Part shown: one piece after another, positions 1-52,336 of the stretch
How the letters are laid out: every line of letters starts with the position of its first letter
How positions within the stretch are numbered: position 1 is the first letter of the stretch
NCBI GenBank assembly: GCA_964576115.1
Contig: CAZNUA010000023.1
Coordinates: forward strand, 1-52,336
Origin: an uncultured Gemmatimonadota bacterium
GTDB taxonomy: Bacteria > Blakebacterota > Blakebacteria > Blakebacterales > Blakebacteraceae
Direction of reading: 5' to 3'
Length of the DNA stretch: 52,336 nucleotides
Made by a program: the position numbers and the translations under genes
Notes under the pieces: generated by a model
The model's input: the letters and a program-made list of their open reading frames with translations, nothing else
Told to the model about the DNA's origin: nothing
Databases searched by the model: none

Positions 1-377
1 TCCCCGGGACCGCTCCCCTGTCTGCCGATGTTGCGCACGAAGTCACCGTTGTGGTCAAAGACACGGATCGTCGAGATCTGCCAGTCGAGCACATAGATGC
101 GTTCGGCATCGGCGGCGATCCCGCGCACGTCACCGAACAGGTAGTACTCCGGCCCCTGCGCGACGCCGATCGAGACCGTTTCGACCAGTTCGGCCCGTCC
201 GCCCCAGACCGAACCCTGCAGGGTGCGCACCGAAACAGTGTTGCCAAGGGTGTCGATCGCGGCCTGCCAGACCCCGCCCGCAGCCCCTCGATCGTTGCGG
301 GACGTGCAGGCGCTGAACAGAACGGTTCCCGTGAATATCGCGAGCGTGGCGGTCCGCACAGTAAGCACCGGTTTCAT
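1..377 (-). CDS. 6-bladed beta-propeller (NHL-like) lipoprotein, runs off the window start
   Basis: Not in the ORF track. My translation from ATG 377: MKPVLTVRTATLAIFTGTVLFSACTSRN...GIAADAERIYVLDWQISTIRVFDHNGDFVRNIGRQGSGPG. Has a lipobox-like FSAC and the same GRQGSGPG motif as its neighbours. Confidence 0.85.
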   Translation of the reverse strand, partial: MKPVLTVRTATLAIFTGTVLFSACTSRNDRGAAGGVWQAAIDTLGNTVSVRTLQGSVWGGRAELVETVSIGVAQGPEYYLFGDVRGIAADAERIYVLDWQISTIRVFDHNGDFVRNIGRQGSGPG

Positions 378-630
378 ACTGGCCAGTCTCCGTATCCCGG
401 TCCGGGGTGTCATACAGGAGCCGGGTGATAAACACCAGCCCCGGCCATCCTGATCCATTCAAACAGATGCGCCGTTGTATGACAAAACGGAACCGAGACC
501 GGTCCGGATCGGACATTCTGCCGCCTATCGTCGCAAGCACCCGATAACCGTTTCACCTGGCACCGGGATCGGGCTACACTACACACAATGGTTTCCTGCC
601 GGTATTGAGATCTGGATATGGAGTTGTTTC

Positions 631-1947
631 ATGAGACGACAGGCCGATGCTTTGCCTCGAATCGGGTTCAGAGCCCACTCTATCCCCCTGCCCCTGTCTT
701 CATTTCTGCTTCTGTTTCTGTCACCACCCCTGCTCCTGCTGACCGCCTGCGCCGGCACCCCCTATGAGACCGGACACGCCTTCCGCGTCTTCCAGGAAAA
801 CGGCGTCATCGTCGCCGAGACCACCGGCGCTCCGAAATACGAGGGCGAACTCTTCACCTACGAACCGGTGACCGTTCTCGAGCAGGATCCGCAGAATGAA
901 GAATCGCTGATCTACTCGGTCCGCACCATGACCATGGACACCGAAGGCAACATCTACGTCGCCGACGGCCGGAACTACCGGATCGCGGTCTTCGGTCCCG
1001 ACGGTCGATACCTGCGATCGTTCGGCCGGCAGGGGAGCGGGCCGGGCGAGTACCGCCGGATCGAGATCGTCGATTTCGATGGCGACGTCTTCCAGATCTG
1101 GGACAGCAACAACACCAGGCTGAACCGGGTGCGTCGTGACGGCACCTTCCTCGACAGCCGGCCCCCGCCGAACAACATGCGTGTGGCCGGGCTGCGCCTC
1201 CTGCCCGATGAGCGCCTGCTCGCCTGGATGAGTTCGGGTGAAGGCCGGGAGGGCTTCGCCTGGACCGCCGCGGTCATGCTCATCCTCAGTCCCGACGGCG
1301 ACACCCTGGCGACAGTATCTTCAGACGAGGTCATCACCGGATCGCACCGGGAGATCAGCGGTCCCGGAGGCATGGTGGGCTTTGAACAGCGGAGTATCCC
1401 TTTCGTCTCCTACCCCGACGCCGAATACGTTCCCGGGCGCGGCATCATGATCACGACCGGGATGACCCCAGAGGTCGACTGGTACGATCTTTCCGGCCGG
1501 CGTAGCGCCACCTACCGCCTGGATATGGCTGTGCGCCGGGTGACGGCGGAGCACCGACTGGCGTATGAGGAGATGCTGCGACAGAGCGAACGGGAACGGG
1601 CCGAGCAGAGCGGGCGCGAGCCCCGTCCGATCCCCGAGCAGGTCTATCCCGAGCATGCCGCGATCTGGAGAGGCGGGTTCGTCGATGACGCCGGCTACGT
1701 CTGGCTGCAGGTCATGCAGCTGCCCGATGAACTGGAACCCGATGAATGGTCGCGCTACTTCGTCCTCGACCCCGAAGGCCGCTATCTCGGGTACGCTCGC
1801 CTGCCGAACGCCCGGGCCCGGATCGTCCGTGGTCACATGCTGGCCGCCATTGCCGACGAAGAGACCGGCGAGGACGTCATGACGGTCTTCAGGATCACGC
1901 CGATACCACGAGGACTGCGCTATCCATATCCCGTACAGTACGAATAA
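631..1947 (+). CDS. 6-bladed beta-propeller (NHL-like) lipoprotein
   Basis: LLLTAC lipobox, GNIYVADGRNYRIAVFGPDGRYLRSFGRQGSGPGEY, C-terminal DPEGRYLG. Start moved to ATG 631, which has GGAG upstream. Confidence 0.85.
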   Translation: MRRQADALPRIGFRAHSIPLPLSSFLLLFLSPPLLLLTACAGTPYETGHAFRVFQENGVIVAETTGAPKYEGELFTYEPVTVLEQDPQNEESLIYSVRTMTMDTEGNIYVADGRNYRIAVFGPDGRYLRSFGRQGSGPGEYRRIEIVDFDGDVFQIWDSNNTRLNRVRRDGTFLDSRPPPNNMRVAGLRLLPDERLLAWMSSGEGREGFAWTAAVMLILSPDGDTLATVSSDEVITGSHREISGPGGMVGFEQRSIPFVSYPDAEYVPGRGIMITTGMTPEVDWYDLSGRRSATYRLDMAVRRVTAEHRLAYEEMLRQSERERAEQSGREPRPIPEQVYPEHAAIWRGGFVDDAGYVWLQVMQLPDELEPDEWSRYFVLDPEGRYLGYARLPNARARIVRGHMLAAIADEETGEDVMTVFRITPIPRGLRYPYPVQYE

Positions 1948-1978
1948 GCATCTGCAGGACTACCCGGGAGGCTCGGCG

Positions 1979-3217
1979 ATGCCCACTCCCGTCCGTTCAG
2001 GGGCACTCCTACTCATACTGTTCTGCCTGATCACCTCCTGTTCACAGGAGACCGGGCCGGGTCTGTACTCGTTTCTGGTATATGAAGAAAACGGTCTCAC
2101 CATCGCCGAAACGACCGGTGGCCCGAAATATGACGGGGAGATATTCACTTACACCGAAGTCCTGCGTCTGCAACAGGATGAGTCGAAACCAGAGAGCCTG
2201 CTGAATCGCCCTTACGGTATGACGATGGGTGAGGATGGGAGTGTTTTCATTCTCGATGGCGTTGAACAATGCATCCTGGTCTTCTCGGCCGACGGATCCT
2301 TTCGGCAACGGATGGGCCGGCGAGGTGCAGGGCCGGGTGAATTTGAAGGGGCGCATTATCTCAGTATGTACGGAGATACTCTCAGCGTCTTCGACGGACG
2401 ATTGCGTCGAACCACCCTGTTCAGTGACGATGGGAACCTGCTGACCACTCTCACGTCCCCCCTGCTGCCACCCTTTCTCCGGGCACTGGAGTACGGACCG
2501 GTCGGAGAACTCATCTCTATCAGCAGAAAAGCTGTGACCGATCCCGTCACTCAGGAGAACACATCAGCCGAGGTTGTCCATGTATTCTCTGCTGGTGGAG
2601 ATACCCTTGCAATCCTGGAATCAGATCCGGATCCGGTCCCGGAAACCTCTTACCTGGCACGCTTCGATTATCACGCCATTGTTCCGGTCCATTTCCACGG
2701 ACGAGCCCAGGCTGATTATTTCCCCTATCGGGGAATCATGATGACGAATGGTCATGATCCATGGATCAACTGGTACGACCTGCGGGGCAATCTGAAGCGA
2801 TCAATCAGAATTGATCTGCCACAGGATCCTGTTACTGCTGAAGAAAGGCAGCAGATCCTCCTGAACGCAGAGATTGATATCCAAAACGCACCGGATGAAA
2901 GAGCTCGTGCGATTGCACGCAAGAAAAGGGAGATGCTTGTCATCCCGGATACCAAAGAGTGTTGGGATGGTGTCTTCGCAGATGAGTGGGGGTACCTCTG
3001 GGCAACCATACCACGCGATTATCAACTGAGGCTGCTGATGAGTCCGAGTCACAGGGTATTCAATCCTCAGGGCGAGTATATCGGCGACACGACCTGGCCG
3101 GAGGGAGCCTGGTCGGTATCACGCGGTCATCTGTTGATGATCCTGGACTACGAAACGAACCCCACTCCAGCCATTCTGCAGATCGAGTCTGCCGTACCGG
3201 GATTGATCTATCCGTAG
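1979..3217 (+). CDS. 6-bladed beta-propeller (NHL-like) lipoprotein
   Basis: LITSC lipobox, GGPKYDGEIFTY, MGRRGAGPGEF, FNPQGEYIG. Confidence 0.85.
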   Translation: MPTPVRSGALLLILFCLITSCSQETGPGLYSFLVYEENGLTIAETTGGPKYDGEIFTYTEVLRLQQDESKPESLLNRPYGMTMGEDGSVFILDGVEQCILVFSADGSFRQRMGRRGAGPGEFEGAHYLSMYGDTLSVFDGRLRRTTLFSDDGNLLTTLTSPLLPPFLRALEYGPVGELISISRKAVTDPVTQENTSAEVVHVFSAGGDTLAILESDPDPVPETSYLARFDYHAIVPVHFHGRAQADYFPYRGIMMTNGHDPWINWYDLRGNLKRSIRIDLPQDPVTAEERQQILLNAEIDIQNAPDERARAIARKKREMLVIPDTKECWDGVFADEWGYLWATIPRDYQLRLLMSPSHRVFNPQGEYIGDTTWPEGAWSVSRGHLLMILDYETNPTPAILQIESAVPGLIYP

Positions 3218-3247
3218 CAGTCGTCAGGAATCTGTATCCTGTGTGCT

Positions 3248-4411
3248 TCAGTGGTACGCGAACCCTGCCGGAAGAGGCCTGAGAGCATAGACCACAACCT
3301 CCACAGCCCCGGTTTCGACGTCATCCTGAACGCAGATCATGCGACCTCGGGTGGGTCTGGCATGAAGATGAGGCAAAGTGGTTTCGCCGAGGTATTCACC
3401 CTCCGGACTGAACAGCATGCGGACATTCCGCACTTCCCGATTGAACAGATCATTGGACAGGCCCAGATCTGGACGGACGGCCCAGATATAGCCGTACTCA
3501 TCGATATAGTCGATCCCGAAGCAGGCCTTGGGATCCTGATATTCGATGTATTCATATACCTTCCGTGAGATGATTCGCGACTGCCTGTCATCAGCCGCCC
3601 GAATATGTTCCCGGTGGTATGTTCTGATAGCTCTCTTCTCAGCCTGTGTGACCGCCTCCGGGGGGAAGTTCACGCGGATCACCTTCTGCAGGTGCCCCAG
3701 AAGGTCAAAACACTGCAGGCGAGGTTCCAGGCCGTCGGCCAGGACCAGACCGTGGCGGGGATGATAGAGAATAGTGGGCGACACCGTGAAATACCGCGTC
3801 GCGAAATCGATTGTGTTGTACTGCTCGAGTCTGATACGTCTCCCGATCCGGATGTCCTCGGAGGCCAGTGAGATCAGGGAATCGCCGGCAGCAGAGAACA
3901 CTCTGGCCACGGCTCTCTCAAAACGGTACCAGTCTTCACCTGTGCGCACGACTTCGCCGAGCAGTATCCGCTCATCGGCAGGCCCAAGACGAGTTTCCCA
4001 CGGGATGAACTGACCCTCCCGGGCCGGTAACGGGAACGAGTTCACAAAGGCGCCGTCAGTCCGAAAGATGGATACCCGATTCAGTGGTGCATCCGTGATG
4101 ACAAGCAGATCACGATNNNNNNNNNNNNNNNNNNNNNNNNNNNNNNNNNNNNNNNNNNNNNNNNNNNNNNNNNNNNNNNNNNNNNNNNNNNNNNNNNNNN
4201 NNNNNNNNNNNNNNNNACGGAGTACCTCTTCATAGGTGAACAACTCGCCCTGATACCGGGGACGGGCGGAACTCTCCGCGACCTGGATCCCGTTCTCGGT
4301 TGTGACAGTGAAGGAGTGCGTACTGTCGACATTTCGGACCTTCGCGCATCCGGTGTTCAGAACGATCAGGAGAAGGGGTGAACATCGAATGATCGCTGGT
4401 ATCCGGGGCAT
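3248..4411 (-). CDS. 6-bladed beta-propeller lipoprotein spanning the assembly gap
   Basis: MPRIPAII...LNTGC lipobox, PRYQGELFTYEEVLR, FSPEGEYLG. The true length across the gap is unknown. Confidence 0.75.
   Translation of the reverse strand: MPRIPAIIRCSPLLLIVLNTGCAKVRNVDSTHSFTVTTENGIQVAESSARPRYQGELFTYEEVLRXXXXXXXXXXXXXXXXXXXXXXXXXXXXXXXXXXRDLLVITDAPLNRVSIFRTDGAFVNSFPLPAREGQFIPWETRLGPADERILLGEVVRTGEDWYRFERAVARVFSAAGDSLISLASEDIRIGRRIRLEQYNTIDFATRYFTVSPTILYHPRHGLVLADGLEPRLQCFDLLGHLQKVIRVNFPPEAVTQAEKRAIRTYHREHIRAADDRQSRIISRKVYEYIEYQDPKACFGIDYIDEYGYIWAVRPDLGLSNDLFNREVRNVRMLFSPEGEYLGETTLPHLHARPTRGRMICVQDDVETGAVEVVVYALRPLPAGFAYH
4117..4216. other. Assembly gap (100 N)
   Basis: Run of N. Confidence 1.
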
Positions 4412-4421
4412 GGTTGTTTCC

Positions 4422-5672
4422 TCACCTTCGTCCGTACACCCGGGGGTCGATCCGGTATTTATCGACTCGCGGGAAGTCATCTTCCACCCGGAATTCATTG
4501 AACTTATACAGACATGCATCAGCGATCCGGACGCCATAGTAGTCACCCAAGAACCAGGCCGAGCCGACATAGGACCGTTCATCGGCGTTGAACACATCCG
4601 TGAGTACTTCCCCGCTGTCGTTCTTCGCCGACGTGAAGACAAAAATGAAAGGACCATCGGTTTCGATACCCAGAACGGGAACCGACCAGTGCCGTTCAGC
4701 GATCCCCTCATCAACCAGGTCCCATTGCTCCTCCCATTGCCGAAACTGTTCGGGATCTCTTTCACGTAATTCTTCGTTCGGCAGTGGGCGCGTCCAGGTG
4801 AGTTCGTACAACTCGTAGGAATGGGAGAGTGTTTCCCGCTGCCCGCTTTCCAGATCAATCAGGGTCAGCGTGTACTGCAATTCTTCTCCACCCTGCCGGC
4901 TGTCATGGAAGGTATGCAGATACACGGCCCGGCCATCAGGCAGCGGCGCCGCCAGCAGTTTCCCGAGCGCATCCATACTAACGACAGGTCCGTACTGGCC
5001 ATAGAGCGCATCAGTTTGTTGATATCGAGCCAGAACCGTCAGGGTGTTACCAACAAGGTGGAACAGGAATACCTCGCGATGTTCGAGATTATTACTGTCC
5101 CGATCCTGAGTGCCCACGACCAGGAGGCGCTCGTCCTCCCCCAGGCACCAGACTGATTCCGGCCGGTCAGTACGCAAATCCAGTGAGTCAAGTATGTCCC
5201 GGTAGGGTTGTACAGAGAAGTAATCAACCCGTTCGATGTAGCTGAAATCGGGACGAAAAAAATGGGCTGTGAATCCCATCCGTCCGCCGAATACACACAG
5301 GTACCCTTCCGGACTCATATAGAGATACCGGGCCCACCGGAACTCGCCCGGGCCCGCCCCCGTGCCTCCGAACCTCTGCACCGGTTGACCGTCTGGATCG
5401 AAGACCTTGATCCAATTCTCATCCGCCACCAGCAGATTGCCGTCGGGGTGTATCGCCAGACCGAACCAGTGCGGATCGACCAGCAAATAATCGTCGGGTA
5501 TGTCTTCGGCACCGAAGGAGTATTCGAGAGTCAGTACATCCTGAAGCGGTGCGCCATCAGAGCTTGAGCGTTGATCCGTATCCCGACTGCACGACAGGAC
5601 GAACAGAAAGGGAAGTGCCGTCAGAATGACGAGCAGGGCCCGAAAACGCCCGCGTCGACATGAAGTGAACAT
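4422..5672 (-). CDS. 6-bladed beta-propeller lipoprotein (divergent member)
   Basis: VLSC lipobox, GNLLVADENWIKVFDPDG...FGGTGAGPGEF. Confidence 0.8.
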   Translation of the reverse strand: MFTSCRRGRFRALLVILTALPFLFVLSCSRDTDQRSSSDGAPLQDVLTLEYSFGAEDIPDDYLLVDPHWFGLAIHPDGNLLVADENWIKVFDPDGQPVQRFGGTGAGPGEFRWARYLYMSPEGYLCVFGGRMGFTAHFFRPDFSYIERVDYFSVQPYRDILDSLDLRTDRPESVWCLGEDERLLVVGTQDRDSNNLEHREVFLFHLVGNTLTVLARYQQTDALYGQYGPVVSMDALGKLLAAPLPDGRAVYLHTFHDSRQGGEELQYTLTLIDLESGQRETLSHSYELYELTWTRPLPNEELRERDPEQFRQWEEQWDLVDEGIAERHWSVPVLGIETDGPFIFVFTSAKNDSGEVLTDVFNADERSYVGSAWFLGDYYGVRIADACLYKFNEFRVEDDFPRVDKYRIDPRVYGRR

Positions 5673-5690
5673 GCCATACCTCCATAGGTT

Positions 5691-6914
5691 TCACTCCGGA
5701 TAAGTGAATCCGCGCACCGCCGACCTGATCCTGAAAACGGCCGCCACAGGAGCGCCGGTCTCCTCGTCTTCCCACGAGACGATCAGATGACCGCGACTCG
5801 GATAACCTGAGGACGAATAGCCTGAAACCGCGGGAAAGTTAGTATCACCCAGATATTCGCCCTCAGGGCTCAGAAGGCGCCATTTGCGCTCATGGAAGGG
5901 ATTGGCAAAACTTCCCGGCGGTTCGCTGGCCCAGAAGTACCCGGCCTCATCCACCAGTACTCCGAACCAGAGATCGTGCTCATCGGGAAAGGCGAGTTCG
6001 TCGAGTTCGCGCCGGGCCTGTTCGCGTTCCCAGTCCTCAGCGGCATTTTCGATCTCATCCCGCAGCTGTGAAACAACCCGCTCGCGCTCCACAGCGGTAA
6101 CGGGATCGCGGGGGACGTCGAGTCTGATGATCCGCCGTAGCGATCCGTCGAGATCGTACCATTCCAATTCCGGCTCCGGTGATTTCTCGTGCAGGATCCC
6201 CCAGCCGGGAGCGTAGTGCAGCATCGGAGCGCCCTGGAAAACGCCGGGAACGGGGGCGGGCGGGCTGATGACCTCGGCCAGTTCCTCGCCGCCCTCAGCA
6301 TGAACACCCGCGCGGAAAGCCGATCCTGTCCCTTCACCAACCTGAGCGAAAGCCTGTTGAACCAGAACCAGCCGGTTGCCCGGCGCGGGATACGCTCCGG
6401 TGGTATTGAAGAAAAGCGGCGGCTTCATGGTGACCCTCTCGAACAGAATCGTCCGGACGAAATCGCCGGCGGTGGTGAAGACGGTGGTGCGCATCTGCTG
6501 CATATCGCAGGCGACGACCTGATCATCCCATACCCCCAGAAGCCGGAGCATCCGGAACTCTCCCGGCCCCGATCCTTGCCGACCCATGCTTGTCAGGTAG
6601 CGGCCGGTCGCGTCGTAGACGGCGATTCGATGGTTCCGGCTGTCACCCACATAGACATTGCCCTCCTCATCCATCGTCGGGGCGCCGATCCCGCCGAGGA
6701 CCGTTTCTTCGCGCGCTTCGTCCTGTTCGAGCCGGTAGAGCTCCTCATAGGTGAAGAGGGGCTGGGTGTACTTCGGTCCCCCTTCGGTCAGGGCGACGGG
6801 GACGCCATCTTCCTCAAAGGTGCGAAAGGAATGAACGGCCGATTCCGGTCCCGAGCAGGCGGCGAGCAGGAGTGCGGCGGCCGGCACACTGGTAATGAGG
6901 TTGCGGATTGTCAT
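5691..6914 (-). CDS. 6-bladed beta-propeller (NHL-like) lipoprotein
   Basis: LLLAAC lipobox, GNVYVGDSRNHRIAVYD...MGRQGSGPGEF, LSPEGEYLG. Confidence 0.85.
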   Translation of the reverse strand: MTIRNLITSVPAAALLLAACSGPESAVHSFRTFEEDGVPVALTEGGPKYTQPLFTYEELYRLEQDEAREETVLGGIGAPTMDEEGNVYVGDSRNHRIAVYDATGRYLTSMGRQGSGPGEFRMLRLLGVWDDQVVACDMQQMRTTVFTTAGDFVRTILFERVTMKPPLFFNTTGAYPAPGNRLVLVQQAFAQVGEGTGSAFRAGVHAEGGEELAEVISPPAPVPGVFQGAPMLHYAPGWGILHEKSPEPELEWYDLDGSLRRIIRLDVPRDPVTAVERERVVSQLRDEIENAAEDWEREQARRELDELAFPDEHDLWFGVLVDEAGYFWASEPPGSFANPFHERKWRLLSPEGEYLGDTNFPAVSGYSSSGYPSRGHLIVSWEDEETGAPVAAVFRIRSAVRGFTYPE

Positions 6915-7020
6915 ATACGGCCCCTCTCCGATAGGTGTGGATACTGGTGAGGTTCCGTCGGGCTGTCAGTAGGACGGTTCAGTTTCGATTCTGTTTCCAC
7001 CGGAGTGCCGCTACTGCCGC

Positions 7021-8322
7021 TCACCGGTACCGGAAGCCCTCGCAGGCGGGTTCCATGCGGTACACCTTCAGCAGATTCTCCCCCGTCTCGGGATCGGATT
7101 GCATGGTCAGGAACTGCCCGTTGCAGACGGACACGGGATATGTGCTGTGCAACGCCGAATTCCGGATGAAGGTCGGCGGGGCAGTCGTGACACCGAGGTA
7201 TTCGCCTTCGGGGCTGAGCAGGCGATAGACATAGGGGCGCTCCCCGCTCATCCAGACATCGGGATCGTTCTGGACGCGCAGCCACCAGAAGCCCCGGTCA
7301 TCGACCGCCATATTGGTCCAGGGCGGCCGGGCGTCGGGCATGGCTTCACGCAGCGAACTCCGCAGCCGGCGCATATCGGGACGGGCCGCCTCGGGTATCT
7401 CTTCGAGGCGCGACTCCCAGAAGGAATCGAACCGCTCGATGTCCTCACGGGTGATCTCGAGCGGAAGATCCTCGACCTGGATGCAACGCGCGAGTTGTCC
7501 CTCCAGATCGAAGACTTCGATGACCGGTTCGCTGCCGGCACTCACGGCTATCCCGCTCCCGGCCAGGTACCGGACAGCCGCTATAGGAGGATAGGGGTAC
7601 TGGTACGGTCCGATGAGCCCGCCGCCCGTGTCGACCTGGATGGAATTGGTCACTTCAGGAGTGCGGTGATGGGCGATCTCCCCGCCTTCGGCATCGACGA
7701 TCCAGTACTCGATATAGGTGGCTTTGACATTCAGATCCTGGATCTGTAGGGCCACATACCGATCGTCCGGCGTCCGGTAGAGCTGCCTGGAGAGCCGGGG
7801 GAAAGCCGGCGGGGCCGTAAAGGTGCCCAGCAGTTCCCCGTCGGTGCGATAGCGGGTCAGGCGCCGCAAGCGGATGTCATAGATCGTGACGACATCCTCC
7901 CGCACCTCTTCCAGGAGCATGCCCTGGAAATCGCCCGGTCCTGACCCGACCTGCCCGATCGACCGGATAAACCGCCCGTCCGGTCCGAATATCACCAGCC
8001 GGGCGACCGTATAGGTTCCTCTGGAGGAGCGGTTGTCGACGACGACATAGTGGCCGTCGGCGGTGCCGGCGAATCCCACCGCCCGGGAGATCAGTGATTC
8101 CGTCACTCCCGGATCCTGTACGAGGGTGAGGACATGTTCGTAGGTAAAGAGCTCGCCCTCGAAGCGGGGCCCGCCGCTCGACACGGCCGTCGGGATACCG
8201 GCTTCCTCACGGACTTCGAACCGGTGCTCGCCGGACTGGCCGAGCAGGACTGCGGTTCCGGACACGACGAGGACCGCCGCCAGGCAGCCAGGAATCAATC
8301 GACTGGGGGTAACCGGAGACAT
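7021..8322 (-). CDS. 6-bladed beta-propeller (NHL-like) secreted protein
   Basis: Signal peptide, GGPRFEGELFTYE, IGQVGSGPGDF, LSPEGEYLG. Confidence 0.85.
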   Translation of the reverse strand: MSPVTPSRLIPGCLAAVLVVSGTAVLLGQSGEHRFEVREEAGIPTAVSSGGPRFEGELFTYEHVLTLVQDPGVTESLISRAVGFAGTADGHYVVVDNRSSRGTYTVARLVIFGPDGRFIRSIGQVGSGPGDFQGMLLEEVREDVVTIYDIRLRRLTRYRTDGELLGTFTAPPAFPRLSRQLYRTPDDRYVALQIQDLNVKATYIEYWIVDAEGGEIAHHRTPEVTNSIQVDTGGGLIGPYQYPYPPIAAVRYLAGSGIAVSAGSEPVIEVFDLEGQLARCIQVEDLPLEITREDIERFDSFWESRLEEIPEAARPDMRRLRSSLREAMPDARPPWTNMAVDDRGFWWLRVQNDPDVWMSGERPYVYRLLSPEGEYLGVTTAPPTFIRNSALHSTYPVSVCNGQFLTMQSDPETGENLLKVYRMEPACEGFRYR

Positions 8323-8334
8323 TGTTGTACTCCT

Positions 8335-11300
8335 TCAACCGATGAAGAGGATCCGCAGGAAGCGCCCGTACTCCTTACACCAGGCCAGGCCGTAGAGGGC
8401 ATCCCAGTGCGGATTGTAGATGAAGTCGGGGCCATCCCCGACCTTCTGCAGCAGCGCGTCCACTTCCGCCTCTGAGACCTGATCGCTGTAAGTGGACCGG
8501 ATAGTGCGATGGTCCTCATGATGCCAGACATGATCGTCAATGGGGGCTCCGGTATGGTCCCGCCAGGCTTCCTCGATCAACGCCTCGCGCACCCCGCTGC
8601 GCAATCCCTCACGGCCGCCGTACCCAAACCGTCCAGCTCGTTCGCCCCCCGGGCGAAAAGCCTCGGGATCGACCAGGCGCTCCAGGCGCCGGCAGACCCA
8701 CTCCTCCACCGTAACCTCCCTCGTTTCATAGAAACCGTATCCGCCGCACCAGTCGCCCGACATCCACTCGTCGGCATAGAGCACCGACCCATCCTGCGAA
8801 CGGATCTCCAGGCGCACCCGCAGGGCGTCCCACTCCGGGCCCTCGGCCGAGGCAACGACCTGCTCCGGGGTGCCATCACCGGTCAGATCGGCCTGGCCGG
8901 TGTACTCGACCCGGATCGGTCCCTGCATCGAGGGATCGATCGGCTCGGCCGGCTCGGCTGGAACCCGACCCCAGGAATCGGCGATCTCGAAAGTACCCTG
9001 CAGGCGGATATCCTGCGATGAAGCACCCACCATGACTTCGATCAGCCCCGGTTCCACGATCCATTCCAGGTCGGGGCCGGGGAAGGCCAGCCGGTCGGGG
9101 GTGATCGGGAAGCCCACCCATTCTTCTTCCCCCGGTTCGAGCCGAACCCGGCGGAAGCCTTTGAGTTCGGCGACCGGTCGCGACACACTGCCGATCACGT
9201 CGTGCAGGTAGAGCTGAACCACCTCCTCCCCGGCACAGGGACCGGTGTTGGTGACCTTGAGAGTGACCATGGCTTCCCCGTCGGGGCCGATACGTTCGGG
9301 GGTGATGTCGAGCTCGCTATAGGCGAATGTGGTGTAACTCAGGCCGTGCCCGAAGGCATAGCGCGGAGTGCCGGGCATATCGACGTAGCCGTAGCCGCGG
9401 CCGGTCGGTTTGTAGTTGTAGTACAGCGGCACCTGGGCCACCGAACGGGGCCAGGTCAGGGGCAGCCGCCCGGAGGGGTTCGTGACCCCGAAGAGCACCT
9501 CGGCCACAGCCCGACCCCCTTCCTCACCGGCGTACCAGGCCTGCATGACGGCCGGGACCATGTCGCCCCACCCCGGCATGGTGACCGCACTGCCGGTCAT
9601 CAGGACCACTACCGTCGGCACCCCGGTTGCGGTCACGGCCTCGATCAGTTCGACCTGTTCGGGGGGCAGGTCGAGGCGGGCCCGGTCGCGACCCTCGCCC
9701 TCGCTCACCCCGGCCACGATGACCGCCGCCTCGGCTCCCTGCACGGCCGCAAGGGCCCGGCGCAGCTTCTCGCTGCCGGCTTCAGCGGTCTCCCAACCCA
9801 GGATGGCCACCGCACCGCCCCCGTTCTCGTAATACTCCAGTTTCAGCCGGCAGGCCCGGCCGGCCTCGAAAGTCACCGTCACGAAATCTGTGGTTGGGGC
9901 GCGGTCACTCCAGTGTTCGGCCACGAGCCGATCGTCGAGCCAGAGGCGGTAGCCATCGTCGGTGGTGATGCTCAGCTCCACCGGACCCGACCGGTCGGGC
10001 ACGATGATGCCGGTCCAGCGCACCGAGAATCGGTCGGCATTGACATTGGAGTGCGGCGAGCCCCCCTCCCAGTCGAAATCGATCTGCGCATCGTCACGGC
10101 GCAGCACCGGCGGGCCCTCCAGCGACATGTTGTTGAAGAACTCGGCCCGCAGTCCCGACACGTCAGCCGGGGTTTCGCCGGTGAAGAACGCTTCAGGCGG
10201 TATCGCCGGGTGCCCGAGGCGCTCCAGGTCGGCCCCTTCGGCGTAGCGGATCTCGACCCCGTCACCGAGCAGCTCCCGGATCCCCCGCAGCACGCTCACC
10301 GTTTCCATGCCGCTGCCGCTGTAGCCCCCCAGGCGGACCCGGTCGGCCAGCGGACCCAGGACGGCCACGACGTCCAGGTCGCCCGGCAGGGGCAGGAGAT
10401 CGCCGGAGTTCTGCAGCAGGACGATGCCCTTGCGGGCCGCCTCCAGAGCCAGGGCCCGGTGCGCGGTACAGTCGTTGACGCGGGCGGCTTCCTCGGGATC
10501 GACGAAGGGTTCGTCGAAGAGCCCCAGCTCGAACTTGACCTGCAGAACCTCCCAGACAGCGCTGTCGAGGATCTCCTCGCCAACCAGGCCGGAACGCAGA
10601 GCCTCCAGCAGGGGTTCACCGTAGACGTAGATGTTGGGCAGTTCCACGTTGAGACCGGCCGCGAGGGCTTCGGCGGCGGTTTCCTCCAGCGTGGCGGCGG
10701 TGCGGTGCAGGCTCCAGATGCCCCCCACCGAGCCGTAATCGGAAACCGTGAAGCCCCGGAAGCCCCACTCGTCGCGCAGAACCTCGGAGAGCAGGAACCG
10801 GCTCGAGGTGCAGGGGGTGCCGTCCCAAGAGTTATAGGCCGACATGACCGAACGGGCACCCGCTTCCTGAAAGCAGGCCTTGAAGGCGGGGAAGTAGATC
10901 TCGCGCAACAGGCGTTCGCTGAAGTGGACCGGATTCGAGTCGCGTCCCCCGTCGCCGATGTTCGCCACGAAGTGCTTCGGAGTAGTCACCACCCCCAACC
11001 CCTCGATGGCCCGGCAGAAAGCCACCCCCATCCGGGCCGTCAGGTAGGGGTCTTCGCCATAGGTTTCCTCGACCCGGCCCCAGCGCACGTCGCGGGCGAT
11101 GTTGACGACCGGGCTGAGTACCTGCCGGATCCCCCGACTGCGGGTCTCCAGCCCGATAGCGGTGGCCACCCGGTGCATCAGATCGGTGTCCCAGGAACTG
11201 GCCAGGGCAATCGCCTGCGGGAAGCTGGTCCCCCCCCGCCCCACGAGCCCGTGCAGGGCCTCATCGTGCATCAGGACCGGGATCCCGAGGCGGGTCTCCT

Positions 11301-11673
11301 CGAGAAACCTTCTCTGCAGGTCGTTCATCCGCTCGGCCGACTCGCGGGGATCGTACGCCCGCAGGAAAGTGCCGACCCCCCCCAGGGTACTCTCCAGATA
11401 CGGTTTCCACGCCTCCGGTTCGGAGATGATGCACTGCAGCTGGGCCACCTTCTCTTCGAGTGTCATACGGCCCAGCAGATCCTCGACCCGCTGTGTCACG
11501 CTCAGGTCGGGATCCCGGTACGGGAGCGGTTCCTGCGGCTCCTGTTCCGTGGTCGGCAGGCAACCGCGGCCCGGCAATGCGGCGGCGGTCAGGAGCAGCA
11601 GGAAGGGCAGGATCGCTGGCAGAACCCGGGCGGATATCCCCGGGCCGGGCCTTCTCGACTCACGGGCAGGCAT
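8335..11673 (-). CDS. GH3 beta-glucosidase (BglX-like) with PA14 insertion, Fn3-like domain and an extra C-terminal domain
   Basis: MTLEEKVAQL, EALHG, RWGRVEETYGEDP, KHFV, nucleophile motif VSDYGS, PA14 (FSVRWTG...DDGYRLW), YAFGHGLSYTTF, EEVVQLY. Start placed at MPARES. Confidence 0.92.
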   Translation of the reverse strand: MPARESRRPGPGISARVLPAILPFLLLLTAAALPGRGCLPTTEQEPQEPLPYRDPDLSVTQRVEDLLGRMTLEEKVAQLQCIISEPEAWKPYLESTLGGVGTFLRAYDPRESAERMNDLQRRFLEETRLGIPVLMHDEALHGLVGRGGTSFPQAIALASSWDTDLMHRVATAIGLETRSRGIRQVLSPVVNIARDVRWGRVEETYGEDPYLTARMGVAFCRAIEGLGVVTTPKHFVANIGDGGRDSNPVHFSERLLREIYFPAFKACFQEAGARSVMSAYNSWDGTPCTSSRFLLSEVLRDEWGFRGFTVSDYGSVGGIWSLHRTAATLEETAAEALAAGLNVELPNIYVYGEPLLEALRSGLVGEEILDSAVWEVLQVKFELGLFDEPFVDPEEAARVNDCTAHRALALEAARKGIVLLQNSGDLLPLPGDLDVVAVLGPLADRVRLGGYSGSGMETVSVLRGIRELLGDGVEIRYAEGADLERLGHPAIPPEAFFTGETPADVSGLRAEFFNNMSLEGPPVLRRDDAQIDFDWEGGSPHSNVNADRFSVRWTGIIVPDRSGPVELSITTDDGYRLWLDDRLVAEHWSDRAPTTDFVTVTFEAGRACRLKLEYYENGGGAVAILGWETAEAGSEKLRRALAAVQGAEAAVIVAGVSEGEGRDRARLDLPPEQVELIEAVTATGVPTVVVLMTGSAVTMPGWGDMVPAVMQAWYAGEEGGRAVAEVLFGVTNPSGRLPLTWPRSVAQVPLYYNYKPTGRGYGYVDMPGTPRYAFGHGLSYTTFAYSELDITPERIGPDGEAMVTLKVTNTGPCAGEEVVQLYLHDVIGSVSRPVAELKGFRRVRLEPGEEEWVGFPITPDRLAFPGPDLEWIVEPGLIEVMVGASSQDIRLQGTFEIADSWGRVPAEPAEPIDPSMQGPIRVEYTGQADLTGDGTPEQVVASAEGPEWDALRVRLEIRSQDGSVLYADEWMSGDWCGGYGFYETREVTVEEWVCRRLERLVDPEAFRPGGERAGRFGYGGREGLRSGVREALIEEAWRDHTGAPIDDHVWHHEDHRTIRSTYSDQVSEAEVDALLQKVGDGPDFIYNPHWDALYGLAWCKEYGRFLRILFIG

Positions 11674-11759
11674 AGGTACTCTCCCGGCGCAGGTGTGTCT
11701 GGGTATATGGGGTGATTGTAAGGCGTTCGGCGGGTATCGGGCAATCGACCCGGCTTTTT

Positions 11760-13568
11760 TCACCTGCTCGGAGGGTGCAGAAGCACGGAGTTTGTCGTCC
11801 GGGCTATCCAGATCAGGGCGTCATATTCCTGACAGAGAACAACGGGGTAGAACGGATTATCGATTGCTGCTGATCCGATAGAACGGAAGAGCCGCCGGGA
11901 GTGTAACCAACCCGAGGTAGTGGAACTGGCCTCGATGATATGAAGATCCAAGATGAACCGAGGCAACCCGGTTCGCTGAAAAACCAGTTCGACACTCCCC
12001 GATGCCGGAGGTCCAGCCGTATAGGTGGCCAGTCCATTCGGTCCCACCGCCGTATAGTCACCGGTCTCGAAACAAAATCCCATCGAGTAATAATCCTCAT
12101 CATGCCTCTGGGCCAAGTAGCCTCCCATGGACGGCAACTGTTCGTGTATGTGCCCATTGTGAGCCCATAGGACAATCCTGGTACCGGGCGGGTGGTGAGC
12201 CAGTATCCAGTCTACATTATCGGCCATGCTCCGATCGCGATGCCGGGGCTCAGCACTCTGCCGGATGACTTGCGCCTTTTGAATGCCCCAATTCACATCC
12301 TTGCTATCGTGCTGGCGGCAATACCGTTCGCGATTCTCTTCCAGATGGGCCAGGACATCTTCTGTCAGCCTGATGTACCGCTCTTCGTCCTCGTCTGAGA
12401 GAACGCGTTGCCCTCTTTGCAGTGTATTCCGGTAGATCTCGGCCACTTCTCCATATTTCTCTTCGGCTGTGACCGCGTAATCGGGATCAACTTTAGTGAG
12501 AAACTGGTTCACTTCCGTTATGGTCACTAGCGGGGCCTGCATGTCGAAACCCCAGAATTCCATCCTCCCTCTGCCAGAGGCATTGAATTCTCTCATCCAT
12601 TCGATCATGTCGAGTACTTCCCGGGTATTCCAGGTCCAGAAGTAGATATCATCCAGACCCTTGCGCGGATCGCCCGTTCCGGTCAGGACATACCGATTCA
12701 GAGCTTCACATTCAGGCATGTTCGCTTCGATGGCAAAGACAGTGAAACCCATTTCTTCCGCCAGAAACTCCACCAGGCGGTGTTTCATGCGGAAGAACTC
12801 ACTGGTGCCATGAGTACCCTCACCCAAAGCAACGATGCCGGCATCTCCGATTATTTCCTCGAGAGGTTCCAGATCGGTAAAGCCGCTTCCGGCATCGGGG
12901 GTCACGAACGGGATGGCGTTATCCCGCACCCAGGCGATCTGTTCGACTGTCGGATCATCGAATTCGGCCCGTATCAATTCCTCCAGTGACACCCCATTGA
13001 CCGAAATACCCAGACTATCGAACCAGGCCGTGCCATCGCCTTCGAGATAACAGCCGAGGACCGCATATCCCGCCTCAGACGGGACGTCGAGTTCGACCGC
13101 ATAGTGATTCCAGTCCGTGGTACCCCGTGGGGCTCGCACCGGCATATCGTCGAAAGCAATTTGCTGACTGTCATTATCATCCACACGAAACCAGAGCCCG
13201 GCGAATCTCGATCTCACGTTATTAGTCCGGATATAACCGCTGAACCGCACCTTCGTGTCAGCCACGAGATTGATCGGAAGTTGAAGGAAGGTGGCACTGT
13301 GACCACCTGTGTCGATCCGGGCAATCCTCAGGCTGCGTCGTCCGGAATAGAACACATCCTCATCCAGGGCGACGTTGTTGTTCGACTGGATCAGACGCCA
13401 GACACGCGGCAGAGGCGGCTGCCCACCCCACGATTCTTCGAAATCGAGATTGAGTGAGGTCTGTGCTGAAAGTCGTGACGGGATCATAGTCAGCACGCAG
13501 AACAGGATCAGAACTCGGTTCGTACTATTCTGGAAAGCATGTCGGGTTCGGGTTCGCAGAATCATCAA
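11760..13568 (-). CDS. Erythromycin esterase (EreA/EreB-like) family protein with an N-terminal beta-sandwich domain
   Basis: ALGEGTHGTSEFF, FAIEAN, WGFDMQ, RDRSMADN, LWAHNGH motifs and a signal peptide. Confidence 0.88.
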   Translation of the reverse strand: MMILRTRTRHAFQNSTNRVLILFCVLTMIPSRLSAQTSLNLDFEESWGGQPPLPRVWRLIQSNNNVALDEDVFYSGRRSLRIARIDTGGHSATFLQLPINLVADTKVRFSGYIRTNNVRSRFAGLWFRVDDNDSQQIAFDDMPVRAPRGTTDWNHYAVELDVPSEAGYAVLGCYLEGDGTAWFDSLGISVNGVSLEELIRAEFDDPTVEQIAWVRDNAIPFVTPDAGSGFTDLEPLEEIIGDAGIVALGEGTHGTSEFFRMKHRLVEFLAEEMGFTVFAIEANMPECEALNRYVLTGTGDPRKGLDDIYFWTWNTREVLDMIEWMREFNASGRGRMEFWGFDMQAPLVTITEVNQFLTKVDPDYAVTAEEKYGEVAEIYRNTLQRGQRVLSDEDEERYIRLTEDVLAHLEENRERYCRQHDSKDVNWGIQKAQVIRQSAEPRHRDRSMADNVDWILAHHPPGTRIVLWAHNGHIHEQLPSMGGYLAQRHDEDYYSMGFCFETGDYTAVGPNGLATYTAGPPASGSVELVFQRTGLPRFILDLHIIEASSTTSGWLHSRRLFRSIGSAAIDNPFYPVVLCQEYDALIWIARTTNSVLLHPPSR

Positions 13569-13684
13569 TTCACTCCCATGAGCAGATTCAACCAGGTTTC
13601 CTCTGGAACGAACAGGCCGAACTCTCCGTTCAAGTTGAACTCATCTCGAGAGAAAAACTGATGCCGGCATGAAACATTCTGCTC

Positions 13685-13701
13685 CTCTATAACATATAGA
13701 G
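13685..13701. promoter_or_regulatory. Candidate PadR operator (inverted repeat CTCTAT-aacat-ATAGAG)
   Basis: Palindrome in the AT-rich divergent intergenic region about 90 nt upstream of padR. Confidence 0.45.
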
Positions 13702-13792
13702 ATAATACAGAGAGATAACCGCGGGAGGAATCCGGAAGAGGCAAGGAGCTCAGGAGAGGTCCGGAGCTGCCGCACGATCAGGGAGGCACATC

Positions 13793-14137
13793 GTGGCCGG
13801 GAAGAGACCCGAACTCCTGAAAGGCACCCTCGACCTTCTGGTGCTCAAGGCCCTCGATCTGGAATCGATGCACGGCTGGGGACTGACGATCCGGATCGAG
13901 CAGATGTCCGGCGGGGTTTTCCTGATCCACCAGGGAGCGCTTTTCCCCGCCCTGCAGCGCCTCAAACGCAAGGGGCTGATCCGGTCGGAGTGGCGCACGA
14001 CCGAGAACAACCGCAAGGCCAATTACTACCTGCTCACCACCGCCGGTCGCCGTCACCTGGCCGAGAAGATCGCGGAGTGGGAACTCATCTCCGGTACCAT
14101 GAACGAGGTCCTGAAACTGCAGCCGCAGGAGGGATGA
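13793..14137 (+). CDS. PadR-family transcriptional regulator (Acidobacteria-type)
   Basis: LLKGTLDLLVLKAL...MHGWG...QGALFPALQRL...TENNRKANYY. Confidence 0.93.
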   Translation: MAGKRPELLKGTLDLLVLKALDLESMHGWGLTIRIEQMSGGVFLIHQGALFPALQRLKRKGLIRSEWRTTENNRKANYYLLTTAGRRHLAEKIAEWELISGTMNEVLKLQPQEG

Positions 14138-14141
14138 GGCG

Positions 14142-16796
14142 ATGGCCTGGTTCTGGAAGCTGCGCGAAACGATGCAGGGTCTTTTCTCCCGGCGGCGCCT
14201 GGACCGCGAGATGGACGAGGAGATGCAGTTCTATCTCGATCAGCTCACCGCGCGGTACATCGAGCGCGGCCTCGATCCCGACGAGGCCAGGCTCGCTGCC
14301 CGGCGCGAGTTCGGCACCGCCGACCACTGGCAGGAAAGCGTGCGGCGGGAACGGGGCGGGCACCGCCTGATGGGTTTCCTGCGCGATCTGCGTCACTCCG
14401 GCCGCTCCCTGCGGCGCGACCCCGGCTTCTCGCTGGTGGTCATCATCACTCTCGCCCTCGGGATCGGCCTGAACACGGCCGTCTTCGGGGTTCTCAAGGC
14501 AGTCTATCTCGATCCCCTGCCCCTGCCCGAACCCGACCGGGTCGTCTTCCTCAACGAGACCTCACCCGAACAGGGGGCCGGCCCTGTCGCCTATGCCAAC
14601 TACCTCGACTGGCGGCAGCGCTGTACGACCTGCGCTGCCATGGGCGCGATACACGATTCCCACCTGAACATCACTGACGGGGATGAGCCGGTACGGGTGC
14701 GCATAGCCCGCCTGACCGAAACCATGACCGCCGTACTCGGAATCGTGCCGGCCCGGGGCCGCATGTTCGGCCCCGGAGATGAAGAGAGCGGCGGAATGGT
14801 TCTGCTCAGCTACCGGCTCTGGAGAGGACGGTATGGGGCCGATCCCGATCTGGTCGGCGGCAGCATCGAGGTGGATGGCGAGCCGCACACCGTCGTCGGC
14901 ATCATGCCGGCTGGTTTCATTCTTCCTTCGACCCGGGCTGAAACCCAGCCTTTCGATCTCTTCCTGCCGATGCCGGCCTCCTCCCGCATGGATCCGCGAC
15001 GGGTACACTCCTATCAGGTCATGGCCCGGCTGGCGGAGGGAGAAACCCTCGCCTCGGCGAGGGCTGAGATGTCAGCCATCGCCGGGCAGCTGGCTGCAGA
15101 GCACCCCGAGAGCAATGAGGGCCGGGGCATCGCCATCGAGGGCGTGCACCAGGCTCTCTACGGCGAAGCCGGCCGCCAGATCCTGCTCGTGCTCGGTGCC
15201 GCCGTTCTCGTGCTGGTGATCGCCTGCGCCAATATCGCCGCCCTGCAGCTGGCCCGGACCCTGCGACAGAACCGGGAATACGCCGTGCGGTCCACTCTGG
15301 GAGCCGACCGGGGCCGCCTCGTTGGCCAGCTCCTGGGAGAGAGCGCCCTGCTGGCGGTGTCAGGCGGCGCCATTGCCTGGCTGACGGCGTTATGGAGCAC
15401 CGCCGTGCTGCGCAGCCTGATCCCGCCCGAAATACCACGCAGCTCAGATGTCAGACTCGACGCTTCCCTCTTTCTCTTCTCGCTGGCCGTGGCTCTTCTC
15501 TCGGGCCTGCTCTTCGGCCTGGGTCCGGCCCTGTCGGCGGCGCGGACCGACCCGGCTCAGGTTCTGCGCCATGGTCGGACCGGGACGGCCGGCGGAGCGA
15601 GCCGGCTGTGGTCGCGGCGTGCTCTGGTGGCGGGTCAGTTCGCCCTGAGCCTGTTGCTGGTCAACAGCGCTCTCCTCCTGATTCAAAGTCACGCCGCCCT
15701 GCGTCGGACCGACCCGGGCTTCGGGAACCGGTCAGTCGTGACGATGGCCGTGAATCTCAGAGGCCAGAACTACCTCGATCTCGATTCCCGGGCATATTTC
15801 TACCGCGACCTGCTCCCCCGGCTCGCCGACCTGCCCGGCGTCCAATCCGCCGGAGCGGCTCTGGCGCTGCCGCTTGAGTTCGAAAGTCAGCTCACACCGG
15901 TGTACCGCGAACGGACCGATGCGGCCGGTTCCGCTCCGGAGGAATGTCTGGCCAATCTGAACCTGGTCACCGGCGACTACCACGACGCCATAGGGATCCC
16001 GATCCTCAGGGGACGTGCCCTGACCACAGAGGACATGCTCGCTTCCCGGCTCACGAACGTAACCGGTGTACTGGTCAACCAGACCCTGGCCGACCAGTTC
16101 TGGCCAGGCGATGATCCGCTCGGCAAACGAATCAGCATCTATGCCGGTGGTGAACGATGGATGGAGGTCGTCGGCGTCATCGCCGACACCCGTCAGCGGG
16201 ACCTCGCCGCCGCCAGCGAACCCGAGTTCGTCGCGCCCTACTCCCTGCTCTTTCTCCGGCGGATGTTCCTCACCGTTCAGACCGACCGGCCGGTCGAAGC
16301 CATTCTGCCGGCCATTCGGGCTGAGATCGCCCGAATCGATCCGACCCTGCCGGTTTCAGATGTGCGGACCATGGAGCAGATTCTGACCTCACAGTTCACC
16401 GGCCGGGGATTCTATACCCTGCTCGTCGGTCTCTTCGCCGCCCTGGCCCTGATCATGGCCGCGATCGGCATCTACGGAATCATCGCCTACTCTGTTGCTC
16501 AGCAGACCCACGAGATCGGTATCCGCCTCGCCCTGGGAGCCCGGAAGAACACCGTCCTGATGGATGTCATGCGTCAAATGGGACGGATTGCGGCCTGGGG
16601 GCTGACGATCGGCCTGGTCGGAATCATCGTCGTGACCCGGATCCTGAGCGGTTTCCTGTACGAGATCCGTGGCCTCGACCTGCCGACACTCTTCGGGGCC
16701 ATCCTCTTCCTGGCCCTGGTGGGAGCGGCTGCAGCCTGGCTGCCCGCCCGCCGTGCCACCCGGATCTCTCCCCTGGTGGCGCTCAGACAGGAGTGA
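14142..16796 (+). CDS. ADOP-type duplicated MacB/FtsX ABC permease
   Basis: LDREMDEEMQFYL N-terminal prefix, TLALGIGLNTAVF, IACANIA, HEIGIRLALGA, WLPARRATRISPLVALR. Confidence 0.93.
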   Translation: MAWFWKLRETMQGLFSRRRLDREMDEEMQFYLDQLTARYIERGLDPDEARLAARREFGTADHWQESVRRERGGHRLMGFLRDLRHSGRSLRRDPGFSLVVIITLALGIGLNTAVFGVLKAVYLDPLPLPEPDRVVFLNETSPEQGAGPVAYANYLDWRQRCTTCAAMGAIHDSHLNITDGDEPVRVRIARLTETMTAVLGIVPARGRMFGPGDEESGGMVLLSYRLWRGRYGADPDLVGGSIEVDGEPHTVVGIMPAGFILPSTRAETQPFDLFLPMPASSRMDPRRVHSYQVMARLAEGETLASARAEMSAIAGQLAAEHPESNEGRGIAIEGVHQALYGEAGRQILLVLGAAVLVLVIACANIAALQLARTLRQNREYAVRSTLGADRGRLVGQLLGESALLAVSGGAIAWLTALWSTAVLRSLIPPEIPRSSDVRLDASLFLFSLAVALLSGLLFGLGPALSAARTDPAQVLRHGRTGTAGGASRLWSRRALVAGQFALSLLLVNSALLLIQSHAALRRTDPGFGNRSVVTMAVNLRGQNYLDLDSRAYFYRDLLPRLADLPGVQSAGAALALPLEFESQLTPVYRERTDAAGSAPEECLANLNLVTGDYHDAIGIPILRGRALTTEDMLASRLTNVTGVLVNQTLADQFWPGDDPLGKRISIYAGGERWMEVVGVIADTRQRDLAAASEPEFVAPYSLLFLRRMFLTVQTDRPVEAILPAIRAEIARIDPTLPVSDVRTMEQILTSQFTGRGFYTLLVGLFAALALIMAAIGIYGIIAYSVAQQTHEIGIRLALGARKNTVLMDVMRQMGRIAAWGLTIGLVGIIVVTRILSGFLYEIRGLDLPTLFGAILFLALVGAAAAWLPARRATRISPLVALRQE

Positions 16797-16930
16797 ACGC
16801 ACCGGCCATCGCCGACATCATGGCGCAGAAAACCATCCGGGCCGACTGTCACCTGTGCGGAGAGTGCCTGGAGGTCTGCCCCGAGAACAGCCTCAGCTTC
16901 GGGCTCAGGCGACCGCGCCGGGATGCCTGA
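16793..16930 (+). pseudogene. Single 4Fe-4S motif ORF or remnant of a 4Fe-4S binding protein C-terminus
   Basis: (GTG 16793)NAPAIADI-M(16820)AQKTIRADCHLCGECLEVCPENSLSFGLRRPRRDA*. Contains CxxCxxCxxxCP. Below the ORF-track length cutoff. Confidence 0.6.
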
Positions 16931-17011
16931 GCCCGCCGCTACGACTGACATACGGCGCCATCGGCCGGGTGCCTGGGCAGGCGGCACCCGACGGCGTATT
17001 CCAGCCCGCTC

Positions 17012-17422
17012 CTACAGAGGGGACTGTGGCGTGTCCCGCTGCTCGGATAGGGTTTCCCGGATCATGCGCACCAGGGTCTGCGGCTGCACTCCCTTGTCGA
17101 GGAAGATGTCGATCGGCAGGTAGTGCTCGTCGGGTGCGAAGTGATAGGGGATGTTCTTGGTGGCACGCACACCGGAAAGGATGATGATCGGCAGCGCTGT
17201 CAGTTTCAGTTCCTCCCGGATTGTCCGGGCGACCTCGAAACCCTCGTAGTCGGTCTCCATCATGACATCCAGCACGATCAGATCGGGCTCGGAGTCGCGG
17301 ACTTTCTGCAGACCCTCGGCGGCCGTGCCAGCGCTTTCGACCTCGAAACCCTCGTCCTCGAGCAGAATGCGGGCGCCGTCCACGAAATCGGGATCGTCGT
17401 CGATCAACAGGATTGTACTCAT
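17012..17422 (-). CDS. Stand-alone response regulator receiver protein
   Basis: ILLIDDD, PDLIVLDVMM, GFEV, LPIIILSG, FLDK. Confidence 0.93.
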   Translation of the reverse strand: MSTILLIDDDPDFVDGARILLEDEGFEVESAGTAAEGLQKVRDSEPDLIVLDVMMETDYEGFEVARTIREELKLTALPIIILSGVRATKNIPYHFAPDEHYLPIDIFLDKGVQPQTLVRMIRETLSEQRDTPQSPL

Positions 17423-17444
17423 CAGAGGCTCCTTGTCCCTCGGA

Positions 17445-18791
17445 CTATGAACGACTCCGCATCTGGCCGATGGCGATCTCGGCCGCGTTGACCAGCGGGT
17501 AGGCGACCGGCGAGGCCGTCAGGGCCGGATGAGTCCCGGTCTGGAACATGGCCACCTCTTCGGCCGTCATCCGCTGCTGGACGCAGGCGGCCACACTGTT
17601 GATCAGACCGCCGACGTTGTCGCCTCCCCGGATCTGTCCGCCGAGCAGAACGCCGGTTTTGGCTTCGAAGACGAGCTTCATTTTGGTCGAGGAAGCACCG
17701 GGCATGATCCCCGGGTGACGGTTCGGTCCCTCCACGCTCCCGACGGCCACTTCGTAGCCGTTGTCCAGGGCCATCTTTTCGGTCAGACCGGCGGTGCCCA
17801 GAGCGAAGCCGCCAACGGCGGTGGACCAGACGCCGACCGTGCCCGGATTGTCCCGCGTCACCCCGAACAGGTTCGCGCCCGCTACCCGTGCTTCGGTCGA
17901 CGCGATCGAGGCCAGCTTGAGAGGCGAGATCCGACCCCCGAAGAAGGACAGTTTCTCGGCACAGTCCCCGCAGGCGAAGATGTTGTCATCGGAGGTACGC
18001 ATGGTGCTGTCGACCGCGATGCTGCCGGTCAAGCCCAGCCGGAGACCCGCCTTCTGGGCCAGTTCGACATTGGCGACAGCCCCGATGCCGAGCACGACCA
18101 TGTCGGCCGGGAGCGTCGAGCCGTCCGAAATCCGGACCCCCTCGACCCGGCCCGAGCCGACGATTTCCTCCACCCGGGTGTCGATGCGTACGTCGATCCC
18201 CCGCTCGCGCAGCACTTCTTCGGCCTCGACACAGAACTCTTCATCATAAGCCAGACTCAGGCAGTGGGGCAGGATCTCGACGATGGTAACCGTTTTGCCC
18301 CCGGTCTTGAGGATCTCGTCGGCGAATTCGATGCCGATGAACCCTCCCCCGATGATGACGACTTCCGACACCTCGGTGAGCCGCTGTTGGAAGTCGCGCA
18401 TGTAGTCGACATCCTTCTGAACGGCGTACACCCCCTCCAGATCGAAACCCGGTATCGGCGGTACGGCCGGCAGGCTGCCCGTAGCCAGGATGAGCTTGTC
18501 GTAGGCAATCTCCTCACCACCCGCAGTGACGGTCTTGCCTTCACAGTCAATCCCGGTCACTTCGGCGACGATGAGATCGATGTTGTTTTTCTCCAACGGT
18601 GTGTCCGGCATCAGATTCTTCTCCGGACTGCCCACGGTACCGATGATGTAGGGTATGCCGCAGGGTATCAGGACCTGCTCTTCCTTGCGGATGAGGAGAA
18701 TACTCTTGTCCGGGTAATGTCTGCGGGTCGTGACTGCCGCCGTCAGGCCGGCGGCACTGCCCCCGATAATCACAACGTCTGCCGCTTTCAT
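17445..18791 (-). CDS. FAD-dependent CoA-disulfide reductase / NADH oxidase family protein
   Basis: IIGGSAAG, redox Cys in PCGIPY, LATGS, GGGFIGIE, FACGDC, C-terminal dimerisation domain. Start MKAADVV. Confidence 0.9.
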   Translation of the reverse strand: MKAADVVIIGGSAAGLTAAVTTRRHYPDKSILLIRKEEQVLIPCGIPYIIGTVGSPEKNLMPDTPLEKNNIDLIVAEVTGIDCEGKTVTAGGEEIAYDKLILATGSLPAVPPIPGFDLEGVYAVQKDVDYMRDFQQRLTEVSEVVIIGGGFIGIEFADEILKTGGKTVTIVEILPHCLSLAYDEEFCVEAEEVLRERGIDVRIDTRVEEIVGSGRVEGVRISDGSTLPADMVVLGIGAVANVELAQKAGLRLGLTGSIAVDSTMRTSDDNIFACGDCAEKLSFFGGRISPLKLASIASTEARVAGANLFGVTRDNPGTVGVWSTAVGGFALGTAGLTEKMALDNGYEVAVGSVEGPNRHPGIMPGASSTKMKLVFEAKTGVLLGGQIRGGDNVGGLINSVAACVQQRMTAEEVAMFQTGTHPALTASPVAYPLVNAAEIAIGQMRSRS

Positions 18792-19041
18792 GTTCCACTC
18801 CTGTTCCTGCCCGCGGCTCTCCTCCTCGCCTGACACCGAGCCCGGGACCTGCGTACGTTTTGTCAATTTTCGGATAGTGACACTTCACGGTGGGCACGTA
18901 TCCCCGGCCGGCCCGGCAGCCGAGGTCGGGGGAGGCAGACACTGCTGACATCACGATAGGCATGGCGGGCGGGAATACAACCCCGTTCTCAAAATAAAAC
19001 CGCCCCCACGATTCCTGCTGTCACCCGAACTCTCAAACCGA

Positions 19042-19065
19042 TCCGGGCCGCGATCGGCCCGGAGC
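19042..19065. terminator. GC hairpin just after the stop of the DUF6599 gene
   Basis: TCCGGGCCG-cgat-CGGCCCGGA, with only a weak U-tract. Confidence 0.35.
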
Positions 19066-19067
19066 CC

Positions 19068-19994
19068 TCAGAGCGGCAGATCGGCCGCGATCGCCTCCAA
19101 CAGAGTGTCGGCATCGCTCCGGTCGGCCAGACCCAGAGTACCGATCACGAAGCGGCCCACCGCCCGGGCCGATACCGGTCCGTAGTAGGTTGTGTCGGTA
19201 TCGATCCGATCGACCGCAACCTCGGCGTCGGCCGCGAGCTGTCCCTGCCTCTCGAGGCTTTCGCGGAAGGTGGCCAGGGCTGTTTCAGCCGCCTCGGTCG
19301 AAACCTGCTCGACCACGAACGCCCGGCCCTCCCCCCCCGGCATCGCGTACCGGGCTTCGAGGGCGCCCTCGAAAACCTCCTGCCCCAGAAAGCCGGTGGC
19401 GACATAGCGCAGGGAGCGGGGCACCCGGCCCTCGGCCGGCAGCCAGGCGAACTGCTCGGGCAGTGCTGTGGGGAGGATCGCATCGGCCACGGCGCGCGCC
19501 CCGGCGTGCATGGCTTCTGTGAGAACGCTCTCGGCGTCCCCGGCATTGACCTGGACGTAGAAGCGCCCCTTCCAGAAACGGAGGTTCAGCTCCGAGACGA
19601 TCGCCTCGGCACCGATGGCGTCGAACTCGAGTTCGGGGCGCCGGAAGCTGGAGTAGATCCCGAAGGCATTCAGAGGAGTGCCCATGTCGTAGACATCGAA
19701 GGTCACCGAAGCCAGGATGTCATCGCCCAGAATCTGGACCCCGGTGGCCATCTCTATGAAGTCATAGGCGATATAGATCTCGGCTTCGCCGTTGATGTAC
19801 TCGAACAGGGTTTCCGGGGTGTAGATCTCGGGCTCCAGATCCCAGCTCCAGCCTGCTCCCGCATCGGGGACCGGCATCAGGGCCAGGGGGTGCTGTTCGA
19901 CCCGGGTATGCGAGCAGGCGCCGAGAATCAGCAGAGCAGCCGACAGCCAGACGACGGCCGCAGGGCAGCGGGCCGCAGGTGAACGCAACGACAT
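19068..19994 (-). CDS. DUF6599-like lipoprotein
   Basis: ILGAC lipobox, LFEYINGEAEIY, DVYDMGTPLNAFGIYS, FWKGRFYV. Confidence 0.75.
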   Translation of the reverse strand: MSLRSPAARCPAAVVWLSAALLILGACSHTRVEQHPLALMPVPDAGAGWSWDLEPEIYTPETLFEYINGEAEIYIAYDFIEMATGVQILGDDILASVTFDVYDMGTPLNAFGIYSSFRRPELEFDAIGAEAIVSELNLRFWKGRFYVQVNAGDAESVLTEAMHAGARAVADAILPTALPEQFAWLPAEGRVPRSLRYVATGFLGQEVFEGALEARYAMPGGEGRAFVVEQVSTEAAETALATFRESLERQGQLAADAEVAVDRIDTDTTYYGPVSARAVGRFVIGTLGLADRSDADTLLEAIAADLPL

Positions 19995-20015
19995 GGGATC
20001 CCTCCCGGAATCAGG

Positions 20016-20815
20016 TCACGGCTGCGAACCGTCGGCACGCGTAATCCCGATTTCGCGGGCGATCCGGGCGTACGGTTCGGCCAGTTCGTACTCGGGCAGA
20101 CGGATCTTGTCGAAGGGCAGGCGGCGTTCGTGCCGGTCGAGATGTTCGAGACCTTCCAGCAGGTCGGCGGCCCGTGTTGCGGGCAGGCTGAAGATCATCT
20201 CGTCGTCCCCGGCTGCTGCCACCCCACGGTCTCCCATGCAGGGTGCGCTCACCCACCACGAGCCCTCCTCGAGCGGGGGCACAACGGCGTACACGCAGGC
20301 GGCGTGCCCGCCGATCCGGTTCGGCACATCGCGGCCGTCGACATACGCGGCGGCCAGGAGCAGGTGCGTGAGCCGGGCTCCGTCGGCATAGATCACGATC
20401 ACATCGGGTTCGAAGGGCGCCGTTTCGAGCGGGGCCGAAACGATCCCCACATAGCTGCCGGCGTCGAATCGGGGGAATTCGCGGCTCGCCCACTGCTGGC
20501 CCGCCTCGAGGGTGGCCACATCTTTCGGCCAGCGGTTGTGGCCCCCCAGAAAGTAGGCCGGCGCCTCGACCATACCGTACCCGATCGCCGGTTCGGGGCA
20601 CCACATGTCCTCGAGCAGCTGGGCCACGACCTTGCCCTGCCGGCGCGAGGCGGCGAAGCAGACACAGGTGTTCAGGGTCGTCCCCAGATCCCGGCGGGGC
20701 CTTTCGGCCCCGTCGGGTATCTCGTCCTCATTCCGCAGCAGGCGGATCGCCAGCGGGTGGGTGGACAGACGCAGCTGATCGGCAAGCCGGCGGGCCAGTT
20801 CGACATACACGCCCA

Positions 20816-20816
<1 letters not shown>
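20016..20816 (-). CDS. DUF169 family protein
   Basis: Start MGVYVELA overlaps the M14 gene stop. Motifs CVCF, WCPEP, PDVIVIY, HAACVY, PCMGDR. Confidence 0.8.
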
Positions 20817-23731
<2,915 letters not shown>

Positions 23732-23842
23732 GGGATCATCTCCTTCAGGTACAGGCCGATAGCTGACGGGAACAGATTAGTCTATCTACGGGCAGGAGGA
23801 AAGTGAGTGAGACAGATATCCAGCGCTAAACCGGCGGCGTTA

Positions 23843-26146
23843 TCACCGCCCTGTATTCTGCAGGTTCTTGCCGAACTTGGGCCACGATGAAGATGCCGGT
23901 CCTGAGATGAGAGCTTCGATAGCAATCAACTCACCCTCAGACACGAAATACACAGTATTTTGTCCTGCCGTGAGCCCTTCCACCCAGGGGTAATAGTCAC
24001 TGGCCTCCCGTTCGACATATCCAATCAGTATGCCATCTGGTGAATAGGCATACAGATCGGTTTCCCCGAGAATGATGACATCGTTTCCCTCGGATCGTTC
24101 ACAGACAAGAGGAGTGCATTCCATTTCATTATGGCTTGGATTTGACACCTGTATCATCCAACGATTATTCCCCCCTGCGGAAATGGCCAGTAAGCGTCCT
24201 GATTTGCAGGCCATATAGATCGTATGATCGCTTCCGATAACTGGTGTGATGAAATCAACTGCAGTAGGCATCGAGGCGGACCAGAGAAGCTGTCCGTCAG
24301 GTGAGAAAGCATACAGGTCCGTATCATTACTCCCGATGTATATCGTACCATCTGATGCAATTGCTGGCGTGGAAAAGATCTCTCCTCCTGTTTTATAGCG
24401 CCATTTCCGGGTTCCGTCTGGATTTAGAGCATAGATGTACATATCGCGCGATCCGAAATAGATCGTACCGTCGGATGCTATGGCAGGCGTGCCGGAGATA
24501 TACTTCCCGGTCCTGTGTTTCCACTTGACGCTGCCATCGCTATTCAGCGCGTATAACGTGTCGTTGTTCCCACTTGCATACACGGTACCATCGGCGGCAA
24601 TTGCCGCTGAAGCATCGACAGCGTGATACCCCGGTGGAGCCTGAAAGCTCCAATCGACAGATCCAGTACTTTCATCAAGCGCGAATATCTTGCCCGCAGT
24701 CCCGCCGACATAAACCGTTCCGTCATCAGACAGAACTGGTGACGAGTAATACCCTATGCTTTCCACAGTTTGCCAGATCTGAACACCGCTCGAGCTGATG
24801 GCTCTCACCGGCTGGCTTACGGTGCTGACGTATATGTTCCCGGAAACATCGATGGCGGGGCAGAGGTGCTGTACTTCGCCAATAGCCAGAGACCACTTCA
24901 CCGCTCCGAAAATCTGAGCATCGATCTCGACCTGTGCAGACGCTGTTGCTGACTGGCCGTTGGGATCCCTTATCCCGAGAGTTACCGTCCTCATCCCTTC
25001 GGTATCGAGATTGGTCTCATACGTCTTCTCCGTCATCCAATCCGTATCCCAGACACCGTCACTCTCCCAGTCCCAGCGTACCAGCAGATCGGCCAGAGGT
25101 GACTCCTCATCACTACTGGTTGACGCGTCGAACAGGATCGGTGTCACTGTCGTTGCACCATCGCTTGGAGAGAAAGTGAACGCACCGACCGGAGGTGCAT
25201 TGGTAACCGTGATGGACCGTGACGTCGTGTCCTGACAGGCATCGCTGTCTTCCACCAGCAAGATGATCGTATAGTTGCCCTCAAGGGGATATTGATGAGT
25301 ATTGATCTTTGACGTCGAAAAGGGCGTATCCCAGGTTCCGTCACTGTTCCAGTCCCAGCGGATCCTGAGTTGTGACGTGGAATCCTGCAGATCGCTGGAT
25401 CCTGAGGCATCAAATACAAAGGTCGTAACGATGCTTCCTTCTGTCGGTGTAACGGTAAAGGAAGCCTCCGGGGGATCATTGTGGGAACTGACACGCAATT
25501 CCCTGACAGCTGTGTTGGTAAGACCCCGCGTATCACGCAGTTGCAGGCCGACGTTATATGTGCCGGTCTCGGTGTACTGGTGGTTTTCTGTCTTCGTGAC
25601 GAACCAATCCGTATCCCAGTCCCCATCACCATCCCAATCCCAGCGGACAGAGAGCGAATCGGCCGGCAATTCCGGATGAGTGCAGCCGCTGGCATCGAAA
25701 TGAAAGAGAGTGTCCACGCTCCCGGTAAAAGGAGTGATGATGAATGAGGCCGACGGCACCACGCCGACGCGAATCGAATCCGTGGCCATACTGCTGCTCT
25801 TCCAGGAATCGCGCACTTCAAGAGCGACGGTGTGTGTACCGAAGGTATCGAACTTTCGCTGTCTGACCTTCACGCTCCCCCAGAGCGTGTCCCACACGCC
25901 GTCGCTGTCCCAGTCCCAGCGCACCTGCAGGTAGCAGCCTTTCTCTTCCGGATCTTCCGAGGGGCGGGCATCGAAGACGAAGACGGTGTCGGGCGTGCCG
26001 ACCGAGGGGGTAACGGTGAAAGCGGCGACCGGCGGTTTGTTGTCCGGTTCGGTGGTACAGGCCTCTGCGATGAATATCAGCAGCAGGCATATCGCGAGCG
26101 GAACGAAGACGTAACGTCCGTGACGACCTGGCCGATTGTCTGTCAT
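23843..26146 (-). CDS. Secreted protein with four PKD domains and a PQQ-like (BamB-type) beta-propeller
   Basis: Four RWDW.sDG.WDT repeats, SSPVLSDDGTVYVG / TPAIASDGTIY repeats, C-terminal SSWPKFGKNLQNTG. Confidence 0.88.
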   Translation of the reverse strand: MTDNRPGRHGRYVFVPLAICLLLIFIAEACTTEPDNKPPVAAFTVTPSVGTPDTVFVFDARPSEDPEEKGCYLQVRWDWDSDGVWDTLWGSVKVRQRKFDTFGTHTVALEVRDSWKSSSMATDSIRVGVVPSASFIITPFTGSVDTLFHFDASGCTHPELPADSLSVRWDWDGDGDWDTDWFVTKTENHQYTETGTYNVGLQLRDTRGLTNTAVRELRVSSHNDPPEASFTVTPTEGSIVTTFVFDASGSSDLQDSTSQLRIRWDWNSDGTWDTPFSTSKINTHQYPLEGNYTIILLVEDSDACQDTTSRSITVTNAPPVGAFTFSPSDGATTVTPILFDASTSSDEESPLADLLVRWDWESDGVWDTDWMTEKTYETNLDTEGMRTVTLGIRDPNGQSATASAQVEIDAQIFGAVKWSLAIGEVQHLCPAIDVSGNIYVSTVSQPVRAISSSGVQIWQTVESIGYYSSPVLSDDGTVYVGGTAGKIFALDESTGSVDWSFQAPPGYHAVDASAAIAADGTVYASGNNDTLYALNSDGSVKWKHRTGKYISGTPAIASDGTIYFGSRDMYIYALNPDGTRKWRYKTGGEIFSTPAIASDGTIYIGSNDTDLYAFSPDGQLLWSASMPTAVDFITPVIGSDHTIYMACKSGRLLAISAGGNNRWMIQVSNPSHNEMECTPLVCERSEGNDVIILGETDLYAYSPDGILIGYVEREASDYYPWVEGLTAGQNTVYFVSEGELIAIEALISGPASSSWPKFGKNLQNTGR

Positions 26147-26649
26147 GACCCGTCATCCTTCTCGACGTTCCACTCCAGATCGAGATAGCCCGTTTCATCG
26201 GACAGGCGCAGGTACCCATTCCCGAGACCGGTCCCGATCTCGAGCTGGCCGAAGGCTTCTCCCCGGCCGGCGTAGCCTGTCCAGCCGATGGCAGTCGCAT
26301 TGATCCAGTAATACCGATCGTACACAAACTCTCCTTCACCGCTGATCGCTCCTTCGGGATCGATCTCACCGCGGAAGGTCAGAGTCATGTATACCGGCAG
26401 ATTATCGATGTCATACCACATGTATCCGGTCGCGCTGACGACCCCGCCTGCCTGAACGGTCAGCGTGAAACTCTCGTCCTTCATCCGGGTAGTGAAGGGA
26501 TCGACGATCGTCCCGATCCAGGTACCGACGAGGGGGTCGCTCTTGGGCGCGGTCGGAGCCTCTGCCGTACAGGCCGCCAGCAGGGTCAGAGAGACCGTGC
26601 AGAACACACGTCCGATCAGCGGCACGATCCCTCGTCTACCCCTCATCAT
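26143..26649 (-). CDS. Hypothetical lipoprotein (paralog of 26646-27113)
   Basis: LLAAC lipobox, GTWIG, GYAGRGEAFGQL, 4-nt overlaps with both neighbours. Confidence 0.7.
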   Translation of the reverse strand: MMRGRRGIVPLIGRVFCTVSLTLLAACTAEAPTAPKSDPLVGTWIGTIVDPFTTRMKDESFTLTVQAGGVVSATGYMWYDIDNLPVYMTLTFRGEIDPEGAISGEGEFVYDRYYWINATAIGWTGYAGRGEAFGQLEIGTGLGNGYLRLSDETGYLDLEWNVEKDDGS

Positions 26650-27113
26650 TCACGCTCCACCTGCCAGGGGAAGTGCCAGATCATACCGTTCAAATCGACG
26701 ATCAGATTCCCCGAGCCCCGCCCGGTCCGGGCGTCGAGCTGACCGATCACTTCGCCTCTGCCGCTGTAACCGAACACCGGGGTCAAAGAAGAAGACATCT
26801 TGCCGGTGCCGTAGACCGCCCCATCGGGCATGACCATGAGGGTCAGTTGTATCGAACAGCTGCGGCGGCCGTCGGCGAAAACTTCGTCTTTGGAACCTGA
26901 GGCGGAGGCACTCCCGTCAGAAGCGATATTCAGGGTGAAATCGCTGCCGTCGGGTAAGCCGTGCATGAACAAAGCCGGCGTGTCCTTCCAGAATCCGGTC
27001 CAGGTTCCGGCATAGCGGAACTCGGGCGAGGTCGGAGCCTCGCTGCAGGCGCCGAGCAACAGCAGGCCGAAAAGTACTGATGCGAGAACCACATGACGGC
27101 GGTTCCGATACAT
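26646..27113 (-). CDS. Hypothetical lipoprotein (paralog of 26143-26649)
   Basis: LLGAC lipobox, GTWTG, GYSGRGEVIGQL. Confidence 0.7.
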   Translation of the reverse strand: MYRNRRHVVLASVLFGLLLLGACSEAPTSPEFRYAGTWTGFWKDTPALFMHGLPDGSDFTLNIASDGSASASGSKDEVFADGRRSCSIQLTLMVMPDGAVYGTGKMSSSLTPVFGYSGRGEVIGQLDARTGRGSGNLIVDLNGMIWHFPWQVERE

Positions 27114-27282
27114 GCCGTTGCTCCCGATACGGGTGCGATACAGTCTAGCGATATCTGTCGGCAGAGCGCTGGCAGGCGCTGAGTACTACGGGGAATTGTA
27201 GCCGGGACGATTACAGTGTCAAGACAAACGGACGTCGATTAATCGAATAAGAGATCGAAGAGTTGCAGCCGGTACGGACGTT

Positions 27283-27516
27283 CTATTTTGAGGAATCCCC
27301 GGTCCCCTCTTTCTCGACTACCTCGATGGCGAAGTCGGGGCAGAGCATCTCGCAGAGCAGGCAGCCGACGCAGTCTTCGGGCCGGGCCGCCACGGCCACG
27401 AGCCCGTCCATTTCGAGAACGCCGGGCTTGCAGACCTCGACACAGACTTCACAACCCTTGCACCATTCCTGATTGATCGTGATTTCCCAGGAAGCTCGTG
27501 CGGTCCTCGTGGCCAT
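27283..27516 (-). CDS. 2x[4Fe-4S] ferredoxin (KorD/delta-subunit-like)
   Basis: [12 protein letters not shown] and [24 protein letters not shown]. Confidence 0.9.
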
Positions 27517-27588
27517 CGTTGTAACTCCTGTCTGAAATCGTCCGCAGGCAATATGGAAAGCCGCCCGGGACCGGGACAGGCGAAAATG

Positions 27589-27819
27589 TCAGATGTCTTC
27601 GATCGGGCGCCGGAGCGGATTGACCTGGACGTTGAGATTCTCCTCTTCGCCCAGAACCCATTCCAGAGCCTGGATGATCCCCACCGCACCGGCGATGCCG
27701 GTGAAATCGAGGGCTGCGAGGCGACCCTGGCTCAAGCTGGCCGTAGTATCCTCGAGCATGCGCCGAGCGGCGACGAGCTGCTCGCGGACATCCTCTTCGC
27801 TTCTCATAGACATTGACAT
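27589..27819 (-). CDS. Small hypothetical protein
   Basis: GAGGG RBS, MRSEEDVREQL...IIQALEWVLGE helical pattern. Confidence 0.6.
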   Translation of the reverse strand: MSMSMRSEEDVREQLVAARRMLEDTTASLSQGRLAALDFTGIAGAVGIIQALEWVLGEEENLNVQVNPLRRPIEDI

Positions 27820-27855
27820 TCCCTCACGTGGACCGGGTTGGATGTGACACAGCGG

Positions 27856-28041
27856 CTATTCGTAGATCACCAGGCAGATGAGCGTGTATTCGCCGGCCCC
27901 TTCACTCGACCCCCAACCGGTCAGTTCGGTATGCTTGATATTGGGGGGCGGAGAGGTGCTGCGGAGCCAGGCATTCATCTCCTTTTCGAGCCCAACCACA
28001 TTGGCGTTGGCGAATACCTTCGTCTTCTGCAATCCGGGCAT
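27856..28041 (-). CDS. Small hypothetical protein
   Basis: GGAG RBS, MPGLQKTKVF...LEKEMNAWL...CLVIYE. Confidence 0.55.
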   Translation of the reverse strand: MPGLQKTKVFANANVVGLEKEMNAWLRSTSPPPNIKHTELTGWGSSEGAGEYTLICLVIYE

Positions 28042-28145
28042 GGATGACTCCCTGGGCAGGTGCGTGGGATAAATGTGACCCTCTTCCGTCTGACGGCTGC
28101 GAGTATAGTCGGCCCGGCAATCACCGAACAACGCCGAATCCCGTT

Positions 28146-28179
28146 AAAAAACCCGCCCGCTCGGGGGAGCGGGCGGGTT
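28146..28179 (-). terminator. Rho-independent terminator
   Basis: AACCCGCCCGCTC-gggg-GAGCGGGCGGGTT hairpin followed by a U-run on the minus strand. Confidence 0.85.
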
Positions 28180-28237
28180 GGGAGAAACCCGGTCCGGAAC
28201 AGGTCTCGGACCTGTCCGGTTCGATGACGACCGGCCG

Positions 28238-28843
28238 TTACCGGTCGGTGGCGACGTTTATGACCACCCGGCGGTGGTCGAACTTGATGACGGTCCGGTT
28301 GATACCTCCCGGCGGCTCGTAGTAGATCCAGGTGTACTCGGAGCCCATCGGCTTTTCGATCGTCTGCCGGTCGTCGGGGTTGCCCCAGGAGTCGATCACC
28401 ATCTCCATCGTCCAGCTGACCTGGGGGACCGCCTGGGCCATGATAGCGTTGACGATGCGAATGTCGTTGTACTTCTCGAGCAGTTCCTGCTCGCGGGCAA
28501 GATCTTCCTGGCTCATCTGAGCCCGTTCGGCCTCGGGATCGTAGGCCGGGTCGACATCGGTCAGATAGTACCGGTGGGCGTAGTAGCCCTCCTCGGTCTT
28601 GTACCAGTACTTGTTGTACATCTGGTCGACATGGACCTTGATCTCCATGCCGGCCGGGATCGTCGCCATGGTCGTACCGAGCGGGTTGGGCTCGTCGTAC
28701 AGACGCAGGACCATGATCTGGCCGCGGGGAACGACCCACATGTTCACTAGTTCTTCCTGGGCCTGGACGGTCGGAGTGGTGAACGCACCGAGTACAAGGG
28801 CGAGAGCGACCAGCGCCAACGGTGCCGCAAGGAACTTCTTCAT
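28238..28843 (-). CDS. Secreted protein with an SH3b-like N-terminal domain and a BamE/SmpA-like C-terminal motif
   Basis: Signal MKKFLAAP...VQA, LRLYDEP...KYWYK, WTMEMVIDSWGNPD...WIY. Confidence 0.65.
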   Translation of the reverse strand: MKKFLAAPLALVALALVLGAFTTPTVQAQEELVNMWVVPRGQIMVLRLYDEPNPLGTTMATIPAGMEIKVHVDQMYNKYWYKTEEGYYAHRYYLTDVDPAYDPEAERAQMSQEDLAREQELLEKYNDIRIVNAIMAQAVPQVSWTMEMVIDSWGNPDDRQTIEKPMGSEYTWIYYEPPGGINRTVIKFDHRRVVINVATDR

Positions 28844-29065
28844 GCCGGGATTCTCCTCGAACATTGGGTTACCTGAGGCGACGTATCCGCGTCGCGGGCG
28901 GCAGGCAGTACCTGCCGTGTACAGCACTGTAAATTATGATACACCCTTGGCTGTGTCCAGCTTCGAACCCGCCGCTTTTTTCCTGTCTTCACTCATTTGA
29001 CGTACCCGGCAGCCGGCCGTTTAGGCTCTCCATAACCGGCCCTCCGCGCGGGGCGGCTCGAGCCC

Positions 29066-29362
29066 TCACAGATCGAATCGGATCATAAAGCCGGTCTCTT
29101 CCTGTGGCTCGAGATCACCGACCTGTAGATCGGTGATCCGGGCGCCGGGCGGTCCCCGGCGAATATCCGCCAGAAAAGTTTCCACCTCCGGGGTCGGTCC
29201 CTCCACCTCGAGTTCGACCCGCCCGTCGGGGAGATTGCGCACCCACCCGGCCAGGCTGCGGTTGTCGGCCGAGCGCTGGCAGTACCAGCGGAAACCGACT
29301 CCCTGCACCAGACCGTTGACATAGACGTGCCGCCTCGTCTTCCCGGTCGGCTCTGCAGACAT
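29066..29362 (-). CDS. acyP: Acylphosphatase
   Basis: VNGLVQGVGFR, GWVRNLPDGRVE, GPPGAR. Confidence 0.95.
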   Translation of the reverse strand: MSAEPTGKTRRHVYVNGLVQGVGFRWYCQRSADNRSLAGWVRNLPDGRVELEVEGPTPEVETFLADIRRGPPGARITDLQVGDLEPQEETGFMIRFDL

Positions 29363-29549
29363 GAACGTTCCCCCTTCAGCCCCCGGTCGTACCCCGGCCC
29401 GACCCCCGCGCCTTCTCCGGGGCGCTCCCGGCCCGGCCGCACCGCGCACACTACCGATCGGCTCCACTGCTGTCAACCGGGCCCGACACGGTCTTTCACA
29501 TCCACCGCAGAAGACGTATCGTACGGTCCTGCAGTGAAAGGAGACGGCC

Positions 29550-30662
29550 ATGGCGAACGGTTCCAAAACTGAAACCAGCCCGGTGAAAGGGCACCGCTTG
29601 CTGCCGATCCTGGCGGTTCTGCTCCTGTGCACTCCCGGCGGCACTGCGTCGCTGACGGCCCAGCAGTCAACCGGTGTCCCGGTCATCTCGGGTTTCATCC
29701 AGGCGGGAGCGAGCACCGATCTCGTTGCCGAATCCTATGGCTGGCTGCCGACCATGCCGGCTGCCGGAGCCGGAACGAGTTTTCACCTGCGCCAGGCCCG
29801 CCTCTACCTGCAGGGTTCGTTCGATTCCGGTCCGGGGTACGTGATCAAAACCAATCTGGTCGGCGGCTTTGCACTCCTGAACGCGTATGTGCGCTGGCAG
29901 AGCCCGGCGGGATTCGAGCTGCGGGCCGGCAAGGTACTCAAACCGTTCAGCCGGGAGCGGCTACACCCGGCTCACCGCCTGCTGACCCTGAACCGCAGCC
30001 TGAGTTCCCTGCGAACCGTGAAAGCGCTGGGGTACGGGGATTACGACACCGGCGTGATGGTGATCGCCACCCCGGGGCCGGTCCTGCAGGCCGGGCTCTT
30101 CAACGGCAGTGCTGAGGCGGCCCGGGAACGCGGCGATGCCGACAGCGGCAAGAACCTCGTGGCCCGGATCGCCCTGCCCCTCGGCGATATCCTCTCCGTG
30201 ACCGGCCTCGAAATCGCAGGCAATGTGAGCCTGCTCCACCTGGGACCGCCCCTGCCCTCCGCGGGGCGCGAGAACCTGGCCTGGGGACTCGATGCCGCCG
30301 GACGGGTTGCCGGAGCCCGGATCGAGGTCGAGATGCTCTGCGCCGAGAACTGGTCCCTCTTTGATGCCAGCTCGGGACGCAGCCCCAGGACCTGGACGGC
30401 GATTGTCACCGGCGCACTTCCCCTGCTCCGACGGGCCGGAACAGTTCCGGGCGAACTGGCCCTGCGGATCGAACGTTTCGACCCGAGTGACGCGATCGAG
30501 CAGGATGAGATGTATCTCGTGACGCCCAATCTCAACCTGACTCTCACGCCGACCTCCCGCCTGCAAGCCGGGCTGCAGTACGAGATCCCGAACGCCCCGG
30601 ACACCGAGAACGCCCTGAGTCTCGCCCTGCTCTGGCAGGTCGATTTCTTCCCTCAACCCTGA
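29550..30662 (+). CDS. Outer-membrane porin (phosphate-selective porin O/P-like)
   Basis: FHLRQARLYLQG, LLNAYV, LRAGK...PFSRE, GLFNG, C-terminal WQVDF. Confidence 0.75.
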   Translation: MANGSKTETSPVKGHRLLPILAVLLLCTPGGTASLTAQQSTGVPVISGFIQAGASTDLVAESYGWLPTMPAAGAGTSFHLRQARLYLQGSFDSGPGYVIKTNLVGGFALLNAYVRWQSPAGFELRAGKVLKPFSRERLHPAHRLLTLNRSLSSLRTVKALGYGDYDTGVMVIATPGPVLQAGLFNGSAEAARERGDADSGKNLVARIALPLGDILSVTGLEIAGNVSLLHLGPPLPSAGRENLAWGLDAAGRVAGARIEVEMLCAENWSLFDASSGRSPRTWTAIVTGALPLLRRAGTVPGELALRIERFDPSDAIEQDEMYLVTPNLNLTLTPTSRLQAGLQYEIPNAPDTENALSLALLWQVDFFPQP

Positions 30663-30683
30663 ATCCGAGGAGCCGACCGGACC

Positions 30684-31307
30684 GTGGGCATATTCGACCG
30701 TCTTTTCCGACGTCGCCGGGTGAGCCGTGAAAACCTGGCCTCGCTGGGCAACGAAGACATTCGGAACATCGTCGCCGAAAGCCTGGAGGCAACCGAAGCC
30801 ACCCACGATCTGGTCGAACAGGCCCGCCAGGCGCTCGAACGCGCCCGCGACCTGATGCGGCAGGGTCTGTATGAAGAGTCTCTCGAACGATTCCGTGAGT
30901 CCCTGACAGCCTGGGAAAAACAGTCGGCTCTGTGCCGCGAGCAGGGGCTGCGCGACCTGTGGCTCGAGATGCCCGAGAAGGTGGCCCGGGAGTTCGAAGC
31001 GGTGCGGATCGCCTACCTCGACATCCTCGAGCCCGAATCCTTCCGCTTCCTGGCCCGTCGGGCGGGATTGATTCGCCGCCTGCTGGACGAATTGCTCGCT
31101 CTGGGACGTCAGCCCGAGGGTGCGCCCGAAAAAACGATCTACGAGTCTTTCCCCGCCCATCAGCGGGAAGAAATCCGCAACCTCATCTTTCAGGCTCAGC
31201 GGCGGGGTTGGCTCAAACGGGAGAAAGTCGGCGGGCGATATGCTCTGCGGACCGCTCCGGACGCTCCCGGTGCGATCCCCGCAGCAGATTCTCAGGACGA
31301 CACGTAG
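30684..31307 (+). CDS. Hypothetical protein (helical N-terminus, winged-helix-like C-terminus)
   Basis: GAGGAG RBS and GTG start. C-terminal EEIRNLIFQAQRRGWLKREKVGGRYAL. Confidence 0.65.
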   Translation: MGIFDRLFRRRRVSRENLASLGNEDIRNIVAESLEATEATHDLVEQARQALERARDLMRQGLYEESLERFRESLTAWEKQSALCREQGLRDLWLEMPEKVAREFEAVRIAYLDILEPESFRFLARRAGLIRRLLDELLALGRQPEGAPEKTIYESFPAHQREEIRNLIFQAQRRGWLKREKVGGRYALRTAPDAPGAIPAADSQDDT

Positions 31308-32146
31308 GTGATGACGACGTCCCGGCCGGCGTCCTTGGCCTGATAGAGCGCCGTGTCGGCCGCGCTCACTGCTTCGGCCGGCGTATTCATACCCGCCGTG
31401 TACTCGGCCACCCCGATCGACACCGAAACACCGAAGACGGCGTCTTCGGATGTGCTGGCACCCTTGCGCAGGCGTAGAACTTCGTCGTCCCCGATGACCT
31501 GAAACCGCATGTCCGCAATCCGCTCGCGGATCCGTTCGGCCGTGGCGGCGGCACCCTGTAGACCGGTGGAGGGGAGCACGCAGAGGAACTCGTCCCCGCC
31601 GTATCGCCCGACAATATCGATCTGCCGCATACCGTCGCGCAGGTCGGCGGCGATTTCCCGCAGCACAGTGTCACCGGTGCTGTGCAGGTAGGTGTCGTTG
31701 ATCCACTTCAGGTTATCGAGGTCCACCATCGCCACGCTCAGGGCAAAACCGAACCGCCGGGCTTTCCAGGCCTCCTCGTCGAGCAGCTGCAGTATGGCAC
31801 GGCGATTGTACAGTCCGGTCAACTCATCTATGTTGGCCAGCTGTTCGAGCTGATCGAGCCGCATGATGTCGTGGATGGTGCGGTACGCAAAGCGGACCAC
31901 CAGGAGCATGAAGAGGCTGGCCAGGAAAAAGACCTCGGCCACCACCAGATCCTTGCTGACCTCCACTCCCGAAACCAGGGAATAGAAGTAGACCGCGTAG
32001 CTGATGGCGAAGAAACCCATGAGGTTGCGCAATGACGGCCACGGAGGCCGGTCACGCAGGATTCCGATCAGGCGCTGGGTGCGCCACATGGCCGCTATCA
32101 GAACGCCAAAGCCCACGGCGATGAGAAGCGCTGCAGTCAGTTCCAC
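31292..32146 (-). CDS. Membrane-bound diguanylate cyclase
   Basis: Three TM helices, DELTGLYNRR, DLDNLKWIND, RQID I-site, RYGGDEF, ADTALYQAK. Confidence 0.93.
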   Translation of the reverse strand: MELTAALLIAVGFGVLIAAMWRTQRLIGILRDRPPWPSLRNLMGFFAISYAVYFYSLVSGVEVSKDLVVAEVFFLASLFMLLVVRFAYRTIHDIMRLDQLEQLANIDELTGLYNRRAILQLLDEEAWKARRFGFALSVAMVDLDNLKWINDTYLHSTGDTVLREIAADLRDGMRQIDIVGRYGGDEFLCVLPSTGLQGAAATAERIRERIADMRFQVIGDDEVLRLRKGASTSEDAVFGVSVSIGVAEYTAGMNTPAEAVSAADTALYQAKDAGRDVVITYVSS

Positions 32147-32384
32147 GTTGTGTTCCTCTCACCGGTGTCGACACATCCGGGCCTCATACTACGAAGATGT
32201 GTCAAACGGCACCCGTAAATATATGAGTTTACATCTTCGATACGACGTCTATTCACGGCCCTCTGGAACTTGTGCCCGCATGCCTCGGATCACGCCGAAA
32301 CCGGCCGGAGCGGACTCGTCGCGCCCGACCGGGCACCGACCCGCCCGGCCTCTAAAAAAGTACCTATTTCAGGCCGGAAACCGT

Positions 32385-32414
32385 TTGACTCGCTTGCGCC
32401 CCCTCACGTAAGGT
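32385..32414 (+). promoter_or_regulatory. Candidate sigma70 promoter for the marR-kor-hdr operon
   Basis: TTGACT-N18-TAAGGT immediately upstream of the palindromic operator. Confidence 0.4.
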
Positions 32415-32422
32415 CGCCGCAG

Positions 32423-32456
32423 GTAGTTAACCCGGTTAACTACTAACCGGGTTAAC
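32423..32456. promoter_or_regulatory. Nested inverted repeats, candidate MarR operator
   Basis: GTAGTTAAC-ccg-GTTAACTAC (32423-32443) overlapping GTTAACCCGGTTA-actac-TAACCGGGTTAAC (32426-32456). Confidence 0.7.
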
Positions 32457-32520
32457 CATACGGCTGTCAACGCGCAGAAATACAGGTTTTCTGCGACTGC
32501 ATCAAAGAGCTGGGATCGGC

Positions 32521-33144
32521 ATGGACTACCTCAGCCTGTTGCGTAACAGCCACATCTTCGCGGCTGCGGTGCGCGAAGTGCTGGAAGAGAAGTTCCTGGA
32601 GGAAACCACTCCCTCCCCCCTCTCCCTATCCCAGTTTCATCTGCTCAAACTGCTCTCGATCCGGAGTTCCCACCATGTCAGGGAAGTCGCCGATTTCCTG
32701 GGCATGAGCACCGCCGCGGCCTCGAAAAATATCACCAAACTCGAAGGGCTCGGCCTGCTCGAGCGCAACCGTTCCGAAGGCGACCGGCGGGCGATGGAGC
32801 TCTCGATCACACCCAAGGGGCGGCGTACGGTACTGTCGTACGAGGAACTCAAGGCAGCCCGGCTCTATCCGCTGCTGAGCGAATTCAGCGAACCAGAGAT
32901 TGAAGAGTTCACCCGGCTCCTCGAACAGTTCTCGGTCCGGCTTTACGAGCTGGAACTGGAGAATGGCGGGGAACCGCAAAACGGTACCTGCCTGCGCTGC
33001 GCTGCGTACCTGGATAGTACCTGCCCGGTGGGAGATCTCCTGGGTGGGTGTCCGTATCAGAAAGTACTGCAGACCGGTCCTCCGGCCGCAAACCCCGGAA
33101 GGGCCGAAAACAGCCCGGGCCACATTGCGGACACTGTCACCTGA
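32521..33144 (+). CDS. MarR-family regulator with a C-terminal four-Cys motif
   Basis: LSLSQFHLL, VREVADFLGMSTAAASKNITKLEGLGLLER..DRR, then CLRC-x7-C-x8-CPY. Confidence 0.9.
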   Translation: MDYLSLLRNSHIFAAAVREVLEEKFLEETTPSPLSLSQFHLLKLLSIRSSHHVREVADFLGMSTAAASKNITKLEGLGLLERNRSEGDRRAMELSITPKGRRTVLSYEELKAARLYPLLSEFSEPEIEEFTRLLEQFSVRLYELELENGGEPQNGTCLRCAAYLDSTCPVGDLLGGCPYQKVLQTGPPAANPGRAENSPGHIADTVT

Positions 33145-33160
33145 TGACGGGAAGAGTCTG

Positions 33161-33517
33161 ATGAAGTACTGGCGTACACCTCTCGACCTCGACAAGGTCA
33201 CCATTCCGCACGGGGAAGTACTCATTATCGAAGACCGCTGCAAGGGGTGCGGCTTTTGTGTCGAGTACTGCCCCAAAGGGGTACTGGCCCTGTCGGAACG
33301 ATTCAATAAGAAGGGATATCACCCCCCGGAGGTCATCAAGACGGGTGAGTGCGTCAACTGCAACCTCTGCGAGATGATCTGCCCCGATTTCGCGATCTTC
33401 AGCCAGGCGCTGCCCGATCAGGTGGTTGCCGAGTTGCAGGACCAGATCGACGCCAGGGGGGGCGGAGAAAAGACCGAGGCAACGGCGGAGGAGAAGGAGG
33501 ATACCAGTGAAAGCTGA
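33161..33517 (+). CDS. korD: 2-oxoacid:ferredoxin oxidoreductase delta (ferredoxin) subunit
   Basis: CKGCGFCVEYCP, NKKGYHPP, CVNCNLCEMICPDFAI. Confidence 0.9.
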   Translation: MKYWRTPLDLDKVTIPHGEVLIIEDRCKGCGFCVEYCPKGVLALSERFNKKGYHPPEVIKTGECVNCNLCEMICPDFAIFSQALPDQVVAELQDQIDARGGGEKTEATAEEKEDTSES

Positions 33518-34667
33518 TCCCAAGGGCGTCCTGACGGGAGCGCATTACCTCGACGGCGACTTTGCCGCCGGCGAGGGAGCGATGGCGGCCGGCTGCCGTT
33601 TCGTGGCCGGATATCCCATCACTCCCTCGACCGAGGTGGTCGAGAGGATCTCGCGCCGCTTTCCCTTCATGGGCGGCACCTTCATCCAGATGGAAGACGA
33701 GCTGGGAAGCATGGCTGCCGTTGTCGGGGCTTCGTGGACCGGCACCAAATCGATGACGGTCACCAGCGGCCCGGGCTTCAGCCTGATGATGGAGAACCTC
33801 GGCCTGGCGGTGATGATGGAAACCCCCTGCGTGCTGGTCAACGTGCAGCGGGGCGGCCCCTCGACCGGCCTGCCCACCATGACGGGGCAGTCGGACATGA
33901 TGCAGGCCCGCTGGGGCTCGCACGGCGACTACGAGCTGATCGCCATGAGTCCCAAATCACCCCAGGAGGCGTTCGATATCATGATCGACGCCTTCAATAT
34001 AAGCGAGGTCTACCGGGTCCCGGTCCTGGTCATGATGGATGAATGCGTGGGACACATGACCGAAAAAGTCATCATCCCGCCGGCCGAGGAGATTGAACTC
34101 ATACCGCGCAAGCTCACCGAGAAGAAACCCGGGGAATACTGGCCTTATGAGGTCAGCAACGGCAGTCTGGTACCCGAATTCGCCCGGGTCGGCGACGGGT
34201 ATCGCTTTCACTCCACCGGACTGACCCACGACTACCGCGGTTACCCCATCATGAGCGCGGAGTGCCAGTGGGAGTGCGTGAGCCGGCTGGTCGACAAGAT
34301 CAAGAAGAACGCCGACGACATCGTCAAGTTCGAGGAAGAGGAGACCGACGGCGCCGACGTGGTGGTGCTCTCCTACGGCATCACTTCGCGGGTGGCCCGG
34401 ATGGGCATCGATATGGCGCGCAAGAAGGGCATCAAGGTCGGCGTGATCAGGCTGATCGTGGTCTGGCCCTTCCCCGAAAAACGGATTCGCGAACTGGCCC
34501 CGAAGATCAAGGGCTTCGTGGTCCCCGAAATCAATCTCGGTCAGGTATCGCTCGAGGTCGAGCGCTGCGTGGCGGGTAAATGCACGACCACCCTTGTACC
34601 CCACCCCGGCGGCGGCGTGCACGATCCCGAGGCAATCTTCGAAGCAATCGTGGGAGCGGCGAAATGA
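33507..34667 (+). CDS. korA: 2-oxoacid:ferredoxin oxidoreductase alpha subunit
   Basis: AGYPITPSTE, FIQMEDE, TSGPGFSLM, VQRGGPSTGLPT. GTG start after AAGGAGG. Confidence 0.95.
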   Translation: MKADPKGVLTGAHYLDGDFAAGEGAMAAGCRFVAGYPITPSTEVVERISRRFPFMGGTFIQMEDELGSMAAVVGASWTGTKSMTVTSGPGFSLMMENLGLAVMMETPCVLVNVQRGGPSTGLPTMTGQSDMMQARWGSHGDYELIAMSPKSPQEAFDIMIDAFNISEVYRVPVLVMMDECVGHMTEKVIIPPAEEIELIPRKLTEKKPGEYWPYEVSNGSLVPEFARVGDGYRFHSTGLTHDYRGYPIMSAECQWECVSRLVDKIKKNADDIVKFEEEETDGADVVVLSYGITSRVARMGIDMARKKGIKVGVIRLIVVWPFPEKRIRELAPKIKGFVVPEINLGQVSLEVERCVAGKCTTTLVPHPGGGVHDPEAIFEAIVGAAK

Positions 34668-35572
34668 GCGCACAGGCAACGACAGAGACCAAGCGGGAGG
34701 TCCGTCCCGAGGATCACCCGATCGCACCCTTCATCCGCATGGACCGGATGCCGCACATCTGGTGTCCCACCTGCGGGATCGGGACGGTCGTCAAATGCTA
34801 CGCGGCGGCCCTGGAAAAGCTCGAACTCGACTACTCCAAGGTGGTAGTGGTTTCGGGAATCGGCTGTACCGGCCGAGTGGCGGGCTACATGAACTTCGAT
34901 GCCTTCCATACCACCCATGGTCGGGCGATTCCCTTCGCCACGGGGCTGAAGATGGCCCGTCCCGAACTGAACATCACGGTTTTCAGCGGCGACGGCGACC
35001 TGTCGGGCATCGGGGGCAACCACTTCATCCACTCCGCCCGGCGGCACATGGACCTGCTGGTCATCCTGGTCAACAACTTCATCTATGCCATGACCGGCGG
35101 CCAGAACGCACCCACCACACCGATCGGCGCCAACTCCTCGACCATGCCCCACGGCAACTTCGACACCCCCTTCAACCTGCCCCATCTGGCGGCCAGCTGC
35201 GGCGCCAGCTACGTGGCCCGGTGGACCTCCCTGCACATCCGCCGGATGACCAACACCTTCGAGGAGGCGCTGCAGCGCAAGGGGTTCCGCTTCGTCGAGG
35301 TGGTCGCCCCCTGCTCCACCCTCTACGCCCGGCGGAACAAGCTGGGCACGGGGCTGAACCTGATGCAGTTCTATCACGACAATTCCGAGATCAGGCACGG
35401 TGAAGACACGCGCAATCTCGATATCGGTTATCAGGAGAAGATCATCTGCGGCAAGTTCGTCGATGACACCGAGCAGACCACCTTCATCGAGAATATGCAC
35501 GCCCACTATGAAAAACGCCTGGGCGAGGACTACGTCCCCATGGGCCCGGAGGGAGGCATGCTCCATGAGTAG
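34664..35572 (+). CDS. korB: 2-oxoacid:ferredoxin oxidoreductase beta (TPP-binding) subunit
   Basis: WCPTCG, SGIGC, HTTHGRA, GDGD...GGNH...NN, MTGGQ. Confidence 0.95.
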   Translation: MSAQATTETKREVRPEDHPIAPFIRMDRMPHIWCPTCGIGTVVKCYAAALEKLELDYSKVVVVSGIGCTGRVAGYMNFDAFHTTHGRAIPFATGLKMARPELNITVFSGDGDLSGIGGNHFIHSARRHMDLLVILVNNFIYAMTGGQNAPTTPIGANSSTMPHGNFDTPFNLPHLAASCGASYVARWTSLHIRRMTNTFEEALQRKGFRFVEVVAPCSTLYARRNKLGTGLNLMQFYHDNSEIRHGEDTRNLDIGYQEKIICGKFVDDTEQTTFIENMHAHYEKRLGEDYVPMGPEGGMLHE

Positions 35573-36197
35573 GAAAGAGATCCGCATCACCGGCTTCGGC
35601 GGTCAGGGAGTGGTGCTCTGCGGCCACATCATCGGTCACGCCTACTCGATCGACGCCGGGAACGAAGCCACCATGATTCAGAGTTTCGGCCCCGAGGCCC
35701 GCGGCTCGGCCTGTTCGACCTCGCTCGTGCTCGACGAGCAGGAGGTCCTCTATCCCTATCTCAAGGGGCTCGACATCCTGGTGGCGATGTCGCAGGACGG
35801 CTACGACAAGTACGTTGAGGACCTGGCTCCGGACGGCACCCAGATCTACGAGTCCGATCTGGTCGAACCCGTGGTCACGAAGGACCAGAAAGCCTTCGGT
35901 ATCCACTCCACCCGTATCGCCGAGGAGATCGGCCGGGTCATCGTGCAGAACATCGTCATGCTCGGTTTCTTCGCGGCGGTGACCCGAATGGTCTCGAAAG
36001 ACGAGTGGATCTCGGCCGTCACCGATTCGGTGCCGGCCGGGACCGAAGAACTCAACCTGAAAGCCTTCCACGCCGGCTGGGACTGGTACGAAGAAAAGTA
36101 CGGCGACGGGAAGGGGAGCGAACCTGAGGCCGCCGCCGACCAGGGCGGTGAGGCCGAAAAAGAAGCGAGCCCCGAGGAAACGGTCGCGGCCGAGTAG
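35565..36197 (+). CDS. korC: 2-oxoacid:ferredoxin oxidoreductase gamma subunit
   Basis: GFGGQGVV, SFGPEARGSAC, NIVMLG, NLKAF. Confidence 0.93.
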   Translation: MSRKEIRITGFGGQGVVLCGHIIGHAYSIDAGNEATMIQSFGPEARGSACSTSLVLDEQEVLYPYLKGLDILVAMSQDGYDKYVEDLAPDGTQIYESDLVEPVVTKDQKAFGIHSTRIAEEIGRVIVQNIVMLGFFAAVTRMVSKDEWISAVTDSVPAGTEELNLKAFHAGWDWYEEKYGDGKGSEPEAAADQGGEAEKEASPEETVAAE

Positions 36198-36252
36198 CCG
36201 GGAACGTTGCCTTACTGGAGGAACCCCACTCTGAGCAGTGAGGAGAGTGAGG

Positions 36253-39200
36253 ATGAGCGCAGAAGTCGCTGCGGCTGAGGAAGCTGAGGCGAGAGTCAGC
36301 CGGCGCGCAGTCGTGATCGGAGGCGGCATTGCAGGCATGCAGGCCGCCCTCGACCTGGCCAACGCCCGGATACCCGTCACGCTGGTGGAAGCGTCGCCGT
36401 CGCTGGGGGGCCGGATGGCCCAGCTCGACAAGACCTTCCCCACGATGGACTGCTCCATATGAATCCTCGGCCCTCTGGCCATGGATGTCGGTCGACATCC
36501 ACTCATCGAGGTCGTCACCAACGCCGAGGTCGTCGGCTGCGAGGGTGAACCGGGAGACTTCCGGATCACCGTCCATCAGCACCCGCGCTTCGTGAAGGAA
36601 GACGTCTGTGTGGCCTGCGGGCTCTGTGTCGAGACCTGCCCCCAGGTGGGCGGCAACGAGTTCGACATGGGCCTGAAAGCCCGCAAGGCGATCTACCGTC
36701 CCTTTCCGCAGTCGGTCCCGGCGGCATATGTGATCGATCCCTTCGCCTGTCTGAATTTCCTGCCGCACCTGGACGAGAAGCAGAAGAAGCGGCTCGAGAA
36801 AGTGCAGGCCGCCAAGGCGAAGAAACGTCCCGACGTCGCCCTGCCCCACCTGCCCTGCGGCCACTGCCAGGAAACCTGCGAGGTAGGCGCGATCGACTTC
36901 GACATGCTCCCGCGCGAGTGGGAGGTCGAGGCCGGCTCGGTTCTGGTCGCCATCGGCTTCCAGGAATTCGACGCCCGCAAGCTCGGCCAGTACGGCTACG
37001 GCCGGTTCCCGAACGTGATCACCAGTCTCGAACTGGAGCGTATGCTCAACGCCTCGGGGGTCACCCAGGGGCACATGGTGCGACCCTCCGATCTCGGCAC
37101 TCCGAAGCGAATCGTCTTCATCCAGTGCGTCGGCGCCCGCGGCGACGGCGGGCGGCCTTACTGCAGCCGCTTCTGCTGCATGAACGCGGTGAAGGATTCG
37201 ATGCTCATCCGTCAGCACGATCCCGAAGTCGAGGACATCACCATCCTCTACACCGACCTGCGCGCCTTCGGGAAAGGCTTCGACGACTTCGTCAAACGCA
37301 GTGTCGAGGAACAGAGTGCGGAGTACGTGCGCGGCCGTCCCGCCAAGATCGATCTCGATCCCGACGGCAAGACCCTCGTCGTCTACGTCGAAGATACGAT
37401 CGAGCACGAGCAGCGGCGGATCCCCGCCGATCTGGTCGTGCTGAGTGTGGCCGCCGCGCCCAACGACGGCGCTGTCGAGTTGGCGAAGACCCTCGAGATC
37501 GAAACCGACCAGTACGGCTTCATCACGCCCCGGGACCCGGCCGTGAGCAGTGTCGAGACCCGGCGCGACGGTGTGTACGTCTGCGGCTCGGCGATCGGGC
37601 CCCAGGTCATCCCCGACGCCGTAGCCCAGGCTTCGGCCGCCGCGGCCCGGGCCGAACTCTTCCTGCACGGTCACCGTATCGAGGAAGTGTCCGAACCGCC
37701 CGAACCCATGGACACCTCCGGTGCGCCCCGGATCGGGGTGCTGGTGTGCAGTTGCGGAGCCAACATCGGCGGCGTGCTCGATGTCGAGGCACTTGCCGAA
37801 TACGCCCGCTCCATCCCCGATGTAGTGGCCGCCGAAACCTCGATGTTCGCCTGTGCCGAGACCGGCCAGGACCAGGTTGTCGAGCTGATCAAAGAGAACG
37901 ACCTCAACCGTGTGATCGTGGCCTCCTGCACCCCGCGCACGCACGAACCGGTTTTCCGGGAGACCTGTGCCCGAATCGGTTTCAACCCCTACCTGCTCGA
38001 TATGGTGAACATCCGCGACCAGTGCTCGTGGGTGCATGCCAACGAGCCCGAGCTGGCCCAGGTCAAGGCAAAAGACCTGATCCGCATGAGCGTGGCCCGT
38101 ACGCGCAACCTCGAACCGCTCTTCGAGAGCGAGGTACCGATGACCCGTACCGCCCTGGTGCTGGGCGGCGGCATCGCCGGCATCCAGGCCGCCACCGGTT
38201 TGGCCGAACAGGGCTTCGAGACCATCCTGGTCGAGAAGGAGGAGGCCCTCGGCGGGCGCCTGCGCGACCCGAACCTGCATTACCTCTACCCCACCATGCG
38301 GCCCGCCGCCGACGTGCTGAAGACGAACATCGCCCGGCTGAAAAAGAGCGGTGCCCGCATCCTGACCGGTACCGAGGTGGAGAGCATCGATGGTTTTGTC
38401 GGCAATTTCGACATCACTCTGACCGGAGCTGTTTCCGAGGAGGTAAAGGTCGGGGCCATCATCCTGGCCTTCGGCGCCTCCCTGCACGATCCGGGCGAGG
38501 AGTTCGGGTACGACCGTCGTGAGAACGTGATCACGAGCGAAGAACTCGAGACGATCTTCTGCGAGAACGACGACCAGGTGCTGATCGGGGGCCGCAAACC
38601 CGAGAGTGCGTCCTTCATTCTCTGTGTCGGGTCGCGCGAAGAGCACGGTTTCACGGGCTGTTCGCGCTACTGCTGTCCGACCGCCATCAAGCAGGCCCTG
38701 ATCCTGAACGAACAGGGCATCAACACCACCATCTTCTACCGCGACATCAGGACCGTTTCGGCCGGAGCCGAGGAGATGTACCGCAAGGCCCGCGGCCAGG
38801 GGGTACTCTTCATCCGTATCCCCCCCGGCGAGAAACCCGAGATTCTCGGCAACGAACGGGCCGAGGGATTGCGCTGTTACGATGAGCTGCTCGGACAGAA
38901 GCTCGAGGTACCGACCGACCTGGTGATCCTGAGTGTCGGCATGCGGCCGCGCCAGCCCGAGACCGAAAAATTTCACCTCATGCTCAAGGCCAGTATCGGT
39001 CTCGACGGTTTCTTCCTGGAGCGGCATCCCGAGCTCGGCCCGGTGGAAACGGTCGTGGAAGGAGTCTTCCTGGCCGGCACCATTCAGGGCCCCAAGGACA
39101 TCGTCGACTCGGTCGCCCAGGCCTCGGCCGCGGCCGCCAAAGCGGCAGTTCTGCTGTCTTTCGACAGCGTGCGCGTCGAGCCGACCGTTTCGGTCGTGGA

Positions 39201-39432
39201 TGAGGAACGCTGCCGGGGCTGCGGGACCTGCGTGGATATCTGTCCCTTCTCCGCCGCCGCGCTGGTCGAGATCGACGAGGGCGCCCATGTGGCCCGGATC
39301 AACGCTTCGCTCTGCAAGGGGTGCGGTACCTGTGCCGCCTGGTGTCCGTCAGGCGCTATCGCCGCCAAACATTTCACCGACCGTCAGGTCATGTCGATGA
39401 TCGATGCGGCGCTCGCGAAGGAGGCGCCATGA
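36253..39432 (+). CDS. hdrA: Heterodisulfide reductase subunit A-like protein, two-module, selenoprotein (Sec at TGA 36460-36462)
   Basis: ORFs 36238-36462 and 36481-39432 are in one frame: GGGIAG...LDKTFPTMDCSI*ILGPLAMDVGRHP. Also has CSRFCC, CSCGANI, SCTPRTHEP, a second GGGIAG and a C-terminal ferredoxin. Confidence 0.93.
36482..36501 (+). promoter_or_regulatory. Bacterial SECIS-like hairpin of hdrA1
   Basis: TGGATGTC-GGTC-GACATCCA. 27 nt lie between the UGA and the loop. Confidence 0.8.
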
Positions 39433-40064
39433 CCGCGCAGGCGAAGAAGAAGACATCCGCGAAGAAAAAGGCGGGCAACACGAAAACCGCGGCGAAGAAA
39501 ACGGCTGCAAAGAAGAAAACCGCGGCGAAGAAAACGGCTGCAAAAAAGAAAACTGCAACGAAGAAGACCGCGGCAAAAAAGACGGCTGTGAAAAAGAAGG
39601 CCGCCGCGGTCGCCGCCGAGCCGACCGCTGCCGCCCCTGACGGAAAATGGAATCCCGATATCGTGGTCTTCGCCTGCAACTGGTGCTCGTATGCCGGTGC
39701 CGACACGGCCGGGGTATCGCGTCTGCAGCACGAACCGCACTTCCGGATGATCCGGGTCATGTGCTCGGGCCGGGTGCATCCCGGATTCGTGATGCGGGCC
39801 TTCGAGAAGGGAGCCGATGGCGTGCTCGTCTCGGGCTGCCACATCGGCGACTGCCACTATGTCTCGGGGAATGAACGCCAGATCGAGATCTTCGAGATCA
39901 CCAAGCAGCTCACCCACCTGATCGGACTCGAACCGGGGCGGGTGCGGCTGGAGTGGGTCAGTGCCGCCGAGGGGCCCCGCTGGGCCGCTTTGATCAACGA
40001 ATTCACCGACCAGATCCGCAGGCTGGGCCCGAGCCCGCTCAAGGATCAACCGACGGCACGATGA
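39429..40064 (+). CDS. mvhD: MvhD/FlpD [2Fe-2S] subunit with a Lys/Ala-rich N-terminal extension
   Basis: [44 protein letters not shown]. Confidence 0.93.
   Translation: MTAQAKKKTSAKKKAGNTKTAAKKTAAKKKTAAKKTAAKKKTATKKTAAKKTAVKKKAAAVAAEPTAAAPDGKWNPDIVVFACNWCSYAGADTAGVSRLQHEPHFRMIRVMCSGRVHPGFVMRAFEKGADGVLVSGCHIGDCHYVSGNERQIEIFEITKQLTHLIGLEPGRVRLEWVSAAEGPRWAALINEFTDQIRRLGPSPLKDQPTAR
39483..39581 (+). repeat. 33-nt tandem repeat, about 3 copies, encoding KTAAKKTAAKK
   Basis: AAAACCGCGGCGAAGAAAACGGCTGCAAAGAAG, then a 1-mismatch copy, then a degenerate copy. Confidence 0.85.
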
Positions 40065-40080
40065 GGGAGAGTACGGCACG

Positions 40081-41229
40081 ATGGTCGACCTGACTGACGT
40101 CACGCGCAGATCGAAGGCCTGGGCCTGCTACGATTGCGGCAAGTGCACCGCCACCTGCCCTATCGCCCGTGTCGGCGGCTCGTACAGTCCGCGCCGGCAC
40201 ATTCTCTCCAGCAACACCGGCAATCCCGCCTTCATCCTGGAGCAGGAAACGCTTTTCGCCTGCCTGACCTGCAGCCTGTGCGAACAGCGCTGCCCCGCCC
40301 AGGTGCATTACACCGACCTGGTCAAGTACCTGCGCGAGATGGCCTGGGAAGAGGGAATCGAACCCGACTGCCCGCACGGCGGCACGATCCAGTCCCTGAT
40401 CCGGATGATGGCTCAGGGCGGTACGCAGCAGAACCGCCTGGAATGGCTGACCGAAGACCTGAAGACCAGCCCCGACGAAGGCGAGGTCTTCTTCTGGACC
40501 GGCTGCACGATGTACTACGACGCCATCTTTGCCGAATACGAGGGGGCCCACCCCCTCGAAGGCACCCGCGCCGCGGTCCGCCTGCTCAACGCCCTGGACG
40601 TCACTCCGGTCGTGAGCCCACAGGAGCGCTGCTGCGGCCACGATCTGCTCTGGAACGGCGACCGGGAAAACTTCGAGAAACTCGCCCGGCACAACGTCAA
40701 ACTGGTTCAGGATTCCGGGGCTTCGATCCTGGTCACCTCCTGCGCTGAATGCCTGCGGACCTGGAAGCTCGATTACGAACCGTACTTCGAGGGATCGATG
40801 CCCGAGATCGTCCATATCTCCGAGTATGTCGCCCGGCATCTGCCCGAGCTCGAACTCACAGGCAACGGCGGCCTGACCGTCACCTACCAGGATCCCTGCC
40901 GGCTCGGCCGCCAGCTGGGGATCTACGACGCCCCCCGCGAGGTCATGCAGGCCGTACCCGGCCTGGAGCTGGTCGAAATGCGGCACAACCGGACCGGTGC
41001 GACCTGCTGCGCCGGCGGGACCTGGTCGAACTGCGACATCTACGCCAAGAAGATCCAGGTAACCCGGCTGACCGAAGCGCGGGCCACCGGGGCCCAGGTC
41101 ATGGTCACGGCCTGTCCGAAGTGTCAGATCCACTTCAGCTGTGCCATGAAGGATCCGATCGAGAAGGAGAACATCACCATCGAGATGCGCGACGTGGCCG
41201 AGATTCTGCTCGACGCGCTCTCGACGTAA
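40081..41229 (+). CDS. HdrD/GlpC-like Fe-S protein (2x[4Fe-4S] plus two CCG domains)
   Basis: [48 protein letters not shown]. Confidence 0.9.
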
Positions 41230-41267
41230 CAAACAACAAAGACCGTTTCCGGGAAGGAAAGGGACTG

Positions 41268-43772
41268 ATGCAAGCAGACACGTCAACAGGCGAAGAGCTC
41301 CGGATCGGCGTCTTCATCTGCGACTGCGGCCTGAATATCGCAGGTGCAGTGGACACCGCCGCCGTGACGGAATACGCCGAGACGCTGCCCGATGTGGCGT
41401 GCGCAATACGCAATAAATACACCTGCGCCGACCCCGGTCAGAACGAGATCAAGAGGGCCGTTCAGGAGTACAAGCTCAACCGCGTGGTCGTTGCCTCCTG
41501 CACCCCGCGCCAGCACGAGCCGACCTTCCGGCAGTGCGTCTCCGAGGTGGGGCTGAACCCCTACCTCATGGAGATGGCCAACCTGCGCGAGCACTGCTCC
41601 TGGGTCCACCCCAACGACCGCGAAGGCGCCACCGCCAAGGCCAAGGACCTGGTCGCCGGTGCTGTGGCCCGGGCCCGTTTCCTGAAGAGCCAGGATGAGC
41701 TGACGGTTCCGGTTTCGCAGCGCGCCCTGGTGATCGGCGGCGGCATCGCCGGGATCGAGGCGGCGATCGAACTGGCCGATGCGGGACACAAGGTCACCCT
41801 GGTCGAAAAAGCGCCCTCCATCGGTGGGATCATGGCTCAGCTCGACAAGACCTACCCCACCATGGACTGCTCTATATGAATTCTGGGCCCTAAGGCCATC
41901 GATGCCGGTCGGCATCCGAATATAGAGCTGCTCACCTACAGCGAGGTCGAAGCCGTCTCGGGCTACGTCGGCAACTTCGAGGTCACGATCCGCAAGAAGG
42001 CCCGCTATGTGGACCTCGAGACCTGCAACGCCTGTGCCGAGTGCGCCAATGTGTGCCCGCAGGTCGTGCCCGACGAGTACCAGGTGGGACTTTCGGCCCG
42101 CAAGGCGATCTACATCCCCTTCCCGCAGGCGGTACCCTGTGTCTATGTCCTCGACATGGAGAACTGCCTGGGCAACAACCCGATCGCGTGCGGCAAGTGT
42201 GCCGAGGTGTGCGAGCAGAACGCCATCAACTACGACGACGCCGACGAGCTGATCACCCGCGAAGTCGGAGCGGTCATCGTGGCCATCGGTCTGGATGTCT
42301 ACGATCCGACCGAGATGGACGAGTACGGTTACACCCGCTTCGAGAACGTGATCACCTCGATGGAGTTCGAACGCCTGATCTGCGCCGGGGGACCGACCGA
42401 GGGGCACTTCGTGCGCCCGAGCGACATGGACCACCCCAAGCGGATCGGTTTCATCCAGTGCGTCGGGTCGCGCAATCCGGCCATCGGGCGACCCTACTGC
42501 TCGAATATCTGCTGCATGAACACCGTCAAGGACACCCTCCTGCTGGCCGACCACTATCCCGATGTGGAGAACGTGGTCTTCTACCAGGATATCCGCGCCT
42601 TCGGCAAGTCGTTCGAGGACATGTTCCAGCGCTCGAAGGAATCAGGTACCCGCTACGTGCGGGGCCTGCCCGGCGACATCGAGGAGGATCCCGAAACCAA
42701 GAACCTCGTCATCACGGTCGAGAACACCACCTCGGGCCGGATCGAGAGGCACGAGCTGGACATGGTCGTGCTCTCGGTCGGGGTGGTTCCGCCCAAGGAT
42801 CTGAAGAAGATCTCGGGGCTCTTCACCCTCTCGAAGACCTCCGACGGGTTCTTCATGGAATCGCACCCGAAACTGAAACCGATCGACGCCCCCACCAAGG
42901 GGGTGTATTTCGCCGGTTTCTGCGAGGCCCCGAAGGACATCAAGGACTCGGTCTGCCAGGCCGGCGCCGCGGCCTCGAAGGTGGGAGCCCTGCTCAACGC
43001 CGGAGAGGTCCGCATCGAGGCCCTCACCAGCCACATCGACGAGGAACTCTGCACCGGTTGCGGTGTCTGTGCCTCGGTCTGTCCCTTCTCGGCGATCCGC
43101 TGGGAGAAGGGCCAGAAGGCCCATGTCATCGAAGCGATGTGCGCCGGCTGCGGGGCTTGCGGAGCGGCCTGCAACTTCGGCGCCATCGAGATGCGGCACT
43201 TCACCGACTCGCAGATGGTGGCCCAGATCCAGGCCGTGCTGGCAGACAAACCCGAGGAGAAGGTCTTCGTCTTCGCCTGCAACTGGTGTTCGTATGCCGG
43301 AGGCGACATGGCGGGGATCTCCCGTCTCCAGTATCCGACCTCGAACCGCGTCGTCAGAACCATGTGTTCGGCGCGGGTATCCGAAGAAATGGTTCTCGAA
43401 GCCTTCCGCAACGGGGCCGCGGTGGTGCTGGTCTCGGGCTGCCATTACGCCGACTGCCATTACATCAGCGCCAACCGCGAGACCGTCAAGCGGGTCCAGC
43501 GGCTCTGGAACAAGCTCGAGAAGGCCGGGGTGCGCCCCGAGCGGCTGCAGCTGGAGTGGATCAGCGCCGCCGAGGGCCAGAAGTTCGCCAAGGTGATGAG
43601 GCAGATGGAGGAGCTGCGCTCGACGGTCACGCTCGAAGAGGTCGAGTACGCCCGCGAGGCGCTCAAACCGAAGTCGAAGAAAGAGAAGAAGGCCAAGGCC
43701 GGGGAGGATGCCAAAGCCTCCGCAAAGACGGAAGAGACGGAGAAGGCGGAGACCGAAACGGTCTCGAACTGA
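41268..43772 (+). CDS. hdrA: HdrA-MvhD fusion, selenoprotein (Sec at TGA 41877-41879)
   Basis: [12 protein letters not shown]...GGGIAG...[35 protein letters not shown] continues in frame into ORF 42009-43772. Also CSNICC, a ferredoxin and a C-terminal FACNWCSY...GCHYADCHY. Confidence 0.93.
41901..41916 (+). promoter_or_regulatory. Bacterial SECIS-like hairpin of hdrA2
   Basis: GATGCC-GGTC-GGCATC. 27 nt lie between the UGA and the loop. Confidence 0.8.
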
Positions 43773-43829
43773 CCGCCGGCCGGGTGTCGTGTCCCGCGGC
43801 AGTGAACGAGCTTCGAACGGGAGAACGAG

Positions 43830-43976
43830 ATGGTTGTTCATTATTTCCGCTGCATGATGTGCGGCTACGAGTGGGAGGAAGAGGTCGATCCGGATAAGGA
43901 GGTGGAGCGTACCTGCCCGAAGTGCCGCTCCAACTCGATCCGGCATTTCAAGCGGAAACCCGAACCGAAGGAGTAG
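43830..43976 (+). CDS. 48-aa zinc-ribbon/rubredoxin-like protein
   Basis: MVVHYFRCMMCGYEWEEEVDPDKEVERTCPKCRSNSIRHFKRKPEPKE*. GGGAG RBS. Stops 4 nt before the hdrC ATG. Confidence 0.82.
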   Translation: MVVHYFRCMMCGYEWEEEVDPDKEVERTCPKCRSNSIRHFKRKPEPKE

Positions 43977-43980
43977 CCGG

Positions 43981-44487
43981 ATGGCCGCCGAGCAGAAGGA
44001 TAACGACGTCGTCAGGGTCGACTTCGCCTTCAAGCGGGAACTGGCCGAGAAGGTCGAGGGCAACCTGGCCAGCTTCTGCTACCAGTGCGGGGCCTGCGTC
44101 GGCGACTGCCCGGCAGCGACCTATACCGACGATTTCAATCCCCGCATGATCATGCTCAAAGTCCTCTACGGGCTGGGAGAGGAACTCATCGGCAGCGATT
44201 CCATCCTCTGGGAGTGCACCAACTGCTACAACTGTGCCGAGCGGTGTCCCCAGGAGGTCAAACCGGCCGAAGTGATCATCAGCATGAAGAACATGATGGC
44301 CGACCGCGGCATCTACCCCGAGGGGGTCGAGAAGGTCATCACCACCTTCGAGACCACCGGGCGCACTGTCCCGATGAGTTCGGCGATAGACAAGCAGCGG
44401 GCCAAGTTCGGCCTGCCGCCTCTCGAGCCCGTTCCGATGGACGAGATCAAAAAGCTCCTCGAGCCCTCCGGGAAAGGAGACGAGTAA
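43981..44487 (+). CDS. hdrC: Heterodisulfide reductase subunit C
   Basis: CYQCGACVGDCP, FNPR, LWECTNCYNCAERCPQ. Confidence 0.93.
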   Translation: MAAEQKDNDVVRVDFAFKRELAEKVEGNLASFCYQCGACVGDCPAATYTDDFNPRMIMLKVLYGLGEELIGSDSILWECTNCYNCAERCPQEVKPAEVIISMKNMMADRGIYPEGVEKVITTFETTGRTVPMSSAIDKQRAKFGLPPLEPVPMDEIKKLLEPSGKGDE

Positions 44488-45410
44488 TGGAACGGTTCGC
44501 CTTCTTCCCCGGCTGTCTGGTGCCCGCCCGCTATCCCGCCATGGAGTTCGCCATCCGCAAAACCCTGCCCAAACTGGGCATCGAGATCATCGATCTTGAG
44601 GGCACCTCCTGCTGTCCCGACCCGATCTACTTCAAATCCAAAGACAAGATCTCCTGGCTCTCGGTCGCGGCCCGCAACCTCTGCCTGGCCGAGGAACAGG
44701 GGGTGGACGTCTTCACCAACTGCTCGGGCTGTACCGCCACCCTGTCGGAAACCTGGCACCTGTTGCATGACCACGAGGACATCCGCGACAAGGTCAACGA
44801 ACGGCTGGCGAAGATCGGCAAGGAGTGGAAAGGCACCAGCAAGGTCCGCCACATCGCCACCCTGGTGCGCGATATCGCCGGCTACGAGGCGGTGCGCGAA
44901 ACGGTCGTGCGTCCTCTCGAGGGCCTGAAGGTGGCCATCCACTACGGCTGCCACCTGCTCAAGCCCAGCAAGATCATGAACGTGGACGATCCCAACGATC
45001 CGCAGATGCTCGAGGAACTGGTCAGAGCCCTGGGAGCCGAACCGGTGCGGCACAGCAAGTGGTACCTGTGCTGTGGCAAGGCCTGCCAGTTGAACGACGA
45101 TCTGCCCGACACCATGATGCGCGATCTGCTCACGACGGTGCGGGAAGAGGAAGCCGAGATCCTCTGCCTGATCTGCCCTACCTGTTTCAGCCAGTTCGAC
45201 TACGGTCAGCTCAAGGTCGCCCGGCGTTTCGAAGAGGACTTCCACATCCCGCCGATTTACTATTTCCAGCTCCTGGCCCTGGCGCAGGGCATCGAGTATG
45301 AAGATCTCGGGTTCGAGCGGCAGCGCTTCAAACCTGAATGCCTGCAGCGGTTCGAGATCACCGTGACCGAACCCGAATCCGAGCCCGAACCCGAGCCGGA
45401 GACGGCCTGA
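44487..45410 (+). CDS. hdrB: Heterodisulfide reductase subunit B
   Basis: FFPGC, SCCP, CSGC, HYGCH, LCCG, CPTC..QFD. TAATG overlap with hdrC. Confidence 0.93.
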   Translation: MERFAFFPGCLVPARYPAMEFAIRKTLPKLGIEIIDLEGTSCCPDPIYFKSKDKISWLSVAARNLCLAEEQGVDVFTNCSGCTATLSETWHLLHDHEDIRDKVNERLAKIGKEWKGTSKVRHIATLVRDIAGYEAVRETVVRPLEGLKVAIHYGCHLLKPSKIMNVDDPNDPQMLEELVRALGAEPVRHSKWYLCCGKACQLNDDLPDTMMRDLLTTVREEEAEILCLICPTCFSQFDYGQLKVARRFEEDFHIPPIYYFQLLALAQGIEYEDLGFERQRFKPECLQRFEITVTEPESEPEPEPETA

Positions 45411-45540
45411 CGCCCCGCCCCTGACCAGCCGGCCGCTGTCGTTTCCACCGCGTTTCGTCCTCGCTCCCGGCCAGTTCGTTCTGGACGATCACCTCCTGTC
45501 TACCGACACTTTATATCAACTGGATAGGAGGTCGGTGCGT

Positions 45541-46197
45541 ATGAGCATCGCAGAGAACGTTGCCCGCCTGAGACGCGAGATCCCCGATCACGTCAGGATC
45601 GTGGCGGCCGCAAAAACGCGCAGCGTCGACGACATCAAAGCCGCCCTCGATGCGGGGATCACCGATTTCGGCGAAAACTACGTCCAGGAAGCGGAGAGCA
45701 TCCGGGACGGCCTGGGTGATATCGCCGACAGGGCCACCTGGCACCTGATCGGACACCTGCAGACGAACAAGGTCAACAAGGCCCTGGCGCTTTTCGACCT
45801 GATCCAGACCCTCGATTCGCTGAAACTGGCCCAGGCCATTGCGAAGAGAACCGAGGTCCGGTTACCGGTTCTGATCGAGATCAACAGCGGGCGGGAACCG
45901 CAGAAGACCGGAGTCGTGCCCGAGGAGGCGGAATCGCTGATCCGGGAGATCGCCGGGCTGGAGAAGATCGAGATCAGGGGACTGATGACCATGGGACCGC
46001 GTTTCGGCGATCCCGAAGAGGCCCGGCCCTATTTTCGCGAGACCAGGAAACTCTTCGACGCCCTGACCCGGCTCGAGGTCCCCGGAGTGACAATGGATAT
46101 CCTCTCGATGGGGATGTCGAACGCCTACCGGATCGCCATAGAGGAAGGCAGCACGATGATCCGGCCGGGCAGTATCCTCTTTTCTCCCCGTTCGTGA
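45541..46197 (+). CDS. yggS: PLP homeostasis protein (YggS/PROSC)
   Basis: AAAKT, FGENYVQE, WHLIGHLQTNK, GLMTMG, LSMGMS. Confidence 0.95.
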   Translation: MSIAENVARLRREIPDHVRIVAAAKTRSVDDIKAALDAGITDFGENYVQEAESIRDGLGDIADRATWHLIGHLQTNKVNKALALFDLIQTLDSLKLAQAIAKRTEVRLPVLIEINSGREPQKTGVVPEEAESLIREIAGLEKIEIRGLMTMGPRFGDPEEARPYFRETRKLFDALTRLEVPGVTMDILSMGMSNAYRIAIEEGSTMIRPGSILFSPRS

Positions 46198-46199
46198 GT

Positions 46200-47105
46200 A
46201 TGGAGATAGAGATCGTCGGCACCGAATCTCTGGGGGTGCGCGGACTCTGCTGTGTCGTCCGCACCGCCGGGCACGTGATTGTGATCGATCCCGGTGTCGC
46301 TCTCGGGTACAAGCGCCACAACCTGCTGCCGCATCCGGTCCAGGTCGCCGCCGGGGAGCGGGTGCGGACCGCCATCGGCCACCATCTTGCTGAGGCCACC
46401 GATGTGGTCCTCTCCCACTTTCACGGCGATCACATGCCGCTGGCCGATGCCAATCCCTATCAACTGTCGACCTATACCGTAGCCGATCTGCTGCAGACAC
46501 CTGCTCTCTGGATCAAACGCGTCGACGGGGAATATCCGCGCGTCGGCGGTCGGCGCACACAGCTGCTGGCGATCCTCGACCGCCAGGCACCGCCCTGCGA
46601 CGGTCAACAGCACGGCCGGCTGACTTTTTCAGAGACCATGCCGCACGACTCGGCGGACTCGCCCATGGGCACGGTCATGATGACGCGTATCGAAGAGGGC
46701 TCCGACGTTTTCGTTCACGCCTCGGACATTCAGCTTCTCTCGGACGAACCGGTCGATCTGATCCGGGAATGGGCTCCCACGATCGTTCTGGCCAGCGGGC
46801 CGGCCCTGTACCGCGATCGATCGCCCGCCACCCTCGCCCGGGCCCGCGACCGGGCCCTGCAGCTGGCTGATATCGCCGAGGTCTGCATCATCGATCACCA
46901 CCCCCTGCGCTCTGCCGACGGTGTGGCCTGGTTGGATGAGCTGCGGGCCGAAACGGACGGCAGAATCCTCTGTGCCGCCGATTACATGCAGACCGATCGC
47001 TCTCTGTTGGAAGCCCGCCGGGCCGAACTCTATGACCGGCATCCCGTTCCCGCCGATTGGCACGAACGCTACGCCGAAGGAAAGGTCACGCCGCCGGCTC
47101 TCTGA
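46200..47105 (+). CDS. Metallo-beta-lactamase-fold hydrolase (UPF0282-like)
   Basis: ESLGVRG, IDPGVALG, SHFHGDH, HASDIQ, IDHH. Confidence 0.85.
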   Translation: MEIEIVGTESLGVRGLCCVVRTAGHVIVIDPGVALGYKRHNLLPHPVQVAAGERVRTAIGHHLAEATDVVLSHFHGDHMPLADANPYQLSTYTVADLLQTPALWIKRVDGEYPRVGGRRTQLLAILDRQAPPCDGQQHGRLTFSETMPHDSADSPMGTVMMTRIEEGSDVFVHASDIQLLSDEPVDLIREWAPTIVLASGPALYRDRSPATLARARDRALQLADIAEVCIIDHHPLRSADGVAWLDELRAETDGRILCAADYMQTDRSLLEARRAELYDRHPVPADWHERYAEGKVTPPAL

Positions 47106-47123
47106 GGGTACCCGGAACCGACC

Positions 47124-47732
47124 TCAGTGCATCCGGAAATCGGCCGTCTGGACGTGGTCCTCGACCAGGTTCCAGAGTTCCTCGACATCCAGGGCCATGA
47201 TCACCAGGTCGCGGCGGTGCCCCTTGATGTCGGTCACGTGCTTGCGCAGGGTCGCTTCCTTGTGGAATCCCATCCGCTCGAACGCGGCAATAGCCGATTC
47301 CTGACTGTCCACCAGTTCGGCCTGAAGCTTGTAGAGTTTCTGCTTCAGAGCCTGGAAGAAGAGTTCGCGGGTGAGTTTGGTGGCCAGCCCGCGCTGCTGA
47401 TACTCGCGGGAAATGCAGATCCGCACCTCGCCGACGTGGCGGGTCCACCCGAAGGTAGCCCGCCAGATGGTGGCGATGGCGATGATCGTACCATCGATCC
47501 TGGCCAGCAGCGGGAACATGCGGTCGTAGTCGGGTTTACCGAAGCGCCGCCGCACATTCTCGGGATCGCAGATGTCAGAGCGCAGATAGAGCCGGTCCTC
47601 TTCGGGCAGGGACTGGAAGAAAGTGATGAGTTCGGGCAGATCGTCATCGGTCAGGATCTCGAGCCTGATCGGGGTGTCATCCTCGAGCTGGATGGTTTTC
47701 GGGTAAGTCTCCACCGGGTCCTCCTCGCACAT
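47124..47732 (-). CDS. GNAT-family N-acetyltransferase
   Basis: LPEEDRLYLR, HVGEVR, YQQRGLATKL, FERMGF. Confidence 0.9.
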   Translation of the reverse strand: MCEEDPVETYPKTIQLEDDTPIRLEILTDDDLPELITFFQSLPEEDRLYLRSDICDPENVRRRFGKPDYDRMFPLLARIDGTIIAIATIWRATFGWTRHVGEVRICISREYQQRGLATKLTRELFFQALKQKLYKLQAELVDSQESAIAAFERMGFHKEATLRKHVTDIKGHRRDLVIMALDVEELWNLVEDHVQTADFRMH

Positions 47733-47832
47733 GTACCTCGTATCGCTCGCGCGGGGATACTAAAGGGTCGCGGGTCGGCGTGCCAAGTGGATAGAACGAA
47801 CCTCCCCCCTGCCGACAGCAGATTGCGGCCGA

Positions 47833-47988
47833 TTGATCAGCCTGGGGGAAGTCTATCTGCGGCTGGGACGTAAGGATGACGCCATCGCCGCCTTCGAGCA
47901 CTCGCTCGAACTCAATCCCGAGAACGGCAATGCCACCCGGCGCCTGGAGGAACTCAAGGGTATAATCGTATGGGGATATGGACTCTGA
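47833..47988 (+). pseudogene. C-terminal TPR remnant
   Basis: LISLGEVYLRLGRKDDAIAAFEHSLELNPENGNATRRLEEL. In-frame TAA at 47761 and no ATG after it. Confidence 0.6.
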
Positions 47989-48598
47989 AAGAGGCATGTC
48001 CGCGCCCCAGATCCTCTTCATATCGAATGGGTGAGTTGAACGAACGGCCCGACCCCTGCAACCGACTGTAACAGAGCTGAACCTCTATCCCGACTCCGAA
48101 CTTGGGCACGGGCAGATATTCCGCCCCGAGCCCTGCGGCAAGCGTATACTCGGTGCATTCCACCCTGATGGATCCGACATCTTCGATGTTCGGTCTGGCA
48201 TCGCGCCTGTTGAGATAGCGATCCGCCCGAAGTCGTACAGACCAGAAAAGACACCCGGATCTATGTCCTGTGAACAGATGGAGGTATCCGGCGCCGGCAC
48301 CGAAAACGCGCGTTCTGCCGACATGCACATAATTGCTCAGAGACTTCCGCGCGTAACAGATCTCCGGTTCCACATACCCCCTCTGCGATACCCGGAACGG
48401 GAACAAGATCCGAACGGGCACAATATTGAGATACGTGTTGTCACAGGCCGGAGCCAGGGGTGCCTCGTCAACCACGAGGCCGAATCCCAGATCGGCGCTC
48501 GACGAGCCTTTTCCCTGCTGCTGACCCGCGGCCGACACCGGGACGGCAGAAAGGAGGAGAAGAAGAAGCGGGATTGTCCGGCAGGGTGCATATCTCAT
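47954..48598 (-). CDS. Hypothetical secreted / outer-membrane beta-barrel protein
   Basis: Signal peptide, AGLGAEYL...FGVGIEVQL, C-terminal IRLYP. Confidence 0.65.
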   Translation of the reverse strand: MRYAPCRTIPLLLLLLSAVPVSAAGQQQGKGSSSADLGFGLVVDEAPLAPACDNTYLNIVPVRILFPFRVSQRGYVEPEICYARKSLSNYVHVGRTRVFGAGAGYLHLFTGHRSGCLFWSVRLRADRYLNRRDARPNIEDVGSIRVECTEYTLAAGLGAEYLPVPKFGVGIEVQLCYSRLQGSGRSFNSPIRYEEDLGRGHASFRVHIPIRLYP

Positions 48599-49755
48599 CT
48601 TGGTCTCGCCTCCCAGAGGATTGCCTTTTCACCGGCGGGGTCGAGTACGGCGAACACGAGCCGGGGCTCCGTCCCAACGGCAGCCATGACAGCCAGCAGG
48701 ATAGGATTAAAATGACTCCATCGATACAGGCCGCTGGCAACGATATGGACATTCCATGAGGCCGACCTGCGACTGAGCCAGAGCAGATCGTAGCGACTCG
48801 CCCCGTTGAATCTGGCGACAACTGCATAAGGCGTCCCGTCGGGGGCTGTCGTCACCGCCAGGTAGCGGTTCAGTAATATATCTTCCGCTATCGGTAACCC
48901 TTCCGCCTCCCATCCCATGATTTCGTTGACATCCTCCCACATGACCAGGACGTTCCGGCTGTAGTCGAATCCGATCACCCGTACCGCATTCGATGCCGAC
49001 AGAGACAATCGTGCAGGTGCCCCCGCGTGTGATCCTTCAGGGCCGTTCTCGACCGGTACAGAGCGGGTCCATGAACCGGCGGTGAGGCAGTCATAGTAGG
49101 AGGAGGTTGTTGAGATCTGACTATAGAGTATGTGGTGGCGGTCGAAAGAGTCTCGCACATAACTGAGCATTTCTGCATACCAGGTCGTGCTCGGGATCTC
49201 GTGATGAATCCATTCCTCACCCGAATGAAGACAGAGCACAGGTCCTCTTTGGTGGACCTGAAGAACAGCCGACAGATCCCCGCCGACTGAAGTTTCCAGA
49301 CAGCCCTGTTCATCATCCCACCTGAATTCACGATAGGCCGGGATCTCCAGTTCCTGATCGGTCGTCCCGTCGGTGTGATGGATGACAACTCCGCGCGTAT
49401 CATCGGAGACGAGCACGAACCAGAAACCGTCAATGCCCGGGGCGATATCACACACGGGCCAGGAGGCTGATGTCGCGGCGGCGATCCTGCCGGCTTCCGC
49501 CCACGTTCCCTGCTCGTCGGTCAACAGGACGATCTCCCCGCTGCCGGTCAGTACCGCCACGCCGAGAACACCCTATGAGTTACCCGCAGCGGAGACGGCC
49601 AGCAGTACGTCGGACGGCAGAACTCTCCTGAAGATGAAGCGTCCCTGATTGAAAACAGCCGGCTCCGCAAGATCGTAGGGCTGGCGGGTACACCCCGAGG
49701 CGGCCGTCAGAAGGAAAAGCAGAAGAGCGAGAACACGTGGTCGGAACGAGCGCAT
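48595..49755 (-). pseudogene. Lipoprotein gene interrupted by an in-frame TAG (49573-49575)
   Basis: ORF 49573-49755 (lipobox ASGC) and ORF 48595-49560 are in one frame: ...AAGNS*GVLGVAVLTG... Confidence 0.65.
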
Positions 49756-49819
49756 AGGCGGCTCCCGACCGGAGGACGGTGAACCCTTCAGCGACGTTTA
49801 CTCCCGGCACACGAAACAG

Positions 49820-49860
49820 CAACCCCGCCGGGAGAGATGATCCTCCTCCCGGCGGGGTTG
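49820..49860 (-). terminator. Terminator hairpin downstream of tRNA-Pro
   Basis: CAACCCCGCCGGGAG...CTCCCGGCGGGGTTG, 7 nt from the tRNA 3' end. Confidence 0.75.
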
Positions 49861-49867
49861 TCAGCAA

Positions 49868-49944
49868 TGGTCGGGGTGGCCGGATTTGAACCGGCGACCC
49901 CCGCGTCCCGAACGCGGTGCTCTACCGGACTGAGCCACACCCCG
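49868..49944 (-). tRNA. tRNA-Pro (anticodon CGG)
   Basis: CGGGGTGTGGCTCAGTCCGGTAGAGCACCGCGTTCGGGACGCGGGGGTCGCCGGTTCAAATCCGGCCACCCCGACCA, full cloverleaf with encoded CCA. Confidence 0.97.
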
Positions 49945-50059
49945 ATATGTCCGGAAACCCGCCACGACCGGTCGGGGGAGACCGACTCGATCGAACGGCG
50001 GTTCAGCTTATCTAATGTAATCGAGAACGGCTCAGACGCCACTCTCACCTGTGCCCCGC

Positions 50060-50584
50060 TCAGCGGGTGAAGAGTTCCACCCCCCCGATCACCCCCAGGG
50101 TGGCCAGGGTCACGACGGTCGAGGCGATAAGGATACCGCCGAAGACGACCGGGATCGCCAGGCGGGGCCTGATCCCGAAAACGAATGCGGCTGCACACCC
50201 CGTCCAGGCGCCGGTCACCGGCAGAGGGATCGAGACAAAGAGCAGTAATCCCAGGGCTTCGTACCGTTCGATCATCTTGCCCCGGCGGCGGGTGCGGGCG
50301 AAAAGCCATTCGAAGAAGCGGTCCCAGATCCGCCAGCGGCGCAGCCAGTTCGAGACCGGTTCGAGGCCGAGCAGGAGCGGAATCACGGGCAGGGCGTTGC
50401 CGATGGCCCCAAAGAGAAAGGCTGTCTGCCACGAGAGCCCGCCCAGGGCGATACCGACCGGAATGGCACCGCGCACCTCGCTCACGGGCAGGGTACCGAT
50501 GATCAGCGTGACGATCTCGGGGGGCAGTCCCGTCAGCGCTTCCCAGATGGCATCGAGCACGCCCGGCCCCCTACTGCCCGTCAT
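50060..50584 (-). CDS. Small multidrug export family membrane protein (COG2426)
   Basis: LPVSEVRGAIPVG, FVSIPLPVTGAWTG. Confidence 0.88.
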   Translation of the reverse strand: MTGSRGPGVLDAIWEALTGLPPEIVTLIIGTLPVSEVRGAIPVGIALGGLSWQTAFLFGAIGNALPVIPLLLGLEPVSNWLRRWRIWDRFFEWLFARTRRRGKMIERYEALGLLLFVSIPLPVTGAWTGCAAAFVFGIRPRLAIPVVFGGILIASTVVTLATLGVIGGVELFTR

Positions 50585-51245
50585 CCGGCCAGCCGTGGCG
50601 GCCGACCAGCGGTACGAACGTGCAGCCCACATCGTCGCGGGTATCGTACTTCTCGCCATGCCGGGTGATGACCCGGAGCTGCTGAAAGCTGTGGCCCCCG
50701 ACCGGAATCACCAGCCGACCCCCCTTTTCGGAAAGCTGATCGAGCAGGGGCTGGGGCACGTCGGGACTGGCGGCGGTCACCACGATGCCGTCATAGGGAG
50801 CGTATTCGGACCAGCCGATCGAGCCGTCCCCGATCCTTATGGCGATGTTGTGAATATCCAGCGCATCGAACGCCTCGCGGGCCCGCCGGGCCAGAGCTCC
50901 ATGGCGCTCGATGGTGAAGACCTTGGCCGCCAGCATGGAGAGAATGGCCGCCTGGTACCCCGAACCGGTACCGATCTCGAGAATACGGTCCTCCGGTTCA
51001 GCCTCGAGAGTCTGGGTCATCAGAGCGACCATGAAGGGTTGGCTGATGGTTTGCCCCTGGCCGATCGGCAGGGGATGATCGCCGTAGGCGCGGGGCCAGA
51101 GGGCTTCCTCGACGAAGAGGTGCCGGGCCACCAGGCGCATGGCGGTCAGAACGCGCGGATCGCGGATGCCCCGGCGGGCCAGCTGTTCCTCGACCATGCG
51201 GTCGCGGACCATACCGAAGGCATCATTGCCGCGCGCCGCGGTCAC
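50571..51245 (-). CDS. pcm: Protein-L-isoaspartate O-methyltransferase
   Basis: PIGQGQTISQP, ILEIGTGSGYQAA, APYDGIVVTAA, FVPLVG. GTGA overlap with surE. Confidence 0.95.
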   Translation of the reverse strand: MTAARGNDAFGMVRDRMVEEQLARRGIRDPRVLTAMRLVARHLFVEEALWPRAYGDHPLPIGQGQTISQPFMVALMTQTLEAEPEDRILEIGTGSGYQAAILSMLAAKVFTIERHGALARRAREAFDALDIHNIAIRIGDGSIGWSEYAPYDGIVVTAASPDVPQPLLDQLSEKGGRLVIPVGGHSFQQLRVITRHGEKYDTRDDVGCTFVPLVGRHGWPDDGQ

Positions 51246-52117
51246 GCGGACCCGGCTCCGCTGTCGGTCCGAGCACTGTCGGACTCGCCGCCCCCGGCAG
51301 AGACGCTGCCGGGGGCCCCGTTCGGCCCGTTGCCGCAACCGGCCGGGGTGATCAGCTCCCAGTCACGCATGGAGGCCAGCTCTTCCTCGCGGGTCCAGTC
51401 CAGACGCAGCGGGGTGAGACTGATGTAGCCGTCCTCGATGGCCTGAAAATCGGTATCCTCTCCCCCCTTCCAGGTCGGATCCTGCCCGCCGATCCAGTAG
51501 TAGGGACGTCCCCGCGGATCGACATCCTCGAAAATCCCTTCCCGGAAGCTTCGTCGGCCCAGGCGGCAGACCCGATAGCCCTGTATGGCTTCGGCCGGTC
51601 CCCCGGGGATGTTGACATTGAGCAGATAATCGGAGCGCAGGCCGTCGCGGATCACCTGGGCCACGACCTCGCAGGCGATATCCCGCGCGGCGGTGAAATC
51701 GTAGCCGTTACCGGCATCGGGCACCAGGCTGATGGCGATGGCGGCACAGCCCAGCAGGGTGCCCTCGACCGCCGCCGCCACGGTGCCGGAGTAGATGACG
51801 TCGTCGCCCAGATTGGAACCCTGGTTGATACCGGAAACGATCAGGTCGGGTTTACGGGACAGCAGCCCGTGCATGCCGAGCATGACGCAGTCGGTCGGGG
51901 TGCCGTCCACGGCGTAGCGGTCGGCCTTCAGCCGCTGGACCCGCAGGGGGTGATGCAGGGTCAGGGAGTGGCTCGAAGCGGATTGCTCGCGGTCGGGCGC
52001 CACGACGACCGTGGACCAGTGCTCGGCGAGTGCTTCCGAGAGCGTCTGCAGGCCGGGGGCATAGACCCCGTCGTCGTTGGTGAGCAGGATGTAGACCTGG
52101 TCGGAAGCCTCTGTCAC
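51242..52117 (-). CDS. surE: 5'/3'-nucleotidase SurE
   Basis: ILLTNDDG, VAPDREQSASSHSLT, GTPTDCV, SGINQGSN, YSGTVAAA. Start codon uncertain. Confidence 0.95.
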   Translation of the reverse strand: MTEASDQVYILLTNDDGVYAPGLQTLSEALAEHWSTVVVAPDREQSASSHSLTLHHPLRVQRLKADRYAVDGTPTDCVMLGMHGLLSRKPDLIVSGINQGSNLGDDVIYSGTVAAAVEGTLLGCAAIAISLVPDAGNGYDFTAARDIACEVVAQVIRDGLRSDYLLNVNIPGGPAEAIQGYRVCRLGRRSFREGIFEDVDPRGRPYYWIGGQDPTWKGGEDTDFQAIEDGYISLTPLRLDWTREEELASMRDWELITPAGCGNGPNGAPGSVSAGGGESDSARTDSGAGSA

Positions 52118-52336
52118 ACCAGTTACCTTTTCATCAATGTCGCAGCGATCATCGCTGGTTCCCGATCGGATCATTCCTGCAGCCTCTGTCCCATCTGCAG
52201 CTGCCGGTCAGGCAGGTTCACATGAGCGAGAAACATATCAATTGGACTCAGCTCACGCACTACGGGATTCCCCGAGAGGAACAGACATGTCCGGGATCGT
52301 CATCCCGTGAGCATTATCGTAGAATCCTCAGCGGCA

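Follow-up and report, generated by a model that had tools for sequence, protein, structure and literature searches.

Inspection of the window, i.e. the whole 52,336-nt stretch of DNA analyzed, revealed a cluster of 12 genes (marR-korDABC-hdrA1-mvhD-hdrD-hdrA2/mvhD-Zn ribbon-hdrC-hdrB; positions 32521-45410), in which genes of a 2-oxoacid:ferredoxin oxidoreductase (Kor) directly precede genes of the heterodisulfide reductase (Hdr) type. These genes form a discrete cassette that is conserved across many phyla and inherited as one ordered block. We propose, with a probability of about one half, that the cassette encodes a single soluble supercomplex for flavin-based bifurcation or confurcation, in which Kor is wired to HdrA.

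All genes of the cluster are located on the + strand, and the successive spacings, in order from marR to hdrB, are 16, -11, -4, -8, 55, -4, 16, 38, 57, 4 and -1 nt. The largest intergenic gap is therefore 57 nt, and the other genes are separated by shorter distances or overlap, as described in an earlier note on this DNA (twelve co-directional genes, with overlaps or gaps below 60 nt). On the + strand, the intergenic gaps of the cluster contain no terminator-like site; the sole site of this kind falls within korD. A search with Pfam and NCBIfam profiles found the expected domains in all 12 gene products (Table 1) and gave the same domain counts as those previously claimed: HdrA1 contributes two FAD modules and HdrA2 a third, there are two MvhD (FlpD) domains, and a double CCG domain occurs in two proteins. 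A small ferredoxin gene is located nearby.

Table 1. Features of the kor-hdr cassette and a nearby gene (positions within the window)
Feature	Position	Strand	Basis
ferredoxin gene, small, 2x[4Fe-4S]	27283..27516		
marR, MarR-family regulator	32521..33144	+	Pfam MarR 1.2e-11
korD, delta subunit, two [4Fe-4S] motifs	33161..33517	+	Fer4, Fer4_7
korA, alpha subunit, GTG start	33507..34667	+	POR_N 8e-73, PFOR_II
korB, beta (TPP) subunit	34664..35572	+	TPP_enzyme_C 1.4e-30
korC, gamma subunit	35565..36197	+	POR 6.7e-31
hdrA1, fused double HdrA, 1059 aa	36253..39432	+	four-piece permuted alignment to HdrA 5odc_A
hdrA1, predicted Sec (TGA) codon	36460..36462	+	aligns to Cys197 of 5odc_A as Sec70
hdrA1, SECIS-like hairpin, GGTC loop, 22 nt past TGA	36484..36499	+	pair conservation
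mvhD, FlpD domain and Lys/Ala-rich N-terminal tail of ~75 aa	39429..40064	+	FlpD 2.2e-50
hdrD-like, HdrC-type di-cluster domain and two CCG domains	40081..41229	+	CCG 1.2e-27 (two stretches), Fer4_8
hdrA2, fusion of one HdrA with MvhD, 834 aa, Lys-rich C-terminal tail	41268..43772	+	NF040770, FlpD
hdrA2, predicted Sec (TGA) codon, MDCSIU motif as in hdrA1	41877..41879	+	TGA conservation
hdrA2, SECIS-like hairpin downstream of TGA	41901..41916	+	conserved hairpin
Zn-ribbon protein, 48 aa	43830..43976	+	Zn_ribbon_8 1e-05, under Pfam cut-off
hdrC	43981..44487	+	Fer4_8
hdrB, two CCG domains	44487..45410	+	CCG 8.9e-32

KorDABC constitute a full four-subunit 2-oxoacid:ferredoxin oxidoreductase, with alpha, beta, gamma and delta domains present together. 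KorA exceeds the cut-off of model NF006412 (551 vs 411 bits), and its closest solved chain, 1yd7_A (6.4e-110), is a generic "2-keto acid" enzyme. With respect to 2-oxoglutarate specificity, OGOR or Oor models are the best-named matches of two subunits, all with scores below the cut-off: OGOR beta for KorB (234 vs 364 bits), and OGOR_delta and OorD for KorD. The eight cluster Cys residues of KorD are invariant across 44 sequences. The MarR protein carries a C-terminal four-Cys motif (C157, C160, C168 and C177), and all four residues are kept in 49/49 loci with a MarR match. The position of the Zn-ribbon protein was matched by tblastn in most of the listed related loci.

The assignment of hdrA1 to the HdrA family in the earlier note holds, but its product is not a single HdrA, as it aligns as a fused double HdrA. 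Module 1 consists of a TrxR-like FAD domain with a ferredoxin-domain insert, and carries the motif C67-x2-U70. Module 2 comprises an N-terminal domain, another TrxR-like domain that lacks both the insert and CxxC, and, at its C-terminus, a ferredoxin domain. The NCBIfam HdrA2 and HdrA models cover HdrA1 in 3-4 stretches, and residues 241-332 of the HdrA2 of the cluster have no counterpart in module 2. Lys314 of HdrA1 aligns with Lys409 of 5odc_A and, judging from the sequence, module 2 also keeps a Lys. The N-terminal extension of MvhD has a net charge of at least +3 in 33 of 46 relatives (based on estimated starts), and its reading frame contains no in-frame TGA. The HdrD-like protein appears to have both C...CC...CxxC five-Cys motifs intact; its top NCBIfam match is TfrB, under the cut-off, and its top PDB match is 9ojn_A (2.9e-29).

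HdrA2 scores above the cut-off of NF040770 (HdrA2; 1142 vs 1100 bits, residues 12-791), with FlpD at residues 666-782 (2.1e-43). HdrB aligns with 8rvu_b (4e-75) with all Cys motifs matched and the fold kept. Both HdrB (299 vs 345 bits, TIGR03288) and HdrC (107 vs 160 bits, TIGR03290) fail the equivalog cut-offs of CoB-CoM heterodisulfide reductase.

HdrA1 and HdrA2 are predicted bacterial selenoproteins, in line with the selenium dependence claimed previously. The TGA at the hdrA1 site is kept in 80/80 related loci, and that of hdrA2 in all HdrA2-type matches of at least 59% identity. A SECIS-like hairpin follows each TGA; in the hdrA1 hairpin, 119-120 of 120 sequences retain the five consensus pairs, one of which is altered on both sides in 10 of the 120. 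Both tRNA-Sec and SelB are encoded in the genome. The predicted Sec belongs to the CxxC-equivalent motif in both bifurcation-type flavin modules.

A total of 80 related loci were examined, of which 66 were testable for kor upstream and 50 for the Hdr set downstream. The kor-hdrA-mvhD-hdrD-hdrA-hdrCB synteny that the earlier note had suggested looking for is conserved: korDABC, in order, immediately precedes the HdrA1 orthologue in 61/66 loci, and mvhD-hdrD-hdrA2-hdrC-hdrB follows in order in 46/50. In 3 more of the testable loci korC has moved behind hdrB; this position, with the cassette otherwise kept, is seen in L049, L051, L083 and L085. A single MarR gene heads the block in 49 loci, and the outer flanks vary. 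The loci come from more than 10 phyla, as named in record titles, and many belong to uncultured sediment bacteria; within its own phylum 9/10 genomes (G000 included) give a match at E <= 1e-150, with the best match of each showing 68-100% identity. This gene arrangement is far beyond chance. Neither the 12 ORFs (domain search) nor the gene clusters that recur in the flanks of the 80 loci include hydrogenase, Fdh or Flx genes, so the earlier claim of their absence from the cluster stands. It does not extend to the genome, where contig C1 encodes hdrA-mvhD-mvhG-mvhA (an Mvh-type [NiFe] hydrogenase, without adjoining hdrBC) and contig C25 a Hox-type [NiFe] hydrogenase.

The cassette was compared with four groups of known systems, as described in the accessible text of the cited reports. 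The first, compared at the level of architecture, is BamDEF of class II benzoyl-CoA reductase, the Bam[(BC)2DEFGHI]2 complex of Geobacter metallireducens. Its BamE is described as a fusion of two HdrA with a single bifurcating FAD; the low-potential path contains a Cys59-Cys62 disulfide, an inserted Fd domain feeds BamC/BamB, and BamD belongs to the high-potential arm (bioRxiv 10.64898/2026.04.10.717634). A Lys near N5 is considered a bifurcation feature of the first TrxR module of BamE (in part from the same preprint). Shared with BamDEF are the fused double HdrA with an inserted ferredoxin domain and a CxxC-type motif in the first TrxR module only, and a neighborhood that includes an adaptor of the MvhD type and a CCG protein of the HdrBC-fusion/HdrD-like kind; as in the whole complex, the catalytic partner has a poly-[4Fe-4S] subunit of its own, BamC in the Bam complex and KorD in the cassette. 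Selenocysteine is common to both systems, but it is predicted here in HdrA (CxxU) and found there in the adaptor (BamF Sec19). In contrast to the Bam complex, the 12 ORFs include neither a tungsten AOR-type BamB nor the BamGHI input module; MvhD consists of a short FlpD domain and a Lys-rich tail, unlike the long BamF; the HdrD-like protein keeps both CCG motifs, whereas most BamD homologues have a disrupted distal cluster; and the cassette contains, in addition, a complete second set of HdrA2-HdrCB.

Intermixed kor and hdr genes are also known from the korABCD / tfrAB / flxABCD-hdrABC rTCA clusters of tubeworm symbionts and Thioflavicoccus mobilis, for which a complex passing bifurcated electrons straight to the 2-oxoglutarate enzyme was proposed (Rubin-Blum et al. 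2019, PMC6315080). Those clusters, of autotrophic Gammaproteobacteria, have FlxABCD as NADH input, TfrAB and ACL, whereas the present one contains neither Flx nor TfrA nor ACL and is distinguished by its double HdrA, by the HdrD-like protein and by the fusion of HdrA with MvhD. The latter fusion, with HdrB and HdrC, resembles the reportedly ferredoxin- and F420H2-dependent HdrA2B2C2 of Methanosarcina acetivorans (Yan et al. 2017, PMC5296606); however, the host is here a bacterium without known CoM or CoB, Sec is predicted in place of Cys, HdrB and HdrC fall below equivalog cut-offs, and the cassette is larger and includes Kor. Finally, the HdrABC core with an MvhD adaptor is common to the Mvh/Fdh-Hdr-Fmd(Fwd) supercomplexes (5ODC, 7BKB, 8RVU; PMC13580544, PMC13518236), in which a CO2-handling enzyme is connected to the low-potential arm; Kor would here replace Fmd. 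Unlike these, the cassette has no hydrogenase or Fdh and possesses an extra BamE-like flavoprotein, and mvhA and mvhG are not adjacent to its hdr genes.

The 2-oxoacid / acyl-CoA + CO2 couple has a potential of about -500 mV, and an HdrA flavin needs three redox partners. In the supercomplex that we favor, the eleven structural genes would give rise to one soluble multi-subunit redox machine joining this couple directly to HdrA-type flavin-based bifurcation or confurcation. KorD would dock onto a ferredoxin-like domain of HdrA, and Kor would form the low-potential arm, in place of BamBC (class II benzoyl-CoA reductase) or the Fmd/Fwd of methanogen Hdr supercomplexes. The HdrD-like protein and HdrCB may be the high-potential ends, acting on a disulfide or a protein partner, and the MvhD adaptors a third arm leading to a partner encoded outside the cassette (free ferredoxin or a variable donor). 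Since the cassette itself supplies only Kor and the CCG sites, either such a distal partner is needed or the flavins do not bifurcate. MarR, via its invariant four-Cys motif, might adjust expression to the redox or Fe-S state. For the cassette, we infer bifurcation, a thiol/disulfide substrate and contact between Kor and Hdr; gene neighborhood alone does not show binding.

Kor enzymes normally use free ferredoxin, which favors a less probable arrangement of co-regulated separate enzymes, to which we assign a probability of about a quarter. Kor would make or use free ferredoxin, HdrA2-HdrCB would oxidize the same ferredoxin and reduce a disulfide, and the BamE-like trio would have a second ferredoxin-linked job, the operon providing stoichiometry and not contact. 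The nearby ferredoxin gene and the tolerated transfer of korC behind hdrB are consistent with this, as are the HdrA2 score above the model cut-off and the ferredoxin dependence reported for HdrA2B2C2 (PMC5296606). However, the fixed order, with the korC-hdrA1 junction kept across phyla, is tighter than co-regulation requires, other Kor sets in the genome could serve general ferredoxin supply, and related hard-wired designs are known, as far as the accessible text describes them (bioRxiv 10.64898/2026.04.10.717634). The genome contains three further OFOR gene sets and three further Hdr-like loci, and therefore cross-talk is possible, which weighs against the proposed supercomplex.

It is rather unlikely that a distal donor acts on the MvhD adaptors, i.e. 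that H2, via the Mvh-type hydrogenase of contig C1 or another group 3 hydrogenase, drives bifurcation with two outputs, Kor in the role of 2-oxoacid synthase and, at HdrB and HdrD, a disulfide. The result would resemble the CO2-fixing Mvh-Hdr-Fmd supercomplex, with Fmd replaced by Kor, and methanogen supercomplexes are indeed described as feeding a CO2-fixing enzyme from HdrA (PMC13580544, PMC13518236, accessible text). The lack of hdrBC beside the contig C1 genes fits such a role, the MvhD of the cassette shares 49% identity with its contig C1 counterpart, and some [NiFe] hydrogenase was found in 6/6 carriers examined. Against it, the contig C1 cluster has its own HdrA and MvhD (the genome encodes two FlpD homologues in the cassette, two on contig C1 and no others), a close MvhA orthologue (64% identity) occurs in only 1/5 other carriers (with the same query, the remaining four matched at 37% identity or less, or not at all), hydrogenase genes are missing from the recurrent flanks, and acetyl-CoA synthase was not found in 4/5 carrier genomes searched, including this one. 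That kor and hdr are merely two abutting operons without a functional link, as the 55-nt korC-hdrA1 gap might suggest, is very improbable, considering that this junction persists in 61/66 loci of numerous phyla, whereas the outer flanks differ, and that in 49 loci the block begins with one MarR gene whose Cys motif is invariant.

The proposed Kor-Hdr supercomplex should be reversible. We lean slightly towards 2-oxoacid oxidation feeding disulfide reduction, as opposed to bifurcation-driven reductive carboxylation, because the genome is rich in peptidases and acetyl-CoA synthase was not found. Counting against this preference, the structurally known hard-wired partners on the low-potential arm of HdrA are all electron consumers, according to the accessible text of the reports (PMC13580544, PMC13518236, bioRxiv 10.64898/2026.04.10.717634). 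The genome search for aclAB gave no match, and neither did its control anywhere. DsrC, which the earlier note had suggested seeking elsewhere in the genome, is encoded in 4/5 carrier genomes searched, including this one, and is missing from G001, whose record is titled "chromosome".

The description of the system as uncharacterized agrees with our literature search, which found no paper on this gene set and, as a published relative, solely the Flx-containing cousin cluster, for which the idea of Kor wired to Hdr has, in the accessible text, already been published (PMC6315080). The recurrence of the cassette, nearly unchanged, in many uncultured sediment bacteria points to a candidate enzyme machine.

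Codon-position G+C content and domain searches distinguished 12 co-directional genes, in the order marR, korD, korA, korB, korC, hdrA1, mvhD, hdrD-like, hdrA2-mvhD fusion, Zn-ribbon (48 codons), hdrC and hdrB, separated by spacings of 16, −11, −4, −8, 55, −4, 16, 38, 57, 4 and −1 nt. A yggS-like gene comes next, 124 nt beyond hdrB. A consensus scan revealed no terminator-like site in the plus-strand intergenic gaps of this block, and the domain search detected no hydrogenase, formate dehydrogenase (Fdh) or NAD(P)H-binding Flx-type domain in any of the 12 products. On the basis of the domains, the tight spacing and these two negative results, the gene description in the earlier note, including its coordinates, is correct. 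The window comprises all 52,336 bp of contig C23, and the genome to which it belongs has a size of 3.96 Mb, a G+C content of 64% and a completeness of 93.7%. Features with defined positions are summarized in the table.

Positions of features in the window, on other contigs of the same genome (C1, C25, C55; loci L006–L009) and in loci of relatives (L069, L076)
Feature	Location (nt)	Strand	Protein residues	Aligned residues of 5ODC_A
Scaffold gap, run of 100 N	window 4117-4216
Upstream genes: pyridine nucleotide-disulfide oxidoreductase with dimerisation domain, DUF6599, DUF169, 971-aa M14 carboxypeptidase-domain protein	window 17445-23731	-
Small 2x[4Fe-4S] ferredoxin gene	window 27283-27516
Gene block, marR to hdrB	window 32521-45410	+
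MarR C-terminal motif C-x2-C-x7-C-x8-C	window 32989-33051		157-177
KorD C-terminal tail	window 33420-33514
HdrA1, alignment piece			44-167	171-294
HdrA1, Lys-rich insertion within the inserted ferredoxin domain (~32 residues)	window 36754-36852		168-200
HdrA1, alignment piece			200-416	294-510
HdrA1, alignment piece			491-662	3-174
HdrA1, alignment piece			874-1052	472-648
MvhD N-terminal extension	window 39429-39650
HdrA2 inserted ferredoxin domain			241-332
HdrA2 C-terminal tail	window 43670-43769
hdrA-mvhD-mvhG-mvhA locus	C1, ~94.5-102.9 kb (L006:6452-14848)
Hox-type hydrogenase locus	C25, ~29.3-34 kb (L007:6320-10947)
Second Hdr set	C55 (L008:7971-12541)	-
TusA to DsrE-like locus	C1, ~190-195 kb (L009:9268-14328)	-
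Second double-HdrA copy (example)	L069:13306-17766
Reduced variant of the cassette	L076:9977-15100

HdrA1 is more than a plain single HdrA: alignment with the methanogen HdrA chain of PDB 5ODC, in four pieces, revealed a fused, permuted double HdrA of 1059 aa. Its first module consists of a thioredoxin-reductase-like FAD domain with an inserted ferredoxin domain, and the second of an N-terminal domain, another FAD domain and a C-terminal ferredoxin domain. The inserted ferredoxin domain of HdrA2 has no equivalent in the second module of HdrA1, which carries YPTMRPAADV where the MDCSIU motif (see below) would stand. The Lys-rich insertion of HdrA1 is found in some relatives and not in others. 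HdrA2 (834 aa) joins one HdrA to an MvhD domain, and it scores above the NCBIfam HdrA2 cut-off (1142 vs 1100 bits).

The HdrB and HdrD-like proteins each contain two complete five-Cys CCG motifs. HdrB matches the methanogen HdrB chain 8rvu_b (4e-75), and the scores of HdrB and HdrC fall under the CoB-CoM equivalog cut-offs. KorA exceeds the cut-off of a generic 2-oxoacid:acceptor oxidoreductase model, and its closest solved alpha chain is that of a Pyrococcus-type "2-keto acid" enzyme; the best-named matches of KorB and KorD are 2-oxoglutarate-specific models, with scores below cut-off. Charged tails recur among the relatives: the C-terminal tail of HdrA2 has a net charge of at least +3 in 43 of 58, the N-terminal extension of MvhD (with estimated starts) a charge of at least +3 in 33 of 46, and the C-terminal tail of KorD a charge of −3 or lower in 24 of 66. 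These disordered segments could perhaps be electrostatic tethers.

Both in-frame TGA codons, in hdrA1 and hdrA2, lie within the motif MDCSI-U-ILGP, and the selenocysteine (Sec) of HdrA1 aligns with Cys197 of 5ODC_A. The hdrA1 site is TGA in all 80 loci inspected (the best 80 of 259 relatives); the query used for this count started downstream of the codon, so TGA was not selected for. At the hdrA2 site, TGA is present in every HdrA2-type match of at least 59% identity. The hairpin GAUGCCGGUCGGCAUC, with a GGUC loop, is situated 22 nt 3′ of the TGA and is almost invariant in 120 distinct sequences, synonymous third positions included; one of its pairs is altered on both sides in 10 of the 120. 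A tRNA-Sec gene and a SelB model match above cut-off were also identified in the genome. The unbroken retention of TGA rules out pseudogenes interrupted by this codon, and the location of the hairpin inside the ORF right after UGA, together with the SelB match, led us to reject the idea that the Sec system came from archaea. In BamE of the class II benzoyl-CoA reductase (BCRII) of Geobacter metallireducens, as described in a preprint, Cys59 and Cys62 form a disulfide 3.4 Å from cluster E3 on the low-potential path (bioRxiv 10.64898/2026.04.10.717634). By analogy, the matching pair in the proteins analyzed here would be Cys-Sec.

Conservation of the gene order was examined in relatives, all of them MAGs. 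A scan of representative genomes yielded 259 relatives, of which the best 80 loci were retained; with the proteins of the window as tblastn queries, 66 loci had enough flanking sequence upstream and 50 downstream. The linkage of kor to hdr claimed in the earlier note recurs widely: in 61 of the 66, korDABC immediately precedes the HdrA1 gene in this order. In three further loci only korDAB is upstream, korC being located behind hdrB, and the remaining two are second HdrA1 copies just downstream of complete cassettes (contigs of L016 and L042). The downstream order mvhD-hdrD-hdrA2-hdrC-hdrB is equally well kept (46/50), the four misses comprising two versions of 48% identity (L031, L041), in whose flanks hdrCB was not detected, and the two second copies already mentioned. 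According to record titles, the loci belong to Gemmatimonadota, Zixibacteria, several classes of Acidobacteriota, Planctomycetota, Latescibacterota, Fermentibacteria, Eisenbacteria, Ignavibacteria and "Deltaproteobacteria". In the phylum of the window, nine of ten genomes (the genome of the window included) have a match at E ≤ 1e-150, the best in each being 68–100% identical, and the lone genome lacking a match is 83% complete. Thousands of proteins are related to the double HdrA, with 6975 of 8000 scored candidates at E ≤ 1e-30. The best 120 of these relatives share 68–100% identity and nearly all have about 983 aa, a length consistent with gene calls that begin downstream of the TGA. We conclude that the predicted Kor-Hdr operon is genuine, conserved and selenium-dependent.

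Several structural variants were observed. In loci L049, L051, L083 and L085 korC is placed behind hdrB and not ahead of hdrA1. A second double-HdrA copy directly follows the first in L016, L042, L069 and L072; in L069 and L016 a break of ~1.25 kb interrupts the match where the inserted ferredoxin domain has its variable loop. In the reduced variant of L076 the double HdrA runs directly into an HdrA2-type C-terminus and MvhD domain; hdrD, the separate mvhD and the hdrA2 body are missing, and the Zn ribbon, hdrC and hdrB are kept. This single MAG contig could reflect a deletion or an assembly artefact.

Outside the block, few flanking gene clusters were both annotated and present in at least 4 of the 80 loci. 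MarR itself is among them; the others encode a GNAT protein (14 loci), a two-subunit 2-oxoacid:ferredoxin oxidoreductase (OFOR; 10–11), a methyltransferase-domain protein (8), an extra POR-gamma (7), an M49 peptidase (7), an extra HdrA and MvhD (4–5) and a GGDEF protein (4). All four Cys residues of the C-terminal MarR motif are conserved in 49 of the 49 loci with a MarR match, which suggests that the regulator may sense a redox, metal or Fe-S state and not a classical aromatic ligand.

The absence of hydrogenase genes holds for the cluster but not for the genome, since [NiFe] hydrogenases are encoded on contigs C1 and C25. The canonical hdrA-mvhD-mvhG-mvhA set of C1 is followed by genes for a QmoA/HdrA-like protein, an Fe-S protein and a HycI maturation protease, with no hdrBC beside it, and the Hox-type [NiFe] hydrogenase locus of C25 encodes the large subunit together with a NuoE/F fusion and a HoxU-like protein. 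Neither Fdh-alpha above cut-off nor [FeFe] hydrogenase was found in the genome search. That the distal Mvh hydrogenase of C1 is the real partner of the cassette would agree with the presence of some [NiFe] hydrogenase in all five other carrier genomes searched, but only one of these encodes a close orthologue of C1 MvhA (64% identity); in three the best matches to this query reach 32–37% identity, and one gave none. DsrC, for which the genome of the window has one DsrC/TusE gene, is missing from a carrier record titled "chromosome" and is thus ruled out as an obligate substrate.

Additional Hdr-type genes were identified on other contigs. The second Hdr set, on C55, is joined to thioredoxin-system genes (TrxR-like gene, hdrA, thioredoxin-like gene, hdrC, hdrB). 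Another C1 locus encodes TusA, an MvhD-like protein, HdrA-like proteins of 455 and 684 aa, a 98-aa ORF and a DsrE-like protein, and resembles the double HdrA split into separate genes, in a sulfur-carrier context. Contig C3 encodes an HdrD-like protein of 634 aa, and three OFOR gene sets are present besides the Kor of the cassette. Acetyl-CoA synthase was detected in one of five carrier genomes searched and not in the genome of the window. PF16114 (ACL, a marker of the rTCA cycle) had no match in five genomes, in which the control matched nowhere either.

Three arms meet at the bifurcating flavin of HdrA. Electrons of mid potential enter via MvhD, those of high potential leave to a CCG protein and those of low potential leave via the inserted ferredoxin domain. 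In BCRII, according to the preprint, electrons enter BamE, a fused double HdrA, through its C-terminal ferredoxin domain and BamF; BamE passes high-potential electrons through BamD to ETF, and its inserted ferredoxin domain delivers those of low potential to BamC and BamB (bioRxiv 10.64898/2026.04.10.717634). The abstracts of two reports on methanogens describe the low-potential arm as wired to Fmd/Fwd (PMC13580544, PMC13518236), and a Kor-Flx-Hdr complex feeding a 2-oxoglutarate enzyme was proposed from gene order in tubeworm symbionts (PMC6315080). By architecture and gene adjacency, HdrA1-MvhD-HdrD of the cassette resembles a BamEFD-like unit and HdrA2-HdrCB an HdrA2B2C2-like unit.

What goes beyond joint inheritance of the genes we infer throughout. 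Kor, connected via KorD, would act as the hard-wired partner, at a potential like that of ferredoxin. The cassette encodes no third, mid-potential partner, so this role would fall to free ferredoxin or a variable distal donor; otherwise, the flavins would merely conduct electrons. We lean slightly towards 2-oxoacid oxidation, on the basis of the nearby peptidase genes, the failure to find acetyl-CoA synthase and the Pyrococcus-type solved relative of KorA. By analogy, all structural precedents would favour reductive carboxylation, with Kor as an electron-consuming partner. The likeliest reading, to which we assign a probability of roughly one in two, is that the Kor-Hdr operon encodes one bifurcating or confurcating complex. 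It seems unlikely that the cassette specifies a self-contained two-flavin Hdr supercomplex of an undescribed kind, widespread in sediment bacteria, that either fixes CO2 or makes a sub-ferredoxin reductant. In the CO2-fixing mode, if true, bifurcation driven by a thiol, ferredoxin or H2 would lift the electrons used to build CO2 into 2-oxoacids, which would make the cassette a carboxylating counterpart of Hdr-Fmd in organisms other than methanogens and apart from every known autotrophic pathway. In the other mode, if true, 2-oxoacid-level electrons would be the mid-potential donor, as ferredoxin is in BCRII, and disulfide reduction would cover the cost of making a reductant that lies below the ferredoxin range.

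The gene set was nowhere described in the full-text literature searched, and neither a preprint on HdrA evolution nor Poudel et al. (2018) contained anything relevant to it; a 2021 review of HdrA(BC) modules may treat such clusters. In that literature, the nearest published systems are the Flx-containing cousin cluster (PMC6315080) and the structural analogue of the BCRII preprint. HdrA-type bifurcation has so far been understood chiefly in methanogens, with benzoyl-CoA reductase as a very recent addition. As the cassette has hardly changed across many uncultured phyla of sediments and in most genomes of the window's own small phylum (9/10), it may represent a common, hydrogenase-free link between energy-saving electron splitting and central 2-oxoacid/CO2 chemistry. 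It is also a tractable target, with eleven defined genes, a putative redox-type regulator and two conserved selenocysteines in a CxxC-equivalent motif of the low-potential path, and it could serve to test directly which thiol or protein the HdrB and HdrD sites of bacteria act on.

Follow-up and report, generated by a model that had tools for sequence, protein, structure and literature searches.

Two hdrA genes with conserved in-frame UGA codons, very probably read as selenocysteine, in an uncultured sediment bacterium

Introduction

HdrA proteins in which selenocysteine (Sec) gives a CxxU motif are known from both bacteria and archaea, and the literature on this family describes genomes with multiple copies as well as hdrA–hdrA fusions (PMC1794560, PMC2702500, PMC13188914). 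The bacterial representatives described there belong to the Deltaproteobacteria and Clostridia, with seven copies in Syntrophobacter fumaroxidans, four in Syntrophus aciditrophicus, and the HdrA1/A2/HdrL proteins of Desulfobacterium autotrophicum (PMC1794560, PMC2702500). Archaeal Sec-HdrA is reported for Methanococcus maripaludis (Sec197), Methanocaldococcus, Methanopyrus and Asgard archaea (PMC13518236, PMC13188914), and Sec197 of the M. maripaludis protein was seen bonded to the neighboring Cys near the FAD (PMC13518236). An earlier note on the DNA analyzed here, which placed Sec-HdrA in Methanococcales and some anaerobic bacteria, agrees with these accounts (PMC1794560, PMC13518236).

The locus described here lies on a 52,336-nucleotide stretch of DNA, referred to in the following as the window, from an uncultured sediment bacterium represented by a 144-contig metagenome draft. 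It resembles the deltaproteobacterial and clostridial systems in having UGA at the second Cys of CxxC, multiple Sec-hdrA genes in one genome, mvhD and hdrD/glpC-like genes in the same cluster, a SECIS-like element inside the coding sequence, and selA, selB, selD and tRNA-Sec in the genome; hdrA–hdrA fusions are explicitly described for them as well. It differs in its host, an uncultured lineage in a GTDB phylum of which 10 species genomes were examined, and in its gene content: the cluster is without hydrogenase or formate dehydrogenase genes and has a 2-oxoacid:ferredoxin oxidoreductase instead. Moreover, the MvhD and HdrD-like proteins in the described bacterial systems often contain Sec too, whereas those in the window are Cys forms.

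With the archaeal proteins, the locus shares the residue position (equivalent to Cys197 of 5ODC_A, the structure of a Cys form), the domain order of hdrA2, and the association with MvhD/VhuD and HdrBC. Archaeal SECIS elements are located in untranslated regions and the archaeal route of Sec synthesis differs from the bacterial one, whereas in the window a hairpin directly follows the UGA and the genome encodes a bacterial SelA. The methanogen HdrA substrate is CoM-S-S-CoB, of which this bacterium gives no sign. The HdrA2 family (NF040770) is also close: the match of hdrA2 extends over practically the entire model, and hdrC and hdrB follow the gene. The characterized member of this family, the Cys-form HdrA2B2C2 of Methanosarcina acetivorans, differs from the predicted Sec-containing protein of a bacterial host found here. 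Within a selenoprotein family that was first recognized about two decades ago, the hdrA pair is a genuine but unremarkable case.

Results

In-frame TGA codons in two hdrA genes

When the window was read directly, an in-frame TGA was found in each of two hdrA paralogs (Table 1), at exactly the positions given in the earlier note. Under translation table 11 the codons break both genes, yielding ORFs at 36238..36462 and 36481..39432 for hdrA1 and at 40749..41879 and 42009..43772 for hdrA2. Read-through translation left both frames open, and HdrA sequence resumed after the TGA, as had been claimed. The local motif in hdrA1 is TFPTMDCSI-U-ILGP, and both genes encode C-S-I-U (CxxU), aligned with C-S-I-C of 5ODC_A. 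Both TGAs, which the earlier note had wanted confirmed in read data, were present in per-run assemblies of four public runs at a depth of about 30–46, with no differing letters; the runs possibly include the source sample, so that low-coverage error is excluded, yet the support is not independent.

Table 1. Features of the hdrA locus, in window coordinates.
Feature	Position	Strand	Basis
2-oxoacid:ferredoxin oxidoreductase, four genes directly upstream	32879..36197	+	Pfam POR_N, TPP_enzyme_C, POR, Fer4
Oxidoreductase delta/ferredoxin subunit (start approximate)		+	
Oxidoreductase alpha subunit (start approximate)	33426–34667	+	
Oxidoreductase beta subunit (start approximate)	34580–35572	+	
Oxidoreductase gamma subunit (start approximate)	35400–36197	+	
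hdrA1, fused double HdrA-like gene, 1059 aa, predicted Sec70	36253..39432	+	Read-through translation, Pfam, NF040770
UGA read as Sec (predicted), U70 of hdrA1	36460..36462	+	Motif C-S-I-U; read-through translation, kin motif scan, paralogs
SECIS-like hairpin of hdrA1, 8-bp stem, loop GGUC	36482..36501	+	Fold, conservation, covariation
mvhD (FlpD domain)	39429..40064	+	Pfam FlpD 3.2e-50; NF045873 VhuD-like
hdrD-like, HdrC-type 2x[4Fe-4S] domain and two CCG domains	40081..41229	+	Pfam Fer4_8 and 2 CCG
hdrA2::mvhD fusion, 834 aa, predicted Sec204	41268..43772	+	5ODC_A/5ODC_D alignment, NF040770, start-codon inspection
UGA read as Sec (predicted), U204 of hdrA2	41877..41879	+	Aligns with Cys197 of M. 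thermolithotrophicus HdrA (5ODC_A)
SECIS-like hairpin of hdrA2, 6-bp stem GAUGCC/GGCAUC, loop GGUC	41901..41916	+	Fold, covariation, synonymous-site suppression
hdrC	43981..44487	+	TIGR03290 7.4e-31, below cut-off; Pfam Fer4_8
hdrB	44487..45410	+	TIGR03288 299 bits, below cut-off 345; Pfam CCG x2

Domain organization and gene neighborhood

The hdrA2 product aligned over residues 2–652 of 5ODC_A (E 3.3e-237), colinear with this solved archaeal HdrA, and continues into a C-terminal MvhD domain, matching 5ODC_D, and a Lys/Glu-rich tail. It scored 1142 bits against the HdrA2 model NF040770 (cut-off 1100), covering model positions 1–775 of 777. The upstream ORF start at 40749 was considered and rejected as spurious: the first ≈170 residues would be Arg/Pro-rich and off-frame, overlapping the upstream hdrD-like gene. 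The start, for which the earlier note had no coordinate, is the ATG at 41268, preceded by a purine-rich Shine–Dalgarno-like stretch.

In the hdrA1 product, an N-terminal FAD module with the predicted Sec70 precedes an HdrA N-terminal Fe–S domain and a second FAD module, in which the CxxC/U motif is absent; a 2x[4Fe-4S] ferredoxin domain forms the C terminus. Pfam found two Rossmann/FAD regions and Fer4. It matched hdrA2 piecewise and in rearranged order (hdrA2 residues 136–306, 307–580, 10–243 and 333–662), and its match to NF040770 was divided into three stretches totaling 1034.5 bits, below the cut-off. In light of this score and the rearranged order, hdrA1 is HdrA-like rather than a canonical member of the family. 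The domains typical of HdrA, an FAD-binding Rossmann fold together with Fe–S domains (the Cys cluster at the N terminus, and ferredoxin domains both inserted and C-terminal), are represented by the Pfam families Pyr_redox_2, FAD_oxidored, NAD_binding_8 and Fer4 and, in hdrA2, by the colinear alignment with the structure; they are predicted cofactor domains. A plain ORF caller does leave four broken pieces, as the earlier note expected of gene callers. However, NF040770, which a 2026 review lists as the CxxU selenoprotein family (PMC13188914), matches hdrA2 above its cut-off, so Sec-aware pipelines can recognize this gene.

The separate mvhD gene, whose ATG overlaps the hdrA1 stop (ATGA), encodes a Lys/Ala-rich N-terminal tail and has Cys, not Sec, in its redox motif. 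The hdrD-like gene, which contained no in-frame TGA when scanned, gave TfrB/GlpC/HdrC-like NCBIfam matches below cut-offs. Downstream, the hdrB ATG overlaps the hdrC stop (TAATG). The association with hdrB, hdrC and mvhD that characterizes HdrA was found here, and the gene order is kept in kin, as is the synteny between hdrA1 and the oxidoreductase, whose alpha subunit scored 550.9 bits against NF006412 (cut-off 411).

Selenocysteine machinery

The earlier note had proposed searching the genome for selA, selB, selD and tRNA-Sec, and all four were found above cut-offs. ARAGORN located a 99-nt tRNA-Sec with anticodon UCA (contig C2), which covered the full Rfam model RF01852 at 66.2 bits against a threshold of 47. 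The protein genes exceeded their NCBIfam cut-offs: selB (contig C44) with 320 bits against 242, selA (contig C39) with 479 against 268, and selD (contig C45), fused to a NifS-like domain, with 330 against 125. Two further candidate selenoproteins are encoded elsewhere. One is a Thioredoxin_7 protein containing U-P-H-C; the other belongs to AhpC/TSA, and after its UGA comes an 8-bp hairpin whose loop is again GGUC. Formate dehydrogenase and dsrA were looked for in the genome and not found; a DsrC/TusE-family gene is present elsewhere in it.

These components bear on the possibility that UGA is decoded, SelB-dependently or near-cognately, as Cys or Trp, for example by a Sec-like tRNA charged with Cys. 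Cys-inserting tRNAs of Sec-like shape exist, the tRNA drawn by ARAGORN has acceptor-stem mismatches, and the present evidence is at the sequence level, the inserted residue itself being deduced from it. On the other hand, the tRNA covers the whole tRNA-Sec model above gathering and has a discriminator G in the ARAGORN drawing, and SelA and SelD, needed only for making Sec, are both encoded. A TGC or TGT codon would also suffice for Cys, as in three further hdrA paralogs encoded by this genome, which have Cys in the Sec column (DCAPC, DCSSC and DCCSC). We consider decoding as Cys or Trp very unlikely.

Conservation of the TGA codon

U204 of hdrA2 aligned without gaps with Cys197 of 5ODC_A. A motif scan of kin loci gave 27 distinct sites, of which 23 had TGA (11 hdrA2-type and 12 hdrA1-type, including the window's own two) and four had TGC or TGT; the latter are more distant homologs with Cys. 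Together with the three Cys paralogs, this agrees with the earlier claim that HdrA has Cys at this position, and the proposed alignment with HdrA homologs showed either Cys or Sec filling the column. In a collection of species genomes, TGA occupied the column at 80/80 loci, the best 80 of 568 confirmed; a first pattern recognized it at 76 of them and a relaxed pattern at the other four. Retrieval relied partly on a peptide seed adjoining the site (DKTYPTMD), so these loci sample one clade and not all HdrA; they come from many bacterial phyla, with roughly 66–87% protein identity. An hdrA2 ortholog was present in nine of the 10 species genomes of the GTDB phylum, with exactly one TGA each. Since TGA stands in the same column of every Sec-clade ortholog examined, chance is no explanation.

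A hairpin directly after the UGA

Each UGA is followed by a SECIS-like hairpin with its GGUC loop at nucleotides +31 to +34, counting the U of UGA as +1. The hairpin was present after the TGA in all TGA-bearing kin and, among the kin loci compared, missing from the four Cys-form homologs despite similar encoded residues. Across 89 non-identical sequences, pairing was possible in 90.7% of the helix cells, vs. 20–59% when the 3′ partner was slid, and the observed value was reached in 0 of 500 shuffles. Helix pair 29–36 was C–G in 64 sequences, U–A in 17, U–G in six and other in two, with coupling at the codon level (Ala-GCC with Arg-CGG, 62; Val-GUC with Arg-CGA, 17); true covariation is limited to this one pair. 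Synonymous sites in the helix were frozen (Asp GAT 80/80, Ala GCC 60/60, Gly GGT 78/80, His CAT 80/80), against a mean synonymous entropy of 1.46 bits over 29 four- to six-fold codons outside it. The nucleotide conservation is partly imposed by the conserved G-R-H-P residues encoded there, single-sequence folding energies were unremarkable (z −1.9 and −0.4), and an Rfam search of the window matched no SECIS family. Judged from these alignments, the hairpin is under purifying selection.

The 6–8 bp helix with a G in the apical loop, lying shortly downstream of the UGA like bacterial SECIS elements, has the features of a putative SelB site. Like the SECIS of E. coli fdhF, it lies inside the ORF shortly after the UGA, and its apical GGUC tetraloop is presumably identical to the SelB-contacted fdhF loop. 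The fdhF loop is located at about +22 to +25, and the window hairpins also differ in having no evident bulged U.

The TGAs could instead be true stops, leaving pseudogenes or separately translated N- and C-terminal pieces, as the four table 11 ORFs and the downstream in-frame starts (ATG 36481 and GTG 42009) would allow. Such a split would sever the FAD domain between the two residues of one redox motif; the protein sequence on either side is undamaged and free of further stops, and the codon is followed by a dedicated, selectively maintained hairpin. The retention of TGA at 23/23 Sec-clade kin sites and at 80/80 loci (the best 80 of 568) effectively refutes this explanation, to which we give almost no weight; the earlier preference for Sec insertion over pseudogenization is borne out by this conservation, the hairpin, the Sec machinery and the Cys-aligned column. 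Sequencing or assembly error, for which the draft state of the genome might speak, and reassignment of TGA throughout the genome (codes 4 or 25) are both extremely improbable, given the four per-run assemblies and the same codon in dozens of other assemblies on the one hand, and on the other that TGA is the commonest terminator, ending 27 of 45 listed coding-like frames of the window as well as hdrA1 and hdrA2 themselves, and so is not a general sense codon.

Discussion

The best explanation for both TGAs, in which we have high confidence, is that they are Sec codons, with SelB and the hairpin directing insertion into the HdrA redox motif. The Sec reading of both UGAs is strongly supported, and selenium incorporation is what the sequences predict. 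The short GGUC-loop hairpin in the coding sequence, about 22–24 nt past the UGA, would recruit SelB with Sec-tRNA(Sec), and Sec would stand in for the second Cys in the C-x-x-C motif next to the HdrA flavin. By analogy with Sec197 of M. maripaludis, the C-x-x-U pair may act as a selenenylsulfide relay near the FAD.

Established here are the codon and how it is conserved, the RNA element, the presence of the Sec machinery, and family membership; we infer the physiological partners and substrate of both HdrA products. One product would be an HdrA of canonical build that carries MvhD as a fusion; its gene forms an HdrA2B2C2-type module with hdrC and hdrB. The other would be a double-HdrA fusion, whose gene is accompanied by a stand-alone mvhD and the hdrD-like gene. 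Flavin-based electron bifurcation or confurcation is the most likely activity of these two Fe–S flavoproteins, which would link reduced ferredoxin to a thiol/disulfide acceptor. Synteny suggests the upstream 2-oxoacid:ferredoxin oxidoreductase as a plausible source of the ferredoxin.

The HdrA2 part is common to sediment bacteria labeled as at least eight phyla, at 66–87% identity, in the loci compared always with a Sec codon and never with Cys. A wider reading, which we offer tentatively and consider rather doubtful, is that the Sec-HdrA pair forms the core of a fixed, horizontally spread and strictly selenium-dependent unit for ferredoxin-linked bifurcation with a non-methanogenic disulfide. 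Such a unit may comprise nine to ten genes (the 2-oxoacid:ferredoxin oxidoreductase, double-HdrA, MvhD, HdrD-like, HdrA2::MvhD, HdrC and HdrB) and may be kept throughout a small uncultured phylum. If so, it would be a main reason for keeping the Sec machinery in these organisms, because formate dehydrogenase, the usual bacterial selenoprotein, is missing. The fused double-HdrA would then replace the HdrA homodimer by an asymmetric, covalently joined version in which just one flavin site bears Sec.

Two in-frame TGA codons in hdrA

The earlier note had read one in-frame TGA in each of two hdrA genes, hdrA1 and hdrA2 (an hdrA2::mvhD fusion), as a selenocysteine (Sec) codon. Both codons lie in the window exactly where they had been placed (see the table). 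When the TGAs are read through, the two frames stay open and continue with HdrA sequence, giving C-S-I-U-I-L-G-P at the site. An assembly error is ruled out by the sequencing data, as both TGAs were found without variant, at a depth of about 30–46, in assemblies of four public runs, among which the source sample may possibly be included. A changed genetic code is likewise ruled out, since TGA is the terminator of both hdrA genes and of 27 among the 45 listed coding-like frames of the window.

As had been expected, each hdrA gene falls into two ORFs under translation table 11. The ORF ending at the second TGA starts 519 bases too early; the start at 40749 was rejected as an Arg/Pro-rich off-frame artefact overlapping the upstream hdrD-like gene, and with an ORF-based caller the N-terminal fragment of hdrA2 would acquire a spurious extension of ≈170 residues. 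Without Sec-aware calling, two central redox genes thus become four fragments, one of them with a false N-terminus, and metabolic reconstructions of this uncultured lineage that build on such annotation would be skewed.

Features of the window and of other contigs of the same genome
Feature	Location	Strand	Remarks
hdrA1	36253–39432	+	1059 aa; Sec at residue 70
TGA in hdrA1	36460–36462	+
hdrA2	41268–43772	+	834 aa; Sec at residue 204; ATG start, purine-rich stretch before it
TGA in hdrA2	41877–41879	+
Rejected hdrA2 extension	40749–41267
Gene order kept in related genomes	32879–45410		oxidoreductase alpha/beta/gamma through hdrB
N-terminal tail of MvhD	39429–39650		≈70 residues, Lys/Ala-rich
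C-terminal tail of hdrA2::mvhD	43650–43769		Lys/Glu-rich
Ordinary tRNA gene	49871–49944	−	Rfam RF00005, 68 bits; unrelated to Sec-HdrA
TGA-abutting frames	≈8335	−	GH3 glycosidase and beta-propeller
TGA-abutting frames	≈20016	−	DUF169 and DUF6599
TGA-abutting frames	≈30660	+	porin and uncharacterised protein
selD fusion	contig C45, locus L127, 776–3070
Thioredoxin_7-domain gene	contig C58, about 13111 (L133)		putative U-P-H-C motif, U from UGA
fn3-AhpC/TSA gene	contig C40, about 21084 (L134)		UGA followed by hairpin

Architecture and genomic context of the hdrA genes

The hdrA2 product aligned end to end with the archaeal HdrA structure 5ODC_A (residues 2–652, E 3.3e-237), and its C-terminus with the corresponding MvhD (5ODC_D). 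It scored 1142 bits on the NCBIfam HdrA2 model NF040770, above the cut-off of 1100, and hdrA1 scored 1034.5 bits in three stretches, below it. In hdrA1, a FAD domain with the Sec motif and an inserted ferredoxin domain is followed by the HdrA N-terminal Fe-S domain, a FAD domain without the motif and a C-terminal ferredoxin domain. By this predicted domain order, hdrA1 is a rearranged double module and no simple tandem of two HdrAs. The first module lacks the N- and C-terminal Fe-S domains; the second has both and lacks the inserted ferredoxin domain and the CxxC/U motif. Together they hold each HdrA domain once plus two FAD folds, and the predicted protein resembles an HdrA dimer made covalent and asymmetric.

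The genes are arranged in the order ferredoxin, 2-oxoacid:ferredoxin oxidoreductase alpha/beta/gamma, hdrA1, mvhD, hdrD-like, hdrA2::mvhD, hdrC, hdrB and a YggS-like gene, with overlaps at hdrA1/mvhD (ATGA) and hdrC/hdrB (TAATG). The mvhD, hdrD-like, hdrC and hdrB genes of the cluster have no in-frame TGA. Related genomes keep this order from the oxidoreductase through hdrB (loci L033, L034 and L036–L040), and in each of the seven related loci that extend far enough in the upstream direction, the gamma subunit gene immediately precedes hdrA1. A more distant genome (L041) differs in having hdrC and hdrB upstream of hdrA1. The conserved position of the oxidoreductase suggests that ferredoxin may be one redox partner of Sec-HdrA. 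Two basic tails were also seen, one at the N-terminus of MvhD, which is histone-H1-like (Pfam HC2, below cut-off), and one at the end of hdrA2::mvhD. It is unusual for Fe-S redox subunits to carry such tails.

Conservation of the putative Sec position

In the alignment with 5ODC_A, the UGA of hdrA2 falls on Cys197, in agreement with the proposal that homologs should have Cys or Sec in this column. Cys also occupies the column in three more hdrA paralogs of this genome, and the motif is missing entirely from three HdrA-like modules. A motif scan of the related loci gave 27 distinct sites: 23 had TGA, comprising orthologs of the hdrA1 and hdrA2 types with the two window genes included, and the other four, with TGC or TGT, were more distant homologs. 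Among 568 confirmed relatives from a scan of a species-genome collection, TGA was present at this column in all of the best 80, a sample that represents one clade and not all HdrA, because it was seeded partly by the peptide adjacent to the UGA site. These 80 loci are labelled Gemmatimonadota, Planctomycetota, Acidobacteriota, Zixibacteria, Eisenbacteria, Ignavibacteria and others. The results show that a predicted Sec is kept without exception in one bacterial HdrA2 clade across many phyla.

The GTDB set used includes only 10 species genomes, in three families, for the phylum of the window. Nine of them have an hdrA2 ortholog, each with one TGA, and the tenth genome is 83% complete. Phylum labels conflict among the nearest named public records (Gemmatimonadota, Zixibacteria, Planctomycetota, "bacterium"), and the lineage therefore seems poorly classified.

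The bases flanking the codon (36457–36464 and 41874–41881 in the window) are also constrained. The UGA is preceded by ATA, a rare Ile codon, in 71 of 79 homologs and is always followed by A, and TGAAT is invariant (89/89 sequences), suggesting a selected codon context around the putative Sec codon.

A SECIS-like hairpin downstream of each UGA

Each UGA is followed by a hairpin with a stem of 6–8 bp (GAUGYC/GRCAUC) and a GGUC loop at +31 to +34, giving a compact, easily searched signature, GAUGYC-GGUC-GRCAUC, placed 24 nt downstream of the UGA. Single-sequence folding energies were not significantly low (z −1.9 and −0.4), and the case for the RNA element therefore rests on comparative data. In 89 distinct sequences, 90.7% of the helix cells pair, compared to 20–59% when the partner is slid by 1–3 columns, and none of 500 shuffles reached the observed pairing. 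One helix pair alternates between C-G (64), U-A (17) and U-G (6), with two exceptions, and coupling is seen at the codon level, with Ala-GCC accompanying Arg-CGG and Val-GUC accompanying Arg-CGA. Synonymous variation inside the helix is almost nil (Asp GAT 80/80, Ala GCC 60/60, Gly GGT 78/80, His CAT 80/80), against a mean synonymous entropy of 1.46 bits for comparable codons outside it. The hairpin is absent in four Cys-form homologs, though they encode similar residues. At Rfam gathering thresholds no SECIS family matched in the window, the sole match being the ordinary tRNA gene. A smaller first hairpin (GGCC-loop-GGCC), which folds in the window 9 nt downstream of the UGA, was left out of the element because homologs with K-M at this place do not keep it.

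Selenocysteine machinery and proposed decoding

The genome is a 3.96 Mb draft of 144 contigs with 64% GC and an estimated completeness of 93.7%; the window comprises one of these contigs (C23, 52,336 bases) in full. The search for Sec machinery that had been proposed found tRNA-Sec, selA, selB and selD. The tRNA-Sec was identified by ARAGORN (UCA anticodon, 99 nt) and by Rfam RF01852 (66.2 bits, above 47); selB, selA and selD scored 320, 479 and 330 bits, respectively, all above cut-off. The selD product is a fusion in which a NifS-like class V aminotransferase (cysteine desulfurase/selenocysteine lyase-like) domain precedes SelD, whose N-terminal motif has Cys, not Sec; a portion of the gene sequence reads N.

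What the data establish directly for the pair is the codon, its context, the RNA element, the machinery and the family. With the TGAs confirmed, Sec insertion at both sites is supported by homology, conservation, hairpin and machinery, and we consider it very probably correct on these genomic grounds. SelB carrying Sec-tRNA would bind the hairpin and the UGA would be decoded, forming a C-x-x-U pair that would adjoin the bifurcating FAD. For the M. maripaludis super-assembly, PMC13518236 describes Sec197 as bonded to the neighbouring Cys; its authors propose a thiol-selenol relay between FAD and distal clusters, and call the role of Sec197 unsettled.

Relation to known systems

Sec-HdrA is a classical prokaryotic selenoprotein. 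Zhang et al. (2006; PMC1794560) reported 16 bacterial examples, with seven copies in Syntrophobacter fumaroxidans, four in Syntrophus aciditrophicus and others in Clostridia; they also noted that hdrA can be fused to a second hdrA and that it clusters with frhD/mvhD and glpC-like genes. PMC2702500 places Sec-HdrA1/A2 and HdrL next to mvhD in Desulfobacterium autotrophicum, and a 2026 review (PMC13188914) lists HdrA (NF040770) with a CxxU motif. The literature has thus contained Sec-HdrA, several copies of it in one genome and hdrA-hdrA fusions since 2006–2009; with such precedents the present finding, though correct, is not new in kind.

The available part of PMC8318568 reports no Sec-HdrA for the Gemmatimonad phylum. 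A literature search in main texts gave no prior report of Sec-HdrA in this lineage, though supplementary tables may list such cases, and a search on Sulfomarinibacter HdrA found nothing. New, but modest, are the host lineage, the oxidoreductase-linked gene unit, the invariable Sec in the HdrA2 clade and the sharp SECIS signature. A classical selenoprotein is extended to a poorly known sediment phylum; neither this nor the Sec-only clade overturns current understanding.

Other candidate selenoproteins

In the 93.7% complete genome, NCBIfam models gave no formate dehydrogenase alpha subunit (top score 27.7 bits, cut-off 666), and what most commonly leads bacteria to retain Sec seems to be absent. 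Nor was dsrA found with these models; a DsrC/TusE-family gene is present on contig C13. Three pairs of TGA-abutting frames in the window were each two unrelated adjacent genes and no selenoprotein. A genome-wide scan for UGA plus hairpin, which is crude and unspecific at this GC content, gave 192 matches, mostly off-frame noise, and beyond the hdrA pair only two looked real. One is a secreted protein with a Thioredoxin_7 domain and the other an fn3-AhpC/TSA protein, in which the UGA precedes an 8-bp hairpin (z −2.15) that shares the GGUC loop of the hdrA hairpins. These are likely two further selenoprotein genes.

Follow-up and report, generated by a model that had tools for sequence, protein, structure and literature searches.

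Probable bacterial SECIS hairpins behind the in-frame UGA codons of two paralogous hdrA genes

The SECIS of the E. coli fdhF gene is an in-frame hairpin just 3' of the Sec UGA, and the loop G/U and the bulged U of this hairpin have roles in SelB binding. For bacterial SECIS elements in general, section 5 and the Fig. 2 legend of PMC13188914 give a loop of 3-9 nt, a stem of 4-16 bp, a G at loop position 1 or 2 with G or U as the usual next base, a spacing of 16-37 nt from UGA to loop, and an MFE of -7.5 kcal/mol or lower. HdrA appears as a known selenoprotein family with a CxxU motif, including hdrA-hdrA fusions, in passages of PMC1794560 and in a table of PMC13188914, and passages of the same two papers describe linkage of known Sec-HdrA genes to MvhD/FrhD and to CCG-domain (GlpC-like) neighbours. 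In archaeal Sec-HdrA the SECIS is located outside the reading frame, according to passages in reviews including PMC13188914.

Two hdrA genes with a predicted read-through UGA

The window analysed in this study is the whole stretch of 52,336 nucleotides, to which all positions refer. Two paralogous hdrA genes lie in it, each with one in-frame UGA. The features are as follows.

36253..39432, + strand: gene 1, a tandem HdrA-HdrA fusion of ~1059 codons when translated through one UGA
36457..36459, + strand: AUA (Ile) codon immediately 5' of UGA 1, from the sequence
36460..36462, + strand: UGA 1, predicted selenocysteine, in frame and aligned to Cys in paralogues and homologues
36469..36480, + strand: P2 spacer hairpin of gene 1, GGCC-CUCU-GGCC, from RNA folding
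36482..36501, + strand: putative SECIS hairpin 1, TGGATGTC-GGTC-GACATCCA, 8-bp stem with the GGUC loop at 36490-36493
39321..41229, + strand: region between the two predicted selenoprotein genes, with the MvhD/FlpD gene followed by the CCG-domain gene
39321-40064, + strand: MvhD/FlpD gene, by Pfam, without internal stop
40081-41229, + strand: gene for a CCG-domain Fe-S protein of the HdrD/GlpC type, by Pfam, without internal stop
41268..43772, + strand: gene 2, an HdrA-MvhD fusion of 834 codons read through one UGA
41869..41877, + strand: 5' strand of the outer helix P1, GCUCUAUAU, spanning the codons for Cys-Ser-Ile as well as the U of UGA 2, from folding
41874..41876, + strand: AUA (Ile) codon immediately 5' of UGA 2, from the sequence
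41877..41879, + strand: UGA 2, predicted selenocysteine, aligned to Cys197 of 5odc_A
41886..41897, + strand: P2 spacer hairpin of gene 2, GGCC-CUAA-GGCC, from RNA folding
41901..41916, + strand: putative SECIS hairpin 2, GATGCC-GGTC-GGCATC, 6-bp stem with the GGUC loop at 41907-41910
41920..41928, + strand: 3' strand of P1, AUAUAGAGC, inside the N-I-E-L codons, from folding

Both genes have the full-length architecture of the CxxU-type HdrA family, the predicted Sec taking the place of the second Cys in D-C-S-x-C. A Pfam search of gene 1 gave FAD/NAD Rossmann and 4Fe-4S domains, each set twice, and the motif DCSI-U-ILGP is located in the first HdrA module. UGA 1 is flanked on both sides by long open frames, and this single TGA is common to the gene 1 orthologues of nine relatives of the phylum. 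Residues 9-660 of the gene 2 product align with the solved HdrA structure 5odc_A at 793.6 bits (700 bits with 9sfi_A), the number of the Cys facing UGA 2 being obtained by counting along the printed alignment. MvhD (5odc_D) aligns with residues 663-780, in agreement with a Pfam FlpD domain at 668-784; the FlpD matches contain no internal stop. The Sec machinery of the genome is complete, comprising selA (479 bits), selB (320 bits), the tRNA-Sec gene selC (66 bits) and selD (330 bits), and the selB product includes the SelB-wing_3 domain, the C-terminal winged helix that binds SECIS.

An earlier note on this DNA had described the two hairpins by their positions, sequences and GGTC loops, and these and all its other sequence statements hold. 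Folding of the two regions returned each hairpin as the predicted fold. The 20-nt hairpin 1, encoding M-D-V-G-R-H-P, folds at -11.0 kcal/mol and the 16-nt hairpin 2, encoding D-A-G-R-H-P, at -8.2 kcal/mol, and in neither case was any of 200 shuffles equally stable; with 2 flanking nt per side, the 20-nt stretch around hairpin 2 folds at -9.3 kcal/mol and is matched by 5 of 200 shuffles. Both hairpins lie inside the open reading frame, directly 3' of an in-frame UGA aligned to Cys. Their stems of 8 and 6 bp, their 4-nt loops with GG in the first two positions, their folding energies and their distance of 27 nt from the UGA all fall within the published ranges, so that the proposed fit to the bacterial SECIS model extends to every published criterion. 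The spacing of exactly 27 nt in both genes had been offered as a second, matching feature. Its identity is not independent evidence, because genes 1 and 2 are paralogues without an indel over these 9 codons. A search of Rfam with the hairpins gave nothing relevant at the gathering cut-off or at E<=10.

We therefore regard both hairpins as the bacterial SECIS elements of their HdrA genes, serving Sec insertion at the UGA, with a probability of about 0.93; SelB binding and actual Sec insertion in the two genes are what we infer from this. In the proposed mechanism, the mRNA stretch encoding D-[V/A]-G-R-H-P would form a 6-8-bp stem with the GGUC tetraloop, and the genome's own SelB would bind the loop through its C-terminal winged-helix domain. 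SelB would then deliver its Sec-tRNA(Sec) 27 nt upstream, at the UGA, so that translation, instead of ending there, would put Sec in the place of the conserved Cys of the flavin site (Cys197 in M. thermolithotrophicus HdrA).

Conservation of the hairpin and its surroundings

The hairpin was compared among 98 distinct Sec-type homologues, namely 23 from 41 related genomes and 80 from a species-genome collection, with 5 duplicates removed from the total. These homologues are spread over at least 11 named phyla, and 94 of them retain the 16-nt core GATGYCGGTCGRCATC. The RNAalifold consensus is exactly the 6-bp hairpin, and 99.1% of 588 cells are paired, a value reached by none of 500 shuffles. 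Judging from this distribution, the core tracks the HdrA gene clade and not the organism lineage. It is not the sole solution, since more distant Sec-HdrA genes carry other hairpins: those of one phylum of six genomes have AGGU or AGGC loops at 22 nt, and among 12 Sec-HdrA genes of Planctomycetota, six have different hairpins and one is off the core only by a G-U pair at the base.

Other features around the UGA are conserved to varying degrees. As the earlier note had pointed out, ATA precedes both UGAs and is rare in these genes (in gene 1 it accounts for 2 of 63 Ile codons, in gene 2 for 3 of 45), and its suggestion of a conserved context is borne out: ATA stands before the UGA in 84 of the 98 homologues, compared with a share of 12% among the Ile codons in the rest of these genes, and in a further sample in all eight cases with Ile at this position. 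In the outer helix P1, 85% of 686 cells of the 7-bp core pair, compared with 24-41% with a slid partner; the shuffle test of P1 is inflated by the relatedness of the sequences. P1 pairs 24-81 and 27-78 show both-sided changes and co-changes at silent sites; pair 27-78 is broken in 44 of 98 sequences, and in gene 1, by reading of its alignment row, P1 is weaker, with five of seven positions paired. The P2 spacer hairpin is partly conserved (77% of cells pair), is lost in 'KMM' variants and is probably not essential.

These features may imply that the recoding signal of the HdrA clade is a composite cassette, made of the invariant GGUC hairpin, P1 and the near-fixed rare AUA, which travels between phyla with the gene. 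P1 would pair the Cys-Ser-Ile codons with the N-I-E-L codons and thereby place the UGA inside a three-way junction, while the rare AUA would occupy the P site during decoding of the UGA. Together they could delay the ribosome immediately ahead of the UGA, and such a pause might offset a hairpin located about 10 nt farther out than the peroxiredoxin SECIS of this genome. We consider a composite signal of this kind rather unlikely.

Cys homologues, codon choice and other explanations

The reading of the hairpins as SECIS elements was weighed against the possibility that the hairpin has another role in the RNA, such as pausing, stability or a site for another protein, and that the UGA is recoded independently of it. 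The spacing, which exceeds that of the canonical E. coli element, would be compatible with this. So would three real Cys-HdrA genes that carry the exact hairpin; they came from a scan of metagenomes in which an exact hairpin following a Cys codon was required, and they show that the hairpin is able to survive where Sec is absent. However, these three hairpins read best as relics of SECIS elements after Sec-to-Cys conversion, and the Fig. 4 legend of PMC1794560 describes relic SECIS-like structures in Cys genes that descend from Sec genes. Apart from these three genes, the element is selected in Sec genes and absent from Cys homologues: the core occurs in none of 30 non-Sec homologues from the genome searches and in none of the eight Cys homologues in a Planctomycetota sample taken without regard to the hairpin, and the homologous 24 nt fold on average at -9.8 kcal/mol in the Sec genes (n=98) but at -3.9 kcal/mol in the non-Sec genes (n=30). 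Equal conservation in Cys orthologues, which the earlier note had named as the result that would speak against it, was thus not what we found. The comparison shows that the hairpin accompanies the UGA and not Cys.

The loop also argues against another role, because the fdhF SECIS of E. coli has it too and it is also found behind unrelated Sec codons of this genome. At least four other genes have a GGUC loop behind a UGA, encoding a peroxiredoxin, two AhpC/TSA-like proteins and a DUF255/thioredoxin-like protein, with a TlpA-like WUPPC gene also named among these candidates; in the four, a Pfam domain spans each UGA and the spacing is 17 (peroxiredoxin), 17, 31 and 44 nt. Another role for the hairpin is hence very unlikely. 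The same findings bear on the earlier proposal of a lineage-specific motif, which can no longer be upheld, and on the 27-nt spacing, which does not describe the SECIS candidates of the genome at large. The scan for TGA-N27-GGTC proposed as a way to more selenoproteins yielded no further one: the pattern is not enriched, since nine such hairpins with 5 bp or more in the stem occur in the whole genome and other spacings from 10 to 44 nt have 1 to 14 each, and the two HdrA sites alone are flanked by long open frames both upstream and downstream.

It might also be argued that conservation of the peptide D-[V/A]-G-R-H-P produces the hairpin as a side effect, without any function as RNA, since stem and loop lie wholly inside conserved codons and G-R-H is found in some Cys homologues, too (L044, L022 and L188). 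These Cys homologues, however, encode it with different codons, from which the hairpin does not form; in L188, a Cys orthologue with 65% identity (MDCSIC..AEAGRHE), the codons are GAG GCG GGG CGC CAC. Nor can a peptide fix third positions. Inside the hairpin Asp is GAT in 96 of 96 cases (29% elsewhere in the same genes), Ala is GCC in 59 of 59 (50%), Gly in the loop is GGT in 95 of 98 (18%), Arg is CGR in 97 of 98 (36%) and His is CAT in 98 of 98 (37%), so that GAT, GCC, GGT and CAT stand at 95-100% against 18-50% in the background. The codons flanking the hairpin have a synonymous entropy of 1-2 bits; the frozen synonymous sites are confined to the hairpin and the flanking codons drift.

A peptide likewise cannot couple position 2 of the Val/Ala codon with position 3 of the Arg codon. 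The T-A to C-G swap between the two genes, GTC/CGA (Val/Arg) versus GCC/CGG (Ala/Arg), had been described as compensatory, and it is real and recurrent: pair 59-66 is CG in 59 homologues, UA in 31, UG in six and unpaired in two, and a tree made after masking of the hairpin codons requires at least 20 changes of state. Codon choice and covariation show strong selection on RNA structure that is independent of the protein, and an origin of the hairpin from the peptide is extremely improbable. Finally, a standard gene call would cut both genes at the UGA, but that the UGAs are true stops of split genes or pseudogenes, with separate or dead genes downstream, has a negligible chance, given the end-to-end alignment of the read-through product with solved HdrA, the complete Sec machinery, and the retention of TGA in all 80 best relatives from the genome collection and in all 18 gene 1 and gene 2 orthologues from nine genomes of the phylum (eight with both genes, one with gene 1 only; the tenth, G001, with a completeness of 83%, gave no orthologue of either gene).

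Comparison with known SECIS elements and Sec-HdrA

The SECIS reading of the two hairpins thus agrees with the earlier note as to SECIS identity, the compensatory pair and the AUA context, and departs from it as to lineage specificity and the 27-nt descriptor. Compared with the E. coli fdhF SECIS, read from NC_000913.3 and then folded, the HdrA hairpins share the position just 3' of the UGA and the GGUC loop, and the SelB of this genome shares the C-terminal winged helix of the E. coli protein. They differ in the host gene family, in the distance between UGA and loop (18 nt in fdhF, 27 nt in both HdrA genes), and in that the upper stem of fdhF has a one-base bulge whereas both HdrA stems are perfect. 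In the narrow sense they are not of the fdhF type, as the loop is identical but the bulge is missing and the spacing is 27 nt. By this analogy the HdrA hairpins would work like the fdhF SECIS without being a copy of it.

In the other SECIS candidates of the genome, an in-frame UGA is likewise followed by a 6-8-bp stem with a GGUC tetraloop, but they lack AUA before the UGA and their stem sequences are unrelated. The HdrA spacing is 9-10 nt longer than that of the peroxiredoxin and fdhF elements. With the consensus model of bacterial SECIS elements, the HdrA hairpins agree in all five points and differ in none; the model is silent on a UGA-enclosing outer helix and on the codon before the UGA, both of which are conserved in the HdrA genes.

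As in the known Sec-HdrA proteins of Methanococcales, Deltaproteobacteria and Clostridia, the predicted Sec is located at the same Cys (DCSxU/C; Cys197 of 5odc_A). Unlike the archaeal genes, genes 1 and 2 use a bacterial in-frame hairpin, and the MvhD and CCG-domain proteins of this locus, unlike those linked to known Sec-HdrA, are not selenoproteins. In conclusion, the hairpins belong to a long-known type of SECIS, and the case is an ordinary one.

Two HdrA-type genes with in-frame UGA and their hairpins

When TGA is read as selenocysteine (Sec), the flanking reading frames merge, on translation, into two long HdrA-type genes, each with a hairpin carrying a GGUC loop downstream of its UGA.

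Features of the window
36253-39432: gene 1, a tandem HdrA-HdrA fusion when the TGA is read as Sec
36460-36462: UGA 1 (TGA), candidate Sec codon of gene 1, preceded by ATA
36482-36501: hairpin 1, in gene 1, a palindrome
41268-43772: gene 2, HdrA fused to MvhD when the TGA is read as Sec
41877-41879: UGA 2 (TGA), candidate Sec codon of gene 2, preceded by ATA
41901-41916: hairpin 2, in gene 2, a palindrome
49868-49944 (-): tRNA-Pro (CGG) gene (Rfam and ARAGORN)

The tRNA-Pro gene is the sole RNA gene that Rfam and ARAGORN detected within the window. Three stretches (2001-6000, 12001-14000 and 24001-26000) have a G+C content of 54-55% versus 60-68% in the remaining window and may be acquired DNA.

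Pfam domains in genes 1 and 2 are FAD/NAD Rossmann folds, 4Fe-4S domains and FlpD. The gene order, also from Pfam, is a MarR regulator, three 2-oxoacid:ferredoxin oxidoreductase subunits, gene 1, an MvhD gene, a CCG-domain Fe-S protein, gene 2, and HdrC- and HdrB-like genes. The solved HdrA of M. thermolithotrophicus (5odc_A) matches residues 9-660 of gene 2 at 793.6 bits, MvhD (5odc_D) aligns with residues 663-780, and UGA 2 takes the position of the second Cys of DCSIC, Cys197 as counted on the printed 5odc_A alignment. HdrA is named as a CxxU selenoprotein family in PMC13188914, and PMC1794560 mentions hdrA-hdrA fusions in bacteria, as well as linkage to FrhD/MvhD and to GlpC. Standard gene callers would split or truncate both genes, so the practical gain is in annotation: they should be annotated as two single selenoproteins, HdrA-HdrA and HdrA-MvhD, in a flavin-based electron-bifurcation locus adjoining a 2-oxoacid:ferredoxin oxidoreductase.

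The placement of the hairpins and the 27 nt from TGA to the GGTC loop, as described in the earlier note, are exact at both sites. The identical spacing is real, but it is not independent evidence, because the two genes are paralogues without an indel over these nine codons; a meaningful 27-nt constant is not supported. The gene 1 hairpin (20 nt) folds at a minimum free energy (MFE) of -11.0 kcal/mol and the gene 2 core hairpin (16 nt) at -8.2 kcal/mol, each with 0/200 equally stable shuffles; with 2 nt added on each side, the latter (20 nt) folds at -9.3 kcal/mol (5/200). The consensus bacterial SECIS in PMC13188914 has a loop of 3-9 nt, a stem of 4-16 bp, a G in the first two loop positions, a spacing of 16-37 nt and an MFE of -7.5 or below, and the same spacing rule is stated in PMC10778597. 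The hairpins of both genes agree with all five properties. Rfam gave no SECIS family or matching model and only chance hits, in a gathering scan of the window and a scan of both loci at E<=10.

The genome of the source (3.96 Mb, 144 contigs, 93.7% complete) encodes selB (320 bits vs cut-off 242), tRNA-Sec (66 bits vs cut-off 47), selD (330 bits) and selA (479 bits). The SelB product of 648 aa, encoded at L001:685-2631 on the minus strand, combines an EF-Tu GTPase domain with the SelB beta-barrel and a SelB-wing_3 winged helix. With all four components encoded, the organism is able to decode Sec. The proposal that the hairpins are SECIS elements is borne out by the fit to the model, selection on the RNA, a link to Sec and the Sec machinery, and we conclude with high confidence that both are bacterial SECIS, with predicted Sec insertion at UGA.

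Conservation of the hairpin in Sec and Cys homologues

Five HdrA-like modules in the source genome keep the Cys/Sec site. Two have TGA (genes 1 and 2) and three have Cys, the latter without the peptide D-x-G-R-H-P and without the hairpin. Among the 56 matches listed from 41 related genomes, 23 have one TGA and 33 have none. The phylum of the source is represented by only 10 genomes in the collection; orthologues of both genes are present in eight of them and of gene 1 only in G009, all with TGA, and neither was found in G001 (83% complete). A protein-guided scan with one genome per species gave 574 relatives. The best 80 of these, which are 67-87% identical to the query over a 150-residue stretch around the Sec site, belong to Planctomycetota (20), Acidobacteriota (14), Zixibacteria (11), Gemmatimonadota (5), Myxococcota (4), Ignavibacteriota (3), Bacteroidota (3), Eisenbacteria (2), Fibrobacterota (2), Pseudomonadota (1), Krumholzibacteriota (1) and unplaced bins (14), and all 80 have TGA at the Sec codon. 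Removal of five duplicates left a comparison set of 98 different fragments with Sec and 30 without (29 with Cys, 1 with Glu).

The degenerate 16-nt core (6-bp stem and GGUC loop), GATGYCGGTCGRCATC, is kept in 94 of the 98 Sec fragments; the exceptions have another hairpin register (L037 and L038), one A-C mismatch (L033) or the loop GGA (L113). In the 123-column alignment, the only substantial helix found by RNAalifold is exactly this 6-bp hairpin. Its cells are paired in 99.1% of 588 cases, a level reached in 0/500 column shuffles, and slid partners pair in 16-67%. Five of the six pairs vary little or not at all. The sixth (columns 59-66), in which the earlier note had seen a compensatory swap, is CG in 59 fragments, UA in 31, UG in 6, UU in 1 and CA in 1. 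On a FastTree phylogeny with the five hairpin codons masked, its four states require at least 20 changes, and UA and CG are interleaved within both paralogue clades.

Codon use in the hairpin (background in the same genes in brackets)
Asp GAT: 96/96 (29%)
Ala GCC: 59/59 (50%)
Gly GGT: 95/98 (18%)
Arg CGA/CGG: 97/98 (36%)
His CAT: 98/98 (37%)

The Asp four codons 5' of UGA is GAC in 85/96 fragments, and the codons neighbouring the hairpin have 1-2 bits of synonymous entropy. Peptide conservation alone cannot yield the frozen silent-site pattern of the hairpin. The near-invariant core is a convenient probe for finding members of this HdrA clade in many uncultured phyla.

Equal conservation of the hairpin in Cys orthologues, which the earlier note had named as evidence against its proposal, was checked, and the core is present in 0/30 non-Sec homologues. 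None of them has a GGTC-capped hairpin near the homologous position; L046 has a 4-bp GGTC stem, but 74 nt downstream. Over the homologous 24 nt, the mean folding energy is -9.8 kcal/mol for Sec and -3.9 kcal/mol for non-Sec sequences, a gap that a Mann-Whitney p overstates since the sequences are akin. Because these first Cys genes were distant (<=56% identity), a hairpin-blind sample of 401 Planctomycetota genomes was taken, which gave 36 matches at E<=1e-50, 23 with TGA and 13 without. We fetched 12 of the former and 8 of the latter. The 12 Sec genes have the exact core (5), a G-U pair at its base (1) or other stable hairpins with G-containing loops (6), and the core is absent from all eight Cys genes. 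L188, the nearest of the Cys genes (65% identical, MDCSIC..AEAGRHE), uses the codons GAG GCG GGG CGC CAC and has ATC, not ATA, 5' of its Cys codon.

When metagenomes were scanned for TGY-ATH followed by the exact hairpin, five sites came up, two of them chance hits. The other three (L146, L148 and L150) are real Cys-HdrA genes with the exact 16-nt core 27 nt past the Cys codon, which counts against the SECIS reading. SECIS remnants in Cys genes of Sec-gene origin are described in the legend of Fig. 4 of PMC1794560, and the three hairpins are probably relic SECIS left after recent Sec-to-Cys conversion.

The AUA codon and additional helices

The ATA before both UGAs, suspected in the earlier note to be a conserved context, precedes the UGA in 84/98 Sec genes versus 12% of Ile codons elsewhere, and AUA is used in all eight further Planctomycetota Sec genes that have Ile before UGA. 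Base pairing does not account for the third base of this codon, since columns 30 and 75 form a pair in just 25/98 sequences. The other Sec genes of the source genome do not share AUA before UGA.

In a longer fold of gene 2, a 9-bp outer helix (P1) joins GCUCUAUAU, which ends in the U of UGA, with the downstream AUAUAGAGC. The 7-bp core of P1 is paired in 85% of 686 cells versus 24-41% with slid partners, in related sequences whose kinship the shuffle test ignores. Silent co-changes occur as Ser TCG with Ile ATC/ATT (40/42), Ser TCT with Ile ATA (13/25) and Cys TGT with Glu GAA (10 cases). Pair 27-78 is broken in 44/98 sequences, and 5/7 positions pair in the alignment row of gene 1. AUA and P1 together may, we infer, be a pause or context element, and they are the only parts possibly worth an experiment.

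Longer folds also contain a small GGCC-NNNN-GGCC hairpin (P2) between UGA and the main hairpin. It was rejected as an essential part of the signal, as two of its four pairs are broken in 31-43 of the 98 sequences and it is absent from the 'KMM' variants. From ribosome footprints, the 5' strand of P2 would sit within the ribosome when UGA is in the A site. The idea that P2 compacts the spacer, from 27 nt to some 17 nt, was set aside for this reason and for the same poor conservation.

GGUC loops in other genes and comparison with known SECIS elements

The genome-wide scan for TGA-N27-GGTC suggested in the earlier note gave nine sites, a number not in excess of that for other spacings, and revealed no further selenoprotein, and the pattern was dropped as a descriptor. 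Selenoprotein screens of the source genome gave 94 candidates with a codon model and 48 when anchored on GGUC; they replaced a GC3-based screen, whose 233 candidates were mainly adjacent genes or shadow frames.

Candidate selenoproteins in the source genome (Pfam domain spans the UGA except in the last)
C66:13532 (-): peroxiredoxin (FTFV-U), loop GGUC, spacing 17 nt
C40:21084 (+): AhpC/TSA-like, loop GGUC, spacing 17 nt
C50:18447 (+): AhpC/TSA-like, TlpA-type (W-U-P-P-C), loop GGUC, spacing 31 nt
C22:11897 (-): DUF255/thioredoxin-like, loop GGUC, spacing 44 nt
C22:7480 (-): Thioredoxin_7, loop not GGUC
C13:4949 (+): DsrE-like, loop GUG, spacing 19 nt
C1:75472 (-): T-U-K-E-C motif, without Pfam support

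Matches to selD, molybdopterin (FdhA-type) and FlpD/MvhD proteins have no internal stop and were rejected; Sec forms of formate dehydrogenase, SelD and MvhD were not found in this genome.

FG-GAP repeat proteins with in-frame TGA were also observed (G000:C36:26529 (-) and G000:C6:2580 (+) in the source genome; loci L167, L168 and L208-L215). Exactly one TGA is present in 8/8 matches across four genomes of the phylum, at one aligned position in the motif [S/G]-U-C-[I/M]-G-F-x-P-Q-F-V-D-L-N-G-D-G; 7/8 align at U-C, with a CCACAG..GUGG hairpin after it. The main text of the 2026 prokaryotic selenoproteome review does not contain the words FG-GAP, VCBS, integrin or repeat, and these proteins may be an undescribed selenoprotein family.

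The 16-nt core tracks the HdrA clade, in both paralogues, across phyla. The genomes G046, G047, G048 and G049 (behind L072, L069, L094 and L117), which are labelled Planctomycetota, Acidobacteriota, Deltaproteobacteria and Zixibacteria, retain the two-gene layout, with the gene-1-type Sec-HdrA some 5 kb upstream of the gene-2-type one. This arrangement and the 67-87% protein identity across phyla suggest that the locus as a whole has spread laterally. More distant Sec-HdrA genes in the six-genome phylum of G039 have the hairpin 5 nt further upstream, with AGGU/AGGC loops and covariation of their own. An HdrA-like match of 47% identity with one in-frame TAG (G048:C53:25742-26155) could be a pseudogene or pyrrolysine-type readthrough in this deltaproteobacterial bin.

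The lineage-specific motif proposed in the earlier note is not supported: the core crosses phyla, and GGUC occurs in other genes of the genome and in fdhF of E. coli. GGUC stands behind several Sec codons and is therefore probably the general SelB loop of the organism, as in E. coli. Since GGUC hairpins lie at 17-44 nt in one genome, SelB seems to be tolerant of spacing; the 27-nt spacing is peculiar to HdrA in this genome. The SelB of the organism thus appears to recognise an E. coli-type loop with loose spacing. Read directly from the E. coli genome (NC_000913.3), the fdhF SECIS has 18 nt after UGA and then GCA-GGUC-UGC, with a one-base bulge below this in the fold, and its loop is identical to that of the HdrA hairpins. 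The SECIS elements of genes 1 and 2 are of a type already known and add nothing to known selenocysteine decoding.
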